Shown: piece by piece, positions 1 through 64,000 of the stretch
Position numbering within the stretch: position 1 is the first letter of the stretch
Layout of the letters: each line of letters opens with the position of its first letter
Source of the DNA: a virus
IMG/VR virus record: IMGVR_UViG_3300025853_000057
Location: 1 to 64,000 of that record
Direction: 5' to 3' (one strand)
DNA: 64,000 nucleotides
Translations under genes and position numbers: made by a program
The notes under the pieces: model-generated
What the model was told of the DNA's origin: nothing
Seen by the model: only the letters and a program-made list of their open reading frames with translations
The model's database searches: none

Positions 1-264
1 GATTGGGTAGCTTTCTGTTGGCTATTTGGTAAAATGAATAACTTGCCAAATGGTTTTCCGAAGTATTGCCGAGATTTAAAGCAGATGTTTGACGAAAAGG
101 TCAGCGTATATGAGGATAGGTTTATGAATGGCAATGAAGATTTTGAAACAAGGATGTCTTATGTTATGAACAAAGACAACTACCCCAAACAAATAAACGA
201 ACACAACGCCATAGCTGATGCACGGTGGAACAAAGAACTCCATGAGTTTATTCAATCATTATAA
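1..264 (+). CDS. 3'-5' exonuclease, DEDDh/Rv2179c-like (5'-truncated by window edge)
   Basis: Frame is open from base 1 (DWVAFCWLFGKM..LP.GFP.YCRDLKQ) and ends with EHNAIADARW, the ExoIII H-x4-D motif. Confidence 0.75.
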   Translation, partial: DWVAFCWLFGKMNNLPNGFPKYCRDLKQMFDEKVSVYEDRFMNGNEDFETRMSYVMNKDNYPKQINEHNAIADARWNKELHEFIQSL

Positions 265-276
265 AACTTTTAAATT

Positions 277-654
277 ATGGAAGATACTTTAGTAACATTT
301 GAAACGGCTAAATTAGCTAAAGAGAAGGGGTTTACTTTAGTATGTAGGATGCAATACACAGATTTTAATGGGGTAATAAAGTTACAAAATCATATAGATG
401 TTGATGATAATATGTTTCCTTATGCATCAACACAATCATTACTTCAAAAATGGTTGAGAGAAGAACATAATATTCATGTATCAGCTTTTCCAGTATTTTC
501 TAATAAGTATTTTCCAACTGTTAGAAAATTTTTTGAAGACAAAGAATATAAAACAATTTTAGGTGCACCTTATGAACCAGGTTATTCAGAAAAAACATAT
601 GAAGAAGCATTAGAAAAAGGATTACAAGAAGGATTAAAACTGATTAAAATATAA
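277..654 (+). CDS. Conserved hypothetical Bacteroidetes-phage protein
   Basis: VTFETAKLAKEKGF...QKWLRE...TYEEALEKG pattern; no function recognisable. Confidence 0.6.
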   Translation: MEDTLVTFETAKLAKEKGFTLVCRMQYTDFNGVIKLQNHIDVDDNMFPYASTQSLLQKWLREEHNIHVSAFPVFSNKYFPTVRKFFEDKEYKTILGAPYEPGYSEKTYEEALEKGLQEGLKLIKI

Positions 655-659
655 AAACA

Positions 660-707
660 ATGGGCAATAATTTAATAGCAATTTCTGGGAAAATCAACTC
701 AGGTTGA
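660..707 (+). pseudogene. Orphaned 5' fragment of dNMP kinase gene (MGNNLIAISGKINSG-stop)
   Basis: ATG at 660 after A-rich leader; the 15 codons parallel the N-terminus of the kinase at 1430 (MILGISGRINSG|KDT); stops inside the P-loop just before the endonuclease gene. Confidence 0.75.
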
Positions 708-728
708 ATTATTTTTTGTATTTGTAAG

Positions 729-1433
729 ATGAAAAGTACATTTATATACTGTTTAGTTGATCCAAGGGATAATCAAGTTAGATACATTGGAAAATCAAAT
801 AATCCTAAACAACGATTAAAAAACCATTGTAATCCAGCAAGATATAGACCTACTTATAAGTTTAATTGGATAAACCTTTTAAGAAAATTAAATTTAAAGC
901 CAGAATTATTTATTGTTGATGAAGTAGATATTGATGAATGGAAATTTTGGGAACAATATTGGATAGAACAGTTTACTTCTTGGGGATTTAATTTAGTTAA
1001 TTATTGCAAAGGAGGTGAAGGATTATCTTTTGGTAATCAAACAAGTTTTAAAAAAGGTAGTAAACCTTGGAATAAAAATATTATTAAAAAAAGAAATTGT
1101 ATAGTGTGTAAAAAAATTTTTATTCCTGTTTGTAATACATCTAATCAAAAATCTTGTTCTTATAAATGTGCCGCTTCAATCAGAAAGAGTGATACACAAT
1201 ATAGTAAAAATCACACTCCTTGGAATAAAGGATTAAAAGGTAAAAAATTAAAACCAGATAAAAATGTTTATCAATTTAATAAAGAAAAAACTATTATGAT
1301 TAAAAAATGGAACACTGCTAAAGAAGCAGGAGAAGCTCTTTCTATAAATATAGCTGGAATAGGGCAGTGTGCAAGAGGTAATTCAAAATCTTGTGGGGGT
1401 TATTATTGGAGTTATAAAAATATATTATTATGA
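729..1433 (+). mobile_element. Free-standing GIY-YIG homing endonuclease with NUMOD-type DNA-binding repeats
   Basis: FIYCL...RYIGKS..PKQRLKNH and WEQYWI catalytic pattern; two PWNK(G) repeats, CxxC, C-terminal NUMOD1-like VYQF...KEAGEAL...CARG...GGYYW; more AT-rich than neighbours. Confidence 0.85.
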
Positions 1434-2266
1434 TTTTGGGTATATCAGGACGCATAAATAGTGGAAAAGACACTGTAGGTAAGATAATTCAGTATTTAAC
1501 AACAGTAGATAATCCTACATTTGAAGAATTTAAGAGAAGGCATTTAGATTCTAATCAACACTTAGTTAATCCTAATTGGCAAATCAAAAAGTTCGCAGGT
1601 AAACTTAAAGATATAGTCTGTATTCTTTTAGGATGTACTAGAGAACAACTTGAAGATGAAGAATTTAAAAATAAAGAATTAGGAGAAGAGTGGTGGTATT
1701 ACGGTTTTGATGGAGGAATTATGATTCCTTATTTAAATAATGGTTATAAAAAAGGAGAAGAACCTTTAAAGTACCTAATTAAACTTACTCCTAGAAAACT
1801 TCTTCAACTTTTAGGTACTGAATGTGGTAGAAACATTATTCATCCTAATATTTGGGTTAATGCTTTGTTTGCTGATTATGATACAACAAGTTCTTGTAAA
1901 TTTTATCATACACGAACTAAATGTATGTGTTATAGGGAGTCAGATGACAGTACTTTATGTGAGTCAGATACTCCCAACTGGATTATTACAGATATGAGAT
2001 TTCCTAATGAATTTCAAGCTGTAAAAAACAGAGGTGGAATTACTATTAGGGTTAATAGACCTAAGTATGCTTATGAATCAGATTTACCTGAAAAAAGTAG
2101 CCCTCTTCAACATGCTGAAAGAGGCAAAGAACTACACAATCATCCTTCTGAAACAGCTTTAGATAATGCTGAGTTTGACTTTGTTATAGACAATAACAAA
2201 GACATCGAACACTTAGTAAATGAAGTAAAAAGTGTTCTAGAAAAATTAAATCTTTTAAACCCTTAA
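1430..2266 (+). CDS. Deoxynucleoside monophosphate kinase
   Basis: GISGRINSGKDT P-loop, KFAGKLK, TPRKLLQLLGTECGR, IITDMRFPNE, HPSETALD motifs of the T4 gp1-like family. Confidence 0.9.
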   Translation: MILGISGRINSGKDTVGKIIQYLTTVDNPTFEEFKRRHLDSNQHLVNPNWQIKKFAGKLKDIVCILLGCTREQLEDEEFKNKELGEEWWYYGFDGGIMIPYLNNGYKKGEEPLKYLIKLTPRKLLQLLGTECGRNIIHPNIWVNALFADYDTTSSCKFYHTRTKCMCYRESDDSTLCESDTPNWIITDMRFPNEFQAVKNRGGITIRVNRPKYAYESDLPEKSSPLQHAERGKELHNHPSETALDNAEFDFVIDNNKDIEHLVNEVKSVLEKLNLLNP

Positions 2267-2276
2267 ACACATAAAA

Positions 2277-2726
2277 ATGGCAAAATTAACAAAGGCAGAA
2301 ATTAATGCTATTGTAGAAGAAATCTGCACTAGACTTAGAAAGAGGAATAGTGAAATACAAGATGAAAATCTTGGTATTTATAAAGAATCTGAAGAATGTG
2401 CAAACTTGCAAGAATCAGTACAAATGTACAATGATTATATAAATTTAGCTTTAAGTCATAGAGAAGCTATAGAAAAAATTATACAGCTTAATAACTATTT
2501 TTACAAAATGCCAAATAACTATTTTTACAAAATGCCAACTACATTAAATTTAGATAAAATAGTATTAGAAGCAGCTTCAGAAGCAGAAGGGCCACAGTAT
2601 ACAAAATCTGTACTTGTAAAGTCAAAAGACATAGAAAATAAAGTAGTATTAGCTAATCTGGAGACTAATGGTAAGTTTGATGTAAACAGTATAATCACTC
2701 AAATTATTAATGAAATTGATAATTAA
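2277..2726 (+). CDS. Hypothetical protein with 8-aa tandem duplication
   Basis: ORF in operon; NNYFYKMP x2. Confidence 0.6.
   Translation: MAKLTKAEINAIVEEICTRLRKRNSEIQDENLGIYKESEECANLQESVQMYNDYINLALSHREAIEKIIQLNNYFYKMPNNYFYKMPTTLNLDKIVLEAASEAEGPQYTKSVLVKSKDIENKVVLANLETNGKFDVNSIITQIINEIDN
2490..2537 (+). repeat. Perfect 24-nt tandem duplication (aataactatttttacaaaatgcca x2)
   Basis: Read directly from sequence. Confidence 0.9.
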
Positions 2727-2728
2727 TT

Positions 2729-3094
2729 ATGGAAGTAAATCAAAAATCTGTAAAGAAAAAGCTTAAACAAGCTAATAAAATCTATAACTATCTTTCTACT
2801 AATAAAATTAGGAGACAGGATGAAATTTATAGGAACCTAAAAATAGATAGCAGGTTTGTATCGTGGTTAGCTCAAAATAAAATAATCTATAAGCGTGGTG
2901 ATCACTATGTTTGGAATAGTAAATTAAAACCTAATGCTAAAATGATAGAAACTTTTCAAATCTATTATTTAAAGCTTATAAGAAGCTATGATAAACCTCA
3001 GTCTTCTAAAAATAAAAAGGTAAGTAATACATCCTCTGTTAGAACATTTTCTATTTTATGGGGATTATTTAAATTTGAACTTAAGATGAAGTGA
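2729..3094 (+). CDS. Hypothetical basic protein
   Basis: Lys-rich ORF, tightly packed in operon. Confidence 0.55.
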   Translation: MEVNQKSVKKKLKQANKIYNYLSTNKIRRQDEIYRNLKIDSRFVSWLAQNKIIYKRGDHYVWNSKLKPNAKMIETFQIYYLKLIRSYDKPQSSKNKKVSNTSSVRTFSILWGLFKFELKMK

Positions 3095-3420
3095 AACCTA
3101 TAGTGAACGCATGGATTATTCCAGGATTAGAAGAAACCAGAGAAGACTATTTATTTAGGATAATCTGCAATCACTACAAAACATCTATAGAAGCTGTAAA
3201 CAGTAGTTCTAGAAGGAGTGAAATAATTTTAGCAAAGCAGGCTATCTTATACTACTTAAATAAATATTTAAAGTACCATGAGAGAAGCCTAGCTAAAAAG
3301 TTTCACATAAATAGAACTACTGTTTTACATCATTTTAGAAGGTATCAAGGTGTTTTAGATTTAAATCAATTTAAAGCTAAAGACCTAGATGAAAAAATAA
3401 AAAACATTTGTGAATTATGA
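3091..3420 (+). CDS. DnaA C-terminal (domain IV) helix-turn-helix-like protein
   Basis: ICNHY.....V.SSSRRSEIILAKQAILYY....SLAKKF..NRTTVLH resembles Bac_DnaA_C (R.......RQ..MY......SL..IG..F.RDHTTV.H). Confidence 0.7.
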   Translation: MKPIVNAWIIPGLEETREDYLFRIICNHYKTSIEAVNSSSRRSEIILAKQAILYYLNKYLKYHERSLAKKFHINRTTVLHHFRRYQGVLDLNQFKAKDLDEKIKNICEL

Positions 3421-5291
3421 TATATTTTATAGGAGCTACTCCTTTAATAGAAAGTAGTGTTTGTACGCCTTCATCAATAGATACCTTAGTTGAATGGTGT
3501 AAGCATAACAAAGTTAGAAGTATAGACACAGAAACTATAGGTACTTGTTGGGAAGGTTATATTTATACTTTTCAAATAGGTAATGCAGATACTCAGTTTG
3601 TAATTGATGCTACACATGTAGATATTTCCCAAATTAAGAACATTTTAGAGGACCCTGAAGCTATTAATATCTTACAAAATGGTAAGTACGATGATAAGTT
3701 CTTATTTGCTAAAGGAATTAAACTAGGCTATATCTATGATACTTTCTTAGCAGAATGCATATTGACTACAGGATTAGAAAATAGACAGCTTAGGCTAGAC
3801 CATATTGTTACTAAGTATTGTGGAGATAAATATACATTAGACAAATCTATTAGAGGCAAAATTAACTGGGCTGGCTTAACAGATGAAGTAATTCAGTATG
3901 CTGCACATGATGTTATAGCTCTAGAGGAAGTAATGAATAAGCAGATAGAGGAGCTTAAAAAGTTAGATTTAATGTCTGTAGCAGAGCTAGAATTTAAGTG
4001 TTCTAGGGTATTTGCAGAAATGGAATACAGAGGAATGCTTCTAGATGTAAATAAGTGGATTACACAGGCTAATAGAAGAGAACAGGAAGCTTACAAGTAT
4101 AAAGATGTCTTAGACAATTATGTTAAAGAAGAATGGTCTAATAATGGTAAATTTGATAGGTTTATAGACAAACAGCTAAAACTGTTTGATGAAAACTTTG
4201 AAACTACTATAAACTGGTCCTCTTCTGCCCAAGTATTAAGTATTTTAAAAGAAGCTGGTCTTAGAACTGATTCTGTTAATGAAAAAATCATAGAAAAGTA
4301 TAAGGCTAAGATACCTTTAGTAGGTTTATACCTTGATTTTAAGGAAAATCAAACAGCTATTAGCAAGTTTGGTAAAGATTACTTAAAATGGGTTAATCCT
4401 AAGACAAGAGCTGTACATACTTCTTATTGGCAAATACTAGCTACTGGTAGAGTCTCTTCAGGTATGAAAGATGAAGCCCCTAATATGCAGCAATTGCCAG
4501 CTTCTAATGAAGTTAGAAATTGTTTTGTAGCTAGGCCAGGATATTCTTTTGTAGACTGTGACTACTCTGCTATGGAATTAGTGATAGCAGGATATGTGAG
4601 TAAAGAGGATTCTTGGATGGAAGCTTTTAATAATGGCTATGACTTACACTCTGTAGTAGCAGAAGCTGTTTACAAAGATAAATGGAAAGAAGCTACAGAA
4701 GAAGGCTGCATATATCAAGAATGTAAGCAGAAGTGTGAATGTAAAGGTCATAAAGGTATGAGGACTAAAATCAAAACACTCAACTACTTAGCATTATATG
4801 GTGGTGGTCCCCAAAAGCTTAGTGATTCCATTAACATCCCTCTGTCAGAAGCTAAAGGTATCATATCTAGTTACTTCAAAGGATTGCCTAAGCTTACAGG
4901 TTTTCTTAACATGTTAAAGGTATATGGAAGAGAAAATCTAATGATAAGAACTAAGCCTCCATACAGGAGAATAAGGTTCTTTGAAAATCCTTATGATGAC
5001 CCTGCAACTAATGCTAAAATTGAAAGGCAAAGTGGAAACACTTATATCCAAGGTACAGGAGCTAATATAACAAAGCTTTCCATGATTAAAATGGATGAAA
5101 TGAGACAAAAGCTTGGATTAGATGTACACTTTGTTATGCAATTGCATGATGCAGTAGTCTGTGAAGTTAAGGATGAGCAAGCACAACAATGGCTGGAAAT
5201 TCAAAAACAATGTATGATAGAAGCCTTTGAAGAAGTGATAGGATTTCCTATTGGAGTAGATGGCTATGTAGAAAAATTCTGGAAAAAATAA
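3417..5291 (+). CDS. polA: Family A DNA polymerase with 3'-5' exonuclease domain
   Basis: ExoI DTET, ExoII NGKYD, ExoIII YAAHD; TGRVSS..PNMQQLP; motif A DYSAMEL; motif B RTKIKTLNYLALYG; NTYIQGTGA; motif C QLHDAV. Confidence 0.95.
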   Translation: MIYFIGATPLIESSVCTPSSIDTLVEWCKHNKVRSIDTETIGTCWEGYIYTFQIGNADTQFVIDATHVDISQIKNILEDPEAINILQNGKYDDKFLFAKGIKLGYIYDTFLAECILTTGLENRQLRLDHIVTKYCGDKYTLDKSIRGKINWAGLTDEVIQYAAHDVIALEEVMNKQIEELKKLDLMSVAELEFKCSRVFAEMEYRGMLLDVNKWITQANRREQEAYKYKDVLDNYVKEEWSNNGKFDRFIDKQLKLFDENFETTINWSSSAQVLSILKEAGLRTDSVNEKIIEKYKAKIPLVGLYLDFKENQTAISKFGKDYLKWVNPKTRAVHTSYWQILATGRVSSGMKDEAPNMQQLPASNEVRNCFVARPGYSFVDCDYSAMELVIAGYVSKEDSWMEAFNNGYDLHSVVAEAVYKDKWKEATEEGCIYQECKQKCECKGHKGMRTKIKTLNYLALYGGGPQKLSDSINIPLSEAKGIISSYFKGLPKLTGFLNMLKVYGRENLMIRTKPPYRRIRFFENPYDDPATNAKIERQSGNTYIQGTGANITKLSMIKMDEMRQKLGLDVHFVMQLHDAVVCEVKDEQAQQWLEIQKQCMIEAFEEVIGFPIGVDGYVEKFWKK

Positions 5292-5294
5292 ATT

Positions 5295-6455
5295 ATGGAA
5301 ATTAATGCAAAAAGAGATGAAATACAAAAACTAGCAGTTCAGGGTTTTAAAGAATGTGGAGAAGGAATTCTGCATATAGCTATGGGAGTAGGTAAAACTA
5401 AAATTGGTATTGATATATCTAAAGAGTATCAAAAAGTTTTAGTTGTAGCCCCTTATGTAGCTTTACTAGAATCTTGGAAAGAAGAATTTAAGAAGTGGAA
5501 AGTCTCAGATAGCAATGTGACTTATACTACAACAGCTTCTCTCAAGAAATATAAGGATTTAGAATTTGATTTAGTTGTACTAGATGAGATTCATTTATTC
5601 TCCTTTAATCAATTAGAGAAGATACCTAAAGGTAAAAGACTAGGGTTATCAGGTACTATTAGCTTAGATACTGCTAAATTTATTAAAGAGACTATAGGTC
5701 TATCAGTTATTTTTAACTATAGTCTAGAAGCTGCTATTAGAGATAATGTAATTGCAGATTACAGAATTAAAATAGTAGATGTTTTCTTAGATGATACTGA
5801 GAAATACATACAAGCTGGTACTAAGAAAAAGCCCTTTTTAACTACAGAGAAAAAGCAGTATGACTACCTTACTTCTATTTTTAATAAGCTCAAATTTGCT
5901 GAATGGAATAGTGTAGGTGAAGAAGCTAAAAAATTAAAACTTGCTAAAATGCAAATAGCTTCTAAAAGGTCTAAGCTTATATATTCTTGTAAGAGTAAGC
6001 TTAAAGCTGCTAAAGAAGTTATTGAGAAGTTTAATGATGATAGAATTCTTATCTTTAGTACACTAACAGAATCTGCTAATTACTTATGTGAATTTACTCA
6101 TCATTCTAAGTCTAAAGTATCTTATTTAGACAGTTTTTCTGAAGGAGAAATAGATAAGCTTGCTGTAGTAAATATGGCTAATGTAGGTCTTAACATTAAA
6201 CCTCTGCATAAAGCTGTAGTTCATCAGTTTCAAAGCTCTCCAGAAACTGCTAAACAAAGAATAGGCAGACTTCTTAGATTAGAATATAATAACCCTGGAA
6301 AAGTAGGAGAAGTATGGATTATTAGGGCTATGAATACTGTTGATGAACAATGGGTAAAAAGTGCTTTGGTAGATGTACCTTCTTCTAAGATACAGTATAT
6401 TCACTACAATAATTTAAAACATTATGGTAATAACCAAGCTTCAGCAGAAAACTGA
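5295..6455 (+). CDS. Superfamily 2 DExH helicase
   Basis: MGVGKT Walker A, DEIH, GLSGT, NVGLNI, QRIGRLLR motif VI. Confidence 0.85.
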   Translation: MEINAKRDEIQKLAVQGFKECGEGILHIAMGVGKTKIGIDISKEYQKVLVVAPYVALLESWKEEFKKWKVSDSNVTYTTTASLKKYKDLEFDLVVLDEIHLFSFNQLEKIPKGKRLGLSGTISLDTAKFIKETIGLSVIFNYSLEAAIRDNVIADYRIKIVDVFLDDTEKYIQAGTKKKPFLTTEKKQYDYLTSIFNKLKFAEWNSVGEEAKKLKLAKMQIASKRSKLIYSCKSKLKAAKEVIEKFNDDRILIFSTLTESANYLCEFTHHSKSKVSYLDSFSEGEIDKLAVVNMANVGLNIKPLHKAVVHQFQSSPETAKQRIGRLLRLEYNNPGKVGEVWIIRAMNTVDEQWVKSALVDVPSSKIQYIHYNNLKHYGNNQASAEN

Positions 6456-6678
6456 AGTTTTAACTGACAAAGAAGTTTTATTCTTTTATAAAATAGCCGA
6501 GCTTGAGCTTAACAAAGAAGCCTTAAATAAACCTGAGAAGTATGTAGAAGTTATAAATAAACTTGCACATCCTAAAACAACCAGTGTTAGCCAAGTCTTA
6601 GGAGTAATACCTAAGTTCATAGTCCAGCTTGAAAAAGAAGACTTCTATTTAACTTATAAACATTTAGGATTGATATGA
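6424..6678 (+). CDS. Hypothetical protein
   Basis: ORF overlapping neighbours in operon. Confidence 0.5.
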   Translation: MVITKLQQKTEVLTDKEVLFFYKIAELELNKEALNKPEKYVEVINKLAHPKTTSVSQVLGVIPKFIVQLEKEDFYLTYKHLGLI

Positions 6679-6869
6679 AAGATGCGATTGGATTTGGAAT
6701 TTTTGTTATGATAATTATGGTAATTTATATCATACTTACCATACATTCTGTTCAAATTATAGATACAGGAGAAGAAATAAAAATTGTATGGGTACAGGAG
6801 TATGTAGATTCTGATTTAAAGCCTTATACAGTTATAAAAAGCATAGTTATATGGAAGAAAAAGAAGTAG
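6675..6869 (+). CDS. Small membrane protein
   Basis: N-terminal hydrophobic helix (IGFGIFVMIIMVIYIILTI); ATGA coupling. Confidence 0.55.
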   Translation: MKDAIGFGIFVMIIMVIYIILTIHSVQIIDTGEEIKIVWVQEYVDSDLKPYTVIKSIVIWKKKK

Positions 6870-7303
6870 TAGAACTACTAAATAGTCTTCAACAGCAAAG
6901 TTTAATTAAAATACTAAACTGGCAAAACAAAGAGCTTATACTTTTACCTAAGCTTGTTAGTAAACTATCTAATCCTATTGCAGAATGGATAGATGACTAC
7001 AGAGCTTTATTTAAAGGTAAAAAGCCTGGTGCTATGGGTAGTAAAGAAGCTTGCATTAAGAAGATGGAAGAACTATTCATTAGAAGACCTGACTTAACTA
7101 AAGAAAAAGTAATGGCTGCTACACAAAATTATATAAATGCTGAGTCTTTGAATAGATGGAAATATATGATGCAAGCAGACTACTTTATCTCCAAAAATCA
7201 AGGTCACACTAAAGATGGTAAAATTTCCAAATTAGAGGCTTTTTGTGATGATTTAGAAGATACCTTAGATACTAACAATAATTCTTTTATGCATGATATT
7301 TAA
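6851..7303 (+). CDS. Hypothetical replication-associated protein (possible helicase loader)
   Basis: Overlaps the DnaB-like gene start; function inferred from position only. Confidence 0.45.
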   Translation: MEEKEVVELLNSLQQQSLIKILNWQNKELILLPKLVSKLSNPIAEWIDDYRALFKGKKPGAMGSKEACIKKMEELFIRRPDLTKEKVMAATQNYINAESLNRWKYMMQADYFISKNQGHTKDGKISKLEAFCDDLEDTLDTNNNSFMHDI

Positions 7304-8402
7304 TAGAGCTTTAGCCAAGATTAAAGACAACATGCATAATGAAATTAACTGTATACCTTGGGGATTAGAAAGATTTGAGAATGTTGTACCTGGTATTATG
7401 CAGAAAAAATATTATTTGGTAACTGCAAATTCAGGTGTAGGCAAAACTCAGTTTACAGATTCTTACTTTATGTATAGACCAGTAGACTTTATACTTAATA
7501 CTGAAACAGATATTAAGTTAAAAGTTTTCTACTATTCTCTAGAAATAGATAAAGAATCTAAAATTATACAGGGTATTGCTAAAAAGATTTATACGGATAA
7601 AGGTCTTGTTATACCCCATAACAAAATACTATCTATGAATAAACACAGAATATCTGAAGAGGAGTTTAAAATTATATCTGAAACTAAAGATTACTTTGAA
7701 AAACTCGAAGATTATGTGTATATTTATGATGATATAATTAATCCGTATGGTATTTTTAAACAGTTAGTTGACTATGCAAAAAGTCATGGTACTATACACA
7801 CTAAAAAAATCACTAAAAAAGTTAAGAATGAGGTTACTGGCGTAATTGAAGAAGAAGAAATAGAGATTTTTGATTACTATGAGCCTTTTAATCCTAAAGA
7901 ATATGTAATTATTATAGTAGACCACGCAGCACTACTAAATCCAGAGAAAGGTCTAAGCACTAAGCTCACCATAGAAAAACACAGTAATAATATGGTTAAG
8001 CTTAGAAATATGTTTGGATATATTCCTGTATTAGTACAACAGCAAGCTGCTGCTATGGAAGAACTAGATACTTATAAGGGTCAAACTTTAGAATCAAAAC
8101 TAATACCTAGTTTATATGGCCTAGGAGAGACTAAATTAACAGGTAGGGATTGTGATATAGCATTAGGTGTTTTTAGTCCAGCTAGGTATGAATTAGACTC
8201 TTTTAGAGGATATAACATTTCTCTCTTACAGGACAACTTTCGTTCTTTGCATGTATTAAAATATCGTAGTGGTTCCCCTAATGGTGTAGTAGGTTTATAT
8301 TTCAATGGCGCAGTTAATTATTTTGATGAGTTGCCAAAGCCTAAAACTCCTGAACTACAAGAGATATACAACTACATAAAAAGTAATAAACAAAATCAAT
8401 AA
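7293..8402 (+). CDS. DnaB-like replicative helicase
   Basis: ANSGVGKT Walker A, YSLE, IIVDH, LVQQQ, RDCDIALG, LKYRSG arginine-finger motif. Confidence 0.85.
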   Translation: MIFNRALAKIKDNMHNEINCIPWGLERFENVVPGIMQKKYYLVTANSGVGKTQFTDSYFMYRPVDFILNTETDIKLKVFYYSLEIDKESKIIQGIAKKIYTDKGLVIPHNKILSMNKHRISEEEFKIISETKDYFEKLEDYVYIYDDIINPYGIFKQLVDYAKSHGTIHTKKITKKVKNEVTGVIEEEEIEIFDYYEPFNPKEYVIIIVDHAALLNPEKGLSTKLTIEKHSNNMVKLRNMFGYIPVLVQQQAAAMEELDTYKGQTLESKLIPSLYGLGETKLTGRDCDIALGVFSPARYELDSFRGYNISLLQDNFRSLHVLKYRSGSPNGVVGLYFNGAVNYFDELPKPKTPELQEIYNYIKSNKQNQ

Positions 8403-8408
8403 TAATTT

Positions 8409-9086
8409 ATGAGTACACTAGTAGGCATTGTAGGCCAAAGTGGAAGTGGTAAATCTACTTCTATTGAAACACTAAACCCTAAAGAAACAGTAATTATTAA
8501 TGTTTCTAACAAACCATTACCTTTTAGAGGTTGGAAATCTAATTACGTAGCTAAGAAGCTATCTGAAGGAGGTAATTATGCAGTAACAGACTCTGCTGCT
8601 ACTATTATTACTGCTTTAGAATATATTAGTAAATCTAGACCTGAGATTAAGCATATTGTGATTGACGATTCTCAATATCTTATGTCTTTTGAGTTTATGG
8701 CTAAAGCTAAAGAAAAAGGCTATGATAAATTTACAAACATTGCAAAGAATACTTTTGATGTTCTAAATGTAGCTAGAAATCTTAGAGACGACTTAATTGT
8801 TTTTAGTCTTTACCATGAAGAAGAAGTATCTGATAACTTTGCTAAAAGACGGAAAATCAAGACAATAGGCAAACTTTTGGATGATAAGATTACTCTGGAA
8901 GGTCTATTTACTATTGTTCTTTTTACAGAAGTAGTAACAGGAGAAGACAACAATACTAATTACTACTTCTCTACACAAACTGATGGCTCTTCTACAGCTA
9001 AAAGTCCTAAAGGAATGTTTGAAGAAAAACTTATTCCTAATGATTTGAAAGTTGTAGCAGAATCCATTAACTCTTATTACCAATAA
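8409..9086 (+). CDS. AAA-family P-loop ATPase (AAA_24/Sak4-like)
   Basis: GQSGSGKSTS, IVIDDSQY, KTIGKLLD, AKSPKGMF..IPNDL. Confidence 0.85.
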   Translation: MSTLVGIVGQSGSGKSTSIETLNPKETVIINVSNKPLPFRGWKSNYVAKKLSEGGNYAVTDSAATIITALEYISKSRPEIKHIVIDDSQYLMSFEFMAKAKEKGYDKFTNIAKNTFDVLNVARNLRDDLIVFSLYHEEEVSDNFAKRRKIKTIGKLLDDKITLEGLFTIVLFTEVVTGEDNNTNYYFSTQTDGSSTAKSPKGMFEEKLIPNDLKVVAESINSYYQ

Positions 9087-9118
9087 CCCCCTTTTATTAA
9101 CATTTAAACATTTAACAA

Positions 9119-9424
9119 ATGTCTGACAAAACACAAGTTCCAGTATCTACCCGTGAATTGAAAATCTGGTATGCCATTGATGGCAAATCTGCTGATGAGA
9201 TTGCAGAAATTATTTCTGAAAAGCATGGAGTAGCATGTGCTGGAGATGATGTAGTAGCACTACTCAAAGAAAGAAAAGTTCAAACTAGAGCTATTAGACG
9301 CTCTGAAAAGTCTTTTGTTTTTGTAAATCCTGATGAGCAAGCTGCTGAAGAAGCTAATCACACTAGTGATGAGCAAGCTGTAGAAGAGACTTCTTTCGTA
9401 AACTCTGCTGAAAACTCAATCTAA
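9119..9424 (+). CDS. Hypothetical protein, possible HTH with acidic tail
   Basis: GKSADEIAEII helix pattern; DEQA.EE repeated in the tail. Confidence 0.5.
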   Translation: MSDKTQVPVSTRELKIWYAIDGKSADEIAEIISEKHGVACAGDDVVALLKERKVQTRAIRRSEKSFVFVNPDEQAAEEANHTSDEQAVEETSFVNSAENSI

Positions 9425-9453
9425 TTTAGTAACCTCATAATCTATATTAATAT

Positions 9454-10020
9454 ATGTTTAACTTAAATGATGCATCTTTTGATGCAAAAACTGTAGCTAT
9501 CTTTAACAACGGTGAAGCTGGTCTTGTTAGAAATGTAAAACTTTCTAAGATTGAACCTAAAACTGATGCTAATAGTAATGGTCCTGATTATAAGATTTTC
9601 TTCCAAGATGAAGCAGGAAATGAAATGAACATGGGCTTATGGTATCTTGACCAATCTAAAGATACCTTTGCTAAAGACCTTGAAAAGCAAGGTAAAACTC
9701 TTAAGCATTTAGTTCATTGTTTTTGCGGAGAGAACTTTAACATCCCAGCTTTTAACAGTACTAAAGAGCTGTTAGATGGATGCTTAAACTTAATCCAATC
9801 TAAAGCTGGTTCAATGATGGTAAGGTTGTACTGTACTTATGGTACTACTCAGTATCCTAAGAAGTACCTCCAAGTAAGAGGTTATGTTCCTTTTATTGAG
9901 TCTGAATCTGTTCCTGTAGCAGAAACTAGACTAAAGCCTAGTAACATTGACCAACTTACTAGAATTGAAGAAGATGCACCTTCTGCTGGTTCTTACACAG
10001 CAGATAGTGATGTAATCTAA
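9454..10020 (+). CDS. Putative single-stranded DNA-binding protein
   Basis: Between AAA ATPase and primase, beta-rich with acidic C-terminal tail, followed by a terminator. Confidence 0.55.
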   Translation: MFNLNDASFDAKTVAIFNNGEAGLVRNVKLSKIEPKTDANSNGPDYKIFFQDEAGNEMNMGLWYLDQSKDTFAKDLEKQGKTLKHLVHCFCGENFNIPAFNSTKELLDGCLNLIQSKAGSMMVRLYCTYGTTQYPKKYLQVRGYVPFIESESVPVAETRLKPSNIDQLTRIEEDAPSAGSYTADSDVI

Positions 10021-10038
10021 GCAAAGGTTTTGTAAATT

Positions 10039-10063
10039 AGGGGGCTTAAACGCCCCCTTTTTT
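10039..10063 (+). terminator. Intrinsic terminator
   Basis: AGGGGGC-TTAAAC-GCCCCCT hairpin followed by T-run. Confidence 0.8.
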
Positions 10064-10066
10064 ATT

Positions 10067-11083
10067 ATGATAAATCTTAATAAGCTTGACTACGACTTAC
10101 TATCTTCAGAGCTGATATTAGAAAAAGTATCAGACTATCAAATATTTGCATATTACATACAAGGACTAGAACTAAATACATCATTTAATAGTCCTTTAAG
10201 GAATGATGATATTCCTTCTTTTAGTGTGTTTTATGCATCTAGATTGGGCAAGCTTTTGTTTAGAGATTTTGCAACTAAAGAAAAAGGTGATTGTTTTGTC
10301 TTTGTATCTAAGCTTTTTGGCTTAAACTACTATCAGAGTCTACAAAAAGTAGCTTTTGATTTTGGTTTAATAAAAGAAGGAACTAATGGTGATAGAGTAA
10401 AGAAAGAACTGCCAAAAGACAAAGAATACAAAAAATACTCTTCAACAGTACATCTAGGAATAAAAAGTATGGACTTTACACCTAAAGATTTAAGGTTTTG
10501 GTCTAGCTTTGGTATAAGCAAATCTACTTTAGAGAAATATAATGTAAGCAGTTGCTCACATATATTTATTAATGATTATATAATAAAAGTAGATAATAGC
10601 AAAAGTCCTGCTTATGCTTATCTAGAGTATAAAGATGAAAAGTATACCTACAAAATCTATCAACCTTTTGAAAAGAAAAGAAGATTTATATCCAATGTGG
10701 ATAAATCTGTATGGCAAGGATGGAGACAAATGCCTGATACAGGAGAAGTCTTAATAATTACTAAGTCCTTGAAAGATGTGATGGCTATTACTGAAGTAAG
10801 TGGGATAAATTCTGTATCTTTACAAGCAGAAACCACTGAACCTAAGCCTCACATCATTAAGCAGTTAAAACAAAGATTTAGTAAAATATACTTGCTTTAT
10901 GATAATGATTTTAACAAAGAAGTAAATAGAGGAAGAATATATGGAAAGGAAATAGCTTCTACTTTTAAAATCAAACAGATTGAAATACCTGATGAATATA
11001 AATCTAAAGACTTTTCTGATTTAGTTAAAAATCATGGAAAGCAAAAATCCCAACAAATTCTCATTAATCTTTTAAACCCTTAA
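10067..11083 (+). CDS. DNA primase (DnaG-like, TOPRIM)
   Basis: SPLRNDDIPSF..F.DFAT...GDCF.FV N-terminal domain; IITKSLKDVM and YDND TOPRIM motifs; KDFSD. Confidence 0.85.
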   Translation: MINLNKLDYDLLSSELILEKVSDYQIFAYYIQGLELNTSFNSPLRNDDIPSFSVFYASRLGKLLFRDFATKEKGDCFVFVSKLFGLNYYQSLQKVAFDFGLIKEGTNGDRVKKELPKDKEYKKYSSTVHLGIKSMDFTPKDLRFWSSFGISKSTLEKYNVSSCSHIFINDYIIKVDNSKSPAYAYLEYKDEKYTYKIYQPFEKKRRFISNVDKSVWQGWRQMPDTGEVLIITKSLKDVMAITEVSGINSVSLQAETTEPKPHIIKQLKQRFSKIYLLYDNDFNKEVNRGRIYGKEIASTFKIKQIEIPDEYKSKDFSDLVKNHGKQKSQQILINLLNP

Positions 11084-11094
11084 TCTTTAAAACT

Positions 11095-11493
11095 ATGCGT
11101 AATATTCGTGTAATCTCTCCTCAATCTACCTCTGCTAGAACTTTTGAATCTGAAGCTACTAACTGGGGTGACCTTAAAGAAGAGTTATCTGGAACCTATT
11201 CAGGTATTTCAGATATGAAAGCTATTGTTAGAGAGACTAGAAATACTCTAGAATCTGATAATGCCTCTTTACCTGAAGGTAATTTTACTGTCATTCTTAG
11301 CATGAAGAAAATTGAATCTGGTAGTGGTAATCGCACTAGATACACTGATTCTCAAATCAGAGAAATTCGTACTAAGTTGATGAATCTTTTGGAAGATATT
11401 CTAGAAGATGTTAATGGTTCTATTCCAGATGAAAGTTTATCTGAAGAAGAGCTAGAAGATTTGGAAAATCTTCGTTCTGAAGGTTTGGCTTAA
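11095..11493 (+). CDS. Putative ubiquitin-like (beta-grasp) modifier precursor; Gly76 followed by 56-aa acidic extension
   Basis: beta-beta-alpha-beta-beta-beta pattern (IRVISP/RTFES/TNWGDLKEEL/MKAIVR/TLE/FTVILS) ending in KKIESG; first gene of an E2-JAB-E1 cluster. Confidence 0.65.
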   Translation: MRNIRVISPQSTSARTFESEATNWGDLKEELSGTYSGISDMKAIVRETRNTLESDNASLPEGNFTVILSMKKIESGSGNRTRYTDSQIREIRTKLMNLLEDILEDVNGSIPDESLSEEELEDLENLRSEGLA

Positions 11494-11513
11494 TTTTCAG
11501 TACTCTTAAACCT

Positions 11514-11546
11514 AAAGAGGGTAGTCAATAGGCTACCCTCTTTTTT
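11514..11546 (+). terminator. Intrinsic terminator between Ubl and E2-like genes
   Basis: GAGGGTAGTC-AATA-GGCTACCCTC hairpin followed by TTTTTT. Confidence 0.85.
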
Positions 11547-11566
11547 ATTTTACATATTAAAAGCCT

Positions 11567-12919
11567 ATGACAGAATTAGAATATGCTTTAGAAAATCCGA
11601 AACCTATTGGAGAATTTGTTGAAGAGCACTCTTTGTTTTCTATCAAACAAGAAACATTACAAGAAGATATAACTACAAAGCTTATTCCTTTAGTTTTTAA
11701 CAAAGAAGCAGAAGAGTTTATTATATGGCAAGCTGGGACTATACACCCCTATAATAAAGAAAGAAATGATTTGCGTATTGTAAATGGTTTTTTAACAATT
11801 AATAGTCTTACAATAACTGATTGTTACATTTTACCTTTTGAAGTTGAAAAAGAGTTAAGATTTAATAGAGACCTAACAAATTTTAAGGAAGACCTCTTAA
11901 GTAGTTCTTCTCTTAAAAATGACTACAATAGACTAATAGAGATAGTAAGAGCTGCTGAAGAAATTTATGGAGAAGACAAAGTAGATTTAAAACTAGATAA
12001 TGAGGAAAATATTAGTCTAATAGTACATTACCCTCAAATAGATATAGATGATGAAAATGGTAATACAGAAACTATTTTTGACTCCTATATATGCTACCCT
12101 TTTAGCTTGAATTATGAGGCTTTAAGATTAAGAAATAAAATAGAGATGTTTTCTTCTCATGGTACTTTTGAACAAGCTGGAGCTGGTTATATACATTCTC
12201 ATGCTGCTACTAGAAGTCTTGAGAATTTCTTTTCTAAAAGAAACCTATGTCTAGGAGCTACAGATTTGCAGTGCTTAGTGGATGAGCTACATAGTACAAG
12301 TAACCTAAATGAAGTTGAAGCAGTAGCATTTGAATCTTTATTCTATCAAGTTGATGAACTTCTAGTTTGGGAATCTGAGAATGGAGGTCCTTATATTTAT
12401 TTAAGAGATTTAGGTGAGGATCTTTCAAGGTATGTATTTTTATCGACAGATGATTACTTAGATGAAGATGACTTGACTAATTTTTTACAACAGGCTTTCA
12501 AAAATATAGATATGCTGGAAGAGCCTTATAATTTAGGAACTAATGCATTTATCTATCCTTCTGTAGGTATGCTTGTTGATGCAGGTGAATCCTTTTCTTC
12601 TTTTACCAATGTTATTAACTCCTATTATAATGAATATGAAAATGAGTATTTATTAAGTAGAGAGCTGGACAATGTTGCAAATTTAGCTCTCATAGATAGT
12701 TCACATAAACCCTACTTAACTTTTAGAAATAAACCTATAAATTACGGTATTGATTATGAAAACAAATTACTGGATACAACAGCAACCCTACCCCCAAGAG
12801 AATACGTTGAAACCTTATTCAAGCACTTATCAAAGTACTTACAAGACCTTGGTGAAAGAGAAAGGATTGAAAGTACATCTCTCCCAAGAGATATTAGCGA
12901 AAATTTGGTATTTATGTAA
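11567..12919 (+). CDS. Prokaryotic E2-like (UBC-fold) conjugating-enzyme domain protein
   Basis: GYIHSH-x15-C(LG) (Cys codon 12248-12250) resembles the E2 HPN...C signature; followed by helix and WESENGGPY; lies between Ubl and JAB. Confidence 0.55.
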   Translation: MTELEYALENPKPIGEFVEEHSLFSIKQETLQEDITTKLIPLVFNKEAEEFIIWQAGTIHPYNKERNDLRIVNGFLTINSLTITDCYILPFEVEKELRFNRDLTNFKEDLLSSSSLKNDYNRLIEIVRAAEEIYGEDKVDLKLDNEENISLIVHYPQIDIDDENGNTETIFDSYICYPFSLNYEALRLRNKIEMFSSHGTFEQAGAGYIHSHAATRSLENFFSKRNLCLGATDLQCLVDELHSTSNLNEVEAVAFESLFYQVDELLVWESENGGPYIYLRDLGEDLSRYVFLSTDDYLDEDDLTNFLQQAFKNIDMLEEPYNLGTNAFIYPSVGMLVDAGESFSSFTNVINSYYNEYENEYLLSRELDNVANLALIDSSHKPYLTFRNKPINYGIDYENKLLDTTATLPPREYVETLFKHLSKYLQDLGERERIESTSLPRDISENLVFM

Positions 12920-13955
12920 AAGTATCAATGACGTAGAATGGTCAGGTATAATCTTTTGTAAAACTGAAGGACATCCTATAAATCTTGATACTTTTAAGTT
13001 AGAGCCTATAGATATTCTTCCTATGCATAAGGGAGAGCCTTCATATACAGAGTTTGAGGTAGATGAATCTATTATTGATGCTTATGATAATAACCCTGTA
13101 TTAGAAGATTGTAAAATGGGTATTATCCACTCTCATGTAGATATGAATGTATTCTTTAGTGGTACAGATACTTCTACTTTGCATAAGTACGCTGCTATGT
13201 CTAATTTCTGTATTTCCATCATTGTTAATAATGCTGGAGATGTTACAGGTAAAGTCGCTTATTTGGTAAAAAACAAAACCAAATCTTATCTTTCTGAGTA
13301 TATGAATGAAGATGGTAATTGGATTAGTTCTAAAGAAGAAGAAAATGAGGTAGAAAATAGTGTAATTGTAGAAGTACCTCTTACTTTTTCCTTTGACTTA
13401 GATAACCTATTTAATAATAGAGTAGATACCATTATTAAAAAAGCTCAGGAAGAAAAGAAAGTTGTTGGATTTGGAAAAACAAAAACTGTTACACAAAGTT
13501 CATCATATAGTAATCCTTATAACTACTTCAATAATCAAGTACCTGCTAACACTGAATATAAATACAGTAGATACGAATTACTTAATTTCATTTGTAAGCT
13601 TTTAGAAAATAATACTAACAGCCTTAATAGTGGTGTTTTAGTAGCCTTGGATAAGTTTTATAAAGAAGTTTTAGGTAAAGGTCTATGTAAAGCAGATGAT
13701 ATGGTAGATTGGTTTATTAACTCTATTGCCAGCAACCATGGAGGAAAATTCTTCCCTAGTACAGTTTCTCAAACTCAAGAAGCTGATTTTATAGGTCAGG
13801 CTTTAGATATTTTAGTAGAAGTAAGTTCAAATGATGCTATAGCAAAAGCAGATAAAGAAGATGTGCTGTCAGATTTATATGAAGCTTTAAACAGCATCTA
13901 CTATGACGATGATGAAATTCTAGACGATGACTATGATTTCACACATGTGTACTAA
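12756..13955 (+). CDS. JAB/JAMM (MPN+) metallopeptidase
   Basis: EWSG...IIHSHVDMNVFFSGTD = E-xn-HxH-x7-S-x2-D; start uncertain (ATG 12756). Confidence 0.85.
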   Translation: MKTNYWIQQQPYPQENTLKPYSSTYQSTYKTLVKEKGLKVHLSQEILAKIWYLCKSINDVEWSGIIFCKTEGHPINLDTFKLEPIDILPMHKGEPSYTEFEVDESIIDAYDNNPVLEDCKMGIIHSHVDMNVFFSGTDTSTLHKYAAMSNFCISIIVNNAGDVTGKVAYLVKNKTKSYLSEYMNEDGNWISSKEEENEVENSVIVEVPLTFSFDLDNLFNNRVDTIIKKAQEEKKVVGFGKTKTVTQSSSYSNPYNYFNNQVPANTEYKYSRYELLNFICKLLENNTNSLNSGVLVALDKFYKEVLGKGLCKADDMVDWFINSIASNHGGKFFPSTVSQTQEADFIGQALDILVEVSSNDAIAKADKEDVLSDLYEALNSIYYDDDEILDDDYDFTHVY

Positions 13956-13969
13956 ATAAATAAATAAAT

Positions 13970-14665
13970 ATGCAAAATTCTTATAACTCCCGTTTTAAGG
14001 ATGCTGCATGGTTACCTACTGCCCAGTCCCTTGATGTAACTATCGGAGGGGCTGGGGGTATAGGTTCCATTGTAGCATTTCTTATGTCCAGAATAGGACC
14101 TAGGTCTATAACTTTATATGACAACGATACAGTAAACAGGCATAATTTATCTAATCAGCTTTTTGGCAAAGAGGATATGGATAAGTCTAAAGTAGAAGCA
14201 GTAATGAACTTATGTAAAAACTACTCACGTTATTTCATTAAAGCAGTTCCAGACTTATTTACTTTGCAAACACCTTCTACTCCAGTGATGTTTAGTTGTT
14301 TTGATAATATGGAAGCTAGAGAACAAATGTTTGAAGTATTTAAACAAAACTGTGATAAACACCAAGAAGAAGGTACACCTCCAATATTTATAGATGGTAG
14401 ACTAACAGCAGAGCAGTTTTTCATATATGCAGTTACTCCAAATAGAATAGAGGATTATGAAAAAACTCTATTTCCTAGTAGTGAAGCTGCAAACTTGCCT
14501 TGTGGTTTTAAAGGTACTACCCACAATAGCTTTATGATTGGCTCTAAGATGGTAGCTTTGTTTACAAACCATTGCTTTAATATAGCTGTAGGAGAACATA
14601 TTAGGGATGTTCCTTTTAGTGTAGAAAATGAAATCTTTAACATGCTAGAAACTGTAACATTATGA
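13970..14665 (+). CDS. ThiF/MoeB/E1-family adenylating enzyme
   Basis: GAGGIGS, YDNDTVNRHNLSNQLF, KSKVEA, CFDNMEAR, FIDGR; candidate catalytic Cys in NLPCG; N-terminal SRF arginine finger. Confidence 0.9.
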   Translation: MQNSYNSRFKDAAWLPTAQSLDVTIGGAGGIGSIVAFLMSRIGPRSITLYDNDTVNRHNLSNQLFGKEDMDKSKVEAVMNLCKNYSRYFIKAVPDLFTLQTPSTPVMFSCFDNMEAREQMFEVFKQNCDKHQEEGTPPIFIDGRLTAEQFFIYAVTPNRIEDYEKTLFPSSEAANLPCGFKGTTHNSFMIGSKMVALFTNHCFNIAVGEHIRDVPFSVENEIFNMLETVTL

Positions 14666-15480
14666 TTAACATTGTACAAACTAGGAATATATATCCTCCT
14701 ACTTATAAAATCAATACTGATAGGAGTAAAGTTATTTATGGTAAAAAAATTCTAGACAGAAATCTTTTGCAAAGAAGAGTATTTCTAAATCATAGTGAAT
14801 ATAATAGTTTGCCTTCTTTAGTTATAACTCCTACTTTTTATCAAATTGGAATAAGTATAAGTATTAATGGGGGAGAACAATATACAGGAATAGCATTCTT
14901 GAAGAACCTTACAACTCTTCTTAAAGAAAACTTAAATGTCTTACTAACTCCTGACTTAGAGTTTAATAACAATTGTAAAGTACGTACTTATACTTCTACT
15001 CATCAGGTTAGGTTAGAAACCTTAGCTAATCCTTTTGATATTGTTAACAATGGTATCTGTTATGTACATGGGAGTTTACTTTACTTAGATTCATTATTAG
15101 CAGTTCCTTTAGCTGCTCTTACTATAGATAAATCTTATATGCAACTTCCTTTTATTTATTTCTTAGTAAGAGAAATATTAGGAGAGGAAAAAATGCAAGA
15201 ATTAGGTCTAGGTCTAGATGAGTTTTTAAGTATTCCAGGTCTTTTTAAATTAGAAGTATCTAACCCTCCTCTTTTAGATGAAGATTTTTTGTTAAGTAGC
15301 CAGCTAATAAAAAGCTTATGGAAAATGATAAAACATGCTCAAAAGATTGGTTTAGAAATTAAAGGCAGAGATGATATGAAAAAAGAAGACTATGTTTCAA
15401 CCATACAAAATGATATTACATTTGATGAGTTTGTTGAATATGTAAAATCTAAAGTAGAAGAGGAGGAAGTAAATGCATAA
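14662..15480 (+). CDS. Hypothetical protein translationally coupled to E1
   Basis: ATGA overlap with the E1 stop; no recognisable motif. Confidence 0.6.
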   Translation: MINIVQTRNIYPPTYKINTDRSKVIYGKKILDRNLLQRRVFLNHSEYNSLPSLVITPTFYQIGISISINGGEQYTGIAFLKNLTTLLKENLNVLLTPDLEFNNNCKVRTYTSTHQVRLETLANPFDIVNNGICYVHGSLLYLDSLLAVPLAALTIDKSYMQLPFIYFLVREILGEEKMQELGLGLDEFLSIPGLFKLEVSNPPLLDEDFLLSSQLIKSLWKMIKHAQKIGLEIKGRDDMKKEDYVSTIQNDITFDEFVEYVKSKVEEEEVNA

Positions 15481-15910
15481 ATTCTTTATACCAGGTAATG
15501 TACCTTCTCTTAAAAATTCTAAGGTAAAAACCTCAAGAGGGATTTTTCCTTCTAAAACAGTTGTAAGCTACTTAAAAGACCTGGGTATCAAAAGATACTC
15601 AGTAAGAGATAAAGTAGTAGAAGAATATGTTAGAAGGGAAAATCTCTTTAAAAAGTACTTAGCTACTTTCCCTACTGAATTAGAGTATCCTATACACATG
15701 GGATTTCATTTTATTAGGAAGTCTAAAAGAGATTTTGACTTCAATAATGCTACACAAATAATTCAGGACTTGTTAGTAGCACACAACTATATAGAAGATG
15801 ATTCTATGAGGTTTTTACTCCCTTATCCCCTACAAATTGAAGGTTTGTACTATTCCATAAATCCTAAGAACCCAGGAGTAATTTTAAAAGTTGATTATGA
15901 CAGAAGATAA
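15473..15910 (+). CDS. RusA-like Holliday junction resolvase
   Basis: IPGNVPSLKNSK...DFNNATQIIQDLLV..NYIEDDS acidic catalytic pattern. Confidence 0.75.
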   Translation: MHKFFIPGNVPSLKNSKVKTSRGIFPSKTVVSYLKDLGIKRYSVRDKVVEEYVRRENLFKKYLATFPTELEYPIHMGFHFIRKSKRDFDFNNATQIIQDLLVAHNYIEDDSMRFLLPYPLQIEGLYYSINPKNPGVILKVDYDRR

Positions 15911-16085
15911 AGTGATACCCCCATGCCCTGACCTTAGTAAAAAGGTGAAACACGTTTTAAATGATAAGACTATCATTTATTTTAGTAGAAAGCTCTCACT
16001 AAAAGAGATAAAAGAAAGAATCAAGCTGTATGAAAAGAATGCAGAAAAAGTAACTAACTCAGTAACAGTATATAAAAATGACTAA
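15891..16085 (+). CDS. Hypothetical small protein
   Basis: Overlaps both neighbours in operon. Confidence 0.45.
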   Translation: MIMTEDKVIPPCPDLSKKVKHVLNDKTIIYFSRKLSLKEIKERIKLYEKNAEKVTNSVTVYKND

Positions 16086-17136
16086 TATTATTTCAGATAA
16101 ATTATCCCATTTAAGCTTTAGTAAACTGGCTTTATTGGATAGAAGTCCTAAGGATTTTTATAAAAGATACATAGAGCAAGAAGAAGTTATTTCAGATAAA
16201 CATGCTGTTAACTTAGGTTCTCTAGTAGACTGCTTACTTACTGAACCTGATAATCTTTACAGTATTTTTAAAGTAGTTAGTCATAATGAGCCTACAAATC
16301 TAATGAAAGATTATACTGATTTATTTATAAGTTACTATAAAAATCTTATGGCTGACACAGATAGTGAGTTAAGTGATAGTGAGAAGCAGCTTGCTGCCCA
16401 TGAAAGTGCTTATACTCATGGTACATTTAAAATTAGCTCAGATAAAGTTATAGAAAGGTTTAACAAAGAGGCTAAAGATTATGCAATGGATATAGTAACT
16501 GCTGGAGATAAGATAATTGTAACGACTGAAGATTTCTTTAAAGCCAGTGCTTGTTCTACTGCTCTTTTAAATAACAAGTTTACTAAAGACTTTCTAAGCC
16601 AATACATTGTAGGAAACAAAGAAAAAATCTATCAACTAGAGGATACTTTTGAAATACTAGACAACGGATTTCCTCTTACTTTTAAAGTTAAACTTGACTT
16701 AGTTATCATAGACCATGATAATAAAATTATTCAGCCGTTAGATATTAAGACTACAAGCAGTAGCCCTTATGCTTTTACTAAGTCTATGTATTCTTACAGG
16801 TATGATATTCAAGGAGCTTTATATTCCCACTACATTAATCATGTCTTTAAAGCTAGAAAAGGTCTAGAAGACTATAAAGTTTTTGACTTTAAATATATTG
16901 TAGTAAATGTAGACTATCCAAAAAATCCTCTAATATGGAAGCTTAGTTATAATGATAACAGAGCTGCCTTTGCAGGCAAACTAGCAGGCTACAATAGAGC
17001 AGGTATTTGGGAGCTTATTAATGACTTACACTGGCATTTAGAAAATGATTTGTGGGATTACTCAAGAGAGATTTATGAGAATAATGGTGTGATAGAAACT
17101 AGAATGCATAATGAGCCAGAAAGAACAGAAGAATAA
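16078..17136 (+). CDS. PD-(D/E)XK exonuclease (Exo VIII/RecE-like)
   Basis: LSFSKL, GSLVDCLL, KVKLD...DIKTT, YRYDIQGALY. Confidence 0.8.
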   Translation: MTNIISDKLSHLSFSKLALLDRSPKDFYKRYIEQEEVISDKHAVNLGSLVDCLLTEPDNLYSIFKVVSHNEPTNLMKDYTDLFISYYKNLMADTDSELSDSEKQLAAHESAYTHGTFKISSDKVIERFNKEAKDYAMDIVTAGDKIIVTTEDFFKASACSTALLNNKFTKDFLSQYIVGNKEKIYQLEDTFEILDNGFPLTFKVKLDLVIIDHDNKIIQPLDIKTTSSSPYAFTKSMYSYRYDIQGALYSHYINHVFKARKGLEDYKVFDFKYIVVNVDYPKNPLIWKLSYNDNRAAFAGKLAGYNRAGIWELINDLHWHLENDLWDYSREIYENNGVIETRMHNEPERTEE

Positions 17137-17740
17137 AGCTTCTTTTCTTGTTCTACCTATGCTAGGCTTTAACAAAGATTTCTTTGGTTGGTCTAATAAT
17201 CTAGTAAATTGTTACATTAAAGACTTAAATTATCCAGAATTTGATAATCACATTGTACTTATGTATGAATACCCTGAGTTACTTAATGAAAGGGATATAC
17301 AGAATATAGTAAAGCAGGAGGCTAATCTTAATGAGATAAATGAACATCTTGTTCATAGGTATGAACCTTCAGTAAATAAATCTGTGTTTATTTATGATGT
17401 ACCTAAGCAGTATCAAAGTGACTATGACTGGTTTAGGTATGGTAAATACTCTAAAATGTCTCCTAAATTTAAAGAGCAGATACTAGATTTTCATCATGGT
17501 TCTAATATAAAAGGTATTATAGGAGTTCTTTCTAGAAATCAGGTAATGCTAAGAAATTTACATAAGAACTTAGGTTGTATGAGTGAAGTATGCAAGTGTA
17601 AACATAACACTTATCTATCTTGTAGTAAATTTCAAGACTATATATTTGACTTTGATAAGTCAGAGATATGGTCTATTCCTGGAGATGAAGAAATACTTTA
17701 TACCACTATTGAACCTATTAAAAATACAAAGGTAGAGTGA
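17111..17740 (+). CDS. Conserved hypothetical protein
   Basis: FLVLPML...GKYSKMS pattern; Cys-rich segment; function unknown. Confidence 0.55.
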   Translation: MSQKEQKNKASFLVLPMLGFNKDFFGWSNNLVNCYIKDLNYPEFDNHIVLMYEYPELLNERDIQNIVKQEANLNEINEHLVHRYEPSVNKSVFIYDVPKQYQSDYDWFRYGKYSKMSPKFKEQILDFHHGSNIKGIIGVLSRNQVMLRNLHKNLGCMSEVCKCKHNTYLSCSKFQDYIFDFDKSEIWSIPGDEEILYTTIEPIKNTKVE

Positions 17741-18384
17741 GAAAAGAAACTGTAGAACAGTTAGGTGATTGGTATCAGAGGTTCCCTAAATTATGGGAAT
17801 CCTCTGGTGTCAATCAGATTGTGAAAACCATTAGTGTAGAATATCAAAAGTATGTAATATACCCTGAGCCTAAACAAATATTTAGAGCTTTTGAATTATG
17901 TCAATACAATGATATTAAAGGAGTTATACTAGGTATGGACCCTTACAATAATGGTAGTGCTACAGGCTTGGCTTTTGGAGTTAAATCAGAACTCTATATA
18001 AATCCCAGCTTGGTAAAAATTAGAGAAGCTATAGAAAAAGAAATACATAATGGACTATGCTTAGATTTTGATTATTCACTAGAATATTTAGCTAATCAAG
18101 GTGTGCTTTTGTTAAATAGTTTCCTAACAGTGAGAAGAAGAAGTCCTGGAAGTCATAGAACTGTATGGTCAGACTTTACCAAGGGATTCTTAACTCAGTT
18201 ATCTATAGTTAAACCAGATTTACTATGGTTTTTGTGGGGTAGAGATGCTCAAAGTTTTAAGCAATACATATACCCTACACCAAATATCTATGAAGCAGAG
18301 CATCCAGCTTATGCAGCTAGAAATAGTAGACCATGGATAACTAACAATCAATTTGAAAAAACTAAACACATAATTAATTGGTAA
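17737..18384 (+). CDS. ung: Uracil-DNA glycosylase (family 1)
   Basis: IFRAF, VILGMDPY, ATGLAF, PSL..I, QGVLLLN..LTV..PGSH..W, LWG..A, EHPAY. Confidence 0.9.
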   Translation: MRKETVEQLGDWYQRFPKLWESSGVNQIVKTISVEYQKYVIYPEPKQIFRAFELCQYNDIKGVILGMDPYNNGSATGLAFGVKSELYINPSLVKIREAIEKEIHNGLCLDFDYSLEYLANQGVLLLNSFLTVRRRSPGSHRTVWSDFTKGFLTQLSIVKPDLLWFLWGRDAQSFKQYIYPTPNIYEAEHPAYAARNSRPWITNNQFEKTKHIINW

Positions 18385-18385
18385 T

Positions 18386-18766
18386 ATGGAACATCTTATA
18401 CATAAAATTATTGAGTTCCATGAGGCTTTTAACCAGCCTTATGCTAAGGATATAACTCCTGTATCAGCTAAAGAAGCTGTACTAAGGTATGACTTAATGG
18501 CAGAAGAGAACAAAGAATACTTACTAGCTGCCTTAGATAAAGACCTAGAGGGTATTGCTGATGCTTTAGGAGATAAACTTTATATACTCTTAGGGACTAT
18601 TATTAAGCATGGAATGCAGCACATTATTGTAAATGTATTTAATGAAATACACAAAAGCAACATGTCCAAGCTAGGAGAAGATGGTAAGCCTGTGTTAAGA
18701 CAAGATGGTAAGATTCTTAAAGGACCTAACTACAGCCCCCCTAATTTAAAACAATTTGTAGAATGA
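18386..18766 (+). CDS. MazG-like/PRA-PH nucleoside triphosphate pyrophosphohydrolase
   Basis: EENKEY, IADALGDKLY, EIHKSNMSKL..DGK...R.DGKILKGPNY. Confidence 0.85.
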   Translation: MEHLIHKIIEFHEAFNQPYAKDITPVSAKEAVLRYDLMAEENKEYLLAALDKDLEGIADALGDKLYILLGTIIKHGMQHIIVNVFNEIHKSNMSKLGEDGKPVLRQDGKILKGPNYSPPNLKQFVE

Positions 18767-19149
18767 AGACTTTGATTTTATTACTTCTGCCTTTAAGTAT
18801 CTATAGTCAGACTATAGATTCTGTATGGGCAGAAATTAACAAACAAAGAATTAAAAAGCCAGATATAGTAATGAGGCAAGCAATGCTTGAAACTATGTGG
18901 CTTAAATGTAAAGATTGTAGTCTTAGGTTTAATAACATCTTTGGTTTTAGACATAAGACTGCTATTAAAGAAGGAAATCCTCAAGGCTATCTAGAGTTTG
19001 AAACTTGGCAGGATTGTATTTACTATTACAAAAGCTGGCAAGAAGAAAAGTATGATTCAGGATGCTACTATGCTTTCTTAGAGGAAGTAGGCTATGCTGA
19101 ATCACAGAAGTACTGTGAAACTTTAAAAGTGTTAAAGCGGAGATGGTGA
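18763..19149 (+). CDS. GH73-like glucosaminidase with signal peptide
   Basis: MKTLILLLLPLSIYSQ leader; QAMLET, NNIFG, F.TW.D, GYAE..Y motifs. Confidence 0.7.
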   Translation: MKTLILLLLPLSIYSQTIDSVWAEINKQRIKKPDIVMRQAMLETMWLKCKDCSLRFNNIFGFRHKTAIKEGNPQGYLEFETWQDCIYYYKSWQEEKYDSGCYYAFLEEVGYAESQKYCETLKVLKRRW

Positions 19150-19156
19150 GGTAAAT

Positions 19157-19196
19157 AAACAGCAGTAGGTTTTTATCTACTGCTGTTTTACTTTTT
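19157..19196. terminator. Bidirectional terminator between the convergent replication and virion blocks
   Basis: AAACAGCAGTAG...CTACTGCTGTTT inverted repeat between the two convergent stop codons. Confidence 0.85.
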
Positions 19197-19197
19197 A

Positions 19198-22100
19198 CTA
19201 AATTCTTAGGTTTTGCATTACTTTAATTAATTCATCAGGACTCATAATAGTTTCTATTCTTCCAGAACCTAAAAGTTTTAGAAATTTAGCTACTATTTTA
19301 TAATCTCCTTTCTCCCATACTCCAGTATCTCTTTGGTAAGTTTCTAAAGGATTAAATAATTGTTTTATTAGTCTAATAGTCTTTTCTATAACAGTTTGAG
19401 CTGCCATAGGATTAGAAAAGGTTTTATAGTTTGCAATAGGATTAATAAAACCAAATAACTCTTGATGCAGCCTAAGAGAGAATAGCAAAGGATAAGCCAG
19501 TAGTTTTTTATCTTCATCATCAGCTTCATCTGATAGTCTTGCTAAAATCATACTAATAATTCCTGTAACACTGATGAAAGCTAATTCAGCTCCTGCCCTA
19601 CTAAGATTTCTTCTTTCTAAAGGTGTTAAGTTCTCACTTGAAGAAAAAGGAGATAACTGTATCAAGGTATCTTTAAGCTGTGAAGTTACTAGTCTAAAGA
19701 ATGTATTATAGTAACCCTCAGTTGGTGCTCCTAATTCTTGGTCTAAACCATAGGTTTTAAACCTTTTCTTCATGCCCGATGGAAAAAATTTCCTGTACAT
19801 CAACGCTAGTCTTCCCAGCCAATGTCTCTCTGCTGTAACTTTATCAAAGTTATTGTAAACTCCATGCATCCTTTTATTGATAGCATGTAAAGAGTTCTGA
19901 ATGTCCATATCTACTAAGCCATTAGCTGTAGGAGTTCCTTCAAGAGAAACTCCTTCCTTTAATCTTATAGCTCCATCAGGCCCTAATTCATAAGCATCTA
20001 TTAAAGATATTTCTTTAGTTATACCTCCTATTTTCTGCTTTACTTTATTTCTTTTAAGCATGGCTAACATAGCTTGCACTTGAATAGCATGCTCCCCTTG
20101 ATTTTGTAAAAAGAACCATGTATCTGTAGACCATGCTTTCTTCATAGCAGACATACTAACTTTTCTACCATATCTGTCTGTATATTCTCCTTGCATAGGG
20201 TCATATAACTCAATCAATTGGCCTATGAAAGAAGTAGCAGTAGGTTGAGTAAAATCTTTTACATAGTTACCTATATTTCTAGCATAGTAAACCTTTGCCC
20301 ATGCTACTTCTTTCTGATTAAAAAATTCATCAGAAGCAGCTTCTATCATTAACTGAGCATTAGCTTGTAGGGAGTTAGCAGCAGAACCTACAGGGTTACC
20401 TCCAATTTGAGTTTTAGAACCAAAACCCATCAAATTGGCAGCAAGTTTATTAAAGTCTACAACTTTACCTGCTATTGCAGTTTTAGATTCTAATTGTTGT
20501 ACACCATATATTTGCATGTCCATAAATACCTCAAGAAGGGCTGCTATATTATTACCTCCATGCTTCTTAACATACTTATCCCAAGATGTGATACCTGCTT
20601 TCTTAGCTGCCTCACTAATAAATCTATTACCTAAAGCATCTGTTTTTAAAGGAGGATTCTGTTTAGTTGATTCTAAAGCTGCTGTACCTACTACAACACT
20701 TTCATTGGCTGCTTCAAATTTAAGAGAAGCCTGGTCAAACATAAGTACAGAAGATAGTAAGTCTAAAGAAACATCCTCTGCTGGCATGTTTTGTGTATAT
20801 AAAACAGGAATAACTTTCTGTCCTTCTACTTTTTCTCCATAGATAAAAGCATCTTCTTCTGTGTACTTAACTAGGTTTCTCCAGCTATATTTAGCATAAT
20901 TGATAGCTCCGTTTTCTACTAGTCTATCTATATCAGATTTAGCTACAGAAGGAAGTATATACCCTCTTTTAGCTCTATCAGGAACTCTCTGCTGAGACTT
21001 AAAGTAAGTAGCTATTAGAAGGTCATAAAACTCCTTTTTATTCTTACTAGACTGTATCTGCTTATACCTAGGGTCTGCATACTTTGCTCTGGAAGGTCTG
21101 GAAAAATCTCTTGAATAGTAAGTAACACCTTGTATTTCTACTTGGTTATTCTTTAACCAAAATTCAAATTGCTTTTCAGATATAACATTATCTTCTACTA
21201 GCTTTTTGTGTTCTTCAATAATAGTCTTTCTTCCCTTTTCTATAACCACTACTTCTCCTGTTTCAGGATTAGTAACTGTTCTATCTTCATAAGGTAGAGC
21301 TTCTGTATTTTCTTTGTACCAGCTTTGAATAAAAGCATTCTTCTGTGTAGGGTCAGTAATAGATTCAGCCTGTTTATACATATTATTTAAGGCTTCATTG
21401 TATGCAGACATATCTACTTCTTGTACAAAAGCCATTTTATCTACAAGCTCTTTCTTCCCATGGTCATATACTTTAGTTCTAGTGTAAAAAGGCTTATAAA
21501 AAGATGAAGGTACATTTCTATTCTCTGAAGTACTAGTAGCATACTTCTTAAATCCTTTAGATGCTTTATGAGCAGTTCTTATAGATATCTGTCTAGCATT
21601 TTCATAGGCAGCTTTTAAGGTCTTAGCAAACAAAGCTACAATAGGATTACTACTAGATATAGCTGGAGTAAGTAAAAAGTCTAAGAAAGGTACATCTCTA
21701 TTAGAGCCATCTTCTAATGCTTTTAGTATAGTATTGTATGTAACACCATCTTCACCTATTTCTTTTTCTAGAGTTTCAAGTCTTCTTTTAGTAAGCTTAT
21801 ATGCTCTAGAATCAGGGTCTAGCTTTCCTAACTTCTTCTTTAAAGATGTTATCTCTTCTATGTGCTTAATGTTAGCTTTCTTAGATATTGACTCAGACAG
21901 TAGTTTAGCTACTTGAGGATTCATTTCCTCATTATATATACTTTCAATTCTACTAAAAGCTGCTACTATACTATTGGCTTTAGATAATGGAGTTCCTGGA
22001 GTTAAAGCTTCTTTACCTCCTATTTCCATATCTAAGAATGCTTGTATCTGGCTTACAATAGGCTTAAGCATATCTACTGTTTCTTTAGCCTTAACAAGCC

Positions 22101-23457
22101 TAGTAATCATTTCAGCTTTGTCTGCATTGTTACCTTCTTTAGCATCCCGTATAGTTTTCTCTAGCATTTTTAAGTCTCCAGGGAAATTCTTAGAGCCTCT
22201 AAGCTGGGCATATATAGTGTCAATAAATTGACTAATAGCTTTAGTCTTTTCTACAGTTTCTATACTTTCCTTGAGCTGTTGAGTAATGTATTTTTCAGCT
22301 CTACTGTTTTTAGGATTTCTTTCTAATAGTAGAAGCCTGTTCTCTAATACCTGTTTAATTTTATCTAGGAGCTTATCTGTTTGCTTAAATTTGCTAAAGT
22401 CTACATCCTCTTCAGTTACTTCATGTAACTCGTCTAAAAATTTCCTGTAAGCGTCTAAATAAAATATAGGTTCAGGAGCTAACTCAGTAACAGTATTTTC
22501 TGAAGTGCTAGTAATATGCATAGGTATAATACCTAATTCATTTTGGTCACTAAAACTGTAACCTTGAGACATTGCTAGTCCTTTGTAAATAGATAGCTGT
22601 CCAGAGTGTTTATCTTTTCTAGAAGCTTTTTTACCTCCTTTGAACCTCCTATCATATTGGTTTTCAAATTTTCCTGTGTTGTAAGGAGCAAACCTTTTAG
22701 TATCAGGGTCATAGTTAGTAGGGTTAACACTACTCTTTAAATCAAAAATACGAATACTACCATCAGGGTCTACAACTACAATATCTGCTGTACCTGCTAC
22801 TCCTTTTTCTACATTGAAAAATTTAATCTGAGATAATACTACTGAGTTAGGAAAAGACTTTACAAAGTTATTTAGTGCTTCATAGGCAGTATTAAAAGCT
22901 TTATCACTAAGCATTAGGTCATTACCCTCACTAATAGCAAATTGCTTTAAATCTTGTAAAGTATCTCTTTCATTTTTTCCTAGAGTTATACTACTTAATA
23001 TAAAGTCTATTTGGTTACCCCACTGTCTATTATCTTCATACAGAGTTTCATCACCATCAAAACCATAGAACTCTTTATCAGAATTTTCTAGATATGTAGT
23101 AGCTCTTTCTAAAGGTGTTCCTGTAGCAGTATGTACATAAGTTTCATCATCCTTACTACTTACTTCTGTTTGTTGTAAAAGCAAACTTTCTATAACCTCC
23201 TTCATCTTTTTAGGAGGTTTATTCCCTGTTCTACTTTCGTAGTTTTCTAGCTGGTTTTGATAATTCTGTATGTCACTAGGACTTAGTTGATTATATTCTG
23301 AACCAATTAAAGGATTTACCTTATCTAAAAATCCTTCTATTTCTTCTAAACTAGGTATCTCATAACCATTAGCTATAAACAGTTTATAAGCTGAAAATAC
23401 TCCTAGTGATTCTTCAAGTAGTCTCCATTCAGGAGTGTTTTTATTAGGACATGCCAT
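19198..23457 (-). CDS. Large virion cargo/ejection protein with PD-(D/E)XK nuclease domain
   Basis: MACPN..PEW start; GVAGTADIVVV..DG...IFDLKSS...QLSIYK nuclease motif; hydrophobic C-terminal helices; follows the RNAP gene. Confidence 0.7.
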   Translation of the reverse strand: MACPNKNTPEWRLLEESLGVFSAYKLFIANGYEIPSLEEIEGFLDKVNPLIGSEYNQLSPSDIQNYQNQLENYESRTGNKPPKKMKEVIESLLLQQTEVSSKDDETYVHTATGTPLERATTYLENSDKEFYGFDGDETLYEDNRQWGNQIDFILSSITLGKNERDTLQDLKQFAISEGNDLMLSDKAFNTAYEALNNFVKSFPNSVVLSQIKFFNVEKGVAGTADIVVVDPDGSIRIFDLKSSVNPTNYDPDTKRFAPYNTGKFENQYDRRFKGGKKASRKDKHSGQLSIYKGLAMSQGYSFSDQNELGIIPMHITSTSENTVTELAPEPIFYLDAYRKFLDELHEVTEEDVDFSKFKQTDKLLDKIKQVLENRLLLLERNPKNSRAEKYITQQLKESIETVEKTKAISQFIDTIYAQLRGSKNFPGDLKMLEKTIRDAKEGNNADKAEMITRLVKAKETVDMLKPIVSQIQAFLDMEIGGKEALTPGTPLSKANSIVAAFSRIESIYNEEMNPQVAKLLSESISKKANIKHIEEITSLKKKLGKLDPDSRAYKLTKRRLETLEKEIGEDGVTYNTILKALEDGSNRDVPFLDFLLTPAISSSNPIVALFAKTLKAAYENARQISIRTAHKASKGFKKYATSTSENRNVPSSFYKPFYTRTKVYDHGKKELVDKMAFVQEVDMSAYNEALNNMYKQAESITDPTQKNAFIQSWYKENTEALPYEDRTVTNPETGEVVVIEKGRKTIIEEHKKLVEDNVISEKQFEFWLKNNQVEIQGVTYYSRDFSRPSRAKYADPRYKQIQSSKNKKEFYDLLIATYFKSQQRVPDRAKRGYILPSVAKSDIDRLVENGAINYAKYSWRNLVKYTEEDAFIYGEKVEGQKVIPVLYTQNMPAEDVSLDLLSSVLMFDQASLKFEAANESVVVGTAALESTKQNPPLKTDALGNRFISEAAKKAGITSWDKYVKKHGGNNIAALLEVFMDMQIYGVQQLESKTAIAGKVVDFNKLAANLMGFGSKTQIGGNPVGSAANSLQANAQLMIEAASDEFFNQKEVAWAKVYYARNIGNYVKDFTQPTATSFIGQLIELYDPMQGEYTDRYGRKVSMSAMKKAWSTDTWFFLQNQGEHAIQVQAMLAMLKRNKVKQKIGGITKEISLIDAYELGPDGAIRLKEGVSLEGTPTANGLVDMDIQNSLHAINKRMHGVYNNFDKVTAERHWLGRLALMYRKFFPSGMKKRFKTYGLDQELGAPTEGYYNTFFRLVTSQLKDTLIQLSPFSSSENLTPLERRNLSRAGAELAFISVTGIISMILARLSDEADDEDKKLLAYPLLFSLRLHQELFGFINPIANYKTFSNPMAAQTVIEKTIRLIKQLFNPLETYQRDTGVWEKGDYKIVAKFLKLLGSGRIETIMSPDELIKVMQNLRI

Positions 23458-26400
23458 TAGTTACAATTATTAAGTAGTTCTAATACATCTGCATCATTTA
23501 CATTTACAAATGTACTAAATAAAGTAGTAGCTCTATCTTCTGTAGATTCCATAGGAGCTTGCAGTTGATTATTTACAAACCCTCTAAATCCTTCTATATC
23601 TTTTTGAGAACCTAATATGTGAATTTGTTCTGGTTTTTCAACACCATATTGATTTAAAAATTCTCCTTGTTCAAACTGTTCTTCTGATAAACTTTGAATA
23701 AAATTTTTACTATAATTTTCTATAAATCCATCATCATTATTTACTTTATTAATATTATTATCAATAAAAGTAGAAGGATTTTTTAAATTAATTATTGCAG
23801 TTATTGTTCTTGAAAGACTTTTAAAACCAGGTGTATTTAATTTACCAAAATAAATATAATCTGCTCCACTTTGATAGAAAGATTTATCAAACTTATCAAA
23901 TTTTGCATTTGTTCCATGATAAACAATATCTTTTACTTTACTATCTGGAAATATAGTATCTAAATATTGAGAGTATAGTTGTAGAGCTTGTTGTTTTTGT
24001 TGTGGGGTTATTTTAGATAACTCTAACTCAACTAAATTATTTGGTAATCCTGATTCTCCTTCTATTTTCTGTGCTTGGCTTAACTCTAAATTTATAGTTA
24101 TAAAATCTGTTAATCTTTCTTTTTCCTTATTTCCTATTAATACCTTTCTAATTTGTTTAGAAGTAATTTCATGCTTATACTTTAAATATGCTTCTAATTT
24201 TTTAGCACCTGTATATTCTTCTTCATTTAAAGGATTTTGGTCAGGATTTTCTGCTAAAAAGTCTATAACATCTTTATATATTTCAATTTCTTTTTCTGTT
24301 AATCCAACAGTAGTTTCTAATTCAAATTTTAAATTACCTCTATTATTATATTCTTTTAAAGCTTCTTCAGCTTCTTCTTTTATAAAGAATATATCAGATT
24401 GGATATCTTCATCTATGTTTACTACAAAATAAGCAGTTCTAAACTGTTCAACATATTTTTTAAGTTTATTAACTTGCTCTTCTAACTGAGTAGCTTCTCC
24501 AATTTTAGTTTTAAAATCTTGAACTTTTAGTTCATTTATACCTTTAACAAACCCTAAAGCTTCATATACTTGGTTAGCTAATTCAGGATTAGAATCAAAT
24601 AGTTCTTGTACTCCTGGTTTGATAGTACCTCTAGCTTTTGGTGTACTTCTGTAAGTCCTATTAGCCAATCTTCCTAGGTTAACAGGATTATCTACTACTA
24701 ACATAGAAGCTAAATCTTCTAATGTAGTCTCAGGATTTAGTTCAGAAGGTATAATAGCTTTTTTAGAATCAGCTAACAAGGATTTAATATACTCAGATAC
24801 TTTTCTAAGGAAAGTCTTAATAGCATTCCATAAACCTTTTTCTTGTTTAACACTTTCTAAATCAGCAGCATATTGGCCTATAAGGTCTACAATAGCTTCT
24901 TCTACTTGTTCTTCATAAGATAACTCTGGGTAATTCTTTTGTACTCTAGCTAAAGTCTTTTTACCTAGCTCAGAATTATTAACCTGTTTTGTTAAGTTTT
25001 TATAGAGCAGTGGATTTTGAAGTTTTACAATAGCTACAAAAGGGTGTGCAAATTCATGGAAAGGAGTATCTAGCCTAGCTTTATCAGGGTTTATTAAAAC
25101 TCTACCATTTTTAAATTGTCCTAGTCCAGGAATAGAAGTGTCAAATTCCCAGTCTATGCCAAACTTAGCGGATAGCTTATCTAGTAATGAAGAAAGTTGC
25201 TCTCTGTTTATTGTTTGTTTTTCTGAGGATTTAGATTGAAAGGGGTTTTTGCCTCCTAAATTCTTAAGTATACTTTCAATTTTATCTTTATTCTCGTTAA
25301 TATCAGATAGGAAGCTATTAAACATAGGCTTCATAAAGTTTTTATTATCAGAATTAGGAAGTTGGTCAAATAGTTTAAGTAAATACTCTTTAGTTATTTC
25401 AGGACTTGGTTCTTCTTTCTTTTCTACAGGAGTTTTTTCAGTAGGAGTAGCTTTAGTCTCAGGCTTAACTTCAGCTTTAGACACACTACTAAGTTGGTTA
25501 AGGAAATTCTGTAACTCTGGACTAAGTGTAGTAGCTTCAGCTTGTTGCTCCTCAGCAGTAGTAGTAGTTTGCTCTTCTTTCTCTTCCCTTATATAGTCTA
25601 AAGCCTCTACTCCTGCATTAATATCCTCTATAGTCCAGAAGAAAGGAGATATTTCTTTAGTTAGTATAGGATTAACAGCTTTGTAATAAGCAGCTACTCC
25701 ATTCACATCAGTACCTTCATTAAACAAGTTACCATCCTTATTTAGAGTAACTGTATCACTAGCTTCTGGAAGACCATCTTTAATACTTACTTTAGACCTC
25801 TGCTTTTGTACAGCATATAGTCTATATATTCTTGATGTAGGTATTCCCTCTGGAGAGAACTCAACAATTTTAAAATATGCAGGATAGTTTAATTTACCAT
25901 TAGAACCTTTACTTACAAGACCTGTACCCTTTATTGCTTGAGCGTTAATTCCCATCTTCATCTTATCATTGCTACTAAAAGCTCCAGAAGGTTTTACTTC
26001 TACCCCAGCATATAAGTCAAATCTAATAACACCATTTCTATCATCCTTAAATACAGGAGAGTTTTGTTTTATAATTTGTATAAGCTGCTCTTTAGTAATA
26101 TTCCCTGCTTCCTTATCTTGTTTAAGCTCTTCTACAAAAGCTTTAAACTCTTCATCCTTTGAGTAATCTTTAAAGAGATTCTTACTGCTAGTAGTTCTAA
26201 GGTCATAGCCATTAGGCTGATATCTAGCATAAAGGTCTACAAATTCTTGGATAAGTTCTCCTTTAGATATTCCAAATACTCTTACAAAGGTTTTATTAGA
26301 TAACCCTGCAAATAAGTCTTGTACTTCATCAAGAGAATTAGAAATATTAGTTAAGTAATGAGGAGCTATCTGTCTTATGAAGCTATCATTTTTAAATAGT

Positions 26401-29400
26401 CCTCCATCTTTCATTAATAGGTAATAGAAAGCTCTAGCTGCAAATAGTCTAGCTTTAGGATTTTCAGAAGTGTAAAGCTCTCTAAAAGAATCCATAAGCT
26501 TTTGTACATAGTCAGAATTATTTTTAGTTCTAGTATTAAGACTCATCTTGTACAGAGAGTGGCCATCTAATCTAGTAGCTTTATTCTTGAAAGGAATAAC
26601 CTCAGGAAGCAATGCTCCAAGAAACTCATTACTTCCAACCTCATCTAAAGCAGATACCTCTGCATACAACTCATGTAAATACGATGGGTCAAATAACTTA
26701 GTAAGATTTAAACCTTTTACTTTATTAGCATACTGATGCTTATAAGCCCTCATAGATAGGAAAGACAGCAAAGATTTACGAATCTTTTTGGCTTTATCAT
26801 CTATAGCCATAGTATTAGGTCTTAGAGAAGTTTTTAAAACTTCTACAATATCCTTTGCTGGTTTTGCTTCTAGTAAGAAGAACTTAGGAGATTCATGGTT
26901 AATAATAGCAGTCTGAGCTTTTAGATTAGTAGATAAGATTTTATCCTTCTTAACTAAGTCTAAAAGGTCAAGTGGATAGTCTCTAGCTGCATAGCCTTCT
27001 ACATGCTCTATTGAATAGTCATTAAGATTTTGAGGGTTGCCATCCTTGCGTAGTACAACTCTAAGACCTAAGTTCTTAATAGACTCTTGAACATTATAAT
27101 TCTCTGAAAATGTAGGTTTAGCTCCTTTAGCTAATCCTATAATGTCTGTAAAGTTCCTTAAGAAATCTGATACTTCTTTAAACAGCTTAATGGTTTGTAA
27201 AGCATTAACTTGTATAAAGTTATATTGGGCTTCAGTTAATGTAGAAGAGGTGGGGTCTTGAGCATATAGTAATGCTTGGATAAGGTTATCTTCAGTTAAT
27301 GCTACTTCTTCAGTATCTTTTCCTTGGTATTCTCCTAGAGTTTTTGCTACTAACTTAAAAAAACCTTGTGAGTACTCTCCTTCTTTAATAGGAGAGCTAT
27401 CAGCATTAATGAGATTTACAAGCTGTACAACAGCAGGTTGCATACCTGATAATACAACTTCATTAAACCCTTTACCTAATCCCATTTGAGTAAGGCTAGT
27501 ACCTAAAAGCTGATAAGCCATGTTAAACTTAGAAGCTTTAGGGTCTTTACCATTATCTGTCATGGCATTAAGATTCTGTCCTATGAGGTTATTAACCCTA
27601 ATACCTACATTATTTAGGATAGAATCATCTTTTTGATTCCTTGATAATTTAAATCCTTTTGCATACTCTTTAAATGTTTCAGCTACTTCTTTAGCCTCCA
27701 TCCATTCAGCACTTAGGCTAACTCCAGCTTTAGCTAATCTCTGAAATATGAGGTTAAATACAGCTACAGGTCCAATATTCTTTGTACCTGTAGCATTATT
27801 AACACTAGCATTTGTTTTGTTTAATGGGTCATAGATACCAGTAACTTCTGTGTTATCTTTAACTCCAGCTTCTCTAAGTCTTTTTTCTAATTTATCAAAT
27901 GCTTCTGTAGAAGTAACCTCATTGGAAATATCTTCATTAGTATCATTATAAATGAAAGCTCCTGCAACAGGTACAAGAAGGTTATTTATTTCTGTAATAG
28001 TTAAAGGATTTATAGCTGAGATATTTCCCTTCTCAAAGCTACTTCTGTTAGCAGAGATTACCTCACTGAACCTCTGGTTAAAAGCATCTTCTGAAGCTGA
28101 GTAACCTAGTTTATCTAATTGCTTAATAGATTCTTCAGTTCTTACAGTTCTAATAAAGTTTTTAGTGTTTTGTATCTTAGATTTATACTGATTTAAAACC
28201 CTTTGGATTTCCTTAAGATTTCCTCTAGCAACATTTTCTTCAAGCATTAGAGCTGTTAGCTCACTAAAGTCCTTGATACCTTTAAGACTAGTATCTAGGT
28301 TATCATCACTTGTTTCTGTTACATCAGCATCTTCAATATTACCTTCTTCAAAAGCTTCATCTATACTAGATAGAATCTCAGCAATTTGTTGTTTAGCTTC
28401 CTCTGCACTAGGCTTAAGTTTATTAAGTTCAGACTTTAAATTATTTAGTGCTTCTAAAGCTTCTTGATATTTTTTATTCTTTAGAAGTGCTTCTTTGGTA
28501 TTTTCTTTTACATCATATAGTTGAGATTTCTCTCTTATATATTCTTCTCTAGCTTGCTTAATAGCTTCTTCTACATTATCAGCTTTTAAGTACTGACCAA
28601 ACCAATGTATTTTATCATTACTATCTATAAAGTAATCTACTACCCTTACATACTCTGCATCAACGTCAAAGTCAGCACCAGAGAGTTTTAGAATTTCATA
28701 AGGCATAATAATTTCATTACCTGTTTCCATAGGTAAGAAATCTACTACCTTAAAGTAGCCCATTGAGTGTTTATCATCTGTAGGAATTCTAACACCATAC
28801 ATCTCTAAAATCTCAGGAGGAAGTTCATCTCCCTTCTTAAGATTTAAGTGTTCAGCAAACTGAGCAGAAATCTTAATTTCTGTGTAGTATTTACCATCAG
28901 CATCTTTCTTTCTATAAGCTAATCTTCTAGTTGTTACTTTACCTGCATACTTAGAAGGATTGCTTCTAAATTCTTTATCAGTAATAATTTTACCATCTAG
29001 CTCCATTACACCAGTACCATGGTCTGTTCTAAGAGTAAACTTATGCCCAGGAGCTTTATTCTTTAGCACATTTTTAGATACAAAGCTTAGGAACATTGAC
29101 TCCAACTTATCAATGGTACTAGGCATATTTAAGTTGTACTTAGGTAAATCTTCAGCTCCTTCCATAGCAGATACCATCTCAATTAAATAGGAATCTGCAC
29201 CTGTCTGCATTAAGCTTTCTTTAAAGAGCTTTAGAAGATATGTGTACCTAGGCTTATCATTAGAAGAAATAATCTTCTGCATCTCTTTAAAACCTTCTTC
29301 AGTTCTAAGAGATACAAGGTTTTCAAAAGCATCTTGCAAGTCACCTAAAGTAGTAGTTGTGCCAAATACAGATACTTTAGTTGTACTTTTCTGCTCTGAA

Positions 29401-32400
29401 AATAATAATGCCAAAGCCTGAATAGGGTCTATAATTTTAGACTTGAGGTTATCTGTTTTAACTTGCTCTTTAAAAGCTTCATCGTCTACATCAAATCCTT
29501 CAGAATCTACAATAAATCCTACTTCATTATTACCAGAGATTGAGCCTACATTAATCTTAGCTCCTTTCATTGAAGAGTCATAAGCTAGAATATCTGTACC
29601 AGTACTTTCTAAGTAATTTAAAGTATCATGGTTTAATCTCTCAGAAGGTATAGGTTTCCAAATAGCATGGATTTGCTTATATAACTCTTGCATTCTATTT
29701 ACATCATTTACCCTTCTTGCATCAAAAAGTAAATCATATAGATAGTCTAGCTGCTCTCTATCTTCCTTTGTCTCTACATAAGAAGTCTGGCTTCTTAGTA
29801 AGGTAACAATAGAAGTTTTATCATAGAACCAACGGTTAGTACCTACAATTTTTCTAGGCATAACTAAGGCTCCTGCATCCTTTAGAGTTTTAATCTCTGA
29901 AGGAGTAAGCTTATAACCTTTTTCTAATCTGTTATAGATTTCATCAACAGCTTTAGTTTTCTTACCTAGTGAAGTCAAATACTTTCTTCTGTACCAACTT
30001 AATGTTCCTATGTTTTGTGCATCTGTAGTATCTTGTGAATCAAGGTCTTTTATATTAGCTGCATCAACACTATCTTTATCAAATCTATCTTTAGCTTCTA
30101 CAGACCTAACTACAGCTACTTTAGTAGTACCTGTACCTAATGGAGGTCCAGCAGCAATTGTTTTAGACATTCTTTTGATAAAGTCTACCATATCCTTATA
30201 GCTCATCTTTAGGTTACCATGTATAAGGTTTCCAAAAGCCATTGAGCCTAGCATATCATTAAAGAAGTATTCTTTGAGCCTTGTTATATTAACTGTACCA
30301 TCATTCTTTTCATAGAATTTAGGCAGCATTTTGTTTTTGTATACTGTTACTGTTTCTGCTTCTTCAGCAACAGCTTCTTCAGATTTTTCCTCTTCTTGAG
30401 TTTTTTTCTCATCACTAGTAGTCTCTTCTTTTCTAATAAGACTTCTAGCAGGAGAAGCAAGTGTTTCTAAGTATTGACCAAAAAGGTCTTGAGCATAAGA
30501 CTGAATAAAAGGTTCTAACCTTTCTTTAGTCAAAGGCTTGCCCTCTCTAGCATCAGCTAATAACTGTTGATAAAGTTCAGGACTATATTTCTGTAGTGCA
30601 GCTTTATACAAGAAGAAATCATGGCCTTTACCTTTTGTATAGTCTTTAGTACCATCTTCTCTTAGTTTGTAGTGGTAACCTTCAATATCAAAAACAGGAT
30701 TACCATTATTGTCTACACCATCATTTTCTAAAATAAACTTAATCTCTTGCTGTACATTAGCTAAATCCTCATACTCCTGTAGTATGTCTCTAAACAAAAA
30801 CTCTACACCTAAAGTATTTAATTCCCCATCTCTGTTAACAAATTCATGTACAGGAAGATTAGTAGCTGTTTGAGTATTTTTATCAGAGTTTACTTGTGTA
30901 ATAAAAGGTGCTAGAGTTCTTTCTTTAGCTCTATTATCTTTAGCCAAGCCTCTTGCTCCAGGAAGTCTAAATAGTTTTCTAAGTTTATTGCCTATACTTT
31001 CAGCAAACATACTTAGTTTAACTAAGTCTATGCCTCCTCCATCTAGCTCTGCATAGGATGAAGCATCACTATTTTTGTAAGTATCTTCTACAAATTCAGC
31101 TTCTCCATCTACTTCCACTTCAGATAATGAAGTAGTTCTAAGACCATCCATTAAGAATGTCTGTAGCTGCTTTAACACAGCTAAGGAGTAAGCTTCATTA
31201 TCTTCTGTTATTAAAGTGCTAGTAGTGTTACCATCACTATTAACTTGATACTCTACACCATTTAGGTATGGGTTATGTTTAATAGCTTGATAAAACTTCT
31301 TAGCTATATAGTAAGGATAAGGAGTACCTTCATACTTAAACATCTCTTGAGCTATTAAAGCTCCTTCATCATCAGATACTTTATCTCTAATAGCTCTAAG
31401 TAATTCCTTAGCAGTTTCTGTTCTTTTGTTCCACTTCTTAGTCTCAGATATTAGATATGTTTTTTGAATGAAAGAATATATATCCTGACCTTTAGCATTT
31501 TGGAAAGTAGTAGTACCTACAGATTCATCAAATACAGCATTGTTTTCTGCAATAGCCTGCAATCTACCAATGGCCCCTCTATCTGTTTTAGTATCACTTT
31601 CATTTAGATTCTTTACAAATGGATTGTTTTGTGCAGCTATAGAAGAACTTAAACCTGTTAAATCATCTTTAGTTAAAGGCTTTACATCAGAAAATAAATA
31701 CACTTCTTCTAGTAAACCTTCATAAAAATCTTTTTCATTAGGTGTTTCAGGTTTAGATATATACTGCTCAAGAGTGTTAACATGATTACTTAGGATGCTA
31801 AATCTTATATACCCTTCAGATAGATTTATACCTAAATCACTAAAAGCATTTTTAATAGATTGAATAGCATTACTTAGGTTTTCTTCACTTTCTATATTTT
31901 CAGAGTCGGTAAAAACACTTCTAATGTTTTTAATTAGCTCTAAGTTCTCTTCTCTATACTGCATATTATTTCTACCACTATTGATGAAAGCTTTAGCCCA
32001 TTCATTAAACTGGGTTATATTAACATCTCTAGTGTTAGACTTAAATGTTTTAAAGTCCTTTTTAGCTTTATCATAAAGGACTACTAACTGCTCTGCTTTA
32101 TCCAAAGCAAATGCAGAAGCAAAAGTAGAGAACAAAGCAGACTGCTGTAATACTTCAATATCTTTTTGTAACTCAGAGTCTCTAGAATCAAAATTCTCAA
32201 AGCCTAAGTCCTCTAATTGTAAGTTTATATTTGTAGTTAGGTGGTCATAGAAAGCAGCTACATTACTATTGGTTCTAGCTAAATTTTTAAGCTTAGAAAG
32301 CATATCTTTAGGGTGAGTACTTTGCAAACCTCTTTGTACAGCAGTATAGATAGTATAAGGGTTTGAAGCCATTTGGAATTTATCATTAGATAAATCTGCT

Positions 32401-35400
32401 AATTCTCCAAAACCAAATTCATCAATAGCTTGAGAAGAGAAAGCTATAAACTTTCTCATTTCTTTAGACAGTTGTACAAATCCTCCTACCTCTGCAATGT
32501 TTACATCAAAAGCTCTTTCAGGAGCATCATCAGCAAAGCTTTCTTCCTGAGCATTTTCTTCTACAGTATTAATATCAAATACTTGAAGCCTCATTTCTAT
32601 TTCATCAGTGAGAAGTTTTTCATTCTCAGGAATACTTAAAGACTTAGAAATATTACGAATCTTACCTACAATTTGAACAGCTTTAGGCTTATTAGATTTT
32701 ACCAAAGCATCTATCTCAGTTCTAAAATTTTCTACAGAATAGTAGTTACTAGACATATCCCTTATTAGGTCTAATATATCTCTTTTAGACAAAGAGCCTT
32801 TTTCAGACTTTAGCTGTAGAGCTTTGATAGCTAAAGTATTTATAATCCTTTCACTTTGGTCTTTATTAAGAAATCCTCTTTCAAGAGACTTAGTTTGATT
32901 ATTGTAATAAGGTTCTCTTTTAAGTAAAGCAAACGCAGGTTTCCTAAAACTTTGGAGCTTGTTATAAGGCTTTGCTGTTCTAAATTTACCTGAATAAATA
33001 TCTTGGAATAAAATGTCTAAGTCATTCTTATTAGACTTTACAAACCCTAATAGCTTCTTAATCTTATGATATAGTATTCCTAGAATACCTTTAGGCTTCT
33101 GCTCTTGTTCTAAAGCATACTTTTTAAAAGCTTCTGCCATTTGTTCTTCTAACCATAGTTTCTCTAACTCTAATCTAGTTAGGTCAGCAAACATCGAAGA
33201 AGAGTTTCTAAGGTCATTTAGGTCTTGTAATGTAGGATTACCATAGGCTTTTCTAGCTGCAAAATAGTAACTGTTTATTTGAGTAGGACTTAACAAAGTT
33301 CTAAATACTGCATGGAAAGCCTCATGGTACTCAGTTCCTACACCTGCTTTTTTAGATAGGTAAATTACATTGTTATAAAAAGCTCCCCATGTAATACCAT
33401 TATTTCTTACATTATTTAGTAAGTTCCTAACATCATCCATAGAGAAAATCCCATTAGGATTCTCTGGAGTTCTCATGTTAAGCATTCTGGCTAAAGTTTG
33501 TTCAGCCTTTTTAATGTCTATCTTTTCTTTAGCTTCTGTTTGACTAATACTAAAAGGAGCTTCATCTCCTTCATCTTTAGACTTTAGTTCTGCAAGCCTT
33601 CTTTCTAACTCTATATGCTCAGGAGAATTTTCTACTAAAGTTCCTAAAGCTAATCCTTCATCTATCTGATTTTGTAAATTTCCAATAGTATCTTGAGGAA
33701 TATTCTGTTGAGTAGGAGTACTTTCTAAAGGAGCTAGTTCTGCATTAGCTTTTGCTAATCTTTCTTCTGCAATAGCCTTGTATTTATTATATTGAGCATT
33801 TATAAATTCTTCAGCTTGTTCATAAGAATCAAAAAAAGTAACTTCTACTTCAGCTCTTTCAGTAAGGTTTCCATCTGCGTCAACTTCTGCTGGTTTATGA
33901 ATTTTTGTAATTACGTCAACTCCCTCTTGTGTGGTATCTTTACGCTCGTCTTTAAAGTCTCTTACATCATAAATATTTCCAACATCGTGTTTTTGCCCAA
34001 CATTAAATTTTGGATGATTAGCATTTGGATTTAATTTAGATTCTACATTATCTAATTGCCTTTGAGCTTTTTCTACATCATCTTTAGTATCTGTAGCTGT
34101 AGATTCTGGTTTTTCTCCACCTGGGACAGCTTCACCTGAACTTAATAATAACCTACCTTTAATTGCAGAACGTAGCTCTGCAATATCCTCATCTGTAAGG
34201 CCATGTTGCTGTTTCAATGCTTGAAGAAGCATATCTACTTGAGCTTTATCCTTTAGCTGCTCAATAGGTATTCCTTTAATTTTCTCTTTAAATGCTTGTT
34301 TAGCTTTATCTCTGTCAGACTTAGAAGTGTCTTGACCAGATTCTTCTTTTTCTACTTTTTTCTTATATGTTCTGCTTCTAGCATTTAAAGTAAGTTTAAA
34401 TACAGGAGCAGAATGTAGTTTAATTTGAGAAAGGTTTTCTGCTGTATTTTCATCATTTACAGCATCAATCTTTTTTAGAATATTACCTATTTTAATAACC
34501 TTACCAGCAGTATCAAGTACTCCTTGGTTTTCAGGGTTTTTCTCATGGTAGTATTTTATTTGACCATTAATCTTTTCAATTAAAGTCTTTAAGCTTTTAA
34601 TCTCTTCGTTAAAGAAATATAGCTTACCATCCTTTACAGATAACTTTAAGTTAATAAAAGCTTTAAAAGCTTTTTCCTTACTTCCAGGAGAGGAAAGCTG
34701 CAACTGTACTTTAACAGTATCATTATCTTCATAAGACACTACTGAAATCTCTGCTTCTGAAGAATTAGACTTAATGTAATTTCCATCTTTATCTTGAGCA
34801 GAAGTCTTTATAGATAAGAATAAGTTATTACCTGAAGAATCTTTAACAGTAACAGGTTTTATCTCTTCTCCTTCTTTTCTAGACTTTTTGTTAGTAACCT
34901 GCTCTTCTGCTGCTTTTAAAATACCATCTACTATTTCAGGAACACCATCTTCTTCTAGAGGAGCTGTTACTGAAGGAAATCCTAAAGAAGCCATTCCTAC
35001 AGTACCTTTAGTACTGCCAGGATATAGAAGAGCAAATTGGCTGTTTACACCCTCTAAATTAGGATTAGCCTTTATACTATTTTCATATAAAGTTTGTATA
35101 GCTCTGTAAGCTTTATCTTCTTCATTTAGTAATCTCCAAGAGTTTCCTTCTTTTACATATATGTCTAAGCGGTCTGCTCTTCTACTAACTACAATAGTAT
35201 CAGATTTAGATACTTCTTTACCTTTCTCTTTGTAAGAATAGGCTACACTTACTTCTTTCTTAGAATTATCTAAGTATTCTTCTAAAGAAGGTCTGTTCTC
35301 TAAAAGCTCATCTTTTAAACTATTATAGCCAAATCTAGATTTTACAAAGAATGTCTTCTTAATGAACTCTGGAGTTATTTCTTCACCCTTGGTTAACTTA

Positions 35401-38400
35401 TCAAATAAGCTAACCATAGCATTGAAGTTCTCAGTAAATACTTCTCCTTGCTTAGTAAGGACAAGATTTCCATTCTCTATAGCAACAAAAGAAGGATTTA
35501 AAAGCTTTACATGGTTAAAATTATCTATACTGAACTTTGAACCATCAGGCATAGTAAACCTGTTAGGGTCAGCTAAACCTCCTATCCTTACCTTCTTACC
35601 TTTGTATGTTACATATACATAAGCTCCTTTACCTGTCTGTCCTGTAACACCTTTAGTAATTTGAATAGCAGGATTTCTATCACTAGAAAATTGCACACCA
35701 CCTTCTGCATAGTCTTCTATAACTACAGTCATAGACTTAGCTATTTCAGCAGGAGTCATATTTCCTAAAGCTTCTTTACCTTCAGCATCTACAAAATCAT
35801 CAGATATAAATACTTCAGATATGCTAGAAGAAGTAAACAGAATAGGAAGACTTTTTTCAGAAGTAGGAGAATTTTCTAAGTTTTTAATTAAAGCTTCTAT
35901 ATCACCAATAAATTTTTGCAGTTTTCCAGACTCTAAATACTCATTAAAAGCTGCTTGGTTTTCAGTACCAGTAAGACCAGCTCTACGCTTTAAAGCTTCT
36001 AACTTTTCTTTAGCATATTTTAACTTAGCTTTAGTCTTACCAATTTTTACATCTAAAGTATCTTCTTTAGTGTAACTAGGAGGCATGCCTTCATTAAACT
36101 CTTTAATCCATGCAGCTACAGCAGGATTTGCTTGTTCCTGCTCTTGACCTAAGTCAGGTAGTTCTTCTTCTTCCTCAGTAGGAGTTTCAGCAGTCATAGA
36201 ACCATCAGGGTCACTAATAGAAGCTTTGTTAAGACGCTTGCCTATAGTATCATATAGTTTCTCTTGAACATTTCTAAGTTTATATTCTTGAGCTACCATA
36301 GGATTTACGCTAATACCAGCAGTAGTCATACCTAAATCAGAAGCTGCTTGCTCTTCTATAGCTGTAAACTTAGCAGCTTCATCTAAAAGCTCTTTAATAC
36401 TATCATTAAAAGCTTCAGCTCCTTTCTTACTAGCTAGTCTATTAACTTCATTAACAAACATTTGCCTTCTAGCAGCAAGCTTTTCTAAGTCTTTTAATTT
36501 TTGCTCTATATCAAATTTATTATCAAAATAATACTTTTCTACTTCTTTCTTTAAGTTAATTACATTATCTACTTCTTCTTTAAAAGCATCAAAGTCCAAG
36601 TAAGATGCTTCTATATCTGCTTTTTTAGTATTAGCTTTTCTAGCTTCATATTCTCTTTCAACTAAAACATCTACCCTAGCTCTTTGTTTTTCTACTTTAG
36701 CAGTAGCTTCTTCTATAGCTTTTTCATTAGGGCTTTTCTTAAGTTGTTCTTTAGTAAGTTTAGCTTCAGCTTCTTGAAGGCTATTTAATTCTTCTTCATA
36801 GGTATTTAACCACCCTTTACTACCTTTTACTGCGTTATTAAAACGCATAGCATCCATTAGACTTCTTTCGTCTATATTTAAGTTTTCAGCTATTTCCTTA
36901 GCTAAAGATGCTTCTCTTTCATCTAAGTTGTCTACAGAAGACATACTATAGGCTAAAGCTCTTCTAATGTCCTCATTAAAAGCAGAACCTACTGTCTTAG
37001 CTTTATTTATATTTTTTCTTATAGACCTTGCTCTTGTAAGCAAGCTTTGTTTTACTTCATCTTTTCTACGAGAAATATCTTCGTCTGACATATTTTCATA
37101 GCCAAACATGCTCATAAAATCTTCATCACTAAGCTCTGAGGTATATTCCTCAATCATAGTTTCAACAGCTTGGTAATCTCCAAGTCTCATTCTAAACTCT
37201 ACTTCAGAGAAGAAGGCTTCATGTTCAGCGTTTTTAGCACTAAACATATCTCCACTCTCTAGAGCTTCACTATATTCTTGATTAGCTTTATGTTGAGAAG
37301 CTACTTTTTCAACTAAGGCTTTTATTCTGTCTTTAGGATTAGAAGCATCAGCTTCTAAAATATATTCATCTCTAAGAGGGTCTAATTTATCTTTACCTAG
37401 AGATTCCCAAATACCTCCTTGCCATCCTAAACCTTTGCCTGTAGAAGAAGGTCCTACAAAACCTGCACCACCAATGATAGCACCAAGAATACCTTCTTTC
37501 CAACCTTCTTTAGAACCATAAGTTTCTGCAAGACCTTTAGCAAAAGATTCTGCTAAATCTACTTGTTCTTGTTTGTTCTCTACATCTAAGTATCCTGCTA
37601 CATAGTCTAAAGCTGTAGCATTGATAGTACCTTGACCCATTTCTTCAAAGATGCCTTCTGCTACAGGTCTTTCTGCTACATTATATACTTTGTTAAAAGC
37701 TTTTCTATAGTTGCTTTGATAATCAGATTTTTTAATATACTCCTGTTTCTTAAGTTCTTCTATAGGAGTGTTAGTCCTTTTAGAAGCTCTAGCTAATTGT
37801 TTGTTAGATAGGTTTTCTGTCTTTGTTAAACCCTTAGCTACTTTATCTTTTTCTTGTTTTAATGCTCTACCTATTTTTCCTGGAAGTTTAGGACCAAATG
37901 TAGTAGGTAGTGTAATCATGTTACCTACACTAACTAAAGCTGAGTTAGCTGCAAATACACCATTAGCTACATTATAGATTTTATCCATAGCTTCAGCTAA
38001 CTCAACTTCTGAAGGCTCTCTACCATTTTCTTTTATAAAGTCTTCAATAAATTGAGTTCTAGCTTCATCTGCATAGTGCCTAGCTTCTACACCAGCTTCA
38101 TAGAATGTACCAGTACCTATCTTCCTTAAACCTCCTAATACCTCGTCTGCTGTATTTAAGTTGCCTAGTGTGTTTAATCTTCTAGTAGCATCTCCTACCT
38201 TAGAAGTTTTAGTGAAAGCTTTTAAAGCTCTAGTGGTTCTACCTAATGCGACAGGAGTAGCCATACCTGCTGTTAGCATTTCTGTAAGTACAGCACCAGC
38301 TACAAAAGACATACCTGATAATACATCATTAGCCCAAAAGTTAGCTGTAAACATTTCTCGTAATAGGCTATAATCTTCAACTTCCTTTCTTACATAGTTA

Positions 38401-38936
38401 GGAAGATACTCATCCATAGCAGCATTAGCATCATCTAAAGCTCTTTGGAATGCATTATCATAAACATTCTTAAAACTTCCTGTAGCTGCCCCATAGACTA
38501 ATCCAGGAATCATAAGTAAACCTCCAGCTACATTAGTTGCTGTTTTTCCTAAAAACTTAATACTCCCATTAGCCCATTGGTCTGCTACAGATTGGTCTTC
38601 TGCAAACAGGTCTTCAATATCTGCACCTATATATGGAGTTTGTCCAGTTTTTTCTACATACTCTCTATACCTTTCAGCAGCTTCACCTGTTAACCTCTTA
38701 GGTTTAAAAGCAGGGTCTGCTGGAGATAATATAGGTTCTTCTCCTGTAGATTCAAAGAAGTCTTGTTCAGGGTAAGCTTCTTCAAATTCTTTAATTCTTT
38801 CATATTGTTTGAATTGTTCCTCCATTGGAGAAACATTAGGAGCATAAGTATTAAAGAAAGCATCATCATTAGTATTACCAGCATTAGGATTATCAATGTA
38901 TTCCCATTCGCCAGTAGCTTCGTTAAATTCCCACAT
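23457..38936 (-). CDS. Giant virion-packaged DNA-dependent RNA polymerase polyprotein (crAss-type)
   Basis: YGVRIPT...SGADFDVD catalytic motif (DFDVD at 28659-28673), DNGKDP; two HExxH motifs (HEAFH, HEFAH); C-terminal VYHGT..F..F ART-like motif; N-terminal hydrophobic helices. Confidence 0.85.
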   Translation of the reverse strand: MWEFNEATGEWEYIDNPNAGNTNDDAFFNTYAPNVSPMEEQFKQYERIKEFEEAYPEQDFFESTGEEPILSPADPAFKPKRLTGEAAERYREYVEKTGQTPYIGADIEDLFAEDQSVADQWANGSIKFLGKTATNVAGGLLMIPGLVYGAATGSFKNVYDNAFQRALDDANAAMDEYLPNYVRKEVEDYSLLREMFTANFWANDVLSGMSFVAGAVLTEMLTAGMATPVALGRTTRALKAFTKTSKVGDATRRLNTLGNLNTADEVLGGLRKIGTGTFYEAGVEARHYADEARTQFIEDFIKENGREPSEVELAEAMDKIYNVANGVFAANSALVSVGNMITLPTTFGPKLPGKIGRALKQEKDKVAKGLTKTENLSNKQLARASKRTNTPIEELKKQEYIKKSDYQSNYRKAFNKVYNVAERPVAEGIFEEMGQGTINATALDYVAGYLDVENKQEQVDLAESFAKGLAETYGSKEGWKEGILGAIIGGAGFVGPSSTGKGLGWQGGIWESLGKDKLDPLRDEYILEADASNPKDRIKALVEKVASQHKANQEYSEALESGDMFSAKNAEHEAFFSEVEFRMRLGDYQAVETMIEEYTSELSDEDFMSMFGYENMSDEDISRRKDEVKQSLLTRARSIRKNINKAKTVGSAFNEDIRRALAYSMSSVDNLDEREASLAKEIAENLNIDERSLMDAMRFNNAVKGSKGWLNTYEEELNSLQEAEAKLTKEQLKKSPNEKAIEEATAKVEKQRARVDVLVEREYEARKANTKKADIEASYLDFDAFKEEVDNVINLKKEVEKYYFDNKFDIEQKLKDLEKLAARRQMFVNEVNRLASKKGAEAFNDSIKELLDEAAKFTAIEEQAASDLGMTTAGISVNPMVAQEYKLRNVQEKLYDTIGKRLNKASISDPDGSMTAETPTEEEEELPDLGQEQEQANPAVAAWIKEFNEGMPPSYTKEDTLDVKIGKTKAKLKYAKEKLEALKRRAGLTGTENQAAFNEYLESGKLQKFIGDIEALIKNLENSPTSEKSLPILFTSSSISEVFISDDFVDAEGKEALGNMTPAEIAKSMTVVIEDYAEGGVQFSSDRNPAIQITKGVTGQTGKGAYVYVTYKGKKVRIGGLADPNRFTMPDGSKFSIDNFNHVKLLNPSFVAIENGNLVLTKQGEVFTENFNAMVSLFDKLTKGEEITPEFIKKTFFVKSRFGYNSLKDELLENRPSLEEYLDNSKKEVSVAYSYKEKGKEVSKSDTIVVSRRADRLDIYVKEGNSWRLLNEEDKAYRAIQTLYENSIKANPNLEGVNSQFALLYPGSTKGTVGMASLGFPSVTAPLEEDGVPEIVDGILKAAEEQVTNKKSRKEGEEIKPVTVKDSSGNNLFLSIKTSAQDKDGNYIKSNSSEAEISVVSYEDNDTVKVQLQLSSPGSKEKAFKAFINLKLSVKDGKLYFFNEEIKSLKTLIEKINGQIKYYHEKNPENQGVLDTAGKVIKIGNILKKIDAVNDENTAENLSQIKLHSAPVFKLTLNARSRTYKKKVEKEESGQDTSKSDRDKAKQAFKEKIKGIPIEQLKDKAQVDMLLQALKQQHGLTDEDIAELRSAIKGRLLLSSGEAVPGGEKPESTATDTKDDVEKAQRQLDNVESKLNPNANHPKFNVGQKHDVGNIYDVRDFKDERKDTTQEGVDVITKIHKPAEVDADGNLTERAEVEVTFFDSYEQAEEFINAQYNKYKAIAEERLAKANAELAPLESTPTQQNIPQDTIGNLQNQIDEGLALGTLVENSPEHIELERRLAELKSKDEGDEAPFSISQTEAKEKIDIKKAEQTLARMLNMRTPENPNGIFSMDDVRNLLNNVRNNGITWGAFYNNVIYLSKKAGVGTEYHEAFHAVFRTLLSPTQINSYYFAARKAYGNPTLQDLNDLRNSSSMFADLTRLELEKLWLEEQMAEAFKKYALEQEQKPKGILGILYHKIKKLLGFVKSNKNDLDILFQDIYSGKFRTAKPYNKLQSFRKPAFALLKREPYYNNQTKSLERGFLNKDQSERIINTLAIKALQLKSEKGSLSKRDILDLIRDMSSNYYSVENFRTEIDALVKSNKPKAVQIVGKIRNISKSLSIPENEKLLTDEIEMRLQVFDINTVEENAQEESFADDAPERAFDVNIAEVGGFVQLSKEMRKFIAFSSQAIDEFGFGELADLSNDKFQMASNPYTIYTAVQRGLQSTHPKDMLSKLKNLARTNSNVAAFYDHLTTNINLQLEDLGFENFDSRDSELQKDIEVLQQSALFSTFASAFALDKAEQLVVLYDKAKKDFKTFKSNTRDVNITQFNEWAKAFINSGRNNMQYREENLELIKNIRSVFTDSENIESEENLSNAIQSIKNAFSDLGINLSEGYIRFSILSNHVNTLEQYISKPETPNEKDFYEGLLEEVYLFSDVKPLTKDDLTGLSSSIAAQNNPFVKNLNESDTKTDRGAIGRLQAIAENNAVFDESVGTTTFQNAKGQDIYSFIQKTYLISETKKWNKRTETAKELLRAIRDKVSDDEGALIAQEMFKYEGTPYPYYIAKKFYQAIKHNPYLNGVEYQVNSDGNTTSTLITEDNEAYSLAVLKQLQTFLMDGLRTTSLSEVEVDGEAEFVEDTYKNSDASSYAELDGGGIDLVKLSMFAESIGNKLRKLFRLPGARGLAKDNRAKERTLAPFITQVNSDKNTQTATNLPVHEFVNRDGELNTLGVEFLFRDILQEYEDLANVQQEIKFILENDGVDNNGNPVFDIEGYHYKLREDGTKDYTKGKGHDFFLYKAALQKYSPELYQQLLADAREGKPLTKERLEPFIQSYAQDLFGQYLETLASPARSLIRKEETTSDEKKTQEEEKSEEAVAEEAETVTVYKNKMLPKFYEKNDGTVNITRLKEYFFNDMLGSMAFGNLIHGNLKMSYKDMVDFIKRMSKTIAAGPPLGTGTTKVAVVRSVEAKDRFDKDSVDAANIKDLDSQDTTDAQNIGTLSWYRRKYLTSLGKKTKAVDEIYNRLEKGYKLTPSEIKTLKDAGALVMPRKIVGTNRWFYDKTSIVTLLRSQTSYVETKEDREQLDYLYDLLFDARRVNDVNRMQELYKQIHAIWKPIPSERLNHDTLNYLESTGTDILAYDSSMKGAKINVGSISGNNEVGFIVDSEGFDVDDEAFKEQVKTDNLKSKIIDPIQALALLFSEQKSTTKVSVFGTTTTLGDLQDAFENLVSLRTEEGFKEMQKIISSNDKPRYTYLLKLFKESLMQTGADSYLIEMVSAMEGAEDLPKYNLNMPSTIDKLESMFLSFVSKNVLKNKAPGHKFTLRTDHGTGVMELDGKIITDKEFRSNPSKYAGKVTTRRLAYRKKDADGKYYTEIKISAQFAEHLNLKKGDELPPEILEMYGVRIPTDDKHSMGYFKVVDFLPMETGNEIIMPYEILKLSGADFDVDAEYVRVVDYFIDSNDKIHWFGQYLKADNVEEAIKQAREEYIREKSQLYDVKENTKEALLKNKKYQEALEALNNLKSELNKLKPSAEEAKQQIAEILSSIDEAFEEGNIEDADVTETSDDNLDTSLKGIKDFSELTALMLEENVARGNLKEIQRVLNQYKSKIQNTKNFIRTVRTEESIKQLDKLGYSASEDAFNQRFSEVISANRSSFEKGNISAINPLTITEINNLLVPVAGAFIYNDTNEDISNEVTSTEAFDKLEKRLREAGVKDNTEVTGIYDPLNKTNASVNNATGTKNIGPVAVFNLIFQRLAKAGVSLSAEWMEAKEVAETFKEYAKGFKLSRNQKDDSILNNVGIRVNNLIGQNLNAMTDNGKDPKASKFNMAYQLLGTSLTQMGLGKGFNEVVLSGMQPAVVQLVNLINADSSPIKEGEYSQGFFKLVAKTLGEYQGKDTEEVALTEDNLIQALLYAQDPTSSTLTEAQYNFIQVNALQTIKLFKEVSDFLRNFTDIIGLAKGAKPTFSENYNVQESIKNLGLRVVLRKDGNPQNLNDYSIEHVEGYAARDYPLDLLDLVKKDKILSTNLKAQTAIINHESPKFFLLEAKPAKDIVEVLKTSLRPNTMAIDDKAKKIRKSLLSFLSMRAYKHQYANKVKGLNLTKLFDPSYLHELYAEVSALDEVGSNEFLGALLPEVIPFKNKATRLDGHSLYKMSLNTRTKNNSDYVQKLMDSFRELYTSENPKARLFAARAFYYLLMKDGGLFKNDSFIRQIAPHYLTNISNSLDEVQDLFAGLSNKTFVRVFGISKGELIQEFVDLYARYQPNGYDLRTTSSKNLFKDYSKDEEFKAFVEELKQDKEAGNITKEQLIQIIKQNSPVFKDDRNGVIRFDLYAGVEVKPSGAFSSNDKMKMGINAQAIKGTGLVSKGSNGKLNYPAYFKIVEFSPEGIPTSRIYRLYAVQKQRSKVSIKDGLPEASDTVTLNKDGNLFNEGTDVNGVAAYYKAVNPILTKEISPFFWTIEDINAGVEALDYIREEKEEQTTTTAEEQQAEATTLSPELQNFLNQLSSVSKAEVKPETKATPTEKTPVEKKEEPSPEITKEYLLKLFDQLPNSDNKNFMKPMFNSFLSDINENKDKIESILKNLGGKNPFQSKSSEKQTINREQLSSLLDKLSAKFGIDWEFDTSIPGLGQFKNGRVLINPDKARLDTPFHEFAHPFVAIVKLQNPLLYKNLTKQVNNSELGKKTLARVQKNYPELSYEEQVEEAIVDLIGQYAADLESVKQEKGLWNAIKTFLRKVSEYIKSLLADSKKAIIPSELNPETTLEDLASMLVVDNPVNLGRLANRTYRSTPKARGTIKPGVQELFDSNPELANQVYEALGFVKGINELKVQDFKTKIGEATQLEEQVNKLKKYVEQFRTAYFVVNIDEDIQSDIFFIKEEAEEALKEYNNRGNLKFELETTVGLTEKEIEIYKDVIDFLAENPDQNPLNEEEYTGAKKLEAYLKYKHEITSKQIRKVLIGNKEKERLTDFITINLELSQAQKIEGESGLPNNLVELELSKITPQQKQQALQLYSQYLDTIFPDSKVKDIVYHGTNAKFDKFDKSFYQSGADYIYFGKLNTPGFKSLSRTITAIINLKNPSTFIDNNINKVNNDDGFIENYSKNFIQSLSEEQFEQGEFLNQYGVEKPEQIHILGSQKDIEGFRGFVNNQLQAPMESTEDRATTLFSTFVNVNDADVLELLNNCN

Positions 38937-38962
38937 ATATTATTACTTAGATAAAAGTAGAA

Positions 38963-38981
38963 TACGAATTTAAACAAAATA
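38963..38981 (-). promoter_or_regulatory. Candidate phage promoter motif TATTTT-N5/6-AATTCGTA upstream of the RNAP gene
   Basis: Similar motif recurs at 61417-61436 in another intergenic gap on the same strand. Confidence 0.35.
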
Positions 38982-38994
38982 TGTTACTTAGCTA

Positions 38995-39366
38995 TCAATA
39001 GTTAAACTCTACATGATAGTGAGGAACATTACCTTTTACTTCATGGTATAAGACTTCAGCACCATATTTAGCTTTCCAAGCTTTACCTTCAGGAGTTAAT
39101 AACCAGTCCCAAAATTTTAAACCTTCGTCATCATCTCTAATATCTATAGCTTTACCAGCTACATGAGGAGGATTTTTAGGTGCAGAAGATGAATCATCTT
39201 CATATAAGGCATCTTGCTCTTCTTGAGTTCTATAGCCACTGGTAACAGTAATACCAAAAGGTATTTCTTCTGTAGGTGACTTTAAATAGTCAGTTATAGA
39301 CTGCTGTACTTCAGCAGTTTTATATTTTACCTTCTGTCTCTTGCCTGAGGTCTCTGCTTTCCCACA
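38995..39366 (-). CDS. Peptidase M15-like (Zn peptidoglycan peptidase) domain, predicted to be expressed by -1 frameshift from the upstream cargo gene
   Basis: 123-codon open frame with no Met: ITVTSGYRTQEEQDALY...PPHVAGKAIDI...PHYHVEF; bounded upstream by TAG just before the GGGAAAG heptamer. Confidence 0.8.
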   Translation of the reverse strand, partial: CGKAETSGKRQKVKYKTAEVQQSITDYLKSPTEEIPFGITVTSGYRTQEEQDALYEDDSSSAPKNPPHVAGKAIDIRDDDEGLKFWDWLLTPEGKAWKAKYGAEVLYHEVKGNVPHYHVEFNY

Positions 39367-41900
39367 CTACTGGAGGAACCTCCTTGTCCTCCAGCTAATA
39401 AAGTTCCTAAATACCCTAGATAAGTTCTAGCATCATCAGCATTTTTAATATTTGTTGGGTCTAAGACTTTACCTTGAGCATTTCTAATACTACTTACCTC
39501 TATTACTTCACCATTAGGGGCAGTTACATTAACTTTAATAGTAGCTTGTGCAGTTCTAGTAAAGTTGTATATATATCCTCTAGTATCTCTAATAGGAACA
39601 GAAATGCTTTCTGTATTTGTAGGGTCTAATGTAAACATAGTATCATAGGCAATATCTAAAGTGCCTAATTCACTTTCATTAAACATTAGATTTGTTCTTA
39701 ATAGATAAGATGCATCTCTTACTCTGGCATCATTATCTTTAGACATCTGTATAATAACTTCCCTAAAAGCAGGAGCTTCTGTATCTATTAAAGTTTCAAA
39801 TGTAGCTGTCTTACCATCTTCATCTGTTACAACAATAAGATTTGTAGCTTGTCCACTAGAGTTAGCATTTATATAAGCAGCAGTTACTTTTGGATTATCT
39901 CCAAGTCCTCTATCTGCAAATATTTTTTCTAATGAGTTGTTTCTTTCATCCTTACCATCTCCACCAGCAGCCTTTTGCAGGTCTACTAATAAAAGATTAG
40001 GGTCGTCATTATATTTTTCTTTTAAGTTACTTAAAAAATTACCTACAGCTCCTTTTTTACCAGAGCTACCAATGTTTATTTCTCTAATTCCTATCCTCTC
40101 ACGTTCAGATTCACTTTGAAGTTTTTCTACATTTTTCGTAAATTTAGATGTAAAACCTACAATATCTGCTAAAGGTTTAGTTAAGGTAAAGGTATTAGTA
40201 CCTGTATAATTGTACTGCTCAGTTACAAATCTCCAAGCTCCTTCCTTGCTATCATATTTTAAAATCCCTAAGTCTTTTAATTGAGATAAACCTTCACTAT
40301 TTTCTACTTGTAAGTTAGAGTATTTCTGATGTAGTAAGTTTCTAGTAGCAAAATCTCTATTCATTAGAGACCTTTTATCAAAACCAGTTTCTTTAGATAC
40401 TAACTCTAAACCACTAAAAGACTTTTTAATAATTTCATCACTTAAACCAGACTGTTTACCAGCTTCTGTAAATATAGTTTCAAGCCGTTCTGCTTTTTCT
40501 GAAGCTTGCTTAAAGGTACTATAATTTGTAAGAATACTATTTACAACATCTAAATCCCCTGTTCCTATATTTGGATTTTGTTTTAAGTCTACTATAGTCT
40601 GAAGCATTTCAGTTTGTAGAGATTCTACTTCATCTCTATTAAAACCAAATTGGGTCTGTAACCTACCGCCTTCTTTAAAATAGTCATAAGGATTAGCCAT
40701 CATTTCTACAAAAGTGTCGGGTAAATTGTAAGCTTGCTGTAATCTTGCAGCTAGTTCAGGATTACTATTTTTTACTTCTTCATACTTTTTAATTAACAAT
40801 TCATCAGCTCTTTCTTCAAAACTTCCTGTAAAAGCTTCTCTAAGTAAAGGAGCATATTCTGGGTTTGTCATAGCGTTACCTACTGCTGTGGATACATAAG
40901 TAAGAAGGTTAGAATAAGACTCTTGTTCAATTTCTTGAGCTACAGTAAGGTTTTTAGAAATATCAACATCCTGAGTAGAAGCTCCAGTACTTACCATCTC
41001 TAAAGAGTAGTTATCATCTTCATCACTTCCAGTACCTCTACTTCCACCTCCAGGTACATTAGTAGCTTTTCCAGGAATATCTTCTTCATTTCTATAGAAG
41101 CCTTTAGATGCTACACCTGTAACCAGATTTTTAATATCTTCAAAAGAGTTTAAACCTAAAAATTCTTTTATATAACGATACTGGTCTTTATCTCCTTGTA
41201 GTACTCTATTAGTATATTCATCAATTGCTTCTTGAGTAAAAGTATTATCTAAATTTAAGTTAGTTATTTTTTTCCCATCAGGTGTTAACCAGATTAATTT
41301 ACCTTTCTCATCGTAGCTATAACTACCTTCTCCATAGATTTTTTTTATAGAAGGTTTTAAGTAACTAAGTAATTCGGTTGAAACAGTTTCTTCTACTTTA
41401 TCTTCAATAGGAGTTTTAATATCTGCTTCAGAAATTTCAGAAGGGTCTTTCCATCCCCATTGACCTGTAACAGGGTCTTGCTTCATTAAGTCAGCAAAGT
41501 AAAGAGATGCTGCGTTAGGCTTTCCTAAGTAAGGAGCTACATTAGCTTCATATAATTTATAATGCTTTCTAATCCTATTAAGCTCAGGGTCAGTCATAAA
41601 TTCTCTATTCAAAGCTCCTAGCTGACCTGTAACTCTACCATAAGAGCCTTTATTTTTTTCAAGCTCTTCTTCTAAATTAGCTATAGAAGTGCTAAACTTA
41701 TCTCTATAAGCTTGAGCCATACCTGTTTCTTCATGCCAAGGAGCAGCCTCTATAGCAAACTCTGATGTTCCTAATTGAGTTCTAGCAGTATCTAAACCCT
41801 TCTGCTTAGTTTCCAGGTTTTGCTGCATGAACTCCAAAGGCATATCTATGAATTGAGATTCATAGGGAGTATCTACTGGTCGTATAAATCTAACTGCCAT
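39327..41900 (-). CDS. Virion cargo/ejection protein (857 aa; 968 aa with frameshift extension)
   Basis: RF..P..TPYESQFIDMPLE start; lies between cargo protein 1 and RNAP; Gly/Ser linker at the C-terminus. Confidence 0.65.
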   Translation of the reverse strand: MAVRFIRPVDTPYESQFIDMPLEFMQQNLETKQKGLDTARTQLGTSEFAIEAAPWHEETGMAQAYRDKFSTSIANLEEELEKNKGSYGRVTGQLGALNREFMTDPELNRIRKHYKLYEANVAPYLGKPNAASLYFADLMKQDPVTGQWGWKDPSEISEADIKTPIEDKVEETVSTELLSYLKPSIKKIYGEGSYSYDEKGKLIWLTPDGKKITNLNLDNTFTQEAIDEYTNRVLQGDKDQYRYIKEFLGLNSFEDIKNLVTGVASKGFYRNEEDIPGKATNVPGGGSRGTGSDEDDNYSLEMVSTGASTQDVDISKNLTVAQEIEQESYSNLLTYVSTAVGNAMTNPEYAPLLREAFTGSFEERADELLIKKYEEVKNSNPELAARLQQAYNLPDTFVEMMANPYDYFKEGGRLQTQFGFNRDEVESLQTEMLQTIVDLKQNPNIGTGDLDVVNSILTNYSTFKQASEKAERLETIFTEAGKQSGLSDEIIKKSFSGLELVSKETGFDKRSLMNRDFATRNLLHQKYSNLQVENSEGLSQLKDLGILKYDSKEGAWRFVTEQYNYTGTNTFTLTKPLADIVGFTSKFTKNVEKLQSESERERIGIREINIGSSGKKGAVGNFLSNLKEKYNDDPNLLLVDLQKAAGGDGKDERNNSLEKIFADRGLGDNPKVTAAYINANSSGQATNLIVVTDEDGKTATFETLIDTEAPAFREVIIQMSKDNDARVRDASYLLRTNLMFNESELGTLDIAYDTMFTLDPTNTESISVPIRDTRGYIYNFTRTAQATIKVNVTAPNGEVIEVSSIRNAQGKVLDPTNIKNADDARTYLGYLGTLLAGGQGGSSSSVGKQRPQARDRR
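39357..39363 (-). other. -1 ribosomal frameshift slippery heptamer G GGA AAG
   Basis: Read GTG GGA AAG in the cargo frame; same heptamer as lambda G/GT; links the 857-aa ORF to the M15 frame. Confidence 0.75.
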
Positions 41901-41904
41901 TTTA

Positions 41905-44900
41905 CTATTTTATTTCTGTGTAAGTACCATCAGGATTTTTCTTATATCTTCTACCATCATCTGTTTCAATAATATTCTCATAAGTAGCAAGTCCTGAAGG
42001 AGCTAATTTAGGAATTAATTGCCCATTTACCACATCATATCCTATTATGCTAAAATCACCTGTTTTCATGCTATTAACAATCATATCTTGCATTCGTTTA
42101 GCTCCCATGTCTTTAGAAAATCCTTGGACATTACTACCTATACCTTCTGCTCCTTTCATACCTAGCTGCCATCTGTTAGCTATAGATTGGTCTTTAAGTA
42201 AAGCATTCTTTTCAGCTTGTGCAGCAGCTAATTGAGCTTCTTGGTTAGCAATGCCAATGTTACTAGTATCTATACCATATCTAGTTTTAGCTAAAGCCTC
42301 TCCTAAGTTCATAGCCATACTAGGACTAGCTACTGCCATATTAGATAAATAAGAACCTTGTGTAGGTGCACCTCTTCTAAAGCCCTCTCTAGTATTAGCT
42401 AAAGCTTGGTTACCAGCAGCTTGTTGTAAAGCTACAGGAGTATAATCATACCTTTGAAGTTTAGGAGCAGCAGTATAAGTAGGGTCTGGAGCAAAAGCAG
42501 CAGCAGCTATATTACTTAGAGGCCCTACCATAGAACCTGCTGCACCAGCAATGTAAGTATCCATAGGAGATTTATAATCTTTAGGGCCTTTTAAAGTAGG
42601 CTTACGTTTTTGTGGTTTTTCAAAAGAAAGAGCTTTAAATTCTTCTAAAGAAGGGCCTTTAACAGTATAATCTAAAGAAGTAGGTATTTTTATAGGCTGC
42701 GAAGTAGGTATTTTTATAGGCTGCATTAATGAGCTAGATTGATTACTATTTTTACTAAAGTACTGGGGAGCAAAAGCTTTAACTTCATTTACTCTCTTAG
42801 TCCACTCAGGTAAATTAGTATTAGCTCCTGTTGTATTCCTATAACTTCTAATTTTTTCAGCAGCAAATGGGTCATTTAAAGCATCACCCATTGCCATAAC
42901 ATCAGCACCATATTTTCCCCAAGCTTCGTCTACTTTAGCAGGGTCTAATTTCCCTTGTGAATACATTTGAAGTTTTTGTTCAGGAGTTAACTTCCCGGCT
43001 GCTACCATCATAGATGCTCTAGGGTCTTCACTATTAAAAGCAAAATCAAAAGCCATAGCTTGTTGTGAATCAGGCATTTCATAAAGACCATATTTATTAA
43101 AATATTGATTTATACCAGCATTAATAGCTTGATTTCTACCTTCTTCAGTGTTAGCATATTGTGTGGCTCCAGGTTGTGTAAATCCATAATTAGAGTAACC
43201 TAATCTAGTTTCTCGGTCTAAAGTATTACCTACAATATCATATATTCTATCATAGTCATCAGGAGTTGATACTTTTTCTGTAGAATACATATTTTCAGGA
43301 ACTAAATTTCCTTGATTTTGCTGAGGAAACAACTTATCACCCATTTGTTTAATTACTCTGCCTCCATATCTCATCATACCAGGGGGTTGAGCTTGTGGAG
43401 GCATTTGCTGTTGCATAGCAGGTTGTTGTTGTCCTTGCATTTGTTGGGCTACCATTTCTACTATTTGAACAGCTTGCTGTTGTGGTACTCCCATTTCAAT
43501 TAACTTTCCTACAACTTGCTCAGGTGCTACATTTTGTTGCAGCATTTGTGCTACTTGCTGAATAATCTGCTGTGCAGCTTCTTCTTGACCTCCACCTTGT
43601 TGTGGCATTTGTTGTGGTTGCATCATGTCTCCTCCCATTTGGTAGTAACCTCCATCTTCTTTTGCAAAATTTCTAGCAAAGTTAGCTTTTTTTCTCATAG
43701 CTGGGGAGTACTTACCTTCAGGTGCATTTAAAATAGTACTAGCTGCTTCTTGTACACCCATACCCATTTTAGAAGCTTGGGCTTTAAAAGTACCTCTTTT
43801 AGAAGGGTCTATATGAATACCACCTTGAGCATACATCATAGGGCCACCATAGTTATACATAGCAGGTTCCATATCCATATAACCACCATCTTCCCAAGTA
43901 GCTCTAGCATAAGCTCTAAAGTATGGATTCTTAGCTAAGTTCTTTTTATGTCTAGCGTAGAAAGCTTTCTTACCATATTTAGATTTACCTCTTTCTCCTA
44001 GCTTAGGGTCACCAAAGTATTTCTTAGTTCCATCAGGACCAGTAACTACGTGAGTTTTTCCTTTTCTGTCATTAGACCTTCTAACAGTATAACCACCTTT
44101 TCCATACTCCATAGTATCATCATAATCCATATATCCACCTACTTCCATATTAGATTTAATTTTTGCCTGTACATATTCAGGCAAAGCTCTAAAGCCAGGA
44201 TTATCAAAACTACCACCTTCAGCATAGTAACCACCATAAGCTTTTTCAGCAGCTTTAATCTTACGTTCTTGCTCAAGCATTTGCTTAGTAGGTTTTTTAC
44301 CACTACCTCTATTAGCTCTGATGTTATCCCATAAGCCTCTTCTAGAATAAGAGCCATCAGCTCTTTTAATCATTTGACCACCTCTTGCCATTTTTTCTTC
44401 TACAAAAGGTGCTTGTGTTTGTATAGGCTGGTCTACTAACATTTGTTGAGAACCATCAGCACCTGTAACCATTATAGGGTCATTATTATTTGTAGGAACT
44501 ACTTGTGTAGGTCCACTGCCAGGAAAAGCAATACTATTAGCATCAGGATACATATTATATCCAGCTTGTTGTTCTTCAGGTGAAGCTGCTACAACATTCT
44601 TTTGCTCTTCTAATTGCCTGTCTATATTATGGGCTTTAATAAGCTTCTTCATCTCACTATCTATGAAATTTAAGGTAAGCTTATCATTAGGACGAAGTTT
44701 ATCTCCTCCCTGTTTTTTAATAGCTTTACTTATGTCTGCATAAGATTTACCAGCATACTTTTCAGAAATACCTGCTTCTCTTAAAGCTGTTTTAGAGGCT
44801 TTAATTTTTTCAGACATTACATAGTTTTCTGGAGTGTAAATAGTTTCAGGACCTTCTACTTCTACATCTGGGCCTTGACCATTATTAGGTAAAGTAACAC

Positions 44901-46980
44901 CACCTTCTGCATGTGAAGGGCCTCCTATTTCTGTTAAACCTAAGTTTTGATTTAACATTTGCCCTCCTTGTTGATATCTAAATCTGCCTCCTCTAGAAGC
45001 CATAAATGTTTTCATATCTTTAAAATTACCCATTAATCCTGGAATTTGTTGTATAGCTTGTCCAACAGCATCTCCTTCAGGGCTTCCTGAGAAACCTGAA
45101 ACTGCTTTACCTGCTCCTTTTACAGATTGAGTTACTGCTTGCTCAGGGGATGCTATACCTAAAGCTGCACCACCTATAGCACCTACTGCATTACCTACAC
45201 CTGCATAACCTTGTTGTTGTTGTGCAGCTTCTCCTGTAGTTCCTGCTGCTCCTTGTAGAGCTTTAAAGCCCATATCTGTAAGCTCATCAGTAGCTCCCTT
45301 TGTAGCAGCATCTAATAAACCTTCACCTACACCATATAAACCTGCCATAACATCTTCAAACACAGAAGGCTCATCTACAGCACCTCTTCTCATTCTATCT
45401 CTGTTTAAGAATGAAGCACTAGTAGGTGTAGTTAAAGAACCACCCCTTTCTTTTTTATTTTTTCCTTTAAGATAGTTTGATTTTACCGCATATTCAGGAG
45501 TTGTTCCATATTTATTATAAAAATCTCTATCTGTATATATTATTTCTTTACCATCTTCAATTACTGACCACCTAGTTCCATCTTTTGTCCCTATCATTGT
45601 GGGTGTTGGAACAGTAAATTGTTGTGGTTCATAATCACTAGAAGTAGGTTTTTGATTAGTAGAACTTTGATAAGTTTCCCAAGCAGCTTGTGAGTTAGGA
45701 CCCCATATACCATCTATTTTACCTGTATATAATCCAGCTTCTTTTAATAGTTCTTGTTTTTTAGCATTTTCATATTCTTTAGTACTTTTTATAATTACTT
45801 TTTGTGCTGGTTTTTTAAAGAAAGGGTATGTTGCTCTATTTCCTTTATTTTCATAAGACTCCCATGTTGGGTTATTTGTATTTGATTGTGGATACTCTAC
45901 ATTTATATGTCTTAAATGTCCAGATTTATTAACAGCATCAATAACTGCATTTTTATAAATAAGACTTTTATTATGCAAATCTAAACTATCTGCATAAGCT
46001 TGATACCTTTCCATTCCTGCTGGGTCATTAGGGTCTACATACATAGTAGGTCTGCCACCTCTTTGAAGTTTTATTCTACCACCTAATTCTTTAAAACTAT
46101 CATATCCTTCTTGTATAGATTTATCTTTAGCTTTTTGTACACTAGTTCTAAAGCTTTTCCTATTTCCTGGAACTTCTACATTTTTATGGCCTTGTAACCA
46201 TAAATCTTCTAATGATAGCCTACCCTCAGCATAATCTTTAAGTACTGCTCTTGACTGAGATAGATTTATTAAAAATAAAACATATTGCTGTCTTGGAGAA
46301 AGTTCAGTTGCAGATTTAGCTTTTAGTATCTCAGGGTCAGGTTTAAGCTTTAATTTATTAGCTACTATTTTATATCTATTTTGAGCAGTCTCTAAAGAAT
46401 CGTTTTCAAACTGAAATATACCTCTTCCTGGACCACCTCCATGTTGTAGTTGTCCAGGGTCCATTGTACCAGCAGATTCATGGTAACCAATAGTATCAGC
46501 CGTTCTTCCCCAGAAATCTCTAGTACCACCTCTAGTATCTACTAAAAAATCTAATGAGTTTTCTAAATCTAAAACGTCAGATTTTTTCTTTTCTTCATAT
46601 TGAGCTTTTTGTAATTCACCACCTGTTTGTTTTTTATCTACATATTGTAATTGGTTATCTCCAAAGTAACCTTCAACATTTGGAACTACATCAAAACGTC
46701 TATTGTTTTCTGGATTTAGTGCATAACCTTGCATGTACTCCATCCAAGCTGTAGGGTGTTGTTTAGATTTTAACCACATACCATTAGTACTATCTACTGA
46801 TGGCCAATGACCTGTTTCATCTGGGGTATAACCTAACTCTAATGCTTTCTGCATGTTGTAAGTACCACCACCCTGCATAACAACAGGATTAAGACCTAGA
46901 GCTTTCCTAAAAGACATCTCTCCAGGATAATCAGATTCCTTTTTCCTTCTAACAGGTTTTTTAATTCTTTTCTTAGCCAT
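41905..46980 (-). CDS. Multi-module virion cargo protein with lysozyme-like, PG-binding and GH108-like domains and xxGG-delimited modules
   Basis: IGYHESAG...GRGIFQFE; LKEAGLYTGKIDGIWGPNS (PG_binding_1-like); GPSHAEGGV..VEVEG.E; NYGFT...FDFAFNS; Gly/Ala-rich segments; follows the muzzle gene. Confidence 0.65.
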   Translation of the reverse strand: MAKKRIKKPVRRKKESDYPGEMSFRKALGLNPVVMQGGGTYNMQKALELGYTPDETGHWPSVDSTNGMWLKSKQHPTAWMEYMQGYALNPENNRRFDVVPNVEGYFGDNQLQYVDKKQTGGELQKAQYEEKKKSDVLDLENSLDFLVDTRGGTRDFWGRTADTIGYHESAGTMDPGQLQHGGGPGRGIFQFENDSLETAQNRYKIVANKLKLKPDPEILKAKSATELSPRQQYVLFLINLSQSRAVLKDYAEGRLSLEDLWLQGHKNVEVPGNRKSFRTSVQKAKDKSIQEGYDSFKELGGRIKLQRGGRPTMYVDPNDPAGMERYQAYADSLDLHNKSLIYKNAVIDAVNKSGHLRHINVEYPQSNTNNPTWESYENKGNRATYPFFKKPAQKVIIKSTKEYENAKKQELLKEAGLYTGKIDGIWGPNSQAAWETYQSSTNQKPTSSDYEPQQFTVPTPTMIGTKDGTRWSVIEDGKEIIYTDRDFYNKYGTTPEYAVKSNYLKGKNKKERGGSLTTPTSASFLNRDRMRRGAVDEPSVFEDVMAGLYGVGEGLLDAATKGATDELTDMGFKALQGAAGTTGEAAQQQQGYAGVGNAVGAIGGAALGIASPEQAVTQSVKGAGKAVSGFSGSPEGDAVGQAIQQIPGLMGNFKDMKTFMASRGGRFRYQQGGQMLNQNLGLTEIGGPSHAEGGVTLPNNGQGPDVEVEGPETIYTPENYVMSEKIKASKTALREAGISEKYAGKSYADISKAIKKQGGDKLRPNDKLTLNFIDSEMKKLIKAHNIDRQLEEQKNVVAASPEEQQAGYNMYPDANSIAFPGSGPTQVVPTNNNDPIMVTGADGSQQMLVDQPIQTQAPFVEEKMARGGQMIKRADGSYSRRGLWDNIRANRGSGKKPTKQMLEQERKIKAAEKAYGGYYAEGGSFDNPGFRALPEYVQAKIKSNMEVGGYMDYDDTMEYGKGGYTVRRSNDRKGKTHVVTGPDGTKKYFGDPKLGERGKSKYGKKAFYARHKKNLAKNPYFRAYARATWEDGGYMDMEPAMYNYGGPMMYAQGGIHIDPSKRGTFKAQASKMGMGVQEAASTILNAPEGKYSPAMRKKANFARNFAKEDGGYYQMGGDMMQPQQMPQQGGGQEEAAQQIIQQVAQMLQQNVAPEQVVGKLIEMGVPQQQAVQIVEMVAQQMQGQQQPAMQQQMPPQAQPPGMMRYGGRVIKQMGDKLFPQQNQGNLVPENMYSTEKVSTPDDYDRIYDIVGNTLDRETRLGYSNYGFTQPGATQYANTEEGRNQAINAGINQYFNKYGLYEMPDSQQAMAFDFAFNSEDPRASMMVAAGKLTPEQKLQMYSQGKLDPAKVDEAWGKYGADVMAMGDALNDPFAAEKIRSYRNTTGANTNLPEWTKRVNEVKAFAPQYFSKNSNQSSSLMQPIKIPTSQPIKIPTSLDYTVKGPSLEEFKALSFEKPQKRKPTLKGPKDYKSPMDTYIAGAAGSMVGPLSNIAAAAFAPDPTYTAAPKLQRYDYTPVALQQAAGNQALANTREGFRRGAPTQGSYLSNMAVASPSMAMNLGEALAKTRYGIDTSNIGIANQEAQLAAAQAEKNALLKDQSIANRWQLGMKGAEGIGSNVQGFSKDMGAKRMQDMIVNSMKTGDFSIIGYDVVNGQLIPKLAPSGLATYENIIETDDGRRYKKNPDGTYTEIK
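42677..42724 (-). repeat. Perfect 24-nt tandem duplication (QPIKIPTS x2)
   Basis: gaagtaggtatttttataggctgc x2 on + strand. Confidence 0.9.
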
Positions 46981-49900
46981 TAGAATACACTTAAAGTGAC
47001 ATTAGTATTAAAAGCATTTAACCTAAAGTTCCTGTTATTAGAATTGTTATAGAAGACTTTAATCTTAACATAAACATCCCTAAGATAAGGCTTTATAGGC
47101 AATGGACTATTGTAATCATTAATCATATTAATTCTCCAAGTTCTTTCTCTTCTTACTACATTTTGTTGTGGAGTAAGAAGGGTTAAGGAGTTTTGAGTAC
47201 TTTGGTAATCATTGTAAAGCAAGATTCCTGTTATAGTCTCTAAAGGAATATCTATACCATTATTATCAAATACCTCTGTCCAAAACTCTAATGTATCAAT
47301 ACGAAAAGTAGGAAGTTTAGTTGCATCTGGGAAGTTAACAATAAACTCAGCTTCAGATGTTGTAGGATTTTTACCATAAAATTTACCATAATCTCCTTCA
47401 TTATGTAAATAGACAGAATTGCTGGTATCAAAAGGATTAGCAGAAAGTAGTCTTTTACCAGTAGGAAGATATAGGTTAGGAGTAAAAGTATAAAAGGATT
47501 CAAAAGCTTGAAGCATCTCATTAAACCCTATGGTAAATTTGTAAGTAATAGCTTGCTTGTTTTGAAGAGCTGTTATAGTACCACTTACTACACTAACAGC
47601 TAAAGTAGTCTGGTTAATAGATTCTACCTTATATACATTGTTTCCTATATAGAATATATCACCTTTATTTAGAACTTGTATAGAAGATGGTGATACATTG
47701 GTCATAGTATATATAGTAGGGCTACCTGCACTTATGGAAAAAGTATCAAAGTTTATAGCTATCTTATTAAGAAAAGTCATGTAAGCCTTATTGTATACAC
47801 TATCATAAACTCCATGTATACCGTTATTAAGTAAAACTTTATCTGTATCTAATATATCTCCTTCTAATTTCTTTCTAAAGAAGGCAGAAAGTCCTTTAAC
47901 ATCAGATAAACTTTCTAACATAGGACCTGCTTTAGATTCACCAATACGAAAGAATCTTTTAATCCTAGAATCAAAGAAATACACAGCTCCAGGCCCTGTT
48001 ATTACAGAGTGTTGATGGAAGCAGCCATATTCTTTTGATAAGTAATCATATCTAGCTAGTATAGTACCTGTACCTACTTGAAAGATAGCTCCAGTAGCAG
48101 AATCAGGCAAAGCTGTTTGTTCTTGTGAACTTACTATAGATACTCCTCTGTCTTGCAGAGTAAAAAGTCTTTCTTTAAGATTGGTTATTTTATTTATAGG
48201 CCCATAATTACCTTCTAATGGAAGATAATTATTTACTAAGTATCTTCTCCAATTATCCTGTATTTCTCTATCAAATTTTTCTTCAGATACCCACACCCAA
48301 TTAGGATGTTCTTCATCTGTTAAAAAGTTAAAAGGTCTAGGAAAGTATTTCTTAATATTGTTTTCTTGAGAGTATGCTCTATTATATTCAGGAGCCTCAG
48401 CTAAGAATTTAGCAAATTCAGGCCCAGCAGCTCCAGCAGCAATGTTTTGTATAGTAGCTGTAGTGTCTGAAGTAAAAACTTGCTCATTATTCCATAAATC
48501 CCCATGTCTGTAGGCTATGTTAAACTCTGTTTCACAAGGGAAGCAGATAGCTAAAGCAGACATTCTTGTAGAAGCAGGGTCATAAATAGCTCCTAATCCA
48601 GAGGCAGATGCTATAGTTCCAGAAGAAGGATAGCTATAATCTTCTTTCCAATGGAAGAAAGTTAAAGTAGTATCGTAGTAGCTAGTGTAAATATCCCCAT
48701 TATACACTTTAATAGATTGTGTAGAGGCTACTATATCTATAGGAAAGAAGTCAGATGCTGCTATATATTCATTGTTATATCTAGAAGCTCTCCAAGGCCC
48801 CCCATATTGTCCAGTATTATACCTACATAAAGCTACTATTCTAAAGTAGGGGTCTTTAGTAGTTTCATTATATAGAGGGTAATCTATATGACTATTATTA
48901 AAAGGAGTATCAGGTAATTGACAACTGCCTCCAAATCTACAGAATAAAGACTTAGTACCAAATGATGATAACTCAAAGTCGGCATTACTTTTAAAACACT
49001 CAATACCTATATGATGGTAATCTAAAGCTAACATAGTAGGAGAGAAGCTAGAAGGTATAATACCTTCAATATCTACTTCTTGTTGGTTTAGTAGGGTTAC
49101 TATATTTCTACCATTATCAAATACTGAAGTATATTTAACTAAGAAAGCTCCTGAAGCTTTAGTGTTATTATCTACATAATCTGCCCAATAGCATACTCCT
49201 TGATTAAAAAGCTCTCTACCAGTAGAATCATTTACCCCTGTATAATAAGTATCAGCATCAGCTCCAGGTGGAGGGCCAGGAACAGTAGGTAAATCTCTAG
49301 AAAAAGAATAAAGAGATAACAGCTTTATATGCGTAGCATCATTAGTTTGATACTCATTAAAATCTAGTTCAGGGAATTTTATAATTCCTAATGAGTTTTC
49401 CCTAGTTACTCTAGTAGCAGCAGTAGTATCTCCATGTTCTCCTGGAACACCATAAATATAACCAAGACCTGTTTCTCCTTCACTAAAATCATTGTTTATA
49501 AAATGAACTGGGGAGTTATGGTTTGAGTCAGCAAAAGAAGCTAAAGATAAACAATCAGCTTTATCTCCATTTATACGTACTCTACTTCTTAAGGCTCCAA
49601 ATAAAGCTCCAGTGCCTAGTCTAGTTTTATCTTTCTTTTGTCTTTCTACTCTTACTACTCTAAATCCTGTAATATCAGAAGGTAGATTAGTAAAAGTGAA
49701 TTCTATACCAATAGACTTAGTATTAATTCTTTTATCTCCTGCACCATCATCTAGGTATTCTGATAAGTCAAATGCATCTAAATCTCCAGCAGGAGCCTCC
49801 CAAGGTTCAGGTATTCTAATATCTGAAATCCATTTAATAAAGGATTCTTCTCCCTTGTCATTGTAAAATACTACACCATACCTATAAACTTCTCCTCTAG

Positions 49901-51740
49901 CATGACCTGCATATACTGTAGACCTTAATGGATTTTTATATCCAGACCATCCATCTTGAGGATATGCAAATCCTGCTAAAGAAGGAGTTCCTAAGTTATC
50001 AGAACCACTGCTAGTATTTAGATTATTAACAAAAGGAGAGTTTATTAAGTTATAATTCTTTAAGTTAGTAGAAGCAACAGTACCATTAAATGCAAAATCC
50101 ATAGTACTGTCTGCTCTTAAAGATTGTGTAACAAACTTATAAGATACATTAGCTCCTTCACCTCCTATAGTAACTCCATCTTCTTGAAACTTAGATTGGT
50201 GGCTATTCAACCAGTTATCATAGTTTCCTCCAGGTACTAATCCAAAGATAGTGCCTGATTCATCATTATAAGCATTTACTGCATCTTCGTCATCATCTAA
50301 TGCATGAAGAGCAGTTATATCAGCAGGAATGGTAGCATCAAAGTCTTGAAAGCTGCCATCTCTAGAATAAAGTCTACAAAGTTGGGATGAATTAAATCTG
50401 TAGGCTCTAGCCTCATAATCTAAATCAAATGTTCTAGACCTAGTGTTAGCAGGATATAACCTATTTTTCTTTTGTGTAAAGGTTTTAACTCTATCAAAAA
50501 AGATTAAAGGATTTACAAATTCTTCTACACTAATAGCTATTTTATCCTCACCTCCTGTTATAGTAAAAGACATTGAGTCTCCATCAATAGGAAGGTCAAA
50601 CACAGCATTTATAGTAGGTACATTTTCTACTTGATACTGTACTAAAACTACTCTAATAAAATCATATTTTAAGTCAATATGATTAATAGTAGTTTGTATA
50701 GATTTACCTGATATAGTACCTACAGGTGCACCTTCATAGTTAGCATACTGATTAGAAGATATAACAGAATCTGTAAGAGGTACTAATTTACTTACAGGAG
50801 CATAAGCTGTTATAGCACCATCATTACTGTAAAGCTGGTAGGAAATTTGATATGTACCTACTTCTAGTAATCCTCCTGCAAGCACTCCTTCAATAATAGG
50901 AGTACTCATATCTACTGAAGGCTTCCAATCTAAAAGCTCTTTAGGAACAGCAGGACATTGAGGATTATAAACATTTAATGCTCTAGGATGATTATAATTA
51001 TCAGTCCAATAGAAAGTACCTCGTAAGGAAGACTCTTTTCTGCCTAGTGCTTCTCTATAAACCTCATGGGCTAAAGAAAAATCTAAAATGTTGTTATATT
51101 TTAAATGCTCAGATGCAACCAAAGAAGTACCTGATGCCCCTATAATAGATTCTGTAGAATCATCGTACTGCAATACCCATACTTGGCCAGCAGTATTAGA
51201 AGGTGTTTCAGATGTATTGGTATTACTTGTAGTAAGAAGAATAATTTCTTCTTCTAAGGTTCCCCATCCTATAATGGAAAGATTAGATTGTGCAGTTACT
51301 ACAGTAGCTACTGCTAAACTTCCTGAAGTTACAGAAGGGCTAGGATTTAAAGAATATCCTTGTATTACTACTTCTTGAGAGTTATAATAAACTCCATACT
51401 CTCCTGCTGCTATATCTGCTGCTATAGTAGCATTAGCAATTATAGCGTCATAAACATCAATAGGGTCAGTAGTAGCAGCTAAAGAAATATTTACATTAGT
51501 GCCATTTATTACAAGTACTGCATTTGTACTACCAGTAATAGTAATGGAATAAAAAGGCTGAATATCAGGAATACTAAACTCTAGCTTATTTCCTTTATGA
51601 TTAGAAATAATACCAGTAGACTGTCCTGTATTTGTAACTAAATCTATATCTAAAGCATTGAATAAATGCTGGTTATCATTATTAGATATAGATAAATCTT
51701 GGTTTAAACCTTTTATATATGAACTTGTAATCTTAGGCAT
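46980..51740 (-). CDS. Tail stabilisation/muzzle protein (crAss Tstab, P22 gp10-like)
   Basis: KGLNQD start, YWTDNYNHPR, RGEVYRYGVVF, W..Y.....L.LEG.YGPINKI, FESFYTF, RRERTWR; position after the tail tube gene. Confidence 0.8.
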   Translation of the reverse strand: MPKITSSYIKGLNQDLSISNNDNQHLFNALDIDLVTNTGQSTGIISNHKGNKLEFSIPDIQPFYSITITGSTNAVLVINGTNVNISLAATTDPIDVYDAIIANATIAADIAAGEYGVYYNSQEVVIQGYSLNPSPSVTSGSLAVATVVTAQSNLSIIGWGTLEEEIILLTTSNTNTSETPSNTAGQVWVLQYDDSTESIIGASGTSLVASEHLKYNNILDFSLAHEVYREALGRKESSLRGTFYWTDNYNHPRALNVYNPQCPAVPKELLDWKPSVDMSTPIIEGVLAGGLLEVGTYQISYQLYSNDGAITAYAPVSKLVPLTDSVISSNQYANYEGAPVGTISGKSIQTTINHIDLKYDFIRVVLVQYQVENVPTINAVFDLPIDGDSMSFTITGGEDKIAISVEEFVNPLIFFDRVKTFTQKKNRLYPANTRSRTFDLDYEARAYRFNSSQLCRLYSRDGSFQDFDATIPADITALHALDDDEDAVNAYNDESGTIFGLVPGGNYDNWLNSHQSKFQEDGVTIGGEGANVSYKFVTQSLRADSTMDFAFNGTVASTNLKNYNLINSPFVNNLNTSSGSDNLGTPSLAGFAYPQDGWSGYKNPLRSTVYAGHARGEVYRYGVVFYNDKGEESFIKWISDIRIPEPWEAPAGDLDAFDLSEYLDDGAGDKRINTKSIGIEFTFTNLPSDITGFRVVRVERQKKDKTRLGTGALFGALRSRVRINGDKADCLSLASFADSNHNSPVHFINNDFSEGETGLGYIYGVPGEHGDTTAATRVTRENSLGIIKFPELDFNEYQTNDATHIKLLSLYSFSRDLPTVPGPPPGADADTYYTGVNDSTGRELFNQGVCYWADYVDNNTKASGAFLVKYTSVFDNGRNIVTLLNQQEVDIEGIIPSSFSPTMLALDYHHIGIECFKSNADFELSSFGTKSLFCRFGGSCQLPDTPFNNSHIDYPLYNETTKDPYFRIVALCRYNTGQYGGPWRASRYNNEYIAASDFFPIDIVASTQSIKVYNGDIYTSYYDTTLTFFHWKEDYSYPSSGTIASASGLGAIYDPASTRMSALAICFPCETEFNIAYRHGDLWNNEQVFTSDTTATIQNIAAGAAGPEFAKFLAEAPEYNRAYSQENNIKKYFPRPFNFLTDEEHPNWVWVSEEKFDREIQDNWRRYLVNNYLPLEGNYGPINKITNLKERLFTLQDRGVSIVSSQEQTALPDSATGAIFQVGTGTILARYDYLSKEYGCFHQHSVITGPGAVYFFDSRIKRFFRIGESKAGPMLESLSDVKGLSAFFRKKLEGDILDTDKVLLNNGIHGVYDSVYNKAYMTFLNKIAINFDTFSISAGSPTIYTMTNVSPSSIQVLNKGDIFYIGNNVYKVESINQTTLAVSVVSGTITALQNKQAITYKFTIGFNEMLQAFESFYTFTPNLYLPTGKRLLSANPFDTSNSVYLHNEGDYGKFYGKNPTTSEAEFIVNFPDATKLPTFRIDTLEFWTEVFDNNGIDIPLETITGILLYNDYQSTQNSLTLLTPQQNVVRRERTWRINMINDYNSPLPIKPYLRDVYVKIKVFYNNSNNRNFRLNAFNTNVTLSVF

Positions 51741-51750
51741 TATACTAATT

Positions 51751-52695
51751 TTAATAAGCTAATCTACTGCTAAATCCTCCTAAAGTACTGACTCTAGGAT
51801 GATTATACCTTTCTTCTGGATGCTGTAGATTACCAAAGAATCTCTTATGTTCAAATACTTTAGGAAGTGACCTAAGCCTTTGATTTTTGTAAGACTCCCA
51901 TTCATCTAAATTCTTAGGCATCTTACCTTCATTCTTAGCTTTCTGATAATAAAGAGACAGGTATCCTTTAAACTCTTCATACTTACCTTGAGTGTATTTA
52001 TCTGTAAGATATAGCTGAAAAGCTATTTTATTACCTATATACCATGTAACATAATTAATTACAGACTGGTTATCTGGAATCATAGGTAACCCATTTTCAT
52101 CTGTAGGCACAGCTTTATAAGCCATAGCTACTTTGCCCTCTTTGAATGAGGTAAAAATGTAGTTATTGTTTACAGTATAGGTTAAATCAGAGTTCATTCT
52201 GAAATCTATATCTGTACCATGGTATGTTTTATAAAAGGTATTGGTGTCCCAACGCATAGGCATAAAAGTATAGCACTTTTTATCAGAGCTTACTTTATTT
52301 GCATCATTTTGAGAACATACTAAAGAATTACATAAAGAAGTTCCATCTCCTACAGTACAAGTTTGGTCAGTATTATAATCTACATAGACGATACCTGAAA
52401 CTATAGCTTTAGCAGTACTAGGATGTACCTCTACAGCACTAGCAGTTTGAGTGATAGAAAATAAGTCACAAGGAAGCTTTCCTCTACCATCTTCAATGTG
52501 AATAAAATCTTTATGGCCTAATTCTTTGTTACCATCTGTAACTTTATCTACATAGAAGCAAGGAACTTTTAGCTCTCTTAAAGCTTCTCCTATCCATTCT
52601 AAAACATCGTTAAACTGTAAAGTATAGTCCCATCCAAAATCTCTGTACATTTTATCAATAACAGAGCTGGATGAAACCATTAATCCATTGTACAT
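51751..52695 (-). CDS. Tail tubular/ring protein (crAss Ttub-like)
   Basis: EWIGEAL, LPCD, Y.VNNNYI.TSFKEG.V..AYKA.P.DENG.PMIPD. Confidence 0.75.
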   Translation of the reverse strand: MYNGLMVSSSSVIDKMYRDFGWDYTLQFNDVLEWIGEALRELKVPCFYVDKVTDGNKELGHKDFIHIEDGRGKLPCDLFSITQTASAVEVHPSTAKAIVSGIVYVDYNTDQTCTVGDGTSLCNSLVCSQNDANKVSSDKKCYTFMPMRWDTNTFYKTYHGTDIDFRMNSDLTYTVNNNYIFTSFKEGKVAMAYKAVPTDENGLPMIPDNQSVINYVTWYIGNKIAFQLYLTDKYTQGKYEEFKGYLSLYYQKAKNEGKMPKNLDEWESYKNQRLRSLPKVFEHKRFFGNLQHPEERYNHPRVSTLGGFSSRLAY

Positions 52696-52696
52696 A

Positions 52697-52987
52697 TTAT
52701 CCCATGTTTTTAATTACTGAAAGAAGCTTCTTAAGATTTTCAGATTTTTCTTCTTTAACCATATCATCAGGAGGATTATCAGAAGCCATTGCAAAGGTTT
52801 CTACCTTTTTACCATCATACATGTAGTCTGAACCTCCTTCTTTAGGCATTTCTCTGACATCTTTAAATACTAAATAACCCCCATCTTTAAGCTCATAAGT
52901 GCAGATGTGAGTAACAGTATTACCTGTTTTTTCTGTTTTTTCTACTTTAGTTTTGTAGTAACATTCGCTTATGTGTGACATAATCAA
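52697..52987 (-). CDS. Hypothetical protein
   Basis: Tightly packed ORF in the structural operon. Confidence 0.5.
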   Translation of the reverse strand: MIMSHISECYYKTKVEKTEKTGNTVTHICTYELKDGGYLVFKDVREMPKEGGSDYMYDGKKVETFAMASDNPPDDMVKEEKSENLKKLLSVIKNMG

Positions 52988-53517
52988 TAATTTATTTCAA
53001 AATAATCAACTTCTATGTTATTCTTTAAGATATAACTTAGATGTCTGTCCAGTTTTCTAACTGGGTTAAACTTATATACGGATTTATTTTTAAAAGGTTG
53101 TTTTCTTTTGTCCCATACAAACTTATACAAATATCCTTTAGTGTGTTTGTTCAAATGGTACACTTTTCTTTTTTCTTCTTTAGCTTCAGGGTCAGATTGC
53201 CAAAGTTTTAAAGTATTAGCCCAGTCTATTCTTATATGACTCTTCCTAATGTCTAAATCTCCGTTAGGTTTAAACTTTACTTTAGGCTTGTATTTCTTTA
53301 CAAAAATGCTGCCTATCTTAGGAAAACTTAATATGTAAGTGTTATAGAGTATACGTTCTGTAAGAGTCTCTATAACTCCTTTATTGTCTTTAGAGCTAAA
53401 TAAAAATTTGACATAAGTTTTGTAATCTACAGGATTTTCAGTAGTACTCCTATAGTACTTATAAATATCCTTAGTGATATAATCTTTTGGTATTTTAACT
53501 TTTCCTCTTTTGAACAT
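52984..53517 (-). CDS. IHF/HU-like basic DNA-binding protein (crAss IHF-like family)
   Basis: FPKIGSIFVKK, IDWANTLKLW, YHLN.HT.GY.YKF.W; very basic. Confidence 0.65.
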   Translation of the reverse strand: MFKRGKVKIPKDYITKDIYKYYRSTTENPVDYKTYVKFLFSSKDNKGVIETLTERILYNTYILSFPKIGSIFVKKYKPKVKFKPNGDLDIRKSHIRIDWANTLKLWQSDPEAKEEKRKVYHLNKHTKGYLYKFVWDKRKQPFKNKSVYKFNPVRKLDRHLSYILKNNIEVDYFEINY

Positions 53518-53527
53518 GTATTATAGT

Positions 53528-54241
53528 TTAAGCTTTACCTCCTGGAGGCATAGGGTCTATTCTATTATCCTGAGCATCATTAGAATTATCTTCTGGAGTA
53601 CTTAGTTTAATGTTTAAGTCAGTAGCTAATATATCTTTTTTACAGTAATCCCAAAGTCTCTCCTCTAAAGGAAACTGTGCATCAGGACTCCAACAAGGGT
53701 TATTATCACAAGATATGAATTTAGCTGCATCTCTAGGGTCTCTAAAGATGCCTCTAACTGTAATCTTTTCAAGTAGGGGGTATTCTATTGTATTTTTAGA
53801 AATAAGATACAAATAGTCATTGTACAAAAACACTCCTACAGATTCTCTATCATATCTACCATTGCCAAAAAACTCTGCTCTTCTGTAGGGGATAACATTG
53901 AAAGGTAAATTAATAACTCCTACTGGAGACACTTTATCAATAAGCTCTCCATCAGATAGATTTAAGAAAGAAGGCAAGGGGTTTTCAGTTCTAAGAATAA
54001 GGCATCCTGTAGATACCTCACAACACTCTGCTTGGTCTACTAGTTTTACAGGTACACAACTAAGTGTTTGATAGTATAAATTAGGTATAGATTTATTAAA
54101 TCTATTGTAGGTATTTTCAAACCACTTTACTCTCTTATTGATAATAAATTCATCAATAATACGATAGTCTAGTTTGCTATCATCACTATATTGATTAATA
54201 AGCTCTAGTAGCTCAAATCTAAGCTCGTTTAATGTTTTCAT
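53528..54241 (-). CDS. Tail ring/adaptor structural protein
   Basis: YQTLSCV....D..ECC...GC..LRT..PLP, F.DP, FPLEE; crAss structural gene order. Confidence 0.6.
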   Translation of the reverse strand: MKTLNELRFELLELINQYSDDSKLDYRIIDEFIINKRVKWFENTYNRFNKSIPNLYYQTLSCVPVKLVDQAECCEVSTGCLILRTENPLPSFLNLSDGELIDKVSPVGVINLPFNVIPYRRAEFFGNGRYDRESVGVFLYNDYLYLISKNTIEYPLLEKITVRGIFRDPRDAAKFISCDNNPCWSPDAQFPLEERLWDYCKKDILATDLNIKLSTPEDNSNDAQDNRIDPMPPGGKA

Positions 54242-55398
54242 TATATATGTACTAATAAGTTAGCAGCTAATCCTTTTTCCTTGGTAAATATATAGCTTTC
54301 TGCTGTTTTAGGAACACCTAAGTAACCACACTCATGCTCCCATTTACCTGTATCAGATAAAGCTCTTAAAAAAGACACAGTACATCCTTTTAAGTCTAAG
54401 GATGTTCTATGTTGATAAGTTTCTTTATGATGTATATCTCCACAAAAATGATGGATATAATCTATATCAGGCATCTGAAATTTATTCTCAATCATAATTA
54501 CAGAAGGCAATTCTCTAATATAGTTTTTCTCCTTATCTCCATGGCTAAAGCCTAGTAGGTTAGAACCATAGGTAATATACTTCCTAGACTTAGTAGTATC
54601 ATCAACACATACAGCACCATTATTTTCATAGGTAGCTTTTAGCATCTGCCCTAAATAGAAAAGTTTATCTGCATCATGGTTGCTCATTACCATTACTACA
54701 TGCACATTGCAGTACTTAGCTGCTTTATCTATACATCTTCTAATAGTATGGTAACCTTGAATAAAACTCTTTTTCCAAAAAGGATTAGAGTCTTGTGGAG
54801 TACCTTTTACTGTAGTATTACGACCATCATTAGCATTAAAGAAATCATTACCTACAGGAAATATAAGCAGCTCAGGATTGTAAACTAAGCTTTGTGCTAA
54901 CAGTTTATCAAAAGCATCTTCAAAAGTACTACAGTTATCTTCTACAGAACCTTTAGGATTAGTTTCATCTACCAATACTAACTTATCAATATGAGCATCA
55001 TACAGGTTAATAACAGCTACACTATCTCCTTTGTTAGGCTTTATCTTAGGATTATGTGTAGGTATTTCATAAGATGATACTACTTCTCTAAAATCTTCTA
55101 ATAAGCTTTCTTTGTTGTTATACCACTGCTTCTTAGTATTTACGCTAAATCTCTTTTCTCCTTTAAAGTTTTGCCAGAATTTAACTGTATCAATATCATC
55201 TAGTTTAAGACCATTTTCTTTAATAAATGTTTTGAATTCAGATAGAGTTTCTTCTGCCTCATCTACATTAATGGTTTTTGCTACTGCTTTTACCTCTTCT
55301 ACTGTACAGTTATGCCTTTCTGCAAACCTTTTCCATTTACAGTTCTTTAAATAAGAAGGGTAAAGTTCTAGTAGAGTTTTAATTTTGTTCGAATCCAT
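54241..55398 (-). CDS. Calcineurin-like metallophosphoesterase
   Basis: DAHID, GNDFFN, SNHD, FSHGD, GDIHH metal-binding motifs. Confidence 0.8.
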   Translation of the reverse strand: MDSNKIKTLLELYPSYLKNCKWKRFAERHNCTVEEVKAVAKTINVDEAEETLSEFKTFIKENGLKLDDIDTVKFWQNFKGEKRFSVNTKKQWYNNKESLLEDFREVVSSYEIPTHNPKIKPNKGDSVAVINLYDAHIDKLVLVDETNPKGSVEDNCSTFEDAFDKLLAQSLVYNPELLIFPVGNDFFNANDGRNTTVKGTPQDSNPFWKKSFIQGYHTIRRCIDKAAKYCNVHVVMVMSNHDADKLFYLGQMLKATYENNGAVCVDDTTKSRKYITYGSNLLGFSHGDKEKNYIRELPSVIMIENKFQMPDIDYIHHFCGDIHHKETYQHRTSLDLKGCTVSFLRALSDTGKWEHECGYLGVPKTAESYIFTKEKGLAANLLVHI

Positions 55399-55409
55399 TG
55401 TTAATATGT

Positions 55410-55838
55410 TTAGTTAACAGCTACAATAACAAGTGATGTGAGAGCTATTGTAGCTACAGCACCTCCTAAAAAAGAAAAAAACCTACTTCTTTTGTTCTTT
55501 TTTCGTAGGCTTTGGTTGTCTTCTTCAAGAAGTTCATTTACTTTAATACGTGTATCTAACTGTTTTGTTAGATTTTCATTCTGTTGTATTATATTGTCTA
55601 ATACGTCTTGATACCTGTAGAAAGCTATATCACATAAAGTTAGGCTATATTCTAACGAATCTATAATTATGTCTTTACTTTCTGAGTGTGCAAGCTCTCT
55701 ATTTATCTCTTTAAGTTGAGGATAGGTAATAGCAACTATAGTATCTTCATTCAATAGAATCTCTCTTGGATAACCATTCTGTGAGAAACAGTAAAGACTC
55801 ATTATTAGAAAGATTGTAAACAGAATCAGCTTTTTCAT
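55410..55838 (-). CDS. Putative spanin component (signal peptide, coiled coil, C-terminal TM)
   Basis: Overlaps the 3' end of the i-spanin-like gene in another frame; in the lysis cluster. Confidence 0.5.
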   Translation of the reverse strand: MKKLILFTIFLIMSLYCFSQNGYPREILLNEDTIVAITYPQLKEINRELAHSESKDIIIDSLEYSLTLCDIAFYRYQDVLDNIIQQNENLTKQLDTRIKVNELLEEDNQSLRKKNKRSRFFSFLGGAVATIALTSLVIVAVN

Positions 55839-56094
55839 TACTTTGTTGCTTTATAATTATGATAGACTCTCTAGTAGCTTTTAGCTTATTAAGAGTTTCA
55901 ATTAAAGAGTCTCTTAAACTTATTTCTTGGCGTTTAAGCAGAAAATACTTTTTGTTTAATAGCTGAATAGAATCATTATAGGATTCTATGGTTTTTAAAT
56001 TTTCAGTATTTCTACGTTCTAAGAAGTTAAGATAAAAGCTGATAGCAGCAGTAATTAACAAGACCACTGCTATTTCTAAATGCTTTCTAGTCAT
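55747..56094 (-). CDS. Putative i-spanin (Rz-like)
   Basis: N-terminal TM helix followed by coiled coil; downstream of holin. Confidence 0.55.
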   Translation of the reverse strand: MTRKHLEIAVVLLITAAISFYLNFLERRNTENLKTIESYNDSIQLLNKKYFLLKRQEISLRDSLIETLNKLKATRESIIIIKQQSNEKADSVYNLSNNESLLFLTEWLSKRDSIE

Positions 56095-56216
56095 CTGCCT
56101 TGACCTTTATATTTCTTAGGTCTTTCTTCTTTGGGCCCATATTTACGCTTAGGCTTGTTTACCTTTTTAGCACCAAAAGATACTTTTTGAGAATCATTTT
56201 TAGAATTTTTTGCCAT
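56091..56216 (-). CDS. 41-aa highly basic peptide ending KKYKGQGR (not in ORF track)
   Basis: MAKNSKNDSQKVSFGAKKVNKPKRKYGPKEERPKKYKGQGR; fills the gap; ATGA-coupled to the i-spanin-like gene. Confidence 0.7.
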   Translation of the reverse strand: MAKNSKNDSQKVSFGAKKVNKPKRKYGPKEERPKKYKGQGR

Positions 56217-56237
56217 TGTTGTATTGTTTAGTTTAAC

Positions 56238-56245
56238 CAAATATA
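56238..56245 (-). promoter_or_regulatory. Candidate Bacteroidetes -7 promoter element TATATTTG
   Basis: Matches TAnnTTTG about 20 nt upstream of the small basic ORF. Confidence 0.35.
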
Positions 56246-56249
56246 CAAA

Positions 56250-56702
56250 CTAATCTTCTTTGAAGGACTTTACCTCTGTAAAGATTTTCTTTATACCTCT
56301 AATAAAAGCAAAAATTCTATCTGTAATACCTTTACCTGTGGCCCATTTAATCTTTTCATCTACACTAGAATACTCTATAGAAACAAGTAGAAGACATGCT
56401 AGAGACGTTATTAAATGTTCTTTAGGAAAATACATCATTACTGTTTCATTTAAGACTAGAGAATCTAAGATATAAGTAAACAAGAGGGCTATTGAATAAG
56501 CTATGATTTTATTAGTTAGTCCTATTCTAGTCTTTTTGCTAGTAATAAGCTCTCCTTTTTTCTTAGCATACCATCTGCCTACATAGGTATCAATAAGAGT
56601 AGCAAATATCACTACAATAATCAAAGGTACTAAAGGAGCAAAAAAACTTATTAGCATTGAAAAAAAGGATAGAATTGTTGTTTTTAAGTTAAAAGATTCC
56701 AT
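56250..56702 (-). CDS. Phage holin
   Basis: Three hydrophobic segments, IDTYVG, EYSSVDE.I...TG pattern; directly after the endolysin; ATG at 56702. Confidence 0.75.
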   Translation of the reverse strand: MESFNLKTTILSFFSMLISFFAPLVPLIIVVIFATLIDTYVGRWYAKKKGELITSKKTRIGLTNKIIAYSIALLFTYILDSLVLNETVMMYFPKEHLITSLACLLLVSIEYSSVDEKIKWATGKGITDRIFAFIRGIKKIFTEVKSFKED

Positions 56703-56713
56703 TTTATTTATAT

Positions 56714-57199
56714 TTATCTTTGAATTTTCCAAGTTGCTTCTTTAGCTGCAATAGCCTCATAAGTTGCTAAATATAGGTCTTTATAAGCATCTTGACTTCG
56801 ACCTACAAAGTTTTTACCTTTGGTTTTACCTGGTAGTAAACACCCGTGTGTATGAGTGTTTTTATTACCAGGGTGTACCATAATCCATTTAAACCCTTCA
56901 ACAGGGTCTAAACAAATACACCCTTTATTAAAGTGCCAAGGATATTTATTCTCATTCTGACCATACCTGCGATAGTGTTTTCCCTGCTTCCTATGCCAAG
57001 GATTATAGGTATAGGCAGGTATTGCAGTATTACCCCATATCTTTCCCTCTCCTTTATCATCAAAATCACCATCACCATTCTTATCCATTAACTCCCTCAC
57101 AGGGTCTTCCAAGATATAACATTGAAACACACCATCAATGTAGAGTTCACTGATGGTGCTTATTTCAGTTTTTTCAACTGCGTATTGTTCAATTTTCAT
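56714..57199 (-). CDS. Putative endolysin, DUF5675-like (L,D-transpeptidase-like fold)
   Basis: TISELYIDG..QCYILED, TAIPA.TY, IMVHPGN...THGCLLPG (His...Cys dyad); adjacent to holin. Confidence 0.7.
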   Translation of the reverse strand: MKIEQYAVEKTEISTISELYIDGVFQCYILEDPVRELMDKNGDGDFDDKGEGKIWGNTAIPAYTYNPWHRKQGKHYRRYGQNENKYPWHFNKGCICLDPVEGFKWIMVHPGNKNTHTHGCLLPGKTKGKNFVGRSQDAYKDLYLATYEAIAAKEATWKIQR

Positions 57200-57464
57200 C
57201 TTGAATTGGCTCTATTGGTTCAGGAGGTGCAGGAGCTACCCAAGGAATAAGGGGCAACTCTTTAACCCATTCAAAGTCAGGGTTGACGCAGTTAGCCATT
57301 TCCTCTACTGAAATAATCCAGTTAGCAGGTTCATTCCCATCTAAGACAGGATTAAAGTAGCTGTTGGGTGCATATTGTTGTCCTACCAGTTGGTCTTTTT
57401 GTTCAGTGGTTAATAAACCAACCCATTTGTTTTCTTCTCCTTCTGGTATTTCATTCAGTTTCAT
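57189..57464 (-). CDS. Small fibre-associated protein (possible chaperone)
   Basis: GLLT.EQKDQL.GQ.YAP.SYFNP..D...WIISVEE...WVKELPLI; follows the fibre gene with the same GC-rich composition. Confidence 0.45.
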   Translation of the reverse strand: MKLNEIPEGEENKWVGLLTTEQKDQLVGQQYAPNSYFNPVLDGNEPANWIISVEEMANCVNPDFEWVKELPLIPWVAPAPPEPIEPIQDEN

Positions 57465-57478
57465 AATCTTAATTTATT

Positions 57479-59140
57479 TTATACATTTCGATTAAGTGCA
57501 GTCATAAAGGCTTCAACGGTTGCCTTCAAGGCGTCTGCCTCTGTTTGGGTGCTAACTCCAGTTGTTATTAAGGCGTAGCCAAAAGCTAAGGGTTGGAAAG
57601 TATTTACACCTTGGCTATAACTTAAATAAGTCCTATGAGCCAATCCTGGAACTATTTGTGCGCTTGTGTTATATTGCTGATTGATGTCGCCATTTTGAGT
57701 GAATTTAACTCCCTTAGCATACAAATCCCAACCTCCACCTTGTGCAATAGATTTATATCTGGTCGTACCAAAGAACCCACCAGTTGAGGGAGGCACTAAG
57801 CTACCATCCGGTGTTGTAATTGCATAATAGTAGTCGCCGTGAACACCATAGGTTCTATTCTGTATGTACTGGGTTGTAAGTTGATATGAATTAATTAAAC
57901 CTCCCTCAAATCTCTGGTCGAAATAACCTCGATAAAGACTGTATTGAGTATAATTAGTCGGAGCAAGATTCTTGGTTTCGTAAACCCAGATTGAATTATT
58001 ACGGTCATCAGGTAATTCATTCGGTGCAAAAAAATCAAAGTAGGCGTTAGTACCATTCCCCTCTGCTCCAATGGAGCTAAATATCATACCACCATAAAAG
58101 TTGATAGAGCTTGCAGGGTTTTGACCTTCAATACCTTGTTGAGCTGCATTTGTTCCAATAAAAGGAAGCAGCCTAACGCAACCCGTCCACCAGTCATAAG
58201 TGCTGTTGTTGGGGCCTTGTCCCTTAAGGTCTAAGAAATGGTTAGTGATAGCAGTTTTTTCTGAAGCACTCACGGTATAACCTGCCGAATCCAATGCGTC
58301 AATATACGCTTGGGCGTCTGCGTCTACTATTCTGCCCAGGGCTGTCATAAAGGCTTCAACGCAAGCCCTCAAAGCGGCTTCCTCGGTTGTGGTGCTTATT
58401 CCTGTTGTAACAAGGGCGTAGGCATGCTCGTTGGCTGAGTACCCATAAGGTTCAAGCGTTGCTCTGCTTGATGCAAGCCCATAAATATCAATGCCTGGAT
58501 TCGTAAAAGTATCAAACTCCCTTTGGTATCTTGTGCCCCTTACATAAGCGTCAAAACCTATATTTTGAAATTTAGTAATACCCACAAAGTTGGCGCCGTT
58601 TGTTATAGTGCCTACTGCTGTCACTAATGTCTGCCCCGCAGCAGTCGCAAATAAGCGGTCACCAGAATATCGGCTTTGTATTCTTATAGGCTGATTTGCA
58701 TCTGCGGAAAAATCCCACTTTGCCTCGACAATGTTTTTCCTTTTGTACACCCATGCGCTCCAATCATTCACATCGGTAAGCTCGGAGGGATTGAAAAAAA
58801 CATAATAGCCATTCGTGCCATTACCCTCTACTCCTGTGCTGTTGTGCGTTACACCGCCAGCAAAGGTAGTGCTATTTGCAGGTGATTCCGCTTTGATACC
58901 TTGCTGCGCTGCTGTCGTACCAATGAAAGGCAATAAGCGAACAATGCCAGTCCACCAGTCGTAGGTGCTGTTGTTTGGCCCTGTTCCTTTCAAATCTAAA
59001 AAATGGTCATTGATAGCCACTTCTTCCTCACTGCTAACTGTATACCCTGCTGCATCCAAAGCATTAATATACGCCTGTGCGTCAGGGTCGTTACTACCTC
59101 CTGCTACAGCACTTAATATATTTCTATATCTACCAGGCAT
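57479..59140 (-). CDS. Putative tail fibre/receptor-binding protein with two tandem homologous domains
   Basis: D.DAQAYI.ALD.AGY...LLPFIG...EAFMTAL.R unit occurs twice; GC-rich relative to the rest of the window. Confidence 0.6.
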   Translation of the reverse strand: MPGRYRNILSAVAGGSNDPDAQAYINALDAAGYTVSSEEEVAINDHFLDLKGTGPNNSTYDWWTGIVRLLPFIGTTAAQQGIKAESPANSTTFAGGVTHNSTGVEGNGTNGYYVFFNPSELTDVNDWSAWVYKRKNIVEAKWDFSADANQPIRIQSRYSGDRLFATAAGQTLVTAVGTITNGANFVGITKFQNIGFDAYVRGTRYQREFDTFTNPGIDIYGLASSRATLEPYGYSANEHAYALVTTGISTTTEEAALRACVEAFMTALGRIVDADAQAYIDALDSAGYTVSASEKTAITNHFLDLKGQGPNNSTYDWWTGCVRLLPFIGTNAAQQGIEGQNPASSINFYGGMIFSSIGAEGNGTNAYFDFFAPNELPDDRNNSIWVYETKNLAPTNYTQYSLYRGYFDQRFEGGLINSYQLTTQYIQNRTYGVHGDYYYAITTPDGSLVPPSTGGFFGTTRYKSIAQGGGWDLYAKGVKFTQNGDINQQYNTSAQIVPGLAHRTYLSYSQGVNTFQPLAFGYALITTGVSTQTEADALKATVEAFMTALNRNV

Positions 59141-59144
59141 TTTA

Positions 59145-59498
59145 CTAGTTATTGAACCAATATTCTACTCTAGTACCTGAAGTCCATTCTGCATAAATTA
59201 AATTAAGACTTCCAGCAGTATAACTACCTGAGCCTATATTAACCCAGCCAGCAGGAAATGTAGGAGTAGTGCCATCATTATGATAAATCTTCTGTATTAC
59301 TCCTATTCTAGCTCCAGTAAGGTCATCTGTAATATTTCCTGTTGCAGGAGAAGCTACTGTATTATAAACAGCAGGAGCATCAAAAGCTATCTGAGTACCA
59401 GTTCTAGCTATTGTCTTTACTTCAAAGGTAGAAGTATCTATAGACTCTCCAGATTTATAAACAGAGGTTTGCTTATTTACATTTACATACTTAGCCAT
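59145..59498 (-). CDS. Hypothetical structural/fibre-associated protein
   Basis: Gly/Thr-rich beta-type sequence in the tail cluster. Confidence 0.5.
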   Translation of the reverse strand: MAKYVNVNKQTSVYKSGESIDTSTFEVKTIARTGTQIAFDAPAVYNTVASPATGNITDDLTGARIGVIQKIYHNDGTTPTFPAGWVNIGSGSYTAGSLNLIYAEWTSGTRVEYWFNN

Positions 59499-59500
59499 AA

Positions 59501-59848
59501 TTACTTAAGATAAGTGATGAATAAAGTAGTGGTATTAGAAGACTCTTCAATTACTCTAAACTTTTGAATATTAGCTGCTTCAGTAATTACAAATTCATCA
59601 TTGTCAAGTCTAGCAATACCTGTACCAGCAGCAGGAGTAGAGCCATCATAAGTATATCTAAGGACTTTACCAGTACCATTAGAATCTACATAGATATGAA
59701 CAGCAGTTGCCTGAGACTTAGTACCTGTAAGGTCAATAAACTTAACTGTATTGTTTACAGTAATAGTGTCTGAGTCAAAAGCTTTTAGTCCATTTACAGT
59801 AGCTTCTTTAGTTTTAAAAGCATTTCTATTTAAAAATCCTTGTGCCAT
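59501..59848 (-). CDS. Hypothetical structural protein
   Basis: RYTYDGSTP...G beta-sandwich-like pattern. Confidence 0.5.
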   Translation of the reverse strand: MAQGFLNRNAFKTKEATVNGLKAFDSDTITVNNTVKFIDLTGTKSQATAVHIYVDSNGTGKVLRYTYDGSTPAAGTGIARLDNDEFVITEAANIQKFRVIEESSNTTTLFITYLK

Positions 59849-59859
59849 TTTAAATTATT

Positions 59860-60135
59860 TTAACAATTACAATCTTCTGTTAATTCCATAGCATGATGAA
59901 CAATGCTACAAATTTCTTGTTCAGTTAGACAATTTACATCATCTAGTGTTTGGTCTTGCTCTAGAGTAGTAACATAACAGTATAAAGACTTAATATACTC
60001 TCTAACTACCAACATTCTAACTTCAAGTTCAGGACACTTTCTTCCTAACTTATATTTGTCGGTAAGCTGTTGAGCTAAATCTGAGTACTTACATTGTAGG
60101 TACTGAATATACTTTATTCTACATTGTTCTGTCAT
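59860..60135 (-). CDS. Cys-rich tail hub-like protein
   Basis: NCLTEQEIC...CNC; follows the collagen-repeat gene. Confidence 0.45.
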   Translation of the reverse strand: MTEQCRIKYIQYLQCKYSDLAQQLTDKYKLGRKCPELEVRMLVVREYIKSLYCYVTTLEQDQTLDDVNCLTEQEICSIVHHAMELTEDCNC

Positions 60136-60145
60136 TGGTAGATGG

Positions 60146-60820
60146 TTAAGACTTTCTTAGTATATACTCTACAGTTAAATATTCAGCAGTTATTTCTCCT
60201 AAATTTTCAGAACCTAAAAATACATAAAAATCTGAATTATCAAAGTTGACAGGAGCTAACGCAGCTTTGTTTATGTTTTTAAGTAGGAACACGTTACCCT
60301 CAGAAGGAACATTATAGTAAGAGGTTCCAAATTCAGCAGTATCACTACTAAAGCATGAATAGCCTGTAACATTAAATGTAGTATCACTCTGTCTGTCAAA
60401 GAAAAGCTCTATATATAAATAAGCATCACTTCTAAGAGTTCCATCATAAACAGCTACAGGAGAAGAATTAGTCATAGCTACAGTAGTGTTTATGTAAACA
60501 CCTAACTCTCCACTTCCTACTTGTCCTACTTCAGCTAATTTAAACATAGCTCTAATCTTAAGTCTATCTTCATTTTTAGTTATTTCTGAAGTATTAGATA
60601 CAAGTACTCCTGGAGTATAAGTTCTTCTAGTACCTTCTACAGGTCCTATGCTGAAAGAAGTTACAGTATCAATTACATTACCTGCATCAGCACCATCAGA
60701 ACCATCAGCACCTGCTGGGCCTGTAGGCCCTTGGGGTCCTGTAGGTCCTGCAATAGAAGGGACTACTATAGTAGAACAATCGTTGCAGTTACAGTTAGAT
60801 ATATTGGAGCAATTACACAT
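60146..60820 (-). CDS. Collagen-like repeat fibre protein with Cys-rich N-terminus
   Basis: MCNCSNISNCNCNDC then GPTGPQGPTGPAGADGSDGAD (Gly-X-Y x7). Confidence 0.7.
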   Translation of the reverse strand: MCNCSNISNCNCNDCSTIVVPSIAGPTGPQGPTGPAGADGSDGADAGNVIDTVTSFSIGPVEGTRRTYTPGVLVSNTSEITKNEDRLKIRAMFKLAEVGQVGSGELGVYINTTVAMTNSSPVAVYDGTLRSDAYLYIELFFDRQSDTTFNVTGYSCFSSDTAEFGTSYYNVPSEGNVFLLKNINKAALAPVNFDNSDFYVFLGSENLGEITAEYLTVEYILRKS

Positions 60821-60837
60821 AGTTATATTCTATATCG

Positions 60838-61404
60838 TTAGCAGCAGCATTTTTGGATGCTACATATTTTATTAACTTGGTTAAGTAAGTCAGTAGCTTG
60901 AGCTTCTTTGCCACAAGCAAATGCTGACTTAGCAGCATAAAGAAGGGCTTCAGCTTGCTTATAATAATCCCAATAAGTAAGCCAATTACAGCCACACATT
61001 TCTTCTTTAAACTTGGTTTTCATTTTTTCTACACAGCAATCTGCTTTACATGTAGAAAACATTTTTACAGTTACTTCATGCTCTAAAGGTACAGATACAT
61101 CTTCTACAAAATACTTAATACTATAAATACCATCGTTGAAAGTTATATCATCTATGGTATCTATAATAAAAGAACCATTAACTATAGAAGCTCCTTGTAC
61201 TGCTGCTGTAACATCATAGTTTACAGCAGTACCTGAAGGAGGAGTAATAGTTAATGTAGCTGTATCTACATTAGCAAGAACCATATTAGGGCTTCCCCAT
61301 CCAGTAGGATTGGTAGATACATTATAAGCTCCTGTGATGTCAGATACTTCTAACTTAGTACACTTTTCTTTAAAGCAAGCAGATATTTTTAACTCTAAGG
61401 CCAT
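60838..61404 (-). CDS. Tail hub-like structural protein (crAss gene-73-like)
   Basis: DITGAY....NPTGWG.PN, DGIY...Y, ADCCV.KM, C-terminal CCC. Confidence 0.55.
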   Translation of the reverse strand: MALELKISACFKEKCTKLEVSDITGAYNVSTNPTGWGSPNMVLANVDTATLTITPPSGTAVNYDVTAAVQGASIVNGSFIIDTIDDITFNDGIYSIKYFVEDVSVPLEHEVTVKMFSTCKADCCVEKMKTKFKEEMCGCNWLTYWDYYKQAEALLYAAKSAFACGKEAQATDLLNQVNKICSIQKCCC

Positions 61405-61416
61405 ACATAATCATAT

Positions 61417-61436
61417 TACGAATTATCAATAAAATA
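61417..61436 (-). promoter_or_regulatory. Candidate phage promoter motif TATTTT-N5/6-AATTCGTA
   Basis: Directly after the terminator at 61452-61483; similar to the motif at 38963-38981. Confidence 0.35.
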
Positions 61437-61451
61437 GTTCCAATAACTACT

Positions 61452-61483
61452 AAAAAAGGGCAGCCCATTACAGGCTACCCTTT
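61452..61483 (-). terminator. Intrinsic terminator after the 428-aa structural gene
   Basis: AAAGGGTAGCC-TGTAATG-GGCTGCCCTTTTTT on the - strand. Confidence 0.85.
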
Positions 61484-61501
61484 CCAGTAGCATTGCTATG
61501 A

Positions 61502-62788
61502 TTACAGATTACCTGCCTGAGCTGTAAGATTAGTAAAGTTACTAATGTAAGTGTCTAGTACATCTACTGTACTAGTGGCAGCACCTACATAAGAAGTATC
61601 AAATGTATTTGCAACATTGCCATCCAAAGCACAAGCTACACAAAGCTGCGCTCTAAAGTCAGTGTTAGTCAAAGCACGATTAGGCTTACTAAGTACCAAT
61701 TCTAAAGTAGAGTGGTTTTGAGTAGTTACCAAATCAGTTTGAACAGTAGTAGGAGGGAACTCAGTGTAAGTGAAGATTTGTCCTTGGTTTCTCCAAGAAG
61801 AAGCTTCAAGAGTTCTCATTTGCTCATAAGTACCATGTCCAATGAAAGCATCAACAGCAGTAGTCAATGGAGTACTTCCTGCATTTTTAATACCCAATTG
61901 GAAAGTTACCAAGCTATAAGGACGAGAATCCAAAATAAAAGGTTGGTTAAGACCTGTTACACGAATACCTAAGTCATTACCAGTTTGAAGAGTACCTTGA
62001 ACAACTCTGTGAATAGCTACACCAACAGCAGTATCTCCTTGGAAAGCTGTATCTAAGGTAAGGTCATTACCAGTAATAGCTGTAATTTGATAAATTTCAT
62101 CAGTTACAGTAGATTGAGAACCTACTCTAATATAATCACCTACAGCAGCAGCAGCAGCAATGTTAGGAGCATTGAGGATAGCATTACTTCCATTGGTTAC
62201 AGTTACGTTATCTGTAGTAGCCACACCAGGAGTAGAAGTTACTCTTTCAATTAAAACAGGTCTGCGAGTCCAGTAAGAGATTTGTCTTACAGCTTGTCTG
62301 TAAAGGCCATTAGCTACTTCTTCTTGAGTGGCAGAACCATCAGAAAGATAATCAAACAGCACAGGAGCCATAAGAGCAGAAGCTTCTTGAGAAGCCAACT
62401 CATAAAAAGAAATTACTCCAGTGTAATAGTTGTCATTGATAGCATCAATAGCACCTACACCAGTAGCAGCATTATATCCATAGTAAGATACTTGCTGTAC
62501 TTTAGCTTGGTACTCTCTGCCTACATATCTAAGGATGTCGTCAGAGGTAAACACTTGGGATTGCCATAGTTCTTCATTAGCACCACGCCCCATTACAAGT
62601 TTAATGGAATCAGCAGTAAGAACGGTAGCTGTATCTAGAATTCTGTTACTAGCGTCAGTAACAACAATTTCACCTTGAGCAAGAATACCAGGACTTACTA
62701 CAGTACCTGCGGTAGCTCCAGCACTCCTAGCAACATCTGCTCCAGCGAAAAACTTAAAATTATCTAGAATTTGCGGTTGAGAAATCAT
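61502..62788 (-). CDS. Abundant structural protein (crAss gene-74-like auxiliary capsid protein)
   Basis: Ala/Thr/Gly-rich; G.GTYEQ...LE motif; own terminator; position in the capsid block. Confidence 0.55.
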   Translation of the reverse strand: MISQPQILDNFKFFAGADVARSAGATAGTVVSPGILAQGEIVVTDASNRILDTATVLTADSIKLVMGRGANEELWQSQVFTSDDILRYVGREYQAKVQQVSYYGYNAATGVGAIDAINDNYYTGVISFYELASQEASALMAPVLFDYLSDGSATQEEVANGLYRQAVRQISYWTRRPVLIERVTSTPGVATTDNVTVTNGSNAILNAPNIAAAAAVGDYIRVGSQSTVTDEIYQITAITGNDLTLDTAFQGDTAVGVAIHRVVQGTLQTGNDLGIRVTGLNQPFILDSRPYSLVTFQLGIKNAGSTPLTTAVDAFIGHGTYEQMRTLEASSWRNQGQIFTYTEFPPTTVQTDLVTTQNHSTLELVLSKPNRALTNTDFRAQLCVACALDGNVANTFDTSYVGAATSTVDVLDTYISNFTNLTAQAGNL

Positions 62789-62815
62789 GTTTTTAAAGAT
62801 TTAAGGTTATAATAA

Positions 62816-63244
62816 TTATCCGATTTTTACGATGTTAAACAGTACAGTTACTTGAAGAGTACCATCAAAAGAAGCAATAGTAGCTCCAGGAGCAGAAATA
62901 TCAATTCCTTTTCCAGCATATACTTCAGCAGAAGCACTTAGTTGTACACCATTAGATGCAGTATAAGTAGCAGCAGTAGCTCCAGTAGCAAGTACAAGAT
63001 TAGAATTAGTATCAGCACCTACAGCATCCAAAGCAATAAGAGGAGTAGTATCACCTGTATACACCAAGGCAATAGGGTCATTAGCACATGAACCTACAGC
63101 AGTACCAGAGGTTTTAGCTACAATTAGGTTTTGTGGAATCAAAGCATATCCAGATTGAGGTGCTGGAACTACATTGATGGGGGTACTGCCAAGTGCATTT
63201 ACTTGAGCAGCAGTTAGAGTTACAGTTCTTGCAAAAGTTTTCAT
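62816..63244 (-). CDS. Putative head decoration/structural protein
   Basis: VTLTAAQVNAL...P..VVPAP..G; Ala/Thr-rich. Confidence 0.5.
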   Translation of the reverse strand: MKTFARTVTLTAAQVNALGSTPINVVPAPQSGYALIPQNLIVAKTSGTAVGSCANDPIALVYTGDTTPLIALDAVGADTNSNLVLATGATAATYTASNGVQLSASAEVYAGKGIDISAPGATIASFDGTLQVTVLFNIVKIG

Positions 63245-63299
63245 TGCGTTTTATTTATTTATTTGATTTGTGGGTATATACGTTTGTTTTTTAAAAAAG

Positions 63300-64000
63300 T
63301 TATTCTACCTTATCAGAACTTAGTTGTAAATCTTGAGAAGGCTGAGATAAAGCTTCTTTAAGCATCTTAACTGCTACAGTTACAATAGGTCTATGAGTAG
63401 ATTCATCTAATTCACAGTTTTGCATGTTGACAGGAGTTACAAAATTATTTAAATCTACTTTTATAGGCTTAGGTACTCTAAGGTATCTAAGGTTATATTG
63501 AGTAACATTAAAAGTACCATCTGTAATAAGTTCATGTCTTTTTCCTGTTCTATTAGTTATAAACTCATACCCATTGGAAGCTGTAGTAGTTTGAGAATTA
63601 TATCCAGTATTAGCTCTAGTGTAAGACACTCTCCATACTATACCTTCTGAGCCATTAAAGTAAGGCTTTTTAAAAGGATTGGTTTTGCTTCTATTGAAGT
63701 CATTATGAGAAATTACAAATACTGGTAAATCTGCATCTTGATTAGTAACACAATCTTTAAGATTAATAATACATCTTTCCCAGACTGTATACATAAAATC
63801 TAAAGGTAACTCAGCAAAAGCACCATTAGGCAAATTTTCAGTATTTGTAGTAAAAGCAGAAATAGATGCAGAGGCTAACAAAGGCGACAGCCCCTGCATT
63901 CTAATTTCTGTTTCTTCTAAACCCTCCTTTTTGAGATTCAATATTGAAGATATTCTAGTATGAACAAAATGATTCTGGGCATTAGTTAATATAATATTAG
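63300..64000 (-). CDS. Head-tail connector ring protein (crAss gene-75-like), 5'-truncated by window edge
   Basis: Frame stays open upstream of 63941 (NIILTNAQNHFV...); Y.LRYLRVPKPI and CELDESTHRPIV..AV motifs. Confidence 0.7.
   Translation of the reverse strand, partial: NIILTNAQNHFVHTRISSILNLKKEGLEETEIRMQGLSPLLASASISAFTTNTENLPNGAFAELPLDFMYTVWERCIINLKDCVTNQDADLPVFVISHNDFNRSKTNPFKKPYFNGSEGIVWRVSYTRANTGYNSQTTTASNGYEFITNRTGKRHELITDGTFNVTQYNLRYLRVPKPIKVDLNNFVTPVNMQNCELDESTHRPIVTVAVKMLKEALSQPSQDLQLSSDKVE

Follow-up and report, generated by a model that had tools for sequence, protein, structure and literature searches.

A ubiquitin-like precursor with an extended C-terminal tail and its candidate processing and conjugation enzymes in a crAss-like phage

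The analysed stretch of DNA (the window, 64,000 nucleotides) covers positions 1 to 64,000 of an IMG/VR virus record (IMGVR_UViG_3300025853_000057) that is 76.5 kb long and ~77% complete, and it stems from a crAss-like phage of Flavobacteriia type. Between a primase gene (10067-11083) and the gene of a RusA-like resolvase (15473-15910) five co-oriented genes are located, which encode a ubiquitin-like (Ubl) precursor, a probable E2-like protein, a JAB/JAMM peptidase, a ThiF-type E1 and an orphan protein. The features of the locus are listed below in window positions.

11095-11493, plus strand: Ubl precursor gene, 132 aa plus stop (ORF list; 67 close and 1055 distant homologues)
11095-11322, plus strand: ubiquitin-like beta-grasp domain, residues 1-76, the predicted mature Ubl (AlphaFold2 (AF2) pLDDT ~88; Foldseek and VIA matches to ubiquitin, FAT10, ISG15 and NEDD8)
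11308-11322, plus strand: C-terminal motif K72-I-E-S-G76, with Gly76 (11320-11322) as predicted P1 and adenylation site (column statistics of 156 sequences)
11323-11346, plus strand: variable linker, residues 77-84, disordered in the model, with the predicted scissile bond G76|S77 (pLDDT, indels, entropy)
11347-11418, plus strand: tail helix 1, residues 85-108, after the conserved R82-Y83; counterpart of the Y-x-E-L-R helix of the family (AF2)
11419-11490, plus strand: acidic loop and C-terminal amphipathic helix (residues 117-129), ending in L-R-S-E-G-L-A (AF2; conservation among close homologues)
11514-11553, plus strand: intrinsic terminator hairpin between the Ubl and E2-like genes, 13-bp GC-rich stem and T-run (scan)
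11567-12919, plus strand: probable E2-like protein, 450 aa, with a UBC-like core at about residues 112-276 (alignment, AF2, VIA)
12200-12202 and 12248-12250, plus strand: invariant residues H212 and C228 of the E2-like protein (alignment)
12756-13955, plus strand: JAB/JAMM peptidase, start uncertain (ATG 12756 or TTG 12864), overlapping the E2-like gene
12936-12938, 13128-13136, 13158-13160 and 13167-13169, plus strand: JAB motif E, H-x-H, S and D, all five residues invariant in the alignment
13970-14665, plus strand: ThiF-type E1, 231 aa, adenylation motif intact, invariant Cys178 at 14501-14503 (Pfam ThiF 9.6e-15; PDB matches; alignment of 11 homologues)
14662-15480, plus strand: 272-aa orphan ORF (orf272) between E1 and RusA

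The start of the ORF at 11095-11493 is fixed, because the N-terminus MR(N/T)IRV is conserved. The terminator that follows this gene fits a substrate which is probably made in excess of its enzymes; hairpins of unrelated sequence were found at the same position in 10 of 12 divergent loci and also behind the corresponding gene of Bacteroides phage crAss001 (Gp79). Further downstream, the frame of the JAB overlaps the E2-like gene (window 12750-12919) by at least ~56 nt (start at TTG 12864) and by up to 164 nt (start at ATG 12756), and annotated overlaps of both genes elsewhere amount to 125 nt (gp57/gp56 of Flavobacterium phage Fpv1) and 62 nt (Gp78/Gp77 of crAss001). A constant +1 relation of the two frames, which might have hinted at a frameshift fusion, was dropped as it fails in one locus (L016). 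Likewise, orf272 was rejected as a conserved fifth component, a homologue being present only in one related locus (L005) among the loci compared.

The AlphaFold2 model of the precursor, calculated with 18 homologues, consists of a beta-beta-alpha-beta-beta domain (residues 1-70, pLDDT ~88), a segment of pLDDT below 50 at residues 75-79 and two helices at residues 85-108 and 117-129. Foldseek against the PDB returned ubiquitin, NEDD8, SUMO, ISG15 and a ubiquitin-like protein of Bacteroides fragilis at E ~3e-4. An exhaustive VIA-align comparison of residues 1-76 with 48,161 chains gave Z values of 8.0-9.3 at an rmsd of ~2 A with 67-72 of the 76 residues aligned; the matches were led by ubiquitin, ISG15 and FAT10, and the top 50 rows all belonged to the ubiquitin superfold, MoaD being among them at Z 8.4. 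Among viral models the best matches were uncharacterised proteins encoded by Fpv3 and by three crAss-like phages from the gut (cr111_1, cr126_1 and cr106_1), followed in rank by ubiquitins of giant viruses and baculoviruses. The window protein hence possesses a beta-grasp fold of ubiquitin size, as had been proposed in the initial sequence-only reading. Searches by sequence gave no Pfam, NCBIfam, PADLOC or PDB match for the Ubl, even with 35 family members scanned, and no homology to ubiquitin was detected in the profile and domain searches. The profiles of the Ubl, the E2-like protein and the JAB likewise retrieved nothing usable from the PDB by sequence. A di-Ubl or poly-Ubl architecture was rejected, a second beta-grasp domain being found in 0 of 155 sequences.

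A profile search of 1.84 billion representatives yielded 1055 proteins at E<=1e-3, and the column statistics are based on 156 sequences, i.e. the best 150 of these 1055 family members plus six others. Gly76 is found in 156/156 and forms the sole 100% invariant column of the alignment. It is preceded by K72 (129/156), K74 (142/156) and S/A75 (152/156), resulting in the consensus K-x-K-[S/A]-G, while at P3 (residue 74) the window protein carries Glu and its close relatives carry Ala. The conservation ends sharply behind the K-x-x-S-G motif, a behavior that had been named as a check on the precursor claim: at residue 76 the entropy is 0.0 bits, one position later it has reached 3.6 bits, and just past G76 values of 3.5-4 bits are found. 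In close homologues (48-87% identity), which can be aligned over their full length, the invariant columns are packed into M41-G76, indels of 0-8 residues occur directly after G76 and weaker conservation is resumed in the tail. Gly76 is located within a flexible C-terminal segment whose flanking linker is disordered in the model, so that its invariance is better explained by recognition, cleavage or adenylation than by folding. As judged from alignment and model, the constraint on this residue is functional rather than structural.

The Gly76 codon (GGT) was confirmed at 11320-11322, with K72-I-E-S before and S77-G78 behind it, exactly as read at the outset. Position for position, the basic-x-basic-small-Gly end coincides with R72-L-R74-G-G76 of ubiquitin, which is a resemblance and not evidence of homology. 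The caution that the shared number 76 may be coincidental proved justified, as it is explained by the domain size; the conserved Gly lies at residue 75-77 in 106/156 members (mode 76), and a sequence relation to ubiquitin is lacking in the searches described above. Two cleavage sites, behind G76 or behind G78, had been envisaged. By comparison with relatives and precedents the former is favored, with its invariant Gly, the obligate extension and the intact adjoining JAB, E1 and E2-like genes, and the latter was rejected, since Gly occurs at position 78 in just 16 of ~150 sequences.

The tail of the window protein (residues 77-132) comprises 56 aa with 15 D/E versus 6 K/R and a net charge of -9, and it is folded into two helices in the AF2 model, in agreement with the helix and the strongly acidic tail that had been read from the sequence. 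Across the family the tails vary between 1 and 241 aa (median 80) and in all 156 proteins at least one residue follows the Gly. Ubl precursors show this pattern, and a processing step is therefore implied in every member. Longer fused forms were not retrieved by a word-index search and were found in large number by the exhaustive profile search. Tails of 1-11 residues occur in 10/156 proteins, for example ..KVKSG-K, -CT, -LTK and -GNC. A one-residue tail (..KVKSG-F-stop) was verified in the DNA of locus L019, well inside a 66.8-kb viral contig, and this Ubl is still followed by the genes of the E2-like protein, the JAB and the E1. Because such a tail exists, the tail is dispensable for the cassette, as far as gene content tells. 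For two further short-tail members (P0074 and P0132) no locus was found in a scan of IMG/VR. Between the short Ubl and the E2-like gene of L019 a separate 49-aa acidic ORF is present (L019:6277-6426); an origin as a split-off tail is not supported, as it shares no significant similarity with any tail (best phmmer E 0.002 on composition; blastp E 0.05).

The tail itself is under purifying selection. Pairwise dN/dS values of the tail (0.17-0.46) are in the same range as those of the Ubl domain (0.15-0.43). In close homologues R82, Y83, T93, K94, L95, N97 and D101 are near-invariant and the terminal L-x-x-L-R-x-E-G-L is kept. A tail-opening helix with [Y/F]-x-[E/D]-[L/C]-[R/K] was found in 53 of 146 tails; in longer ones it is extended to a module of ~50 residues (..Y-K-E-L-R..I-K....N-Y-T..S-T..L-R..L..W), and most family tails possess an amphipathic terminal helix. 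Owing to the purifying selection and the conserved helices the tail is more than a mask or cap and probably has a function of its own, in docking, in regulation or as cargo. A role as DNA mimic had been suggested for the released acidic peptide. Net-acidic tails are found in 74% of the members, about a quarter are not acidic and several are lysine-rich, which makes such a role unlikely as a family trait; at most it may apply to the acidic subfamily to which the tail of the window belongs. Matches to SAP/HeH models (Pfam SAP, SAP_new25, HeH) were observed in the tails of 3 of 16 proteins scanned at E 0.005-0.1, all below cutoff, and the remaining matches fell inside the helix of the beta-grasp domain and were spurious. 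In view of these sub-threshold and inconsistent matches the SAP/HeH identity of the tail helix was not adopted and is kept only as a lead.

The order Ubl, E2-like, JAB, E1 is preserved in 16/16 related loci with enough flanking sequence, down to ~30% identity, and these four components thus stand together in one cassette. A ThiF-family E1 with invariant adenylation motif lies downstream of the Ubl in all 16 loci, and the JAB is the only peptidase which travels with the Ubl across them. The cassette is located between primase and RusA in virus records, including those of the cultured lytic phages Fpv1, in which it extends from gp58 to gp53, and crAss001. In the latter (L023, NC_049977.1, 2286-6696) Gp79 is the Ubl, Gp78 the E2-like protein, Gp77 a 'metalloprotease' and Gp76 a 'thiamine biosynthesis protein'; Gp79 (225 aa, profile E 6e-19) exhibits KKIKSG followed by a 135-aa tail. 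The E1 was found in 74 phage records, all of them Flavobacterium or Bacteroides crAss-like phages, and a close relative of the Ubl was found in none of 185,579 bacterial and archaeal genomes.

In Fpv1 (L001, NC_031914.1, 8056-10348) the JAB is split. Its N-terminal part with the conserved Glu is encoded by gp56 (117 aa) and the part with H-x-H...S..D by gp54 (314 aa), with the 'endonuclease' gene gp55 between them on the opposite strand. A split JAB is also present in FpV4, whose Ubl is gp58. Phages of this type keep a Ubl precursor with a 206-aa tail, and for this reason the two-piece JAB may be functional.

In the E2-like protein the residues Y208, S211, H212 and C228 as well as a W-E-S-x-E-G-x-P-Y block are invariant in the alignment. 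Its AF2 model (pLDDT 73) displays a helix, a four-strand meander, a loop with the His, the Cys and then helices, corresponding to the UBC topology. A second-look structural alignment with VIA gave Z values of 4-5.8, and the matches were almost exclusively UEV, E2, RWD and CBASS Cap2 E2 domains. No match in Pfam, NCBIfam, PADLOC or, by sequence, in the PDB was obtained for this protein, and from alignment and model its assignment as E2-like is probable. The JAB is recognized by a PADLOC JAB model and, below cutoff, by Pfam Prok-JAB, and its E, H-x-H, S, D motif is unchanged across the alignment. The best Pfam and NCBIfam matches of the E1 are ThiF/MoeB, those of the NCBIfam scan lying far below the family cutoffs. 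The E1 aligns to the adenylation domain only; the nucleotide-binding and adenylation residues and Cys178 (P-C-x-x-K-x-T-x-H), a single Cys within the core, are invariant in 11 homologues. PDB sequence matches of the E1 comprise ThiF-type proteins, MccB and UBA5. The best-matching solved structures are 9egb and 9egc/9egd (264-265 aa, E ~1e-6), ahead of MccB and UBA5, and they are named only 'THIF-type NAD/FAD binding fold domain-containing protein'.

A comparison of the window with the closely related locus L005 revealed a mosaic of divergence. The primase (93%), the E1 (86%), RusA (97%) and the Ubl (83%) are highly identical, whereas the E2-like proteins (L005:7461-8816 vs 11567-12919) share just 43% and the orphans behind the E1 (L005:10560-11417 vs 14662-15480) 39% identity. 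In the E2-like protein the differences are located in the N- and C-terminal parts, outside the core. This pattern resembles the outcome of diversifying selection on the parts that recognise targets.

Directly seen in the sequences and models are the beta-grasp fold, an invariant Gly that is always followed by further residues, the conserved gene order and the unbroken catalytic motifs. From this anatomy of the window and from the Bil and Bub precedents we infer cleavage, its site, adenylation and conjugation, and we regard it as likely that the phage encodes a Ubl precursor which is cut by the JAB at G76|S77, whose freed Ubl is used by the E1 and the E2-like protein and whose tail is more than a cap. 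The JAB metallopeptidase would hydrolyze the G76|S77 bond and release a 76-residue beta-grasp protein ending in K-I-E-S-G together with a 56-residue acidic two-helix peptide. The 231-aa E1 would then adenylate Gly76 and possibly pass the Ubl to its invariant Cys178. Cys228 of the E2-like protein would next receive the Ubl, and the rapidly evolving domains that flank the core of this protein would select the targets. The Ubl would finally be conjugated to these targets, and the JAB may also reverse the conjugation.

The predicted trimming by the JAB after Gly76 is well supported because of the invariant Gly, the never-absent tail, the synteny, the intact motifs and two precedents. BilC cuts BilA, whose tails reach nine residues, after a conserved Gly (PMC10557695), and the JAB domain of BubCD cuts the Ubl-E2 fusion BubAB after a conserved Gly (PMC11601596). 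Against the main reading stand the structural scores of the E2-like protein (Z <6), the JAB match below the Pfam cutoff and the Glu at P3 of the window protein.

The selection on the tail and its conserved modules would also suit a scheme that makes the tail the principal product and turns the N-terminal Ubl into a pro-domain or chaperone to be cleaved off, as in ubiquitin-ribosomal protein fusions and SDE2; the JAB would release a peptide acting at the replication module, e.g. by binding DNA, the replisome or a host protein. The tails are very diverse, like exchangeable cargo, the BFVD relatives bear differing UniProt names, the gene sits between primase and resolvase, and SDE2 and DWNN are among the structural neighbours (Atlas), all of which is in line with this scheme. 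Nevertheless, we consider it unlikely. The tails of 1-11 residues and the full cassette beside a one-residue tail in L019 indicate that what stays constant is the Ubl and not the tail; a mere pro-domain would have no use for E1 and E2-like genes, and the tails gave no significant domain match, the SAP/HeH matches being too weak and inconsistent. Improbable to a slightly higher degree is a beta-grasp domain which serves as a non-covalent N-terminal module, like the UBL of Rad23/Dsk2, and is never cleaved or conjugated. Such a domain would be compatible with residues behind the Gly in every member and with the many non-conjugated UBL domains among the structural neighbours. However, UBL domains of this kind keep no invariant terminal Gly in a disordered linker, which here is the single invariant column, members with 1-5 residues past the Gly make no sense as a domain plus partner, and the link to E1, JAB and E2-like genes is strict.

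QbsD trims QbsE, and the phage Ubl might similarly be a ThiS/MoaD-like sulfur carrier, trimmed by the JAB and thiocarboxylated by the ThiF-type E1 for a thio-modified nucleotide or cofactor during replication. The ThiF/MoeB matches and the GenBank label of the E1, MoaD among the fold matches and the position within the replication module agree with this proposal, but the cassette contains no sulfurtransferase, cysteine desulfurase, rhodanese or biosynthetic gene, its surroundings being primase, E2-like, JAB, E1, orphan ORF and RusA. Since, in addition, the cassette always includes a conserved Cys-bearing protein of UBC-like fold, the fold matches are headed by ubiquitin, ISG15 and FAT10 and the E1 matches all lie far below family cutoffs, a sulfur carrier appears very unlikely. 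Concerning the peptidase, many JAMM enzymes are isopeptidases, the present data do not separate cleavage of a peptide bond from that of an isopeptide bond, and the JAB could be mainly a deconjugase. By contrast, it is highly improbable that it is only a deconjugase and that the precursor loses its tail by self-cleavage or through a different protease of phage or host: no other peptidase accompanies the Ubl in the 16 loci, and both BilC (PMC10557695) and the BubCD JAB domain (PMC11601596) perform pre-processing. Processing of the precursor by the JAB followed by conjugation is consequently retained as the preferred reading.

Compared with the ISG15-like BilABCD system (PMC10557695; summary in PMC11601603), the phage cassette consists of the same four parts, Ubl, E2 (a probable one in the phage), JAB and E1, in the same order. 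In both cases the Ubl is made with residues past the conserved Gly, which BilC removes, and a small residue precedes the Gly at the mature end, A-G in BilA of E. aridi and [S/A]-G here (PMC10557695). However, Bil is a bacterial anti-phage defence, whereas lytic crAss-like phages carry the present cassette in their replication module; the tails of BilA do not exceed nine residues, compared with 1-241 aa and conserved modules here, and the Bil E1 possesses a separate mobile CYS domain (PMC10557695), which is lacking in the 231-aa adenylation domain of the phage E1. Moreover, neither the phage Ubl nor the E2-like protein is recognized by a model of Pfam (Prok-E2_*, Prok_Ub and similar), NCBIfam or PADLOC. 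By analogy the phage system would work like Bil, but it stands outside Bil in sequence family, E1 CYS domain and defence context.

In type I Bub (PMC11601596), as in the phage protein, a second functional polypeptide is attached to the conserved Gly of a Ubl; a JAB separates the two and exposes the Gly in Bub, and would do so in the phage. The C-terminal part of BubAB is the E2 (BubB), in contrast to the 56-aa two-helix tail and the separate E2-like gene found here; the chemistry of Bub relies on Tyr and Ser oxyesters, whereas the phage E2-like protein has an invariant Cys, and the phage tails are short helical or low-complexity peptides. In phages lambda and T1, TAPI combines a beta-grasp domain with a conserved Gly, a linker and a C-terminal domain and was predicted to be cut by the adjacent TAPK JAB (Iyer, Burroughs and Aravind 2006, PMC1779556). 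Unlike the present genes, which lie in a replication module together with an E1 and an E2-like protein, TAPI belongs to a tail module without E1/E2. In eukaryotes the C-terminal extensions of ubiquitin-ribosomal protein fusions, polyubiquitin caps, SUMO/NEDD8 pro-forms and SDE2 have to be removed by a protease, and in some cases they are functional proteins themselves. As in these fusions, the phage modifier is always translated with a C-terminal extension; unlike them, it is found in a phage context with a JAMM metalloprotease instead of a Cys protease as predicted processing enzyme, and no sequence homology to them was detected.

To our knowledge, the prokaryotic ubiquitin-like conjugation systems described so far (Bil, Bub, CBASS Cap2/3) serve bacteria in defence. 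In the present case a virus seems to carry the complete Ubl kit, and so do the cultured crAss001 (Gp79-Gp76), DAC15 and the fish-pathogen phages FpV4 and Fpv1. Of these, crAss001 and DAC15 are members of the most abundant phage order of the human gut. Literature searches outside subscription journals turned up no account of this cassette for crAss-like or Flavobacterium phages. Processing of Ubl precursors as such is already known; new are the long, modular and selected tails on a phage-encoded Ubl.

As a tentative extension, which we hold to be possible but doubtful, Crassvirales and their Flavobacteriia relatives would always encode the Ubl as a fusion, as eukaryotes do, and a single JAB cut would yield an activatable modifier for the phage E1/E2 pathway as well as an exchangeable cargo peptide (acidic, lysine-rich or helix-extended-helix), which either has its effect at the replication factory or keeps the supply of Ubl tethered to it. 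If this held, the tail would represent a second, evolvable effector rather than a cap. The precursor rule, that is an invariant and never terminal Gly with tails of 1-241 aa, predicts a JAB cut at G|x. Because Lys stands at P3, trypsin would leave Ser-Gly as conjugate remnant on lysine in most members, and I-E-S-G in the window phage, providing a handle for the search of targets by mass spectrometry.

In GenBank the E1 of crAss001, DAC15, the PhiCrAssBcn phages and the Fpv phages is labelled 'thiamine biosynthesis protein (ThiF)'. The JAB is entered there as 'metalloprotease domain containing protein', whereas Ubl and E2-like protein are listed as hypothetical. The context of the cassette suggests that these labels are misleading, and it corrects in particular the assignment of the E1 to thiamine biosynthesis.

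What the first reader, a model, noticed from the sequence alone, without database searches (positions are those of the whole stretch)
38995..39369. Hidden -1 programmed frameshift adds an M15 peptidoglycan peptidase to an ejection protein
Seen: the 390-nt gap before the RNAP gene holds a 123-codon frame with M15 motifs (SGYRT.EEQ..LY, H..G.AID, H.HVE) and no Met. It is closed upstream by TAG (39369-39367) one codon before G GGA AAG (39363-39357). That heptamer sits in the correct phase near the end of the 857-aa cargo gene, right after a GGQGGSSSS linker. A 7-bp hairpin (ACTGCTG-AAGTA-CAGCAGT) lies about 40 nt downstream. Established: GGGAAAG is the lambda G/GT -1 slippery site. Inference: a minority of cargo subunits (968 aa vs 857 aa) carry a cell-wall-cutting domain, setting hydrolase stoichiometry in the ejected channel. 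Such frameshifts are best known in tail chaperones and capsid proteins.
Basis: partly seen in the sequence, partly recalled or inferred. Interest (0 to 1): 0.85.

Follow-up and report, generated by a model that had tools for sequence, protein, structure and literature searches.

The report
Frameshift adds wall peptidase to cargo
In this uncultured crAss-like phage, a cell-wall-cutting enzyme domain with no start codon sits one base out of frame behind a classic slippery sequence at the end of a virion cargo-type gene, and diverged relatives keep the same site, so some ribosomes very probably slip back one base and make a longer, enzyme-carrying form.

Summary
On the minus strand an 857-aa gene (41900-39327) ends 33 nt after an in-phase G GGA AAG (39363-39357). 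The -1 frame opens one codon before that heptamer. It runs 122 codons with no ATG, GTG or TTG and encodes an M15/LAS-type zinc peptidase domain.

Five diverged lineages of related phage contigs keep GGGAAAG in the same phase, 27-42 nt before the 0-frame stop. Their cargo proteins are only about 28-33% identical to this one. Their -1 extensions differ: M15 alone, a lysozyme-like domain, or M15 plus about 550 further residues. None of 22 protein homologues is fused in frame. The -1 frame is under purifying selection.

A programmed -1 frameshift giving a 968-aa product is the best explanation (about 0.85). It has not been shown experimentally.

Synteny with crAss001 (muzzle, cargo 1, this gene, gp47-like giant) puts the gene at the cargo-2 position.

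A conserved GGAGGT 8-14 nt upstream is a better candidate stimulator.

This scan has already noted the same arrangement on at least four other genomes. I found no paper describing it. It is a new variant of a known kind.

The parts
39327..41900 (-). 0-frame gene, 857 aa (95.7 kDa); sits at the cargo-protein-2 (crAss001 gp46) position
   Evidence: ORF. 22 homologues of 815-916 aa, none fused in frame. Synteny. N-terminal BLASTP against the gp46 N-terminus gives E 0.003.
39378..39383 (-). GGAGGT, a Shine-Dalgarno-like element 14 nt upstream of the heptamer; candidate 5' frameshift stimulator
   Evidence: Coordinates. GGAGGT lies 8-14 nt upstream of the heptamer in all five lineages. SD-like stimulators act 9-14 nt 5' of -1 sites (PMC5009743). 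It also encodes Gly-Gly, so a nucleotide-level role is an inference.
39357..39363 (-). Slippery heptamer G GGA AAG in X XXY YYZ phase
   Evidence: It is the only in-phase GGGAAAG in 16,409 codons. It is conserved in phase in lineages A-E. It is highly shift-prone in E. coli (PMC5009743).
39327..39329 (-). 0-frame stop TAA, 9 codons after the heptamer
   Evidence: Relatives also stop 27-42 nt after the heptamer.
38995..39363 (-). -1 frame extension: 122 codons from GGG plus TGA; contains no ATG, GTG or TTG; encodes a linker and an M15/LAS zinc peptidase domain
   Evidence: Pfam VanY E 6e-4 (below cut-off) and PHROG 465 endolysin 5.5e-6. A profile search hits PDB M15C peptidases at E 0.003. AF2 model pLDDT 81.7. 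LAS-fold matches with Z 6.8. dN/dS 0.2-0.5.
39013..39165 (-). Predicted zinc-binding and catalytic residues: H68 (39165-39163), D75 (39144-39142), H116 (39021-39019), H118 (39015-39013)
   Evidence: These columns are invariant in the alignment of 7 domains. Codons verified.
39300..39318 (-).
   Evidence: It lies 38 nt after the heptamer. The fold of the 80 nt downstream has z -1.67, and no equivalent exists in other lineages.
41905..46980 (-). Upstream neighbour, 1691 aa, cargo protein 1 (crAss001 gp45) counterpart; context only
   Evidence: Pfam crAss_CARG1 scores 35.8 bits against a cut-off of 27.
23457..38936 (-). Downstream neighbour, 5159 aa; its N-terminal part is homologous to the crAss001 gp47 RNAP-associated cargo protein; context only
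   Evidence: BLASTP E 2e-22 with colinear segments.

Best explanation
A programmed -1 ribosomal frameshift. Ribosomes translating the 857-aa cargo-type gene reach G GGA AAG. A fraction of them slip back one base (GGA to GGG in the P site, AAG to AAA in the A site), miss the TAA nine codons later, and read 120 more codons. This yields a 968-aa protein in which a roughly 20-residue linker joins the cargo protein to a C-terminal M15/LAS zinc peptidase domain. The short form would be the bulk product. The long form is carried into the virion by the shared cargo body. It would cut peptidoglycan peptide links locally when the cargo proteins are ejected through the envelope at infection. Shown here: the sequence anatomy, conservation of the site, purifying selection on the -1 frame, the peptidase fold and metal-binding motif, and synteny with crassvirus cargo genes. 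Inferred: that slippage occurs and at what rate, that the conserved upstream GGAGGT stimulates it, that the product is packaged, and that it is muralytic.
For: (1) The heptamer is in phase, and the -1 ORF opens one codon before it and has no ATG, GTG or TTG.
(2) GGGAAAG is in phase 27-42 nt before the 0-frame stop in 11 related contigs from five lineages. Their cargo proteins are 28-33% identical to the window's, or alignable only at the N-terminus.
(3) The codon before GGA AAG varies (GTG, ATG, GGG, GCG, CCG) but always ends in G. G-ending Val, Ala and Pro codons are 1-5% in this genome. AAG is kept although AAA is 71% of Lys codons.
(4) The -1 extensions differ between lineages. Lineages A, B and C carry M15 alone. 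Lineage D carries a lysozyme-like, lytic-transglycosylase-like domain (Z 9.3 to phiKZ gp144). Lineage E carries M15 plus about 550 residues (660-695 codons). The first ATG lies at codon 153 or 172, or is absent.
(5) All 17 aligned homologues end in GK plus a 9-12-residue tail. None of the 22 homologues is fused in frame.
(6) dN/dS of the -1 ORF is 0.2-0.5 with saturated dS.
(7) G_GGA_AAG is a documented highly shift-prone site, used in lambda G/GT and in podophage capsid genes (PMC5009743; PMC7881722).
(8) M15/LAS identity: invariant H-x6-D and H-x-H, PDB profile hits to L-Ala-D-Glu peptidases, and structural matches to LysECD7, ChiX, VanXY and LdcB.
(9) Synteny: ring protein, muzzle (gp44-like), crAss_CARG1 protein, this gene, gp47-like giant.
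Against: There is no direct evidence of the trans-frame protein. No conserved downstream RNA structure was found. The window's own downstream fold is not significant. Gene callers gave three relatives a 100-102-aa ORF starting at a Met. In two of them that Met aligns with the window's ATA Ile, and in the third it lies one column earlier. Independent initiation therefore cannot be excluded in some relatives. Lineage E has a TTG at codon 11. The Gly-Lys at the site and the upstream Gly-Gly are also conserved as amino acids, so part of the nucleotide conservation could reflect protein constraint. The junction and M15 region are far more conserved than the cargo body (window against L001 and L004). 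The lineages may therefore share this module by recombination rather than by independent retention. The host tRNA-Lys repertoire is unknown.
Confidence: 0.85

Rival explanations
1. The M15 ORF is an independent small gene, for example the phage endolysin. It would be translated from a non-canonical start (such as the ATA at 'ITDYLKSP') or by termination-reinitiation after the cargo gene. The slippery heptamer would then be incidental to a conserved Gly-Lys motif.
For: Three relatives have called ORFs of 100-102 aa. Two begin at a Met aligned with the window's ATA Ile, and the third begins one column earlier. No other recognisable endolysin family (Amidase_2, Phage_lysozyme, SLT, M15_4) was found in the 76.5-kb record.
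Against: The window and lineage B have no ATG, GTG or TTG anywhere in the -1 ORF. The only element conserved across all lineages is the in-phase heptamer, including its synonymous positions. In lineages D and E the first ATG lies after or late within the domain. The -1 frame stays open back to the heptamer in every lineage. The record is only 77% complete, so a missing endolysin proves little. The column in question is hydrophobic (I, V, L or M), so a start-like codon there is expected by chance.
Confidence: 0.08
2. The layout is an assembly or sequencing indel, or a decaying gene. The true gene would be a single 968-aa ORF, or the M15 frame would be a pseudogene remnant.
For: The site contains short homopolymers (GGG, AAA). 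Reads could not be checked.
Against: The same two-frame layout appears in 11 independently assembled contigs from different metagenomes. All 17 aligned homologues have the short 0-frame tail. No in-frame fusion occurs among 22 homologues. dN/dS is below 1 and the metal ligands are invariant.
Confidence: 0.02
3. The frame change occurs during transcription (RNA polymerase slippage on GGGAAAG) rather than on the ribosome.
For: Transcriptional slippage produces similar two-product genes in some bacteria and phages (PMC5009743).
Against: The runs are only 3-5 G and 3 A, well below the long homopolymers used for productive transcriptional slippage. The site fits the ribosomal tandem-slippage rule exactly, including conservation of phase.
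Confidence: 0.03

Closest known systems
Phage lambda G/GT tail-assembly-chaperone -1 frameshift (G GGA AAG)
   Same: It uses the identical slippery heptamer. [quoted passage not shown] The -1 ORF has no start of its own. The expected result is a minor long form and a major short form sharing the N-terminal body. No strong conserved 3' structure is needed (PMC5009743).
   Different: G and GT are chaperones that are not in the virion, and the T part binds the major tail protein. Here the gene is a podovirus-type (crassvirus) cargo-position gene, and the extension is an enzyme domain that differs between lineages.
T7 10A/10B and phiEco32-like/kuravirus capsid frameshifts (GGGAAAG in phage Privateer)
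   Same: A -1 frameshift near the end of a virion protein gene of a podophage gives a minor extended structural protein. The Privateer long form was seen in virions by mass spectrometry (PMC7881722).
   Different: Those extend the major capsid protein with a non-enzymatic tail or decoration. This one extends an internal cargo-type protein with a peptidoglycan hydrolase.
Ejected or internal virion proteins with built-in muralytic domains, e.g. T7 gp16 lytic transglycosylase (from my own knowledge, not tested here)
   Same: A cell-wall-degrading domain is physically part of a protein stored in the virion and ejected ahead of the DNA, to get through the peptidoglycan.
   Different: In T7 the domain is in frame, so every copy carries it. 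Here it would be added only to the frameshifted fraction. It is an M15 peptidase in this lineage and lysozyme-like in lineage D.
crAss001 cargo proteins gp45 (C1) and gp46 (C2) (PMC10172136)
   Same: The gene order matches: muzzle gp44, C1, C2, gp47. The size class is similar. The N-termini of the 857-aa protein and gp46 are weakly similar (E 0.003).
   Different: Profile comparison finds no significant homology to gp45 or gp46. No frameshift or hydrolase domain is annotated or described for the crAss001 cargo genes.
E. coli dnaX -1 frameshift with a 5' Shine-Dalgarno-like stimulator
   Same: An SD-like sequence lies 9-14 nt upstream of a -1 site that ends in AAG (PMC5009743). Here GGAGGT lies 8-14 nt upstream in all five lineages.
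   Different: dnaX also has a strong 3' stem-loop, and its frameshift product is shorter, not longer. The genes of this phage have no SD before their start codons, so the role of the anti-SD in its host is uncertain.

Membership tests
Programmed -1 ribosomal frameshift site (tandem-slippage X XXY YYZ, lambda G/GT type) | Slippery heptamer X XXY YYZ in the 0-frame phase | tested here: met
   G GGA AAG at 39363-39357; the 0-frame codons are GTG GGA AAG.
Programmed -1 ribosomal frameshift site (tandem-slippage X XXY YYZ, lambda G/GT type) | A -1 ORF overlaps the site, runs well past the 0-frame stop and has no initiation codon of its own | tested here: met
   122 codons from GGG with no ATG, GTG or TTG; the 0-frame stop comes 9 codons after the site.
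Programmed -1 ribosomal frameshift site (tandem-slippage X XXY YYZ, lambda G/GT type) | Site and phase are conserved in diverged relatives, including synonymous positions | tested here: met
   Five lineages and 11 contigs. The preceding codon always ends in G, and GGA and AAG are always used.
Programmed -1 ribosomal frameshift site (tandem-slippage X XXY YYZ, lambda G/GT type) | The trans-frame region is under protein-coding selection | tested here: met
   dN/dS is 0.2-0.5 between lineages and the catalytic residues are invariant.
Programmed -1 ribosomal frameshift site (tandem-slippage X XXY YYZ, lambda G/GT type) | A stimulatory element: a 3' structure at a 5-9 nt spacer, or a 5' SD-like sequence | tested here: inconclusive
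   No conserved 3' structure was found. The window fold has z -1.67, while L004 has a strong hairpin 5 nt downstream (z -4.3). GGAGGT lies 8-14 nt upstream in all lineages, but it also encodes Gly-Gly.
Programmed -1 ribosomal frameshift site (tandem-slippage X XXY YYZ, lambda G/GT type) | The trans-frame protein is detected and depends on the heptamer | not testable with these tools
   This needs proteomics or a reporter assay.
LAS-fold zinc peptidase, MEROPS M15-like (VanY / L-Ala-D-Glu peptidase) | Metal-binding motif H-x6-D plus a C-terminal His (H-x-H) | tested here: met
   H68, D75, H116 and H118 are invariant in 7 aligned domains, and xxHxxGxAxD is present.
LAS-fold zinc peptidase, MEROPS M15-like (VanY / L-Ala-D-Glu peptidase) | Hedgehog/DD-peptidase (LAS) fold | tested here: met
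   The AF2 model has pLDDT 81.7. Foldseek's top hit is ChiX (prob 0.99, E 0.01). VIA gives Z 6.8 to LysECD7 (104 aligned, rmsd 3.5), and 49 of the 50 top rows score Z 4.7-6.8 and all 50 are LAS-fold proteins. The Z values are moderate.
LAS-fold zinc peptidase, MEROPS M15-like (VanY / L-Ala-D-Glu peptidase) | Significant match to a curated M15 family model | tested here: inconclusive
   Pfam VanY scores 20 bits against a cut-off of 25 (E 6e-4), and Peptidase_M15_2 scores 16 bits. PHROG 465 endolysin gives E 5.5e-6. A profile search hits PDB M15C peptidases at E 0.003-0.017. I file it at superfamily level only; the subfamily is unresolved.
LAS-fold zinc peptidase, MEROPS M15-like (VanY / L-Ala-D-Glu peptidase) | Muralytic activity | not testable with these tools
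   This needs a zymogram or muropeptide assay.
Crassvirus cargo protein 2 (crAss001 gp46-like) | Gene position between the cargo-1 gene and the gp47-like RNAP-associated gene, downstream of the muzzle gene | tested here: met
   The 1586-aa protein matches gp44 (E 3e-14). The 1691-aa protein has crAss_CARG1. The N-terminal part of the 5159-aa protein matches gp47 (E 2e-22). The crAss001 gene order comes and PMC10172136.
Crassvirus cargo protein 2 (crAss001 gp46-like) | Sequence homology to gp46 | tested here: inconclusive
   hhalign probability is below 1%. BLASTP of N-terminus against N-terminus gives E 0.003, 27% identity over 71 aa at matching positions.
Crassvirus cargo protein 2 (crAss001 gp46-like) | Presence in the virion and ejection into the host | not testable with these tools
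   This needs virion proteomics or cryo-EM.
Stand-alone endolysin gene | Own canonical start codon | tested here: not met
   There is no ATG, GTG or TTG in the 123-codon frame.

The most novel reading that the evidence does not exclude
The slippery heptamer plus the upstream SD-like GGAGGT forms a portable recoding junction. Environmental crassviruses would use it to hang interchangeable 'warheads' on a constant cargo-protein chassis in sub-stoichiometric amounts. The warheads seen here are an M15 peptidase, a lysozyme-like domain, or either of these plus a 550-aa module of unknown function. The junction and warhead would move between phages by recombination: the window and L001 are 78% identical over the cargo protein but about 99% identical at the junction. 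The system would exploit the anti-SD of elongating ribosomes in hosts that do not use SD for initiation.
Probability: 0.35. Interest if true: 0.75.

Novelty: new variant of a known kind. Interest (0 to 1): 0.62.

Why it matters
Crassviruses are among the most abundant phages known, yet how their large protein cargo crosses the host envelope is unresolved. The crAss001 structural atlas names no cell-wall-degrading component. A conserved recoding event that equips a cargo-position protein with a wall hydrolase would supply that missing activity. It would add a new functional class (enzyme delivery) to phage frameshifting, which is best known from tail chaperones and capsid proteins. It would also show that standard gene calling misses these domains in metagenomic phage genomes: here it gives no gene at all, and in relatives it gives truncated 100-aa ORFs. 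The site is compact and directly testable.

Tried and rejected
- Searches of the GenBank phage collection with the M15 domain, the 857-aa protein and 4 kb of DNA found nothing.
- A single-sequence scan of IMG/VR found nothing. The alignment-based scans did find loci.
- A search for longer proteins containing the M15 domain found none.
- P0043 (1061 aa) carries the lysozyme-like domain in frame at its C-terminus, and its N-terminus resembles the cargo N-terminus. The similarity is not significant, so I do not use it as fusion evidence.
- Profile comparison with crAss001 gp45 and gp46 was not significant.
- The more distant homologues L006, L007 and L016 (988-1024 aa) have no heptamer and no hydrolase domain.
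- The 550-aa C-terminal module of lineage E has no family or Atlas match.
- A scan of IMG/VR with the lysozyme-like domain found only its own contig.
- The window holds no tRNA genes.
- Literature searches for crAss-like phages plus frameshifting found no description of this event.
Full report
**Observation.** All coordinates below are on the minus strand.
- The 857-aa ORF (41900-39327) ends ...LAGGQGGSSSSVGK-QRPQARDRR-TAA.
- The 0-frame codons GTG GGA AAG put G GGA AAG (39363-39357) in X XXY YYZ phase.
- In the -1 frame, TAG (39369-39367) is followed by TGT, then GGG AAA GCA GAG... This frame stays open for 123 codons to TGA (38997-38995).
- The frame has no ATG, GTG or TTG.
- It fills the 390-nt gap before the ATG (38936) of a 5159-aa ORF.
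- A -1 slip would give a 968-aa protein (about 108 kDa against 95.7 kDa) with junction ...SVGK-AETSGK.
- The 7-bp hairpin exists at 39318-39300, 38 nt after the heptamer.

**Is it chance?** Among 16,409 codons of the window's 21 large ORFs, an in-phase GGGAAAG occurs once, at this site. There are 100 in-phase XXXYYYZ heptamers of any kind, mostly A/T-only. The site is written in disfavoured codons. GTG is 5% of Val codons, GGA 36% of Gly and AAG 29% of Lys, so about 0.5% of Val-Gly-Lys triplets would read this way.

**Comparative evidence.**
- The 857-aa protein has 22 homologues of 815-916 aa in the metagenomic protein collection. None is long enough to be an in-frame fusion.
- In an alignment of 17 of them (30-79% identity), the C-terminus is GGQGG-x(2-4)-GK followed by a 9-12-residue tail. 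Both Gly847 and Lys848 are invariant.
- DNA of relatives came from IMG/VR and JGI metagenomes.
- Eleven contigs in five lineages carry GGGAAAG in phase, 27-42 nt before the 0-frame stop, with a long -1 ORF.

| Lineage | Contigs | -1 extension | Start codons in the -1 ORF |
|---|---|---|---|
| A | window, L001 | M15 domain, 122 codons | none |
| B | L004, L014 (cargo 28% identical) | M15 domain, 119 codons | none |
| C | L005 (cargo alignable only over its first 158 residues) | M15 domain, 142 codons | only a TTG at codon 44 |
| D | L002, L012 | a different domain, 185 codons | first ATG at codon 153 |
| E | L003, L009, L010, L011, L013 | M15 plus about 550 further residues, 660-695 codons | TTG at codon 11; first ATG at codon 172, after the M15 domain |

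- The amino acid before Gly-Lys varies (V, M, G, A, P), but its codon always ends in G (GTG, ATG, GGG, GCG, CCG). G-ending Val, Ala and Pro codons are 1-5% in this genome. That is nucleotide-level conservation of the heptamer, not just of a peptide motif.
- More distant homologues (L006, L007, L016, L017; 988-1024 aa) have neither the heptamer nor a hydrolase domain.
- The -1 ORF evolves under purifying selection: dN/dS is 0.2-0.5 with saturated dS.

**What the extension is.**
- Single-sequence family scans are weak but consistent: Pfam VanY E 6e-4 (below cut-off) and PHROG 465 'endolysin' E 5.5e-6.
- In an alignment of seven such domains, the columns H68, G71, A73, D75 (the xxHxxGxAxD motif) and H116-Y-H118 are invariant.
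- Its profile hits solved L-alanyl-D-glutamate (M15C) peptidases at E 0.003-0.017.
- An AlphaFold2 model (pLDDT 81.7) matches only LAS-fold proteins. Foldseek's top hit is ChiX (prob 0.99). VIA gives Z 6.8 to LysECD7, 6.5 to ChiX and 6.4 to VanXYg and the Streptomyces DD-peptidase, followed by hedgehog N-domains, LdcB and Ply500.

I therefore call it an M15-like LAS zinc peptidase domain and leave the subfamily open.

The lineage-D extension folds (pLDDT 82) like lytic transglycosylases and lysozymes. VIA gives Z 9.3 to phiKZ gp144 over 143 residues, followed by MltF, MltE, MltC and g-type and T4 lysozymes. Foldseek E-values are not significant, and the lineage-D sequence has Gln where distant relatives have the ES-type Glu. 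Two unrelated wall-hydrolase-type folds at the same recoding junction argue that the junction exists to attach such domains.

**What the upstream gene is.** Family and pairwise searches place the window in a crassvirus virion module.
- The 314-aa protein matches Pfam CrAss_Ring_1 (E 4e-52).
- The 1586-aa protein is homologous to the crAss001 muzzle protein gp44 (E 3e-14, colinear segments).
- The 1691-aa protein carries the Pfam crAss_CARG1 domain above cut-off.
- The N-terminal part of the 5159-aa protein is homologous to gp47 (E 2e-22).

In crAss001 the order is gp44 muzzle, gp45 cargo 1, gp46 cargo 2, gp47 (PMC10172136). The 857-aa gene thus occupies the cargo-2 position. Direct homology to gp46 is only hinted at: N-terminus against N-terminus gives E 0.003, and profile comparisons are not significant. 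'Cargo/ejection protein' is therefore an inference from synteny.

**Mechanism.** G_GGA_AAG is documented as highly shift-prone in E. coli and is the lambda G/GT site (PMC5009743). The same heptamer makes the minor capsid protein of podophage Privateer, which was seen in virions (PMC7881722).

No 3' structure is conserved:
- The window's downstream 80 nt fold no better than shuffles (z -1.67).
- L004 has a strong hairpin 5 nt after the site (z -4.3).
- L005 has a 6-bp stem at +7.
- L002 and L003 have nothing.

All five lineages do share GGAGGT 8-14 nt upstream of the heptamer (39383-39378 in the window). This holds even in L004 and L005, where the GGQGG peptide motif is reduced to GG. SD-like sequences 9-14 nt upstream stimulate bacterial -1 frameshifting, as in dnaX (PMC5009743). 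The phage's own genes have no SD before their starts, as expected for Bacteroidota-type hosts. GGAGG occurs only about once per kb on the coding strand. Because the element also encodes Gly-Gly, its role is an inference that needs a synonymous-mutant test.

**Rivals.**
- Independent initiation. Three relatives have called 100-102-aa ORFs. Two start at a Met aligned with the window's ATA Ile, and the third starts one column earlier. No other endolysin family was detected in the 76.5-kb, 77%-complete record. A free M15 protein, at least in some relatives, cannot be excluded. However, that column is simply hydrophobic, lineages A and B have no canonical start at all, and only the heptamer is universally conserved.
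- Assembly error or pseudogene. This is excluded for practical purposes by 11 independent assemblies, the uniform short tails of 17 homologues and the purifying selection.
- Transcriptional slippage. This is unlikely on runs this short.

**Caveat on independence.** The junction-plus-M15 region is far more conserved than the cargo body. The window and L001 are about 99% identical there against 78% overall. The window and L004 are 63% identical there against 28% overall. The module may therefore spread by recombination. Lineages D and E still show the same heptamer joined to unrelated downstream sequence.

**Comparison and novelty.** In mechanism this is a lambda-G/GT-type or T7-10A/10B-type -1 frameshift. 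In function it resembles ejected proteins with built-in muralytic domains such as T7 gp16 (from my own knowledge). The new feature is the combination: recoding that adds a wall-hydrolase domain, swappable between lineages, to a crassvirus cargo-position protein. Full-text searches found no description of frameshifting in crAss-like phages, and the crAss001 atlas mentions no peptidoglycan hydrolase.

Earlier notes of this same scan report the same arrangement in at least four other genomes. They are AI notes, not independent evidence, but they fit the breadth seen here.

**Verdict.** This is a new variant of a known kind. Confidence that a -1 frameshift makes the long form is about 0.85. Interest is 0.62.

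Noticed in passing
window 23457-38936 (-): This is a single 5159-aa ORF. Its first ~2000 residues are colinear with crAss001 gp47, including the HEAFH motif (E 2e-22). It has no sequence match in the PDB. It looks like a fusion of several crassvirus RNAP-associated cargo proteins into one giant protein.
   Followed up: partly
window 41905-46980 (-): This 1691-aa protein carries the Pfam crAss_CARG1 domain (residues 690-794, 35.8 bits). It is about twice the size of crAss001 gp45, and the rest has no family match.
   Followed up: partly
L001 5450-6100 against window 38800-39600: The window and IMG/VR contig L001 are mosaic. The cargo proteins are 78% identical overall. The last ~150 nt of the gene, the whole M15 frame and the start of the next gene are nearly identical, with one substitution seen. 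This suggests recent recombination of this block.
   Followed up: partly
L009 4586-6568; also L003, L011, L013: In lineage E the -1 ORF runs 660-695 codons: the M15 domain, a Pro/Ala/Lys-rich linker, then a module of about 350-400 aa with no Pfam, PHROG or Atlas match. Protein P0035 (621 aa) joins that same module to the lysozyme-like domain instead. The extension parts are therefore shuffled.
   Followed up: partly
L004 5521-5600: A strong long hairpin starts 5 nt after the heptamer (-25.8 kcal/mol, z -4.3; 0 of 200 shuffles fold as well). This is a canonical position for a -1 stimulator, but it is seen only in this lineage.
   Followed up: no
whole record G000 (76,564 bp; window = 1-64000): No Amidase_2, Phage_lysozyme, SLT or Peptidase_M15_4 match occurs anywhere in the record. 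The frameshift-frame M15 domain is the only recognisable wall hydrolase. The record is 77% complete, so an endolysin may lie in the missing part.
   Followed up: partly
window, upstream of 28 ORF starts: No Shine-Dalgarno motifs precede the start codons; the leaders are A/T-rich. This fits a Bacteroidota-type host and makes the internal GGAGGT before the slippery site stand out.
   Followed up: partly
P0043 (1061 aa, metagenomic protein): This protein carries the lysozyme-like domain in frame at residues 927-1044, with an intact Glu-containing motif. Its N-terminus (MARFYQVPISPVY...) resembles the cargo family's N-terminus, but the similarity is not significant. It may be an in-frame, 'unrecoded' relative.
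   Followed up: partly
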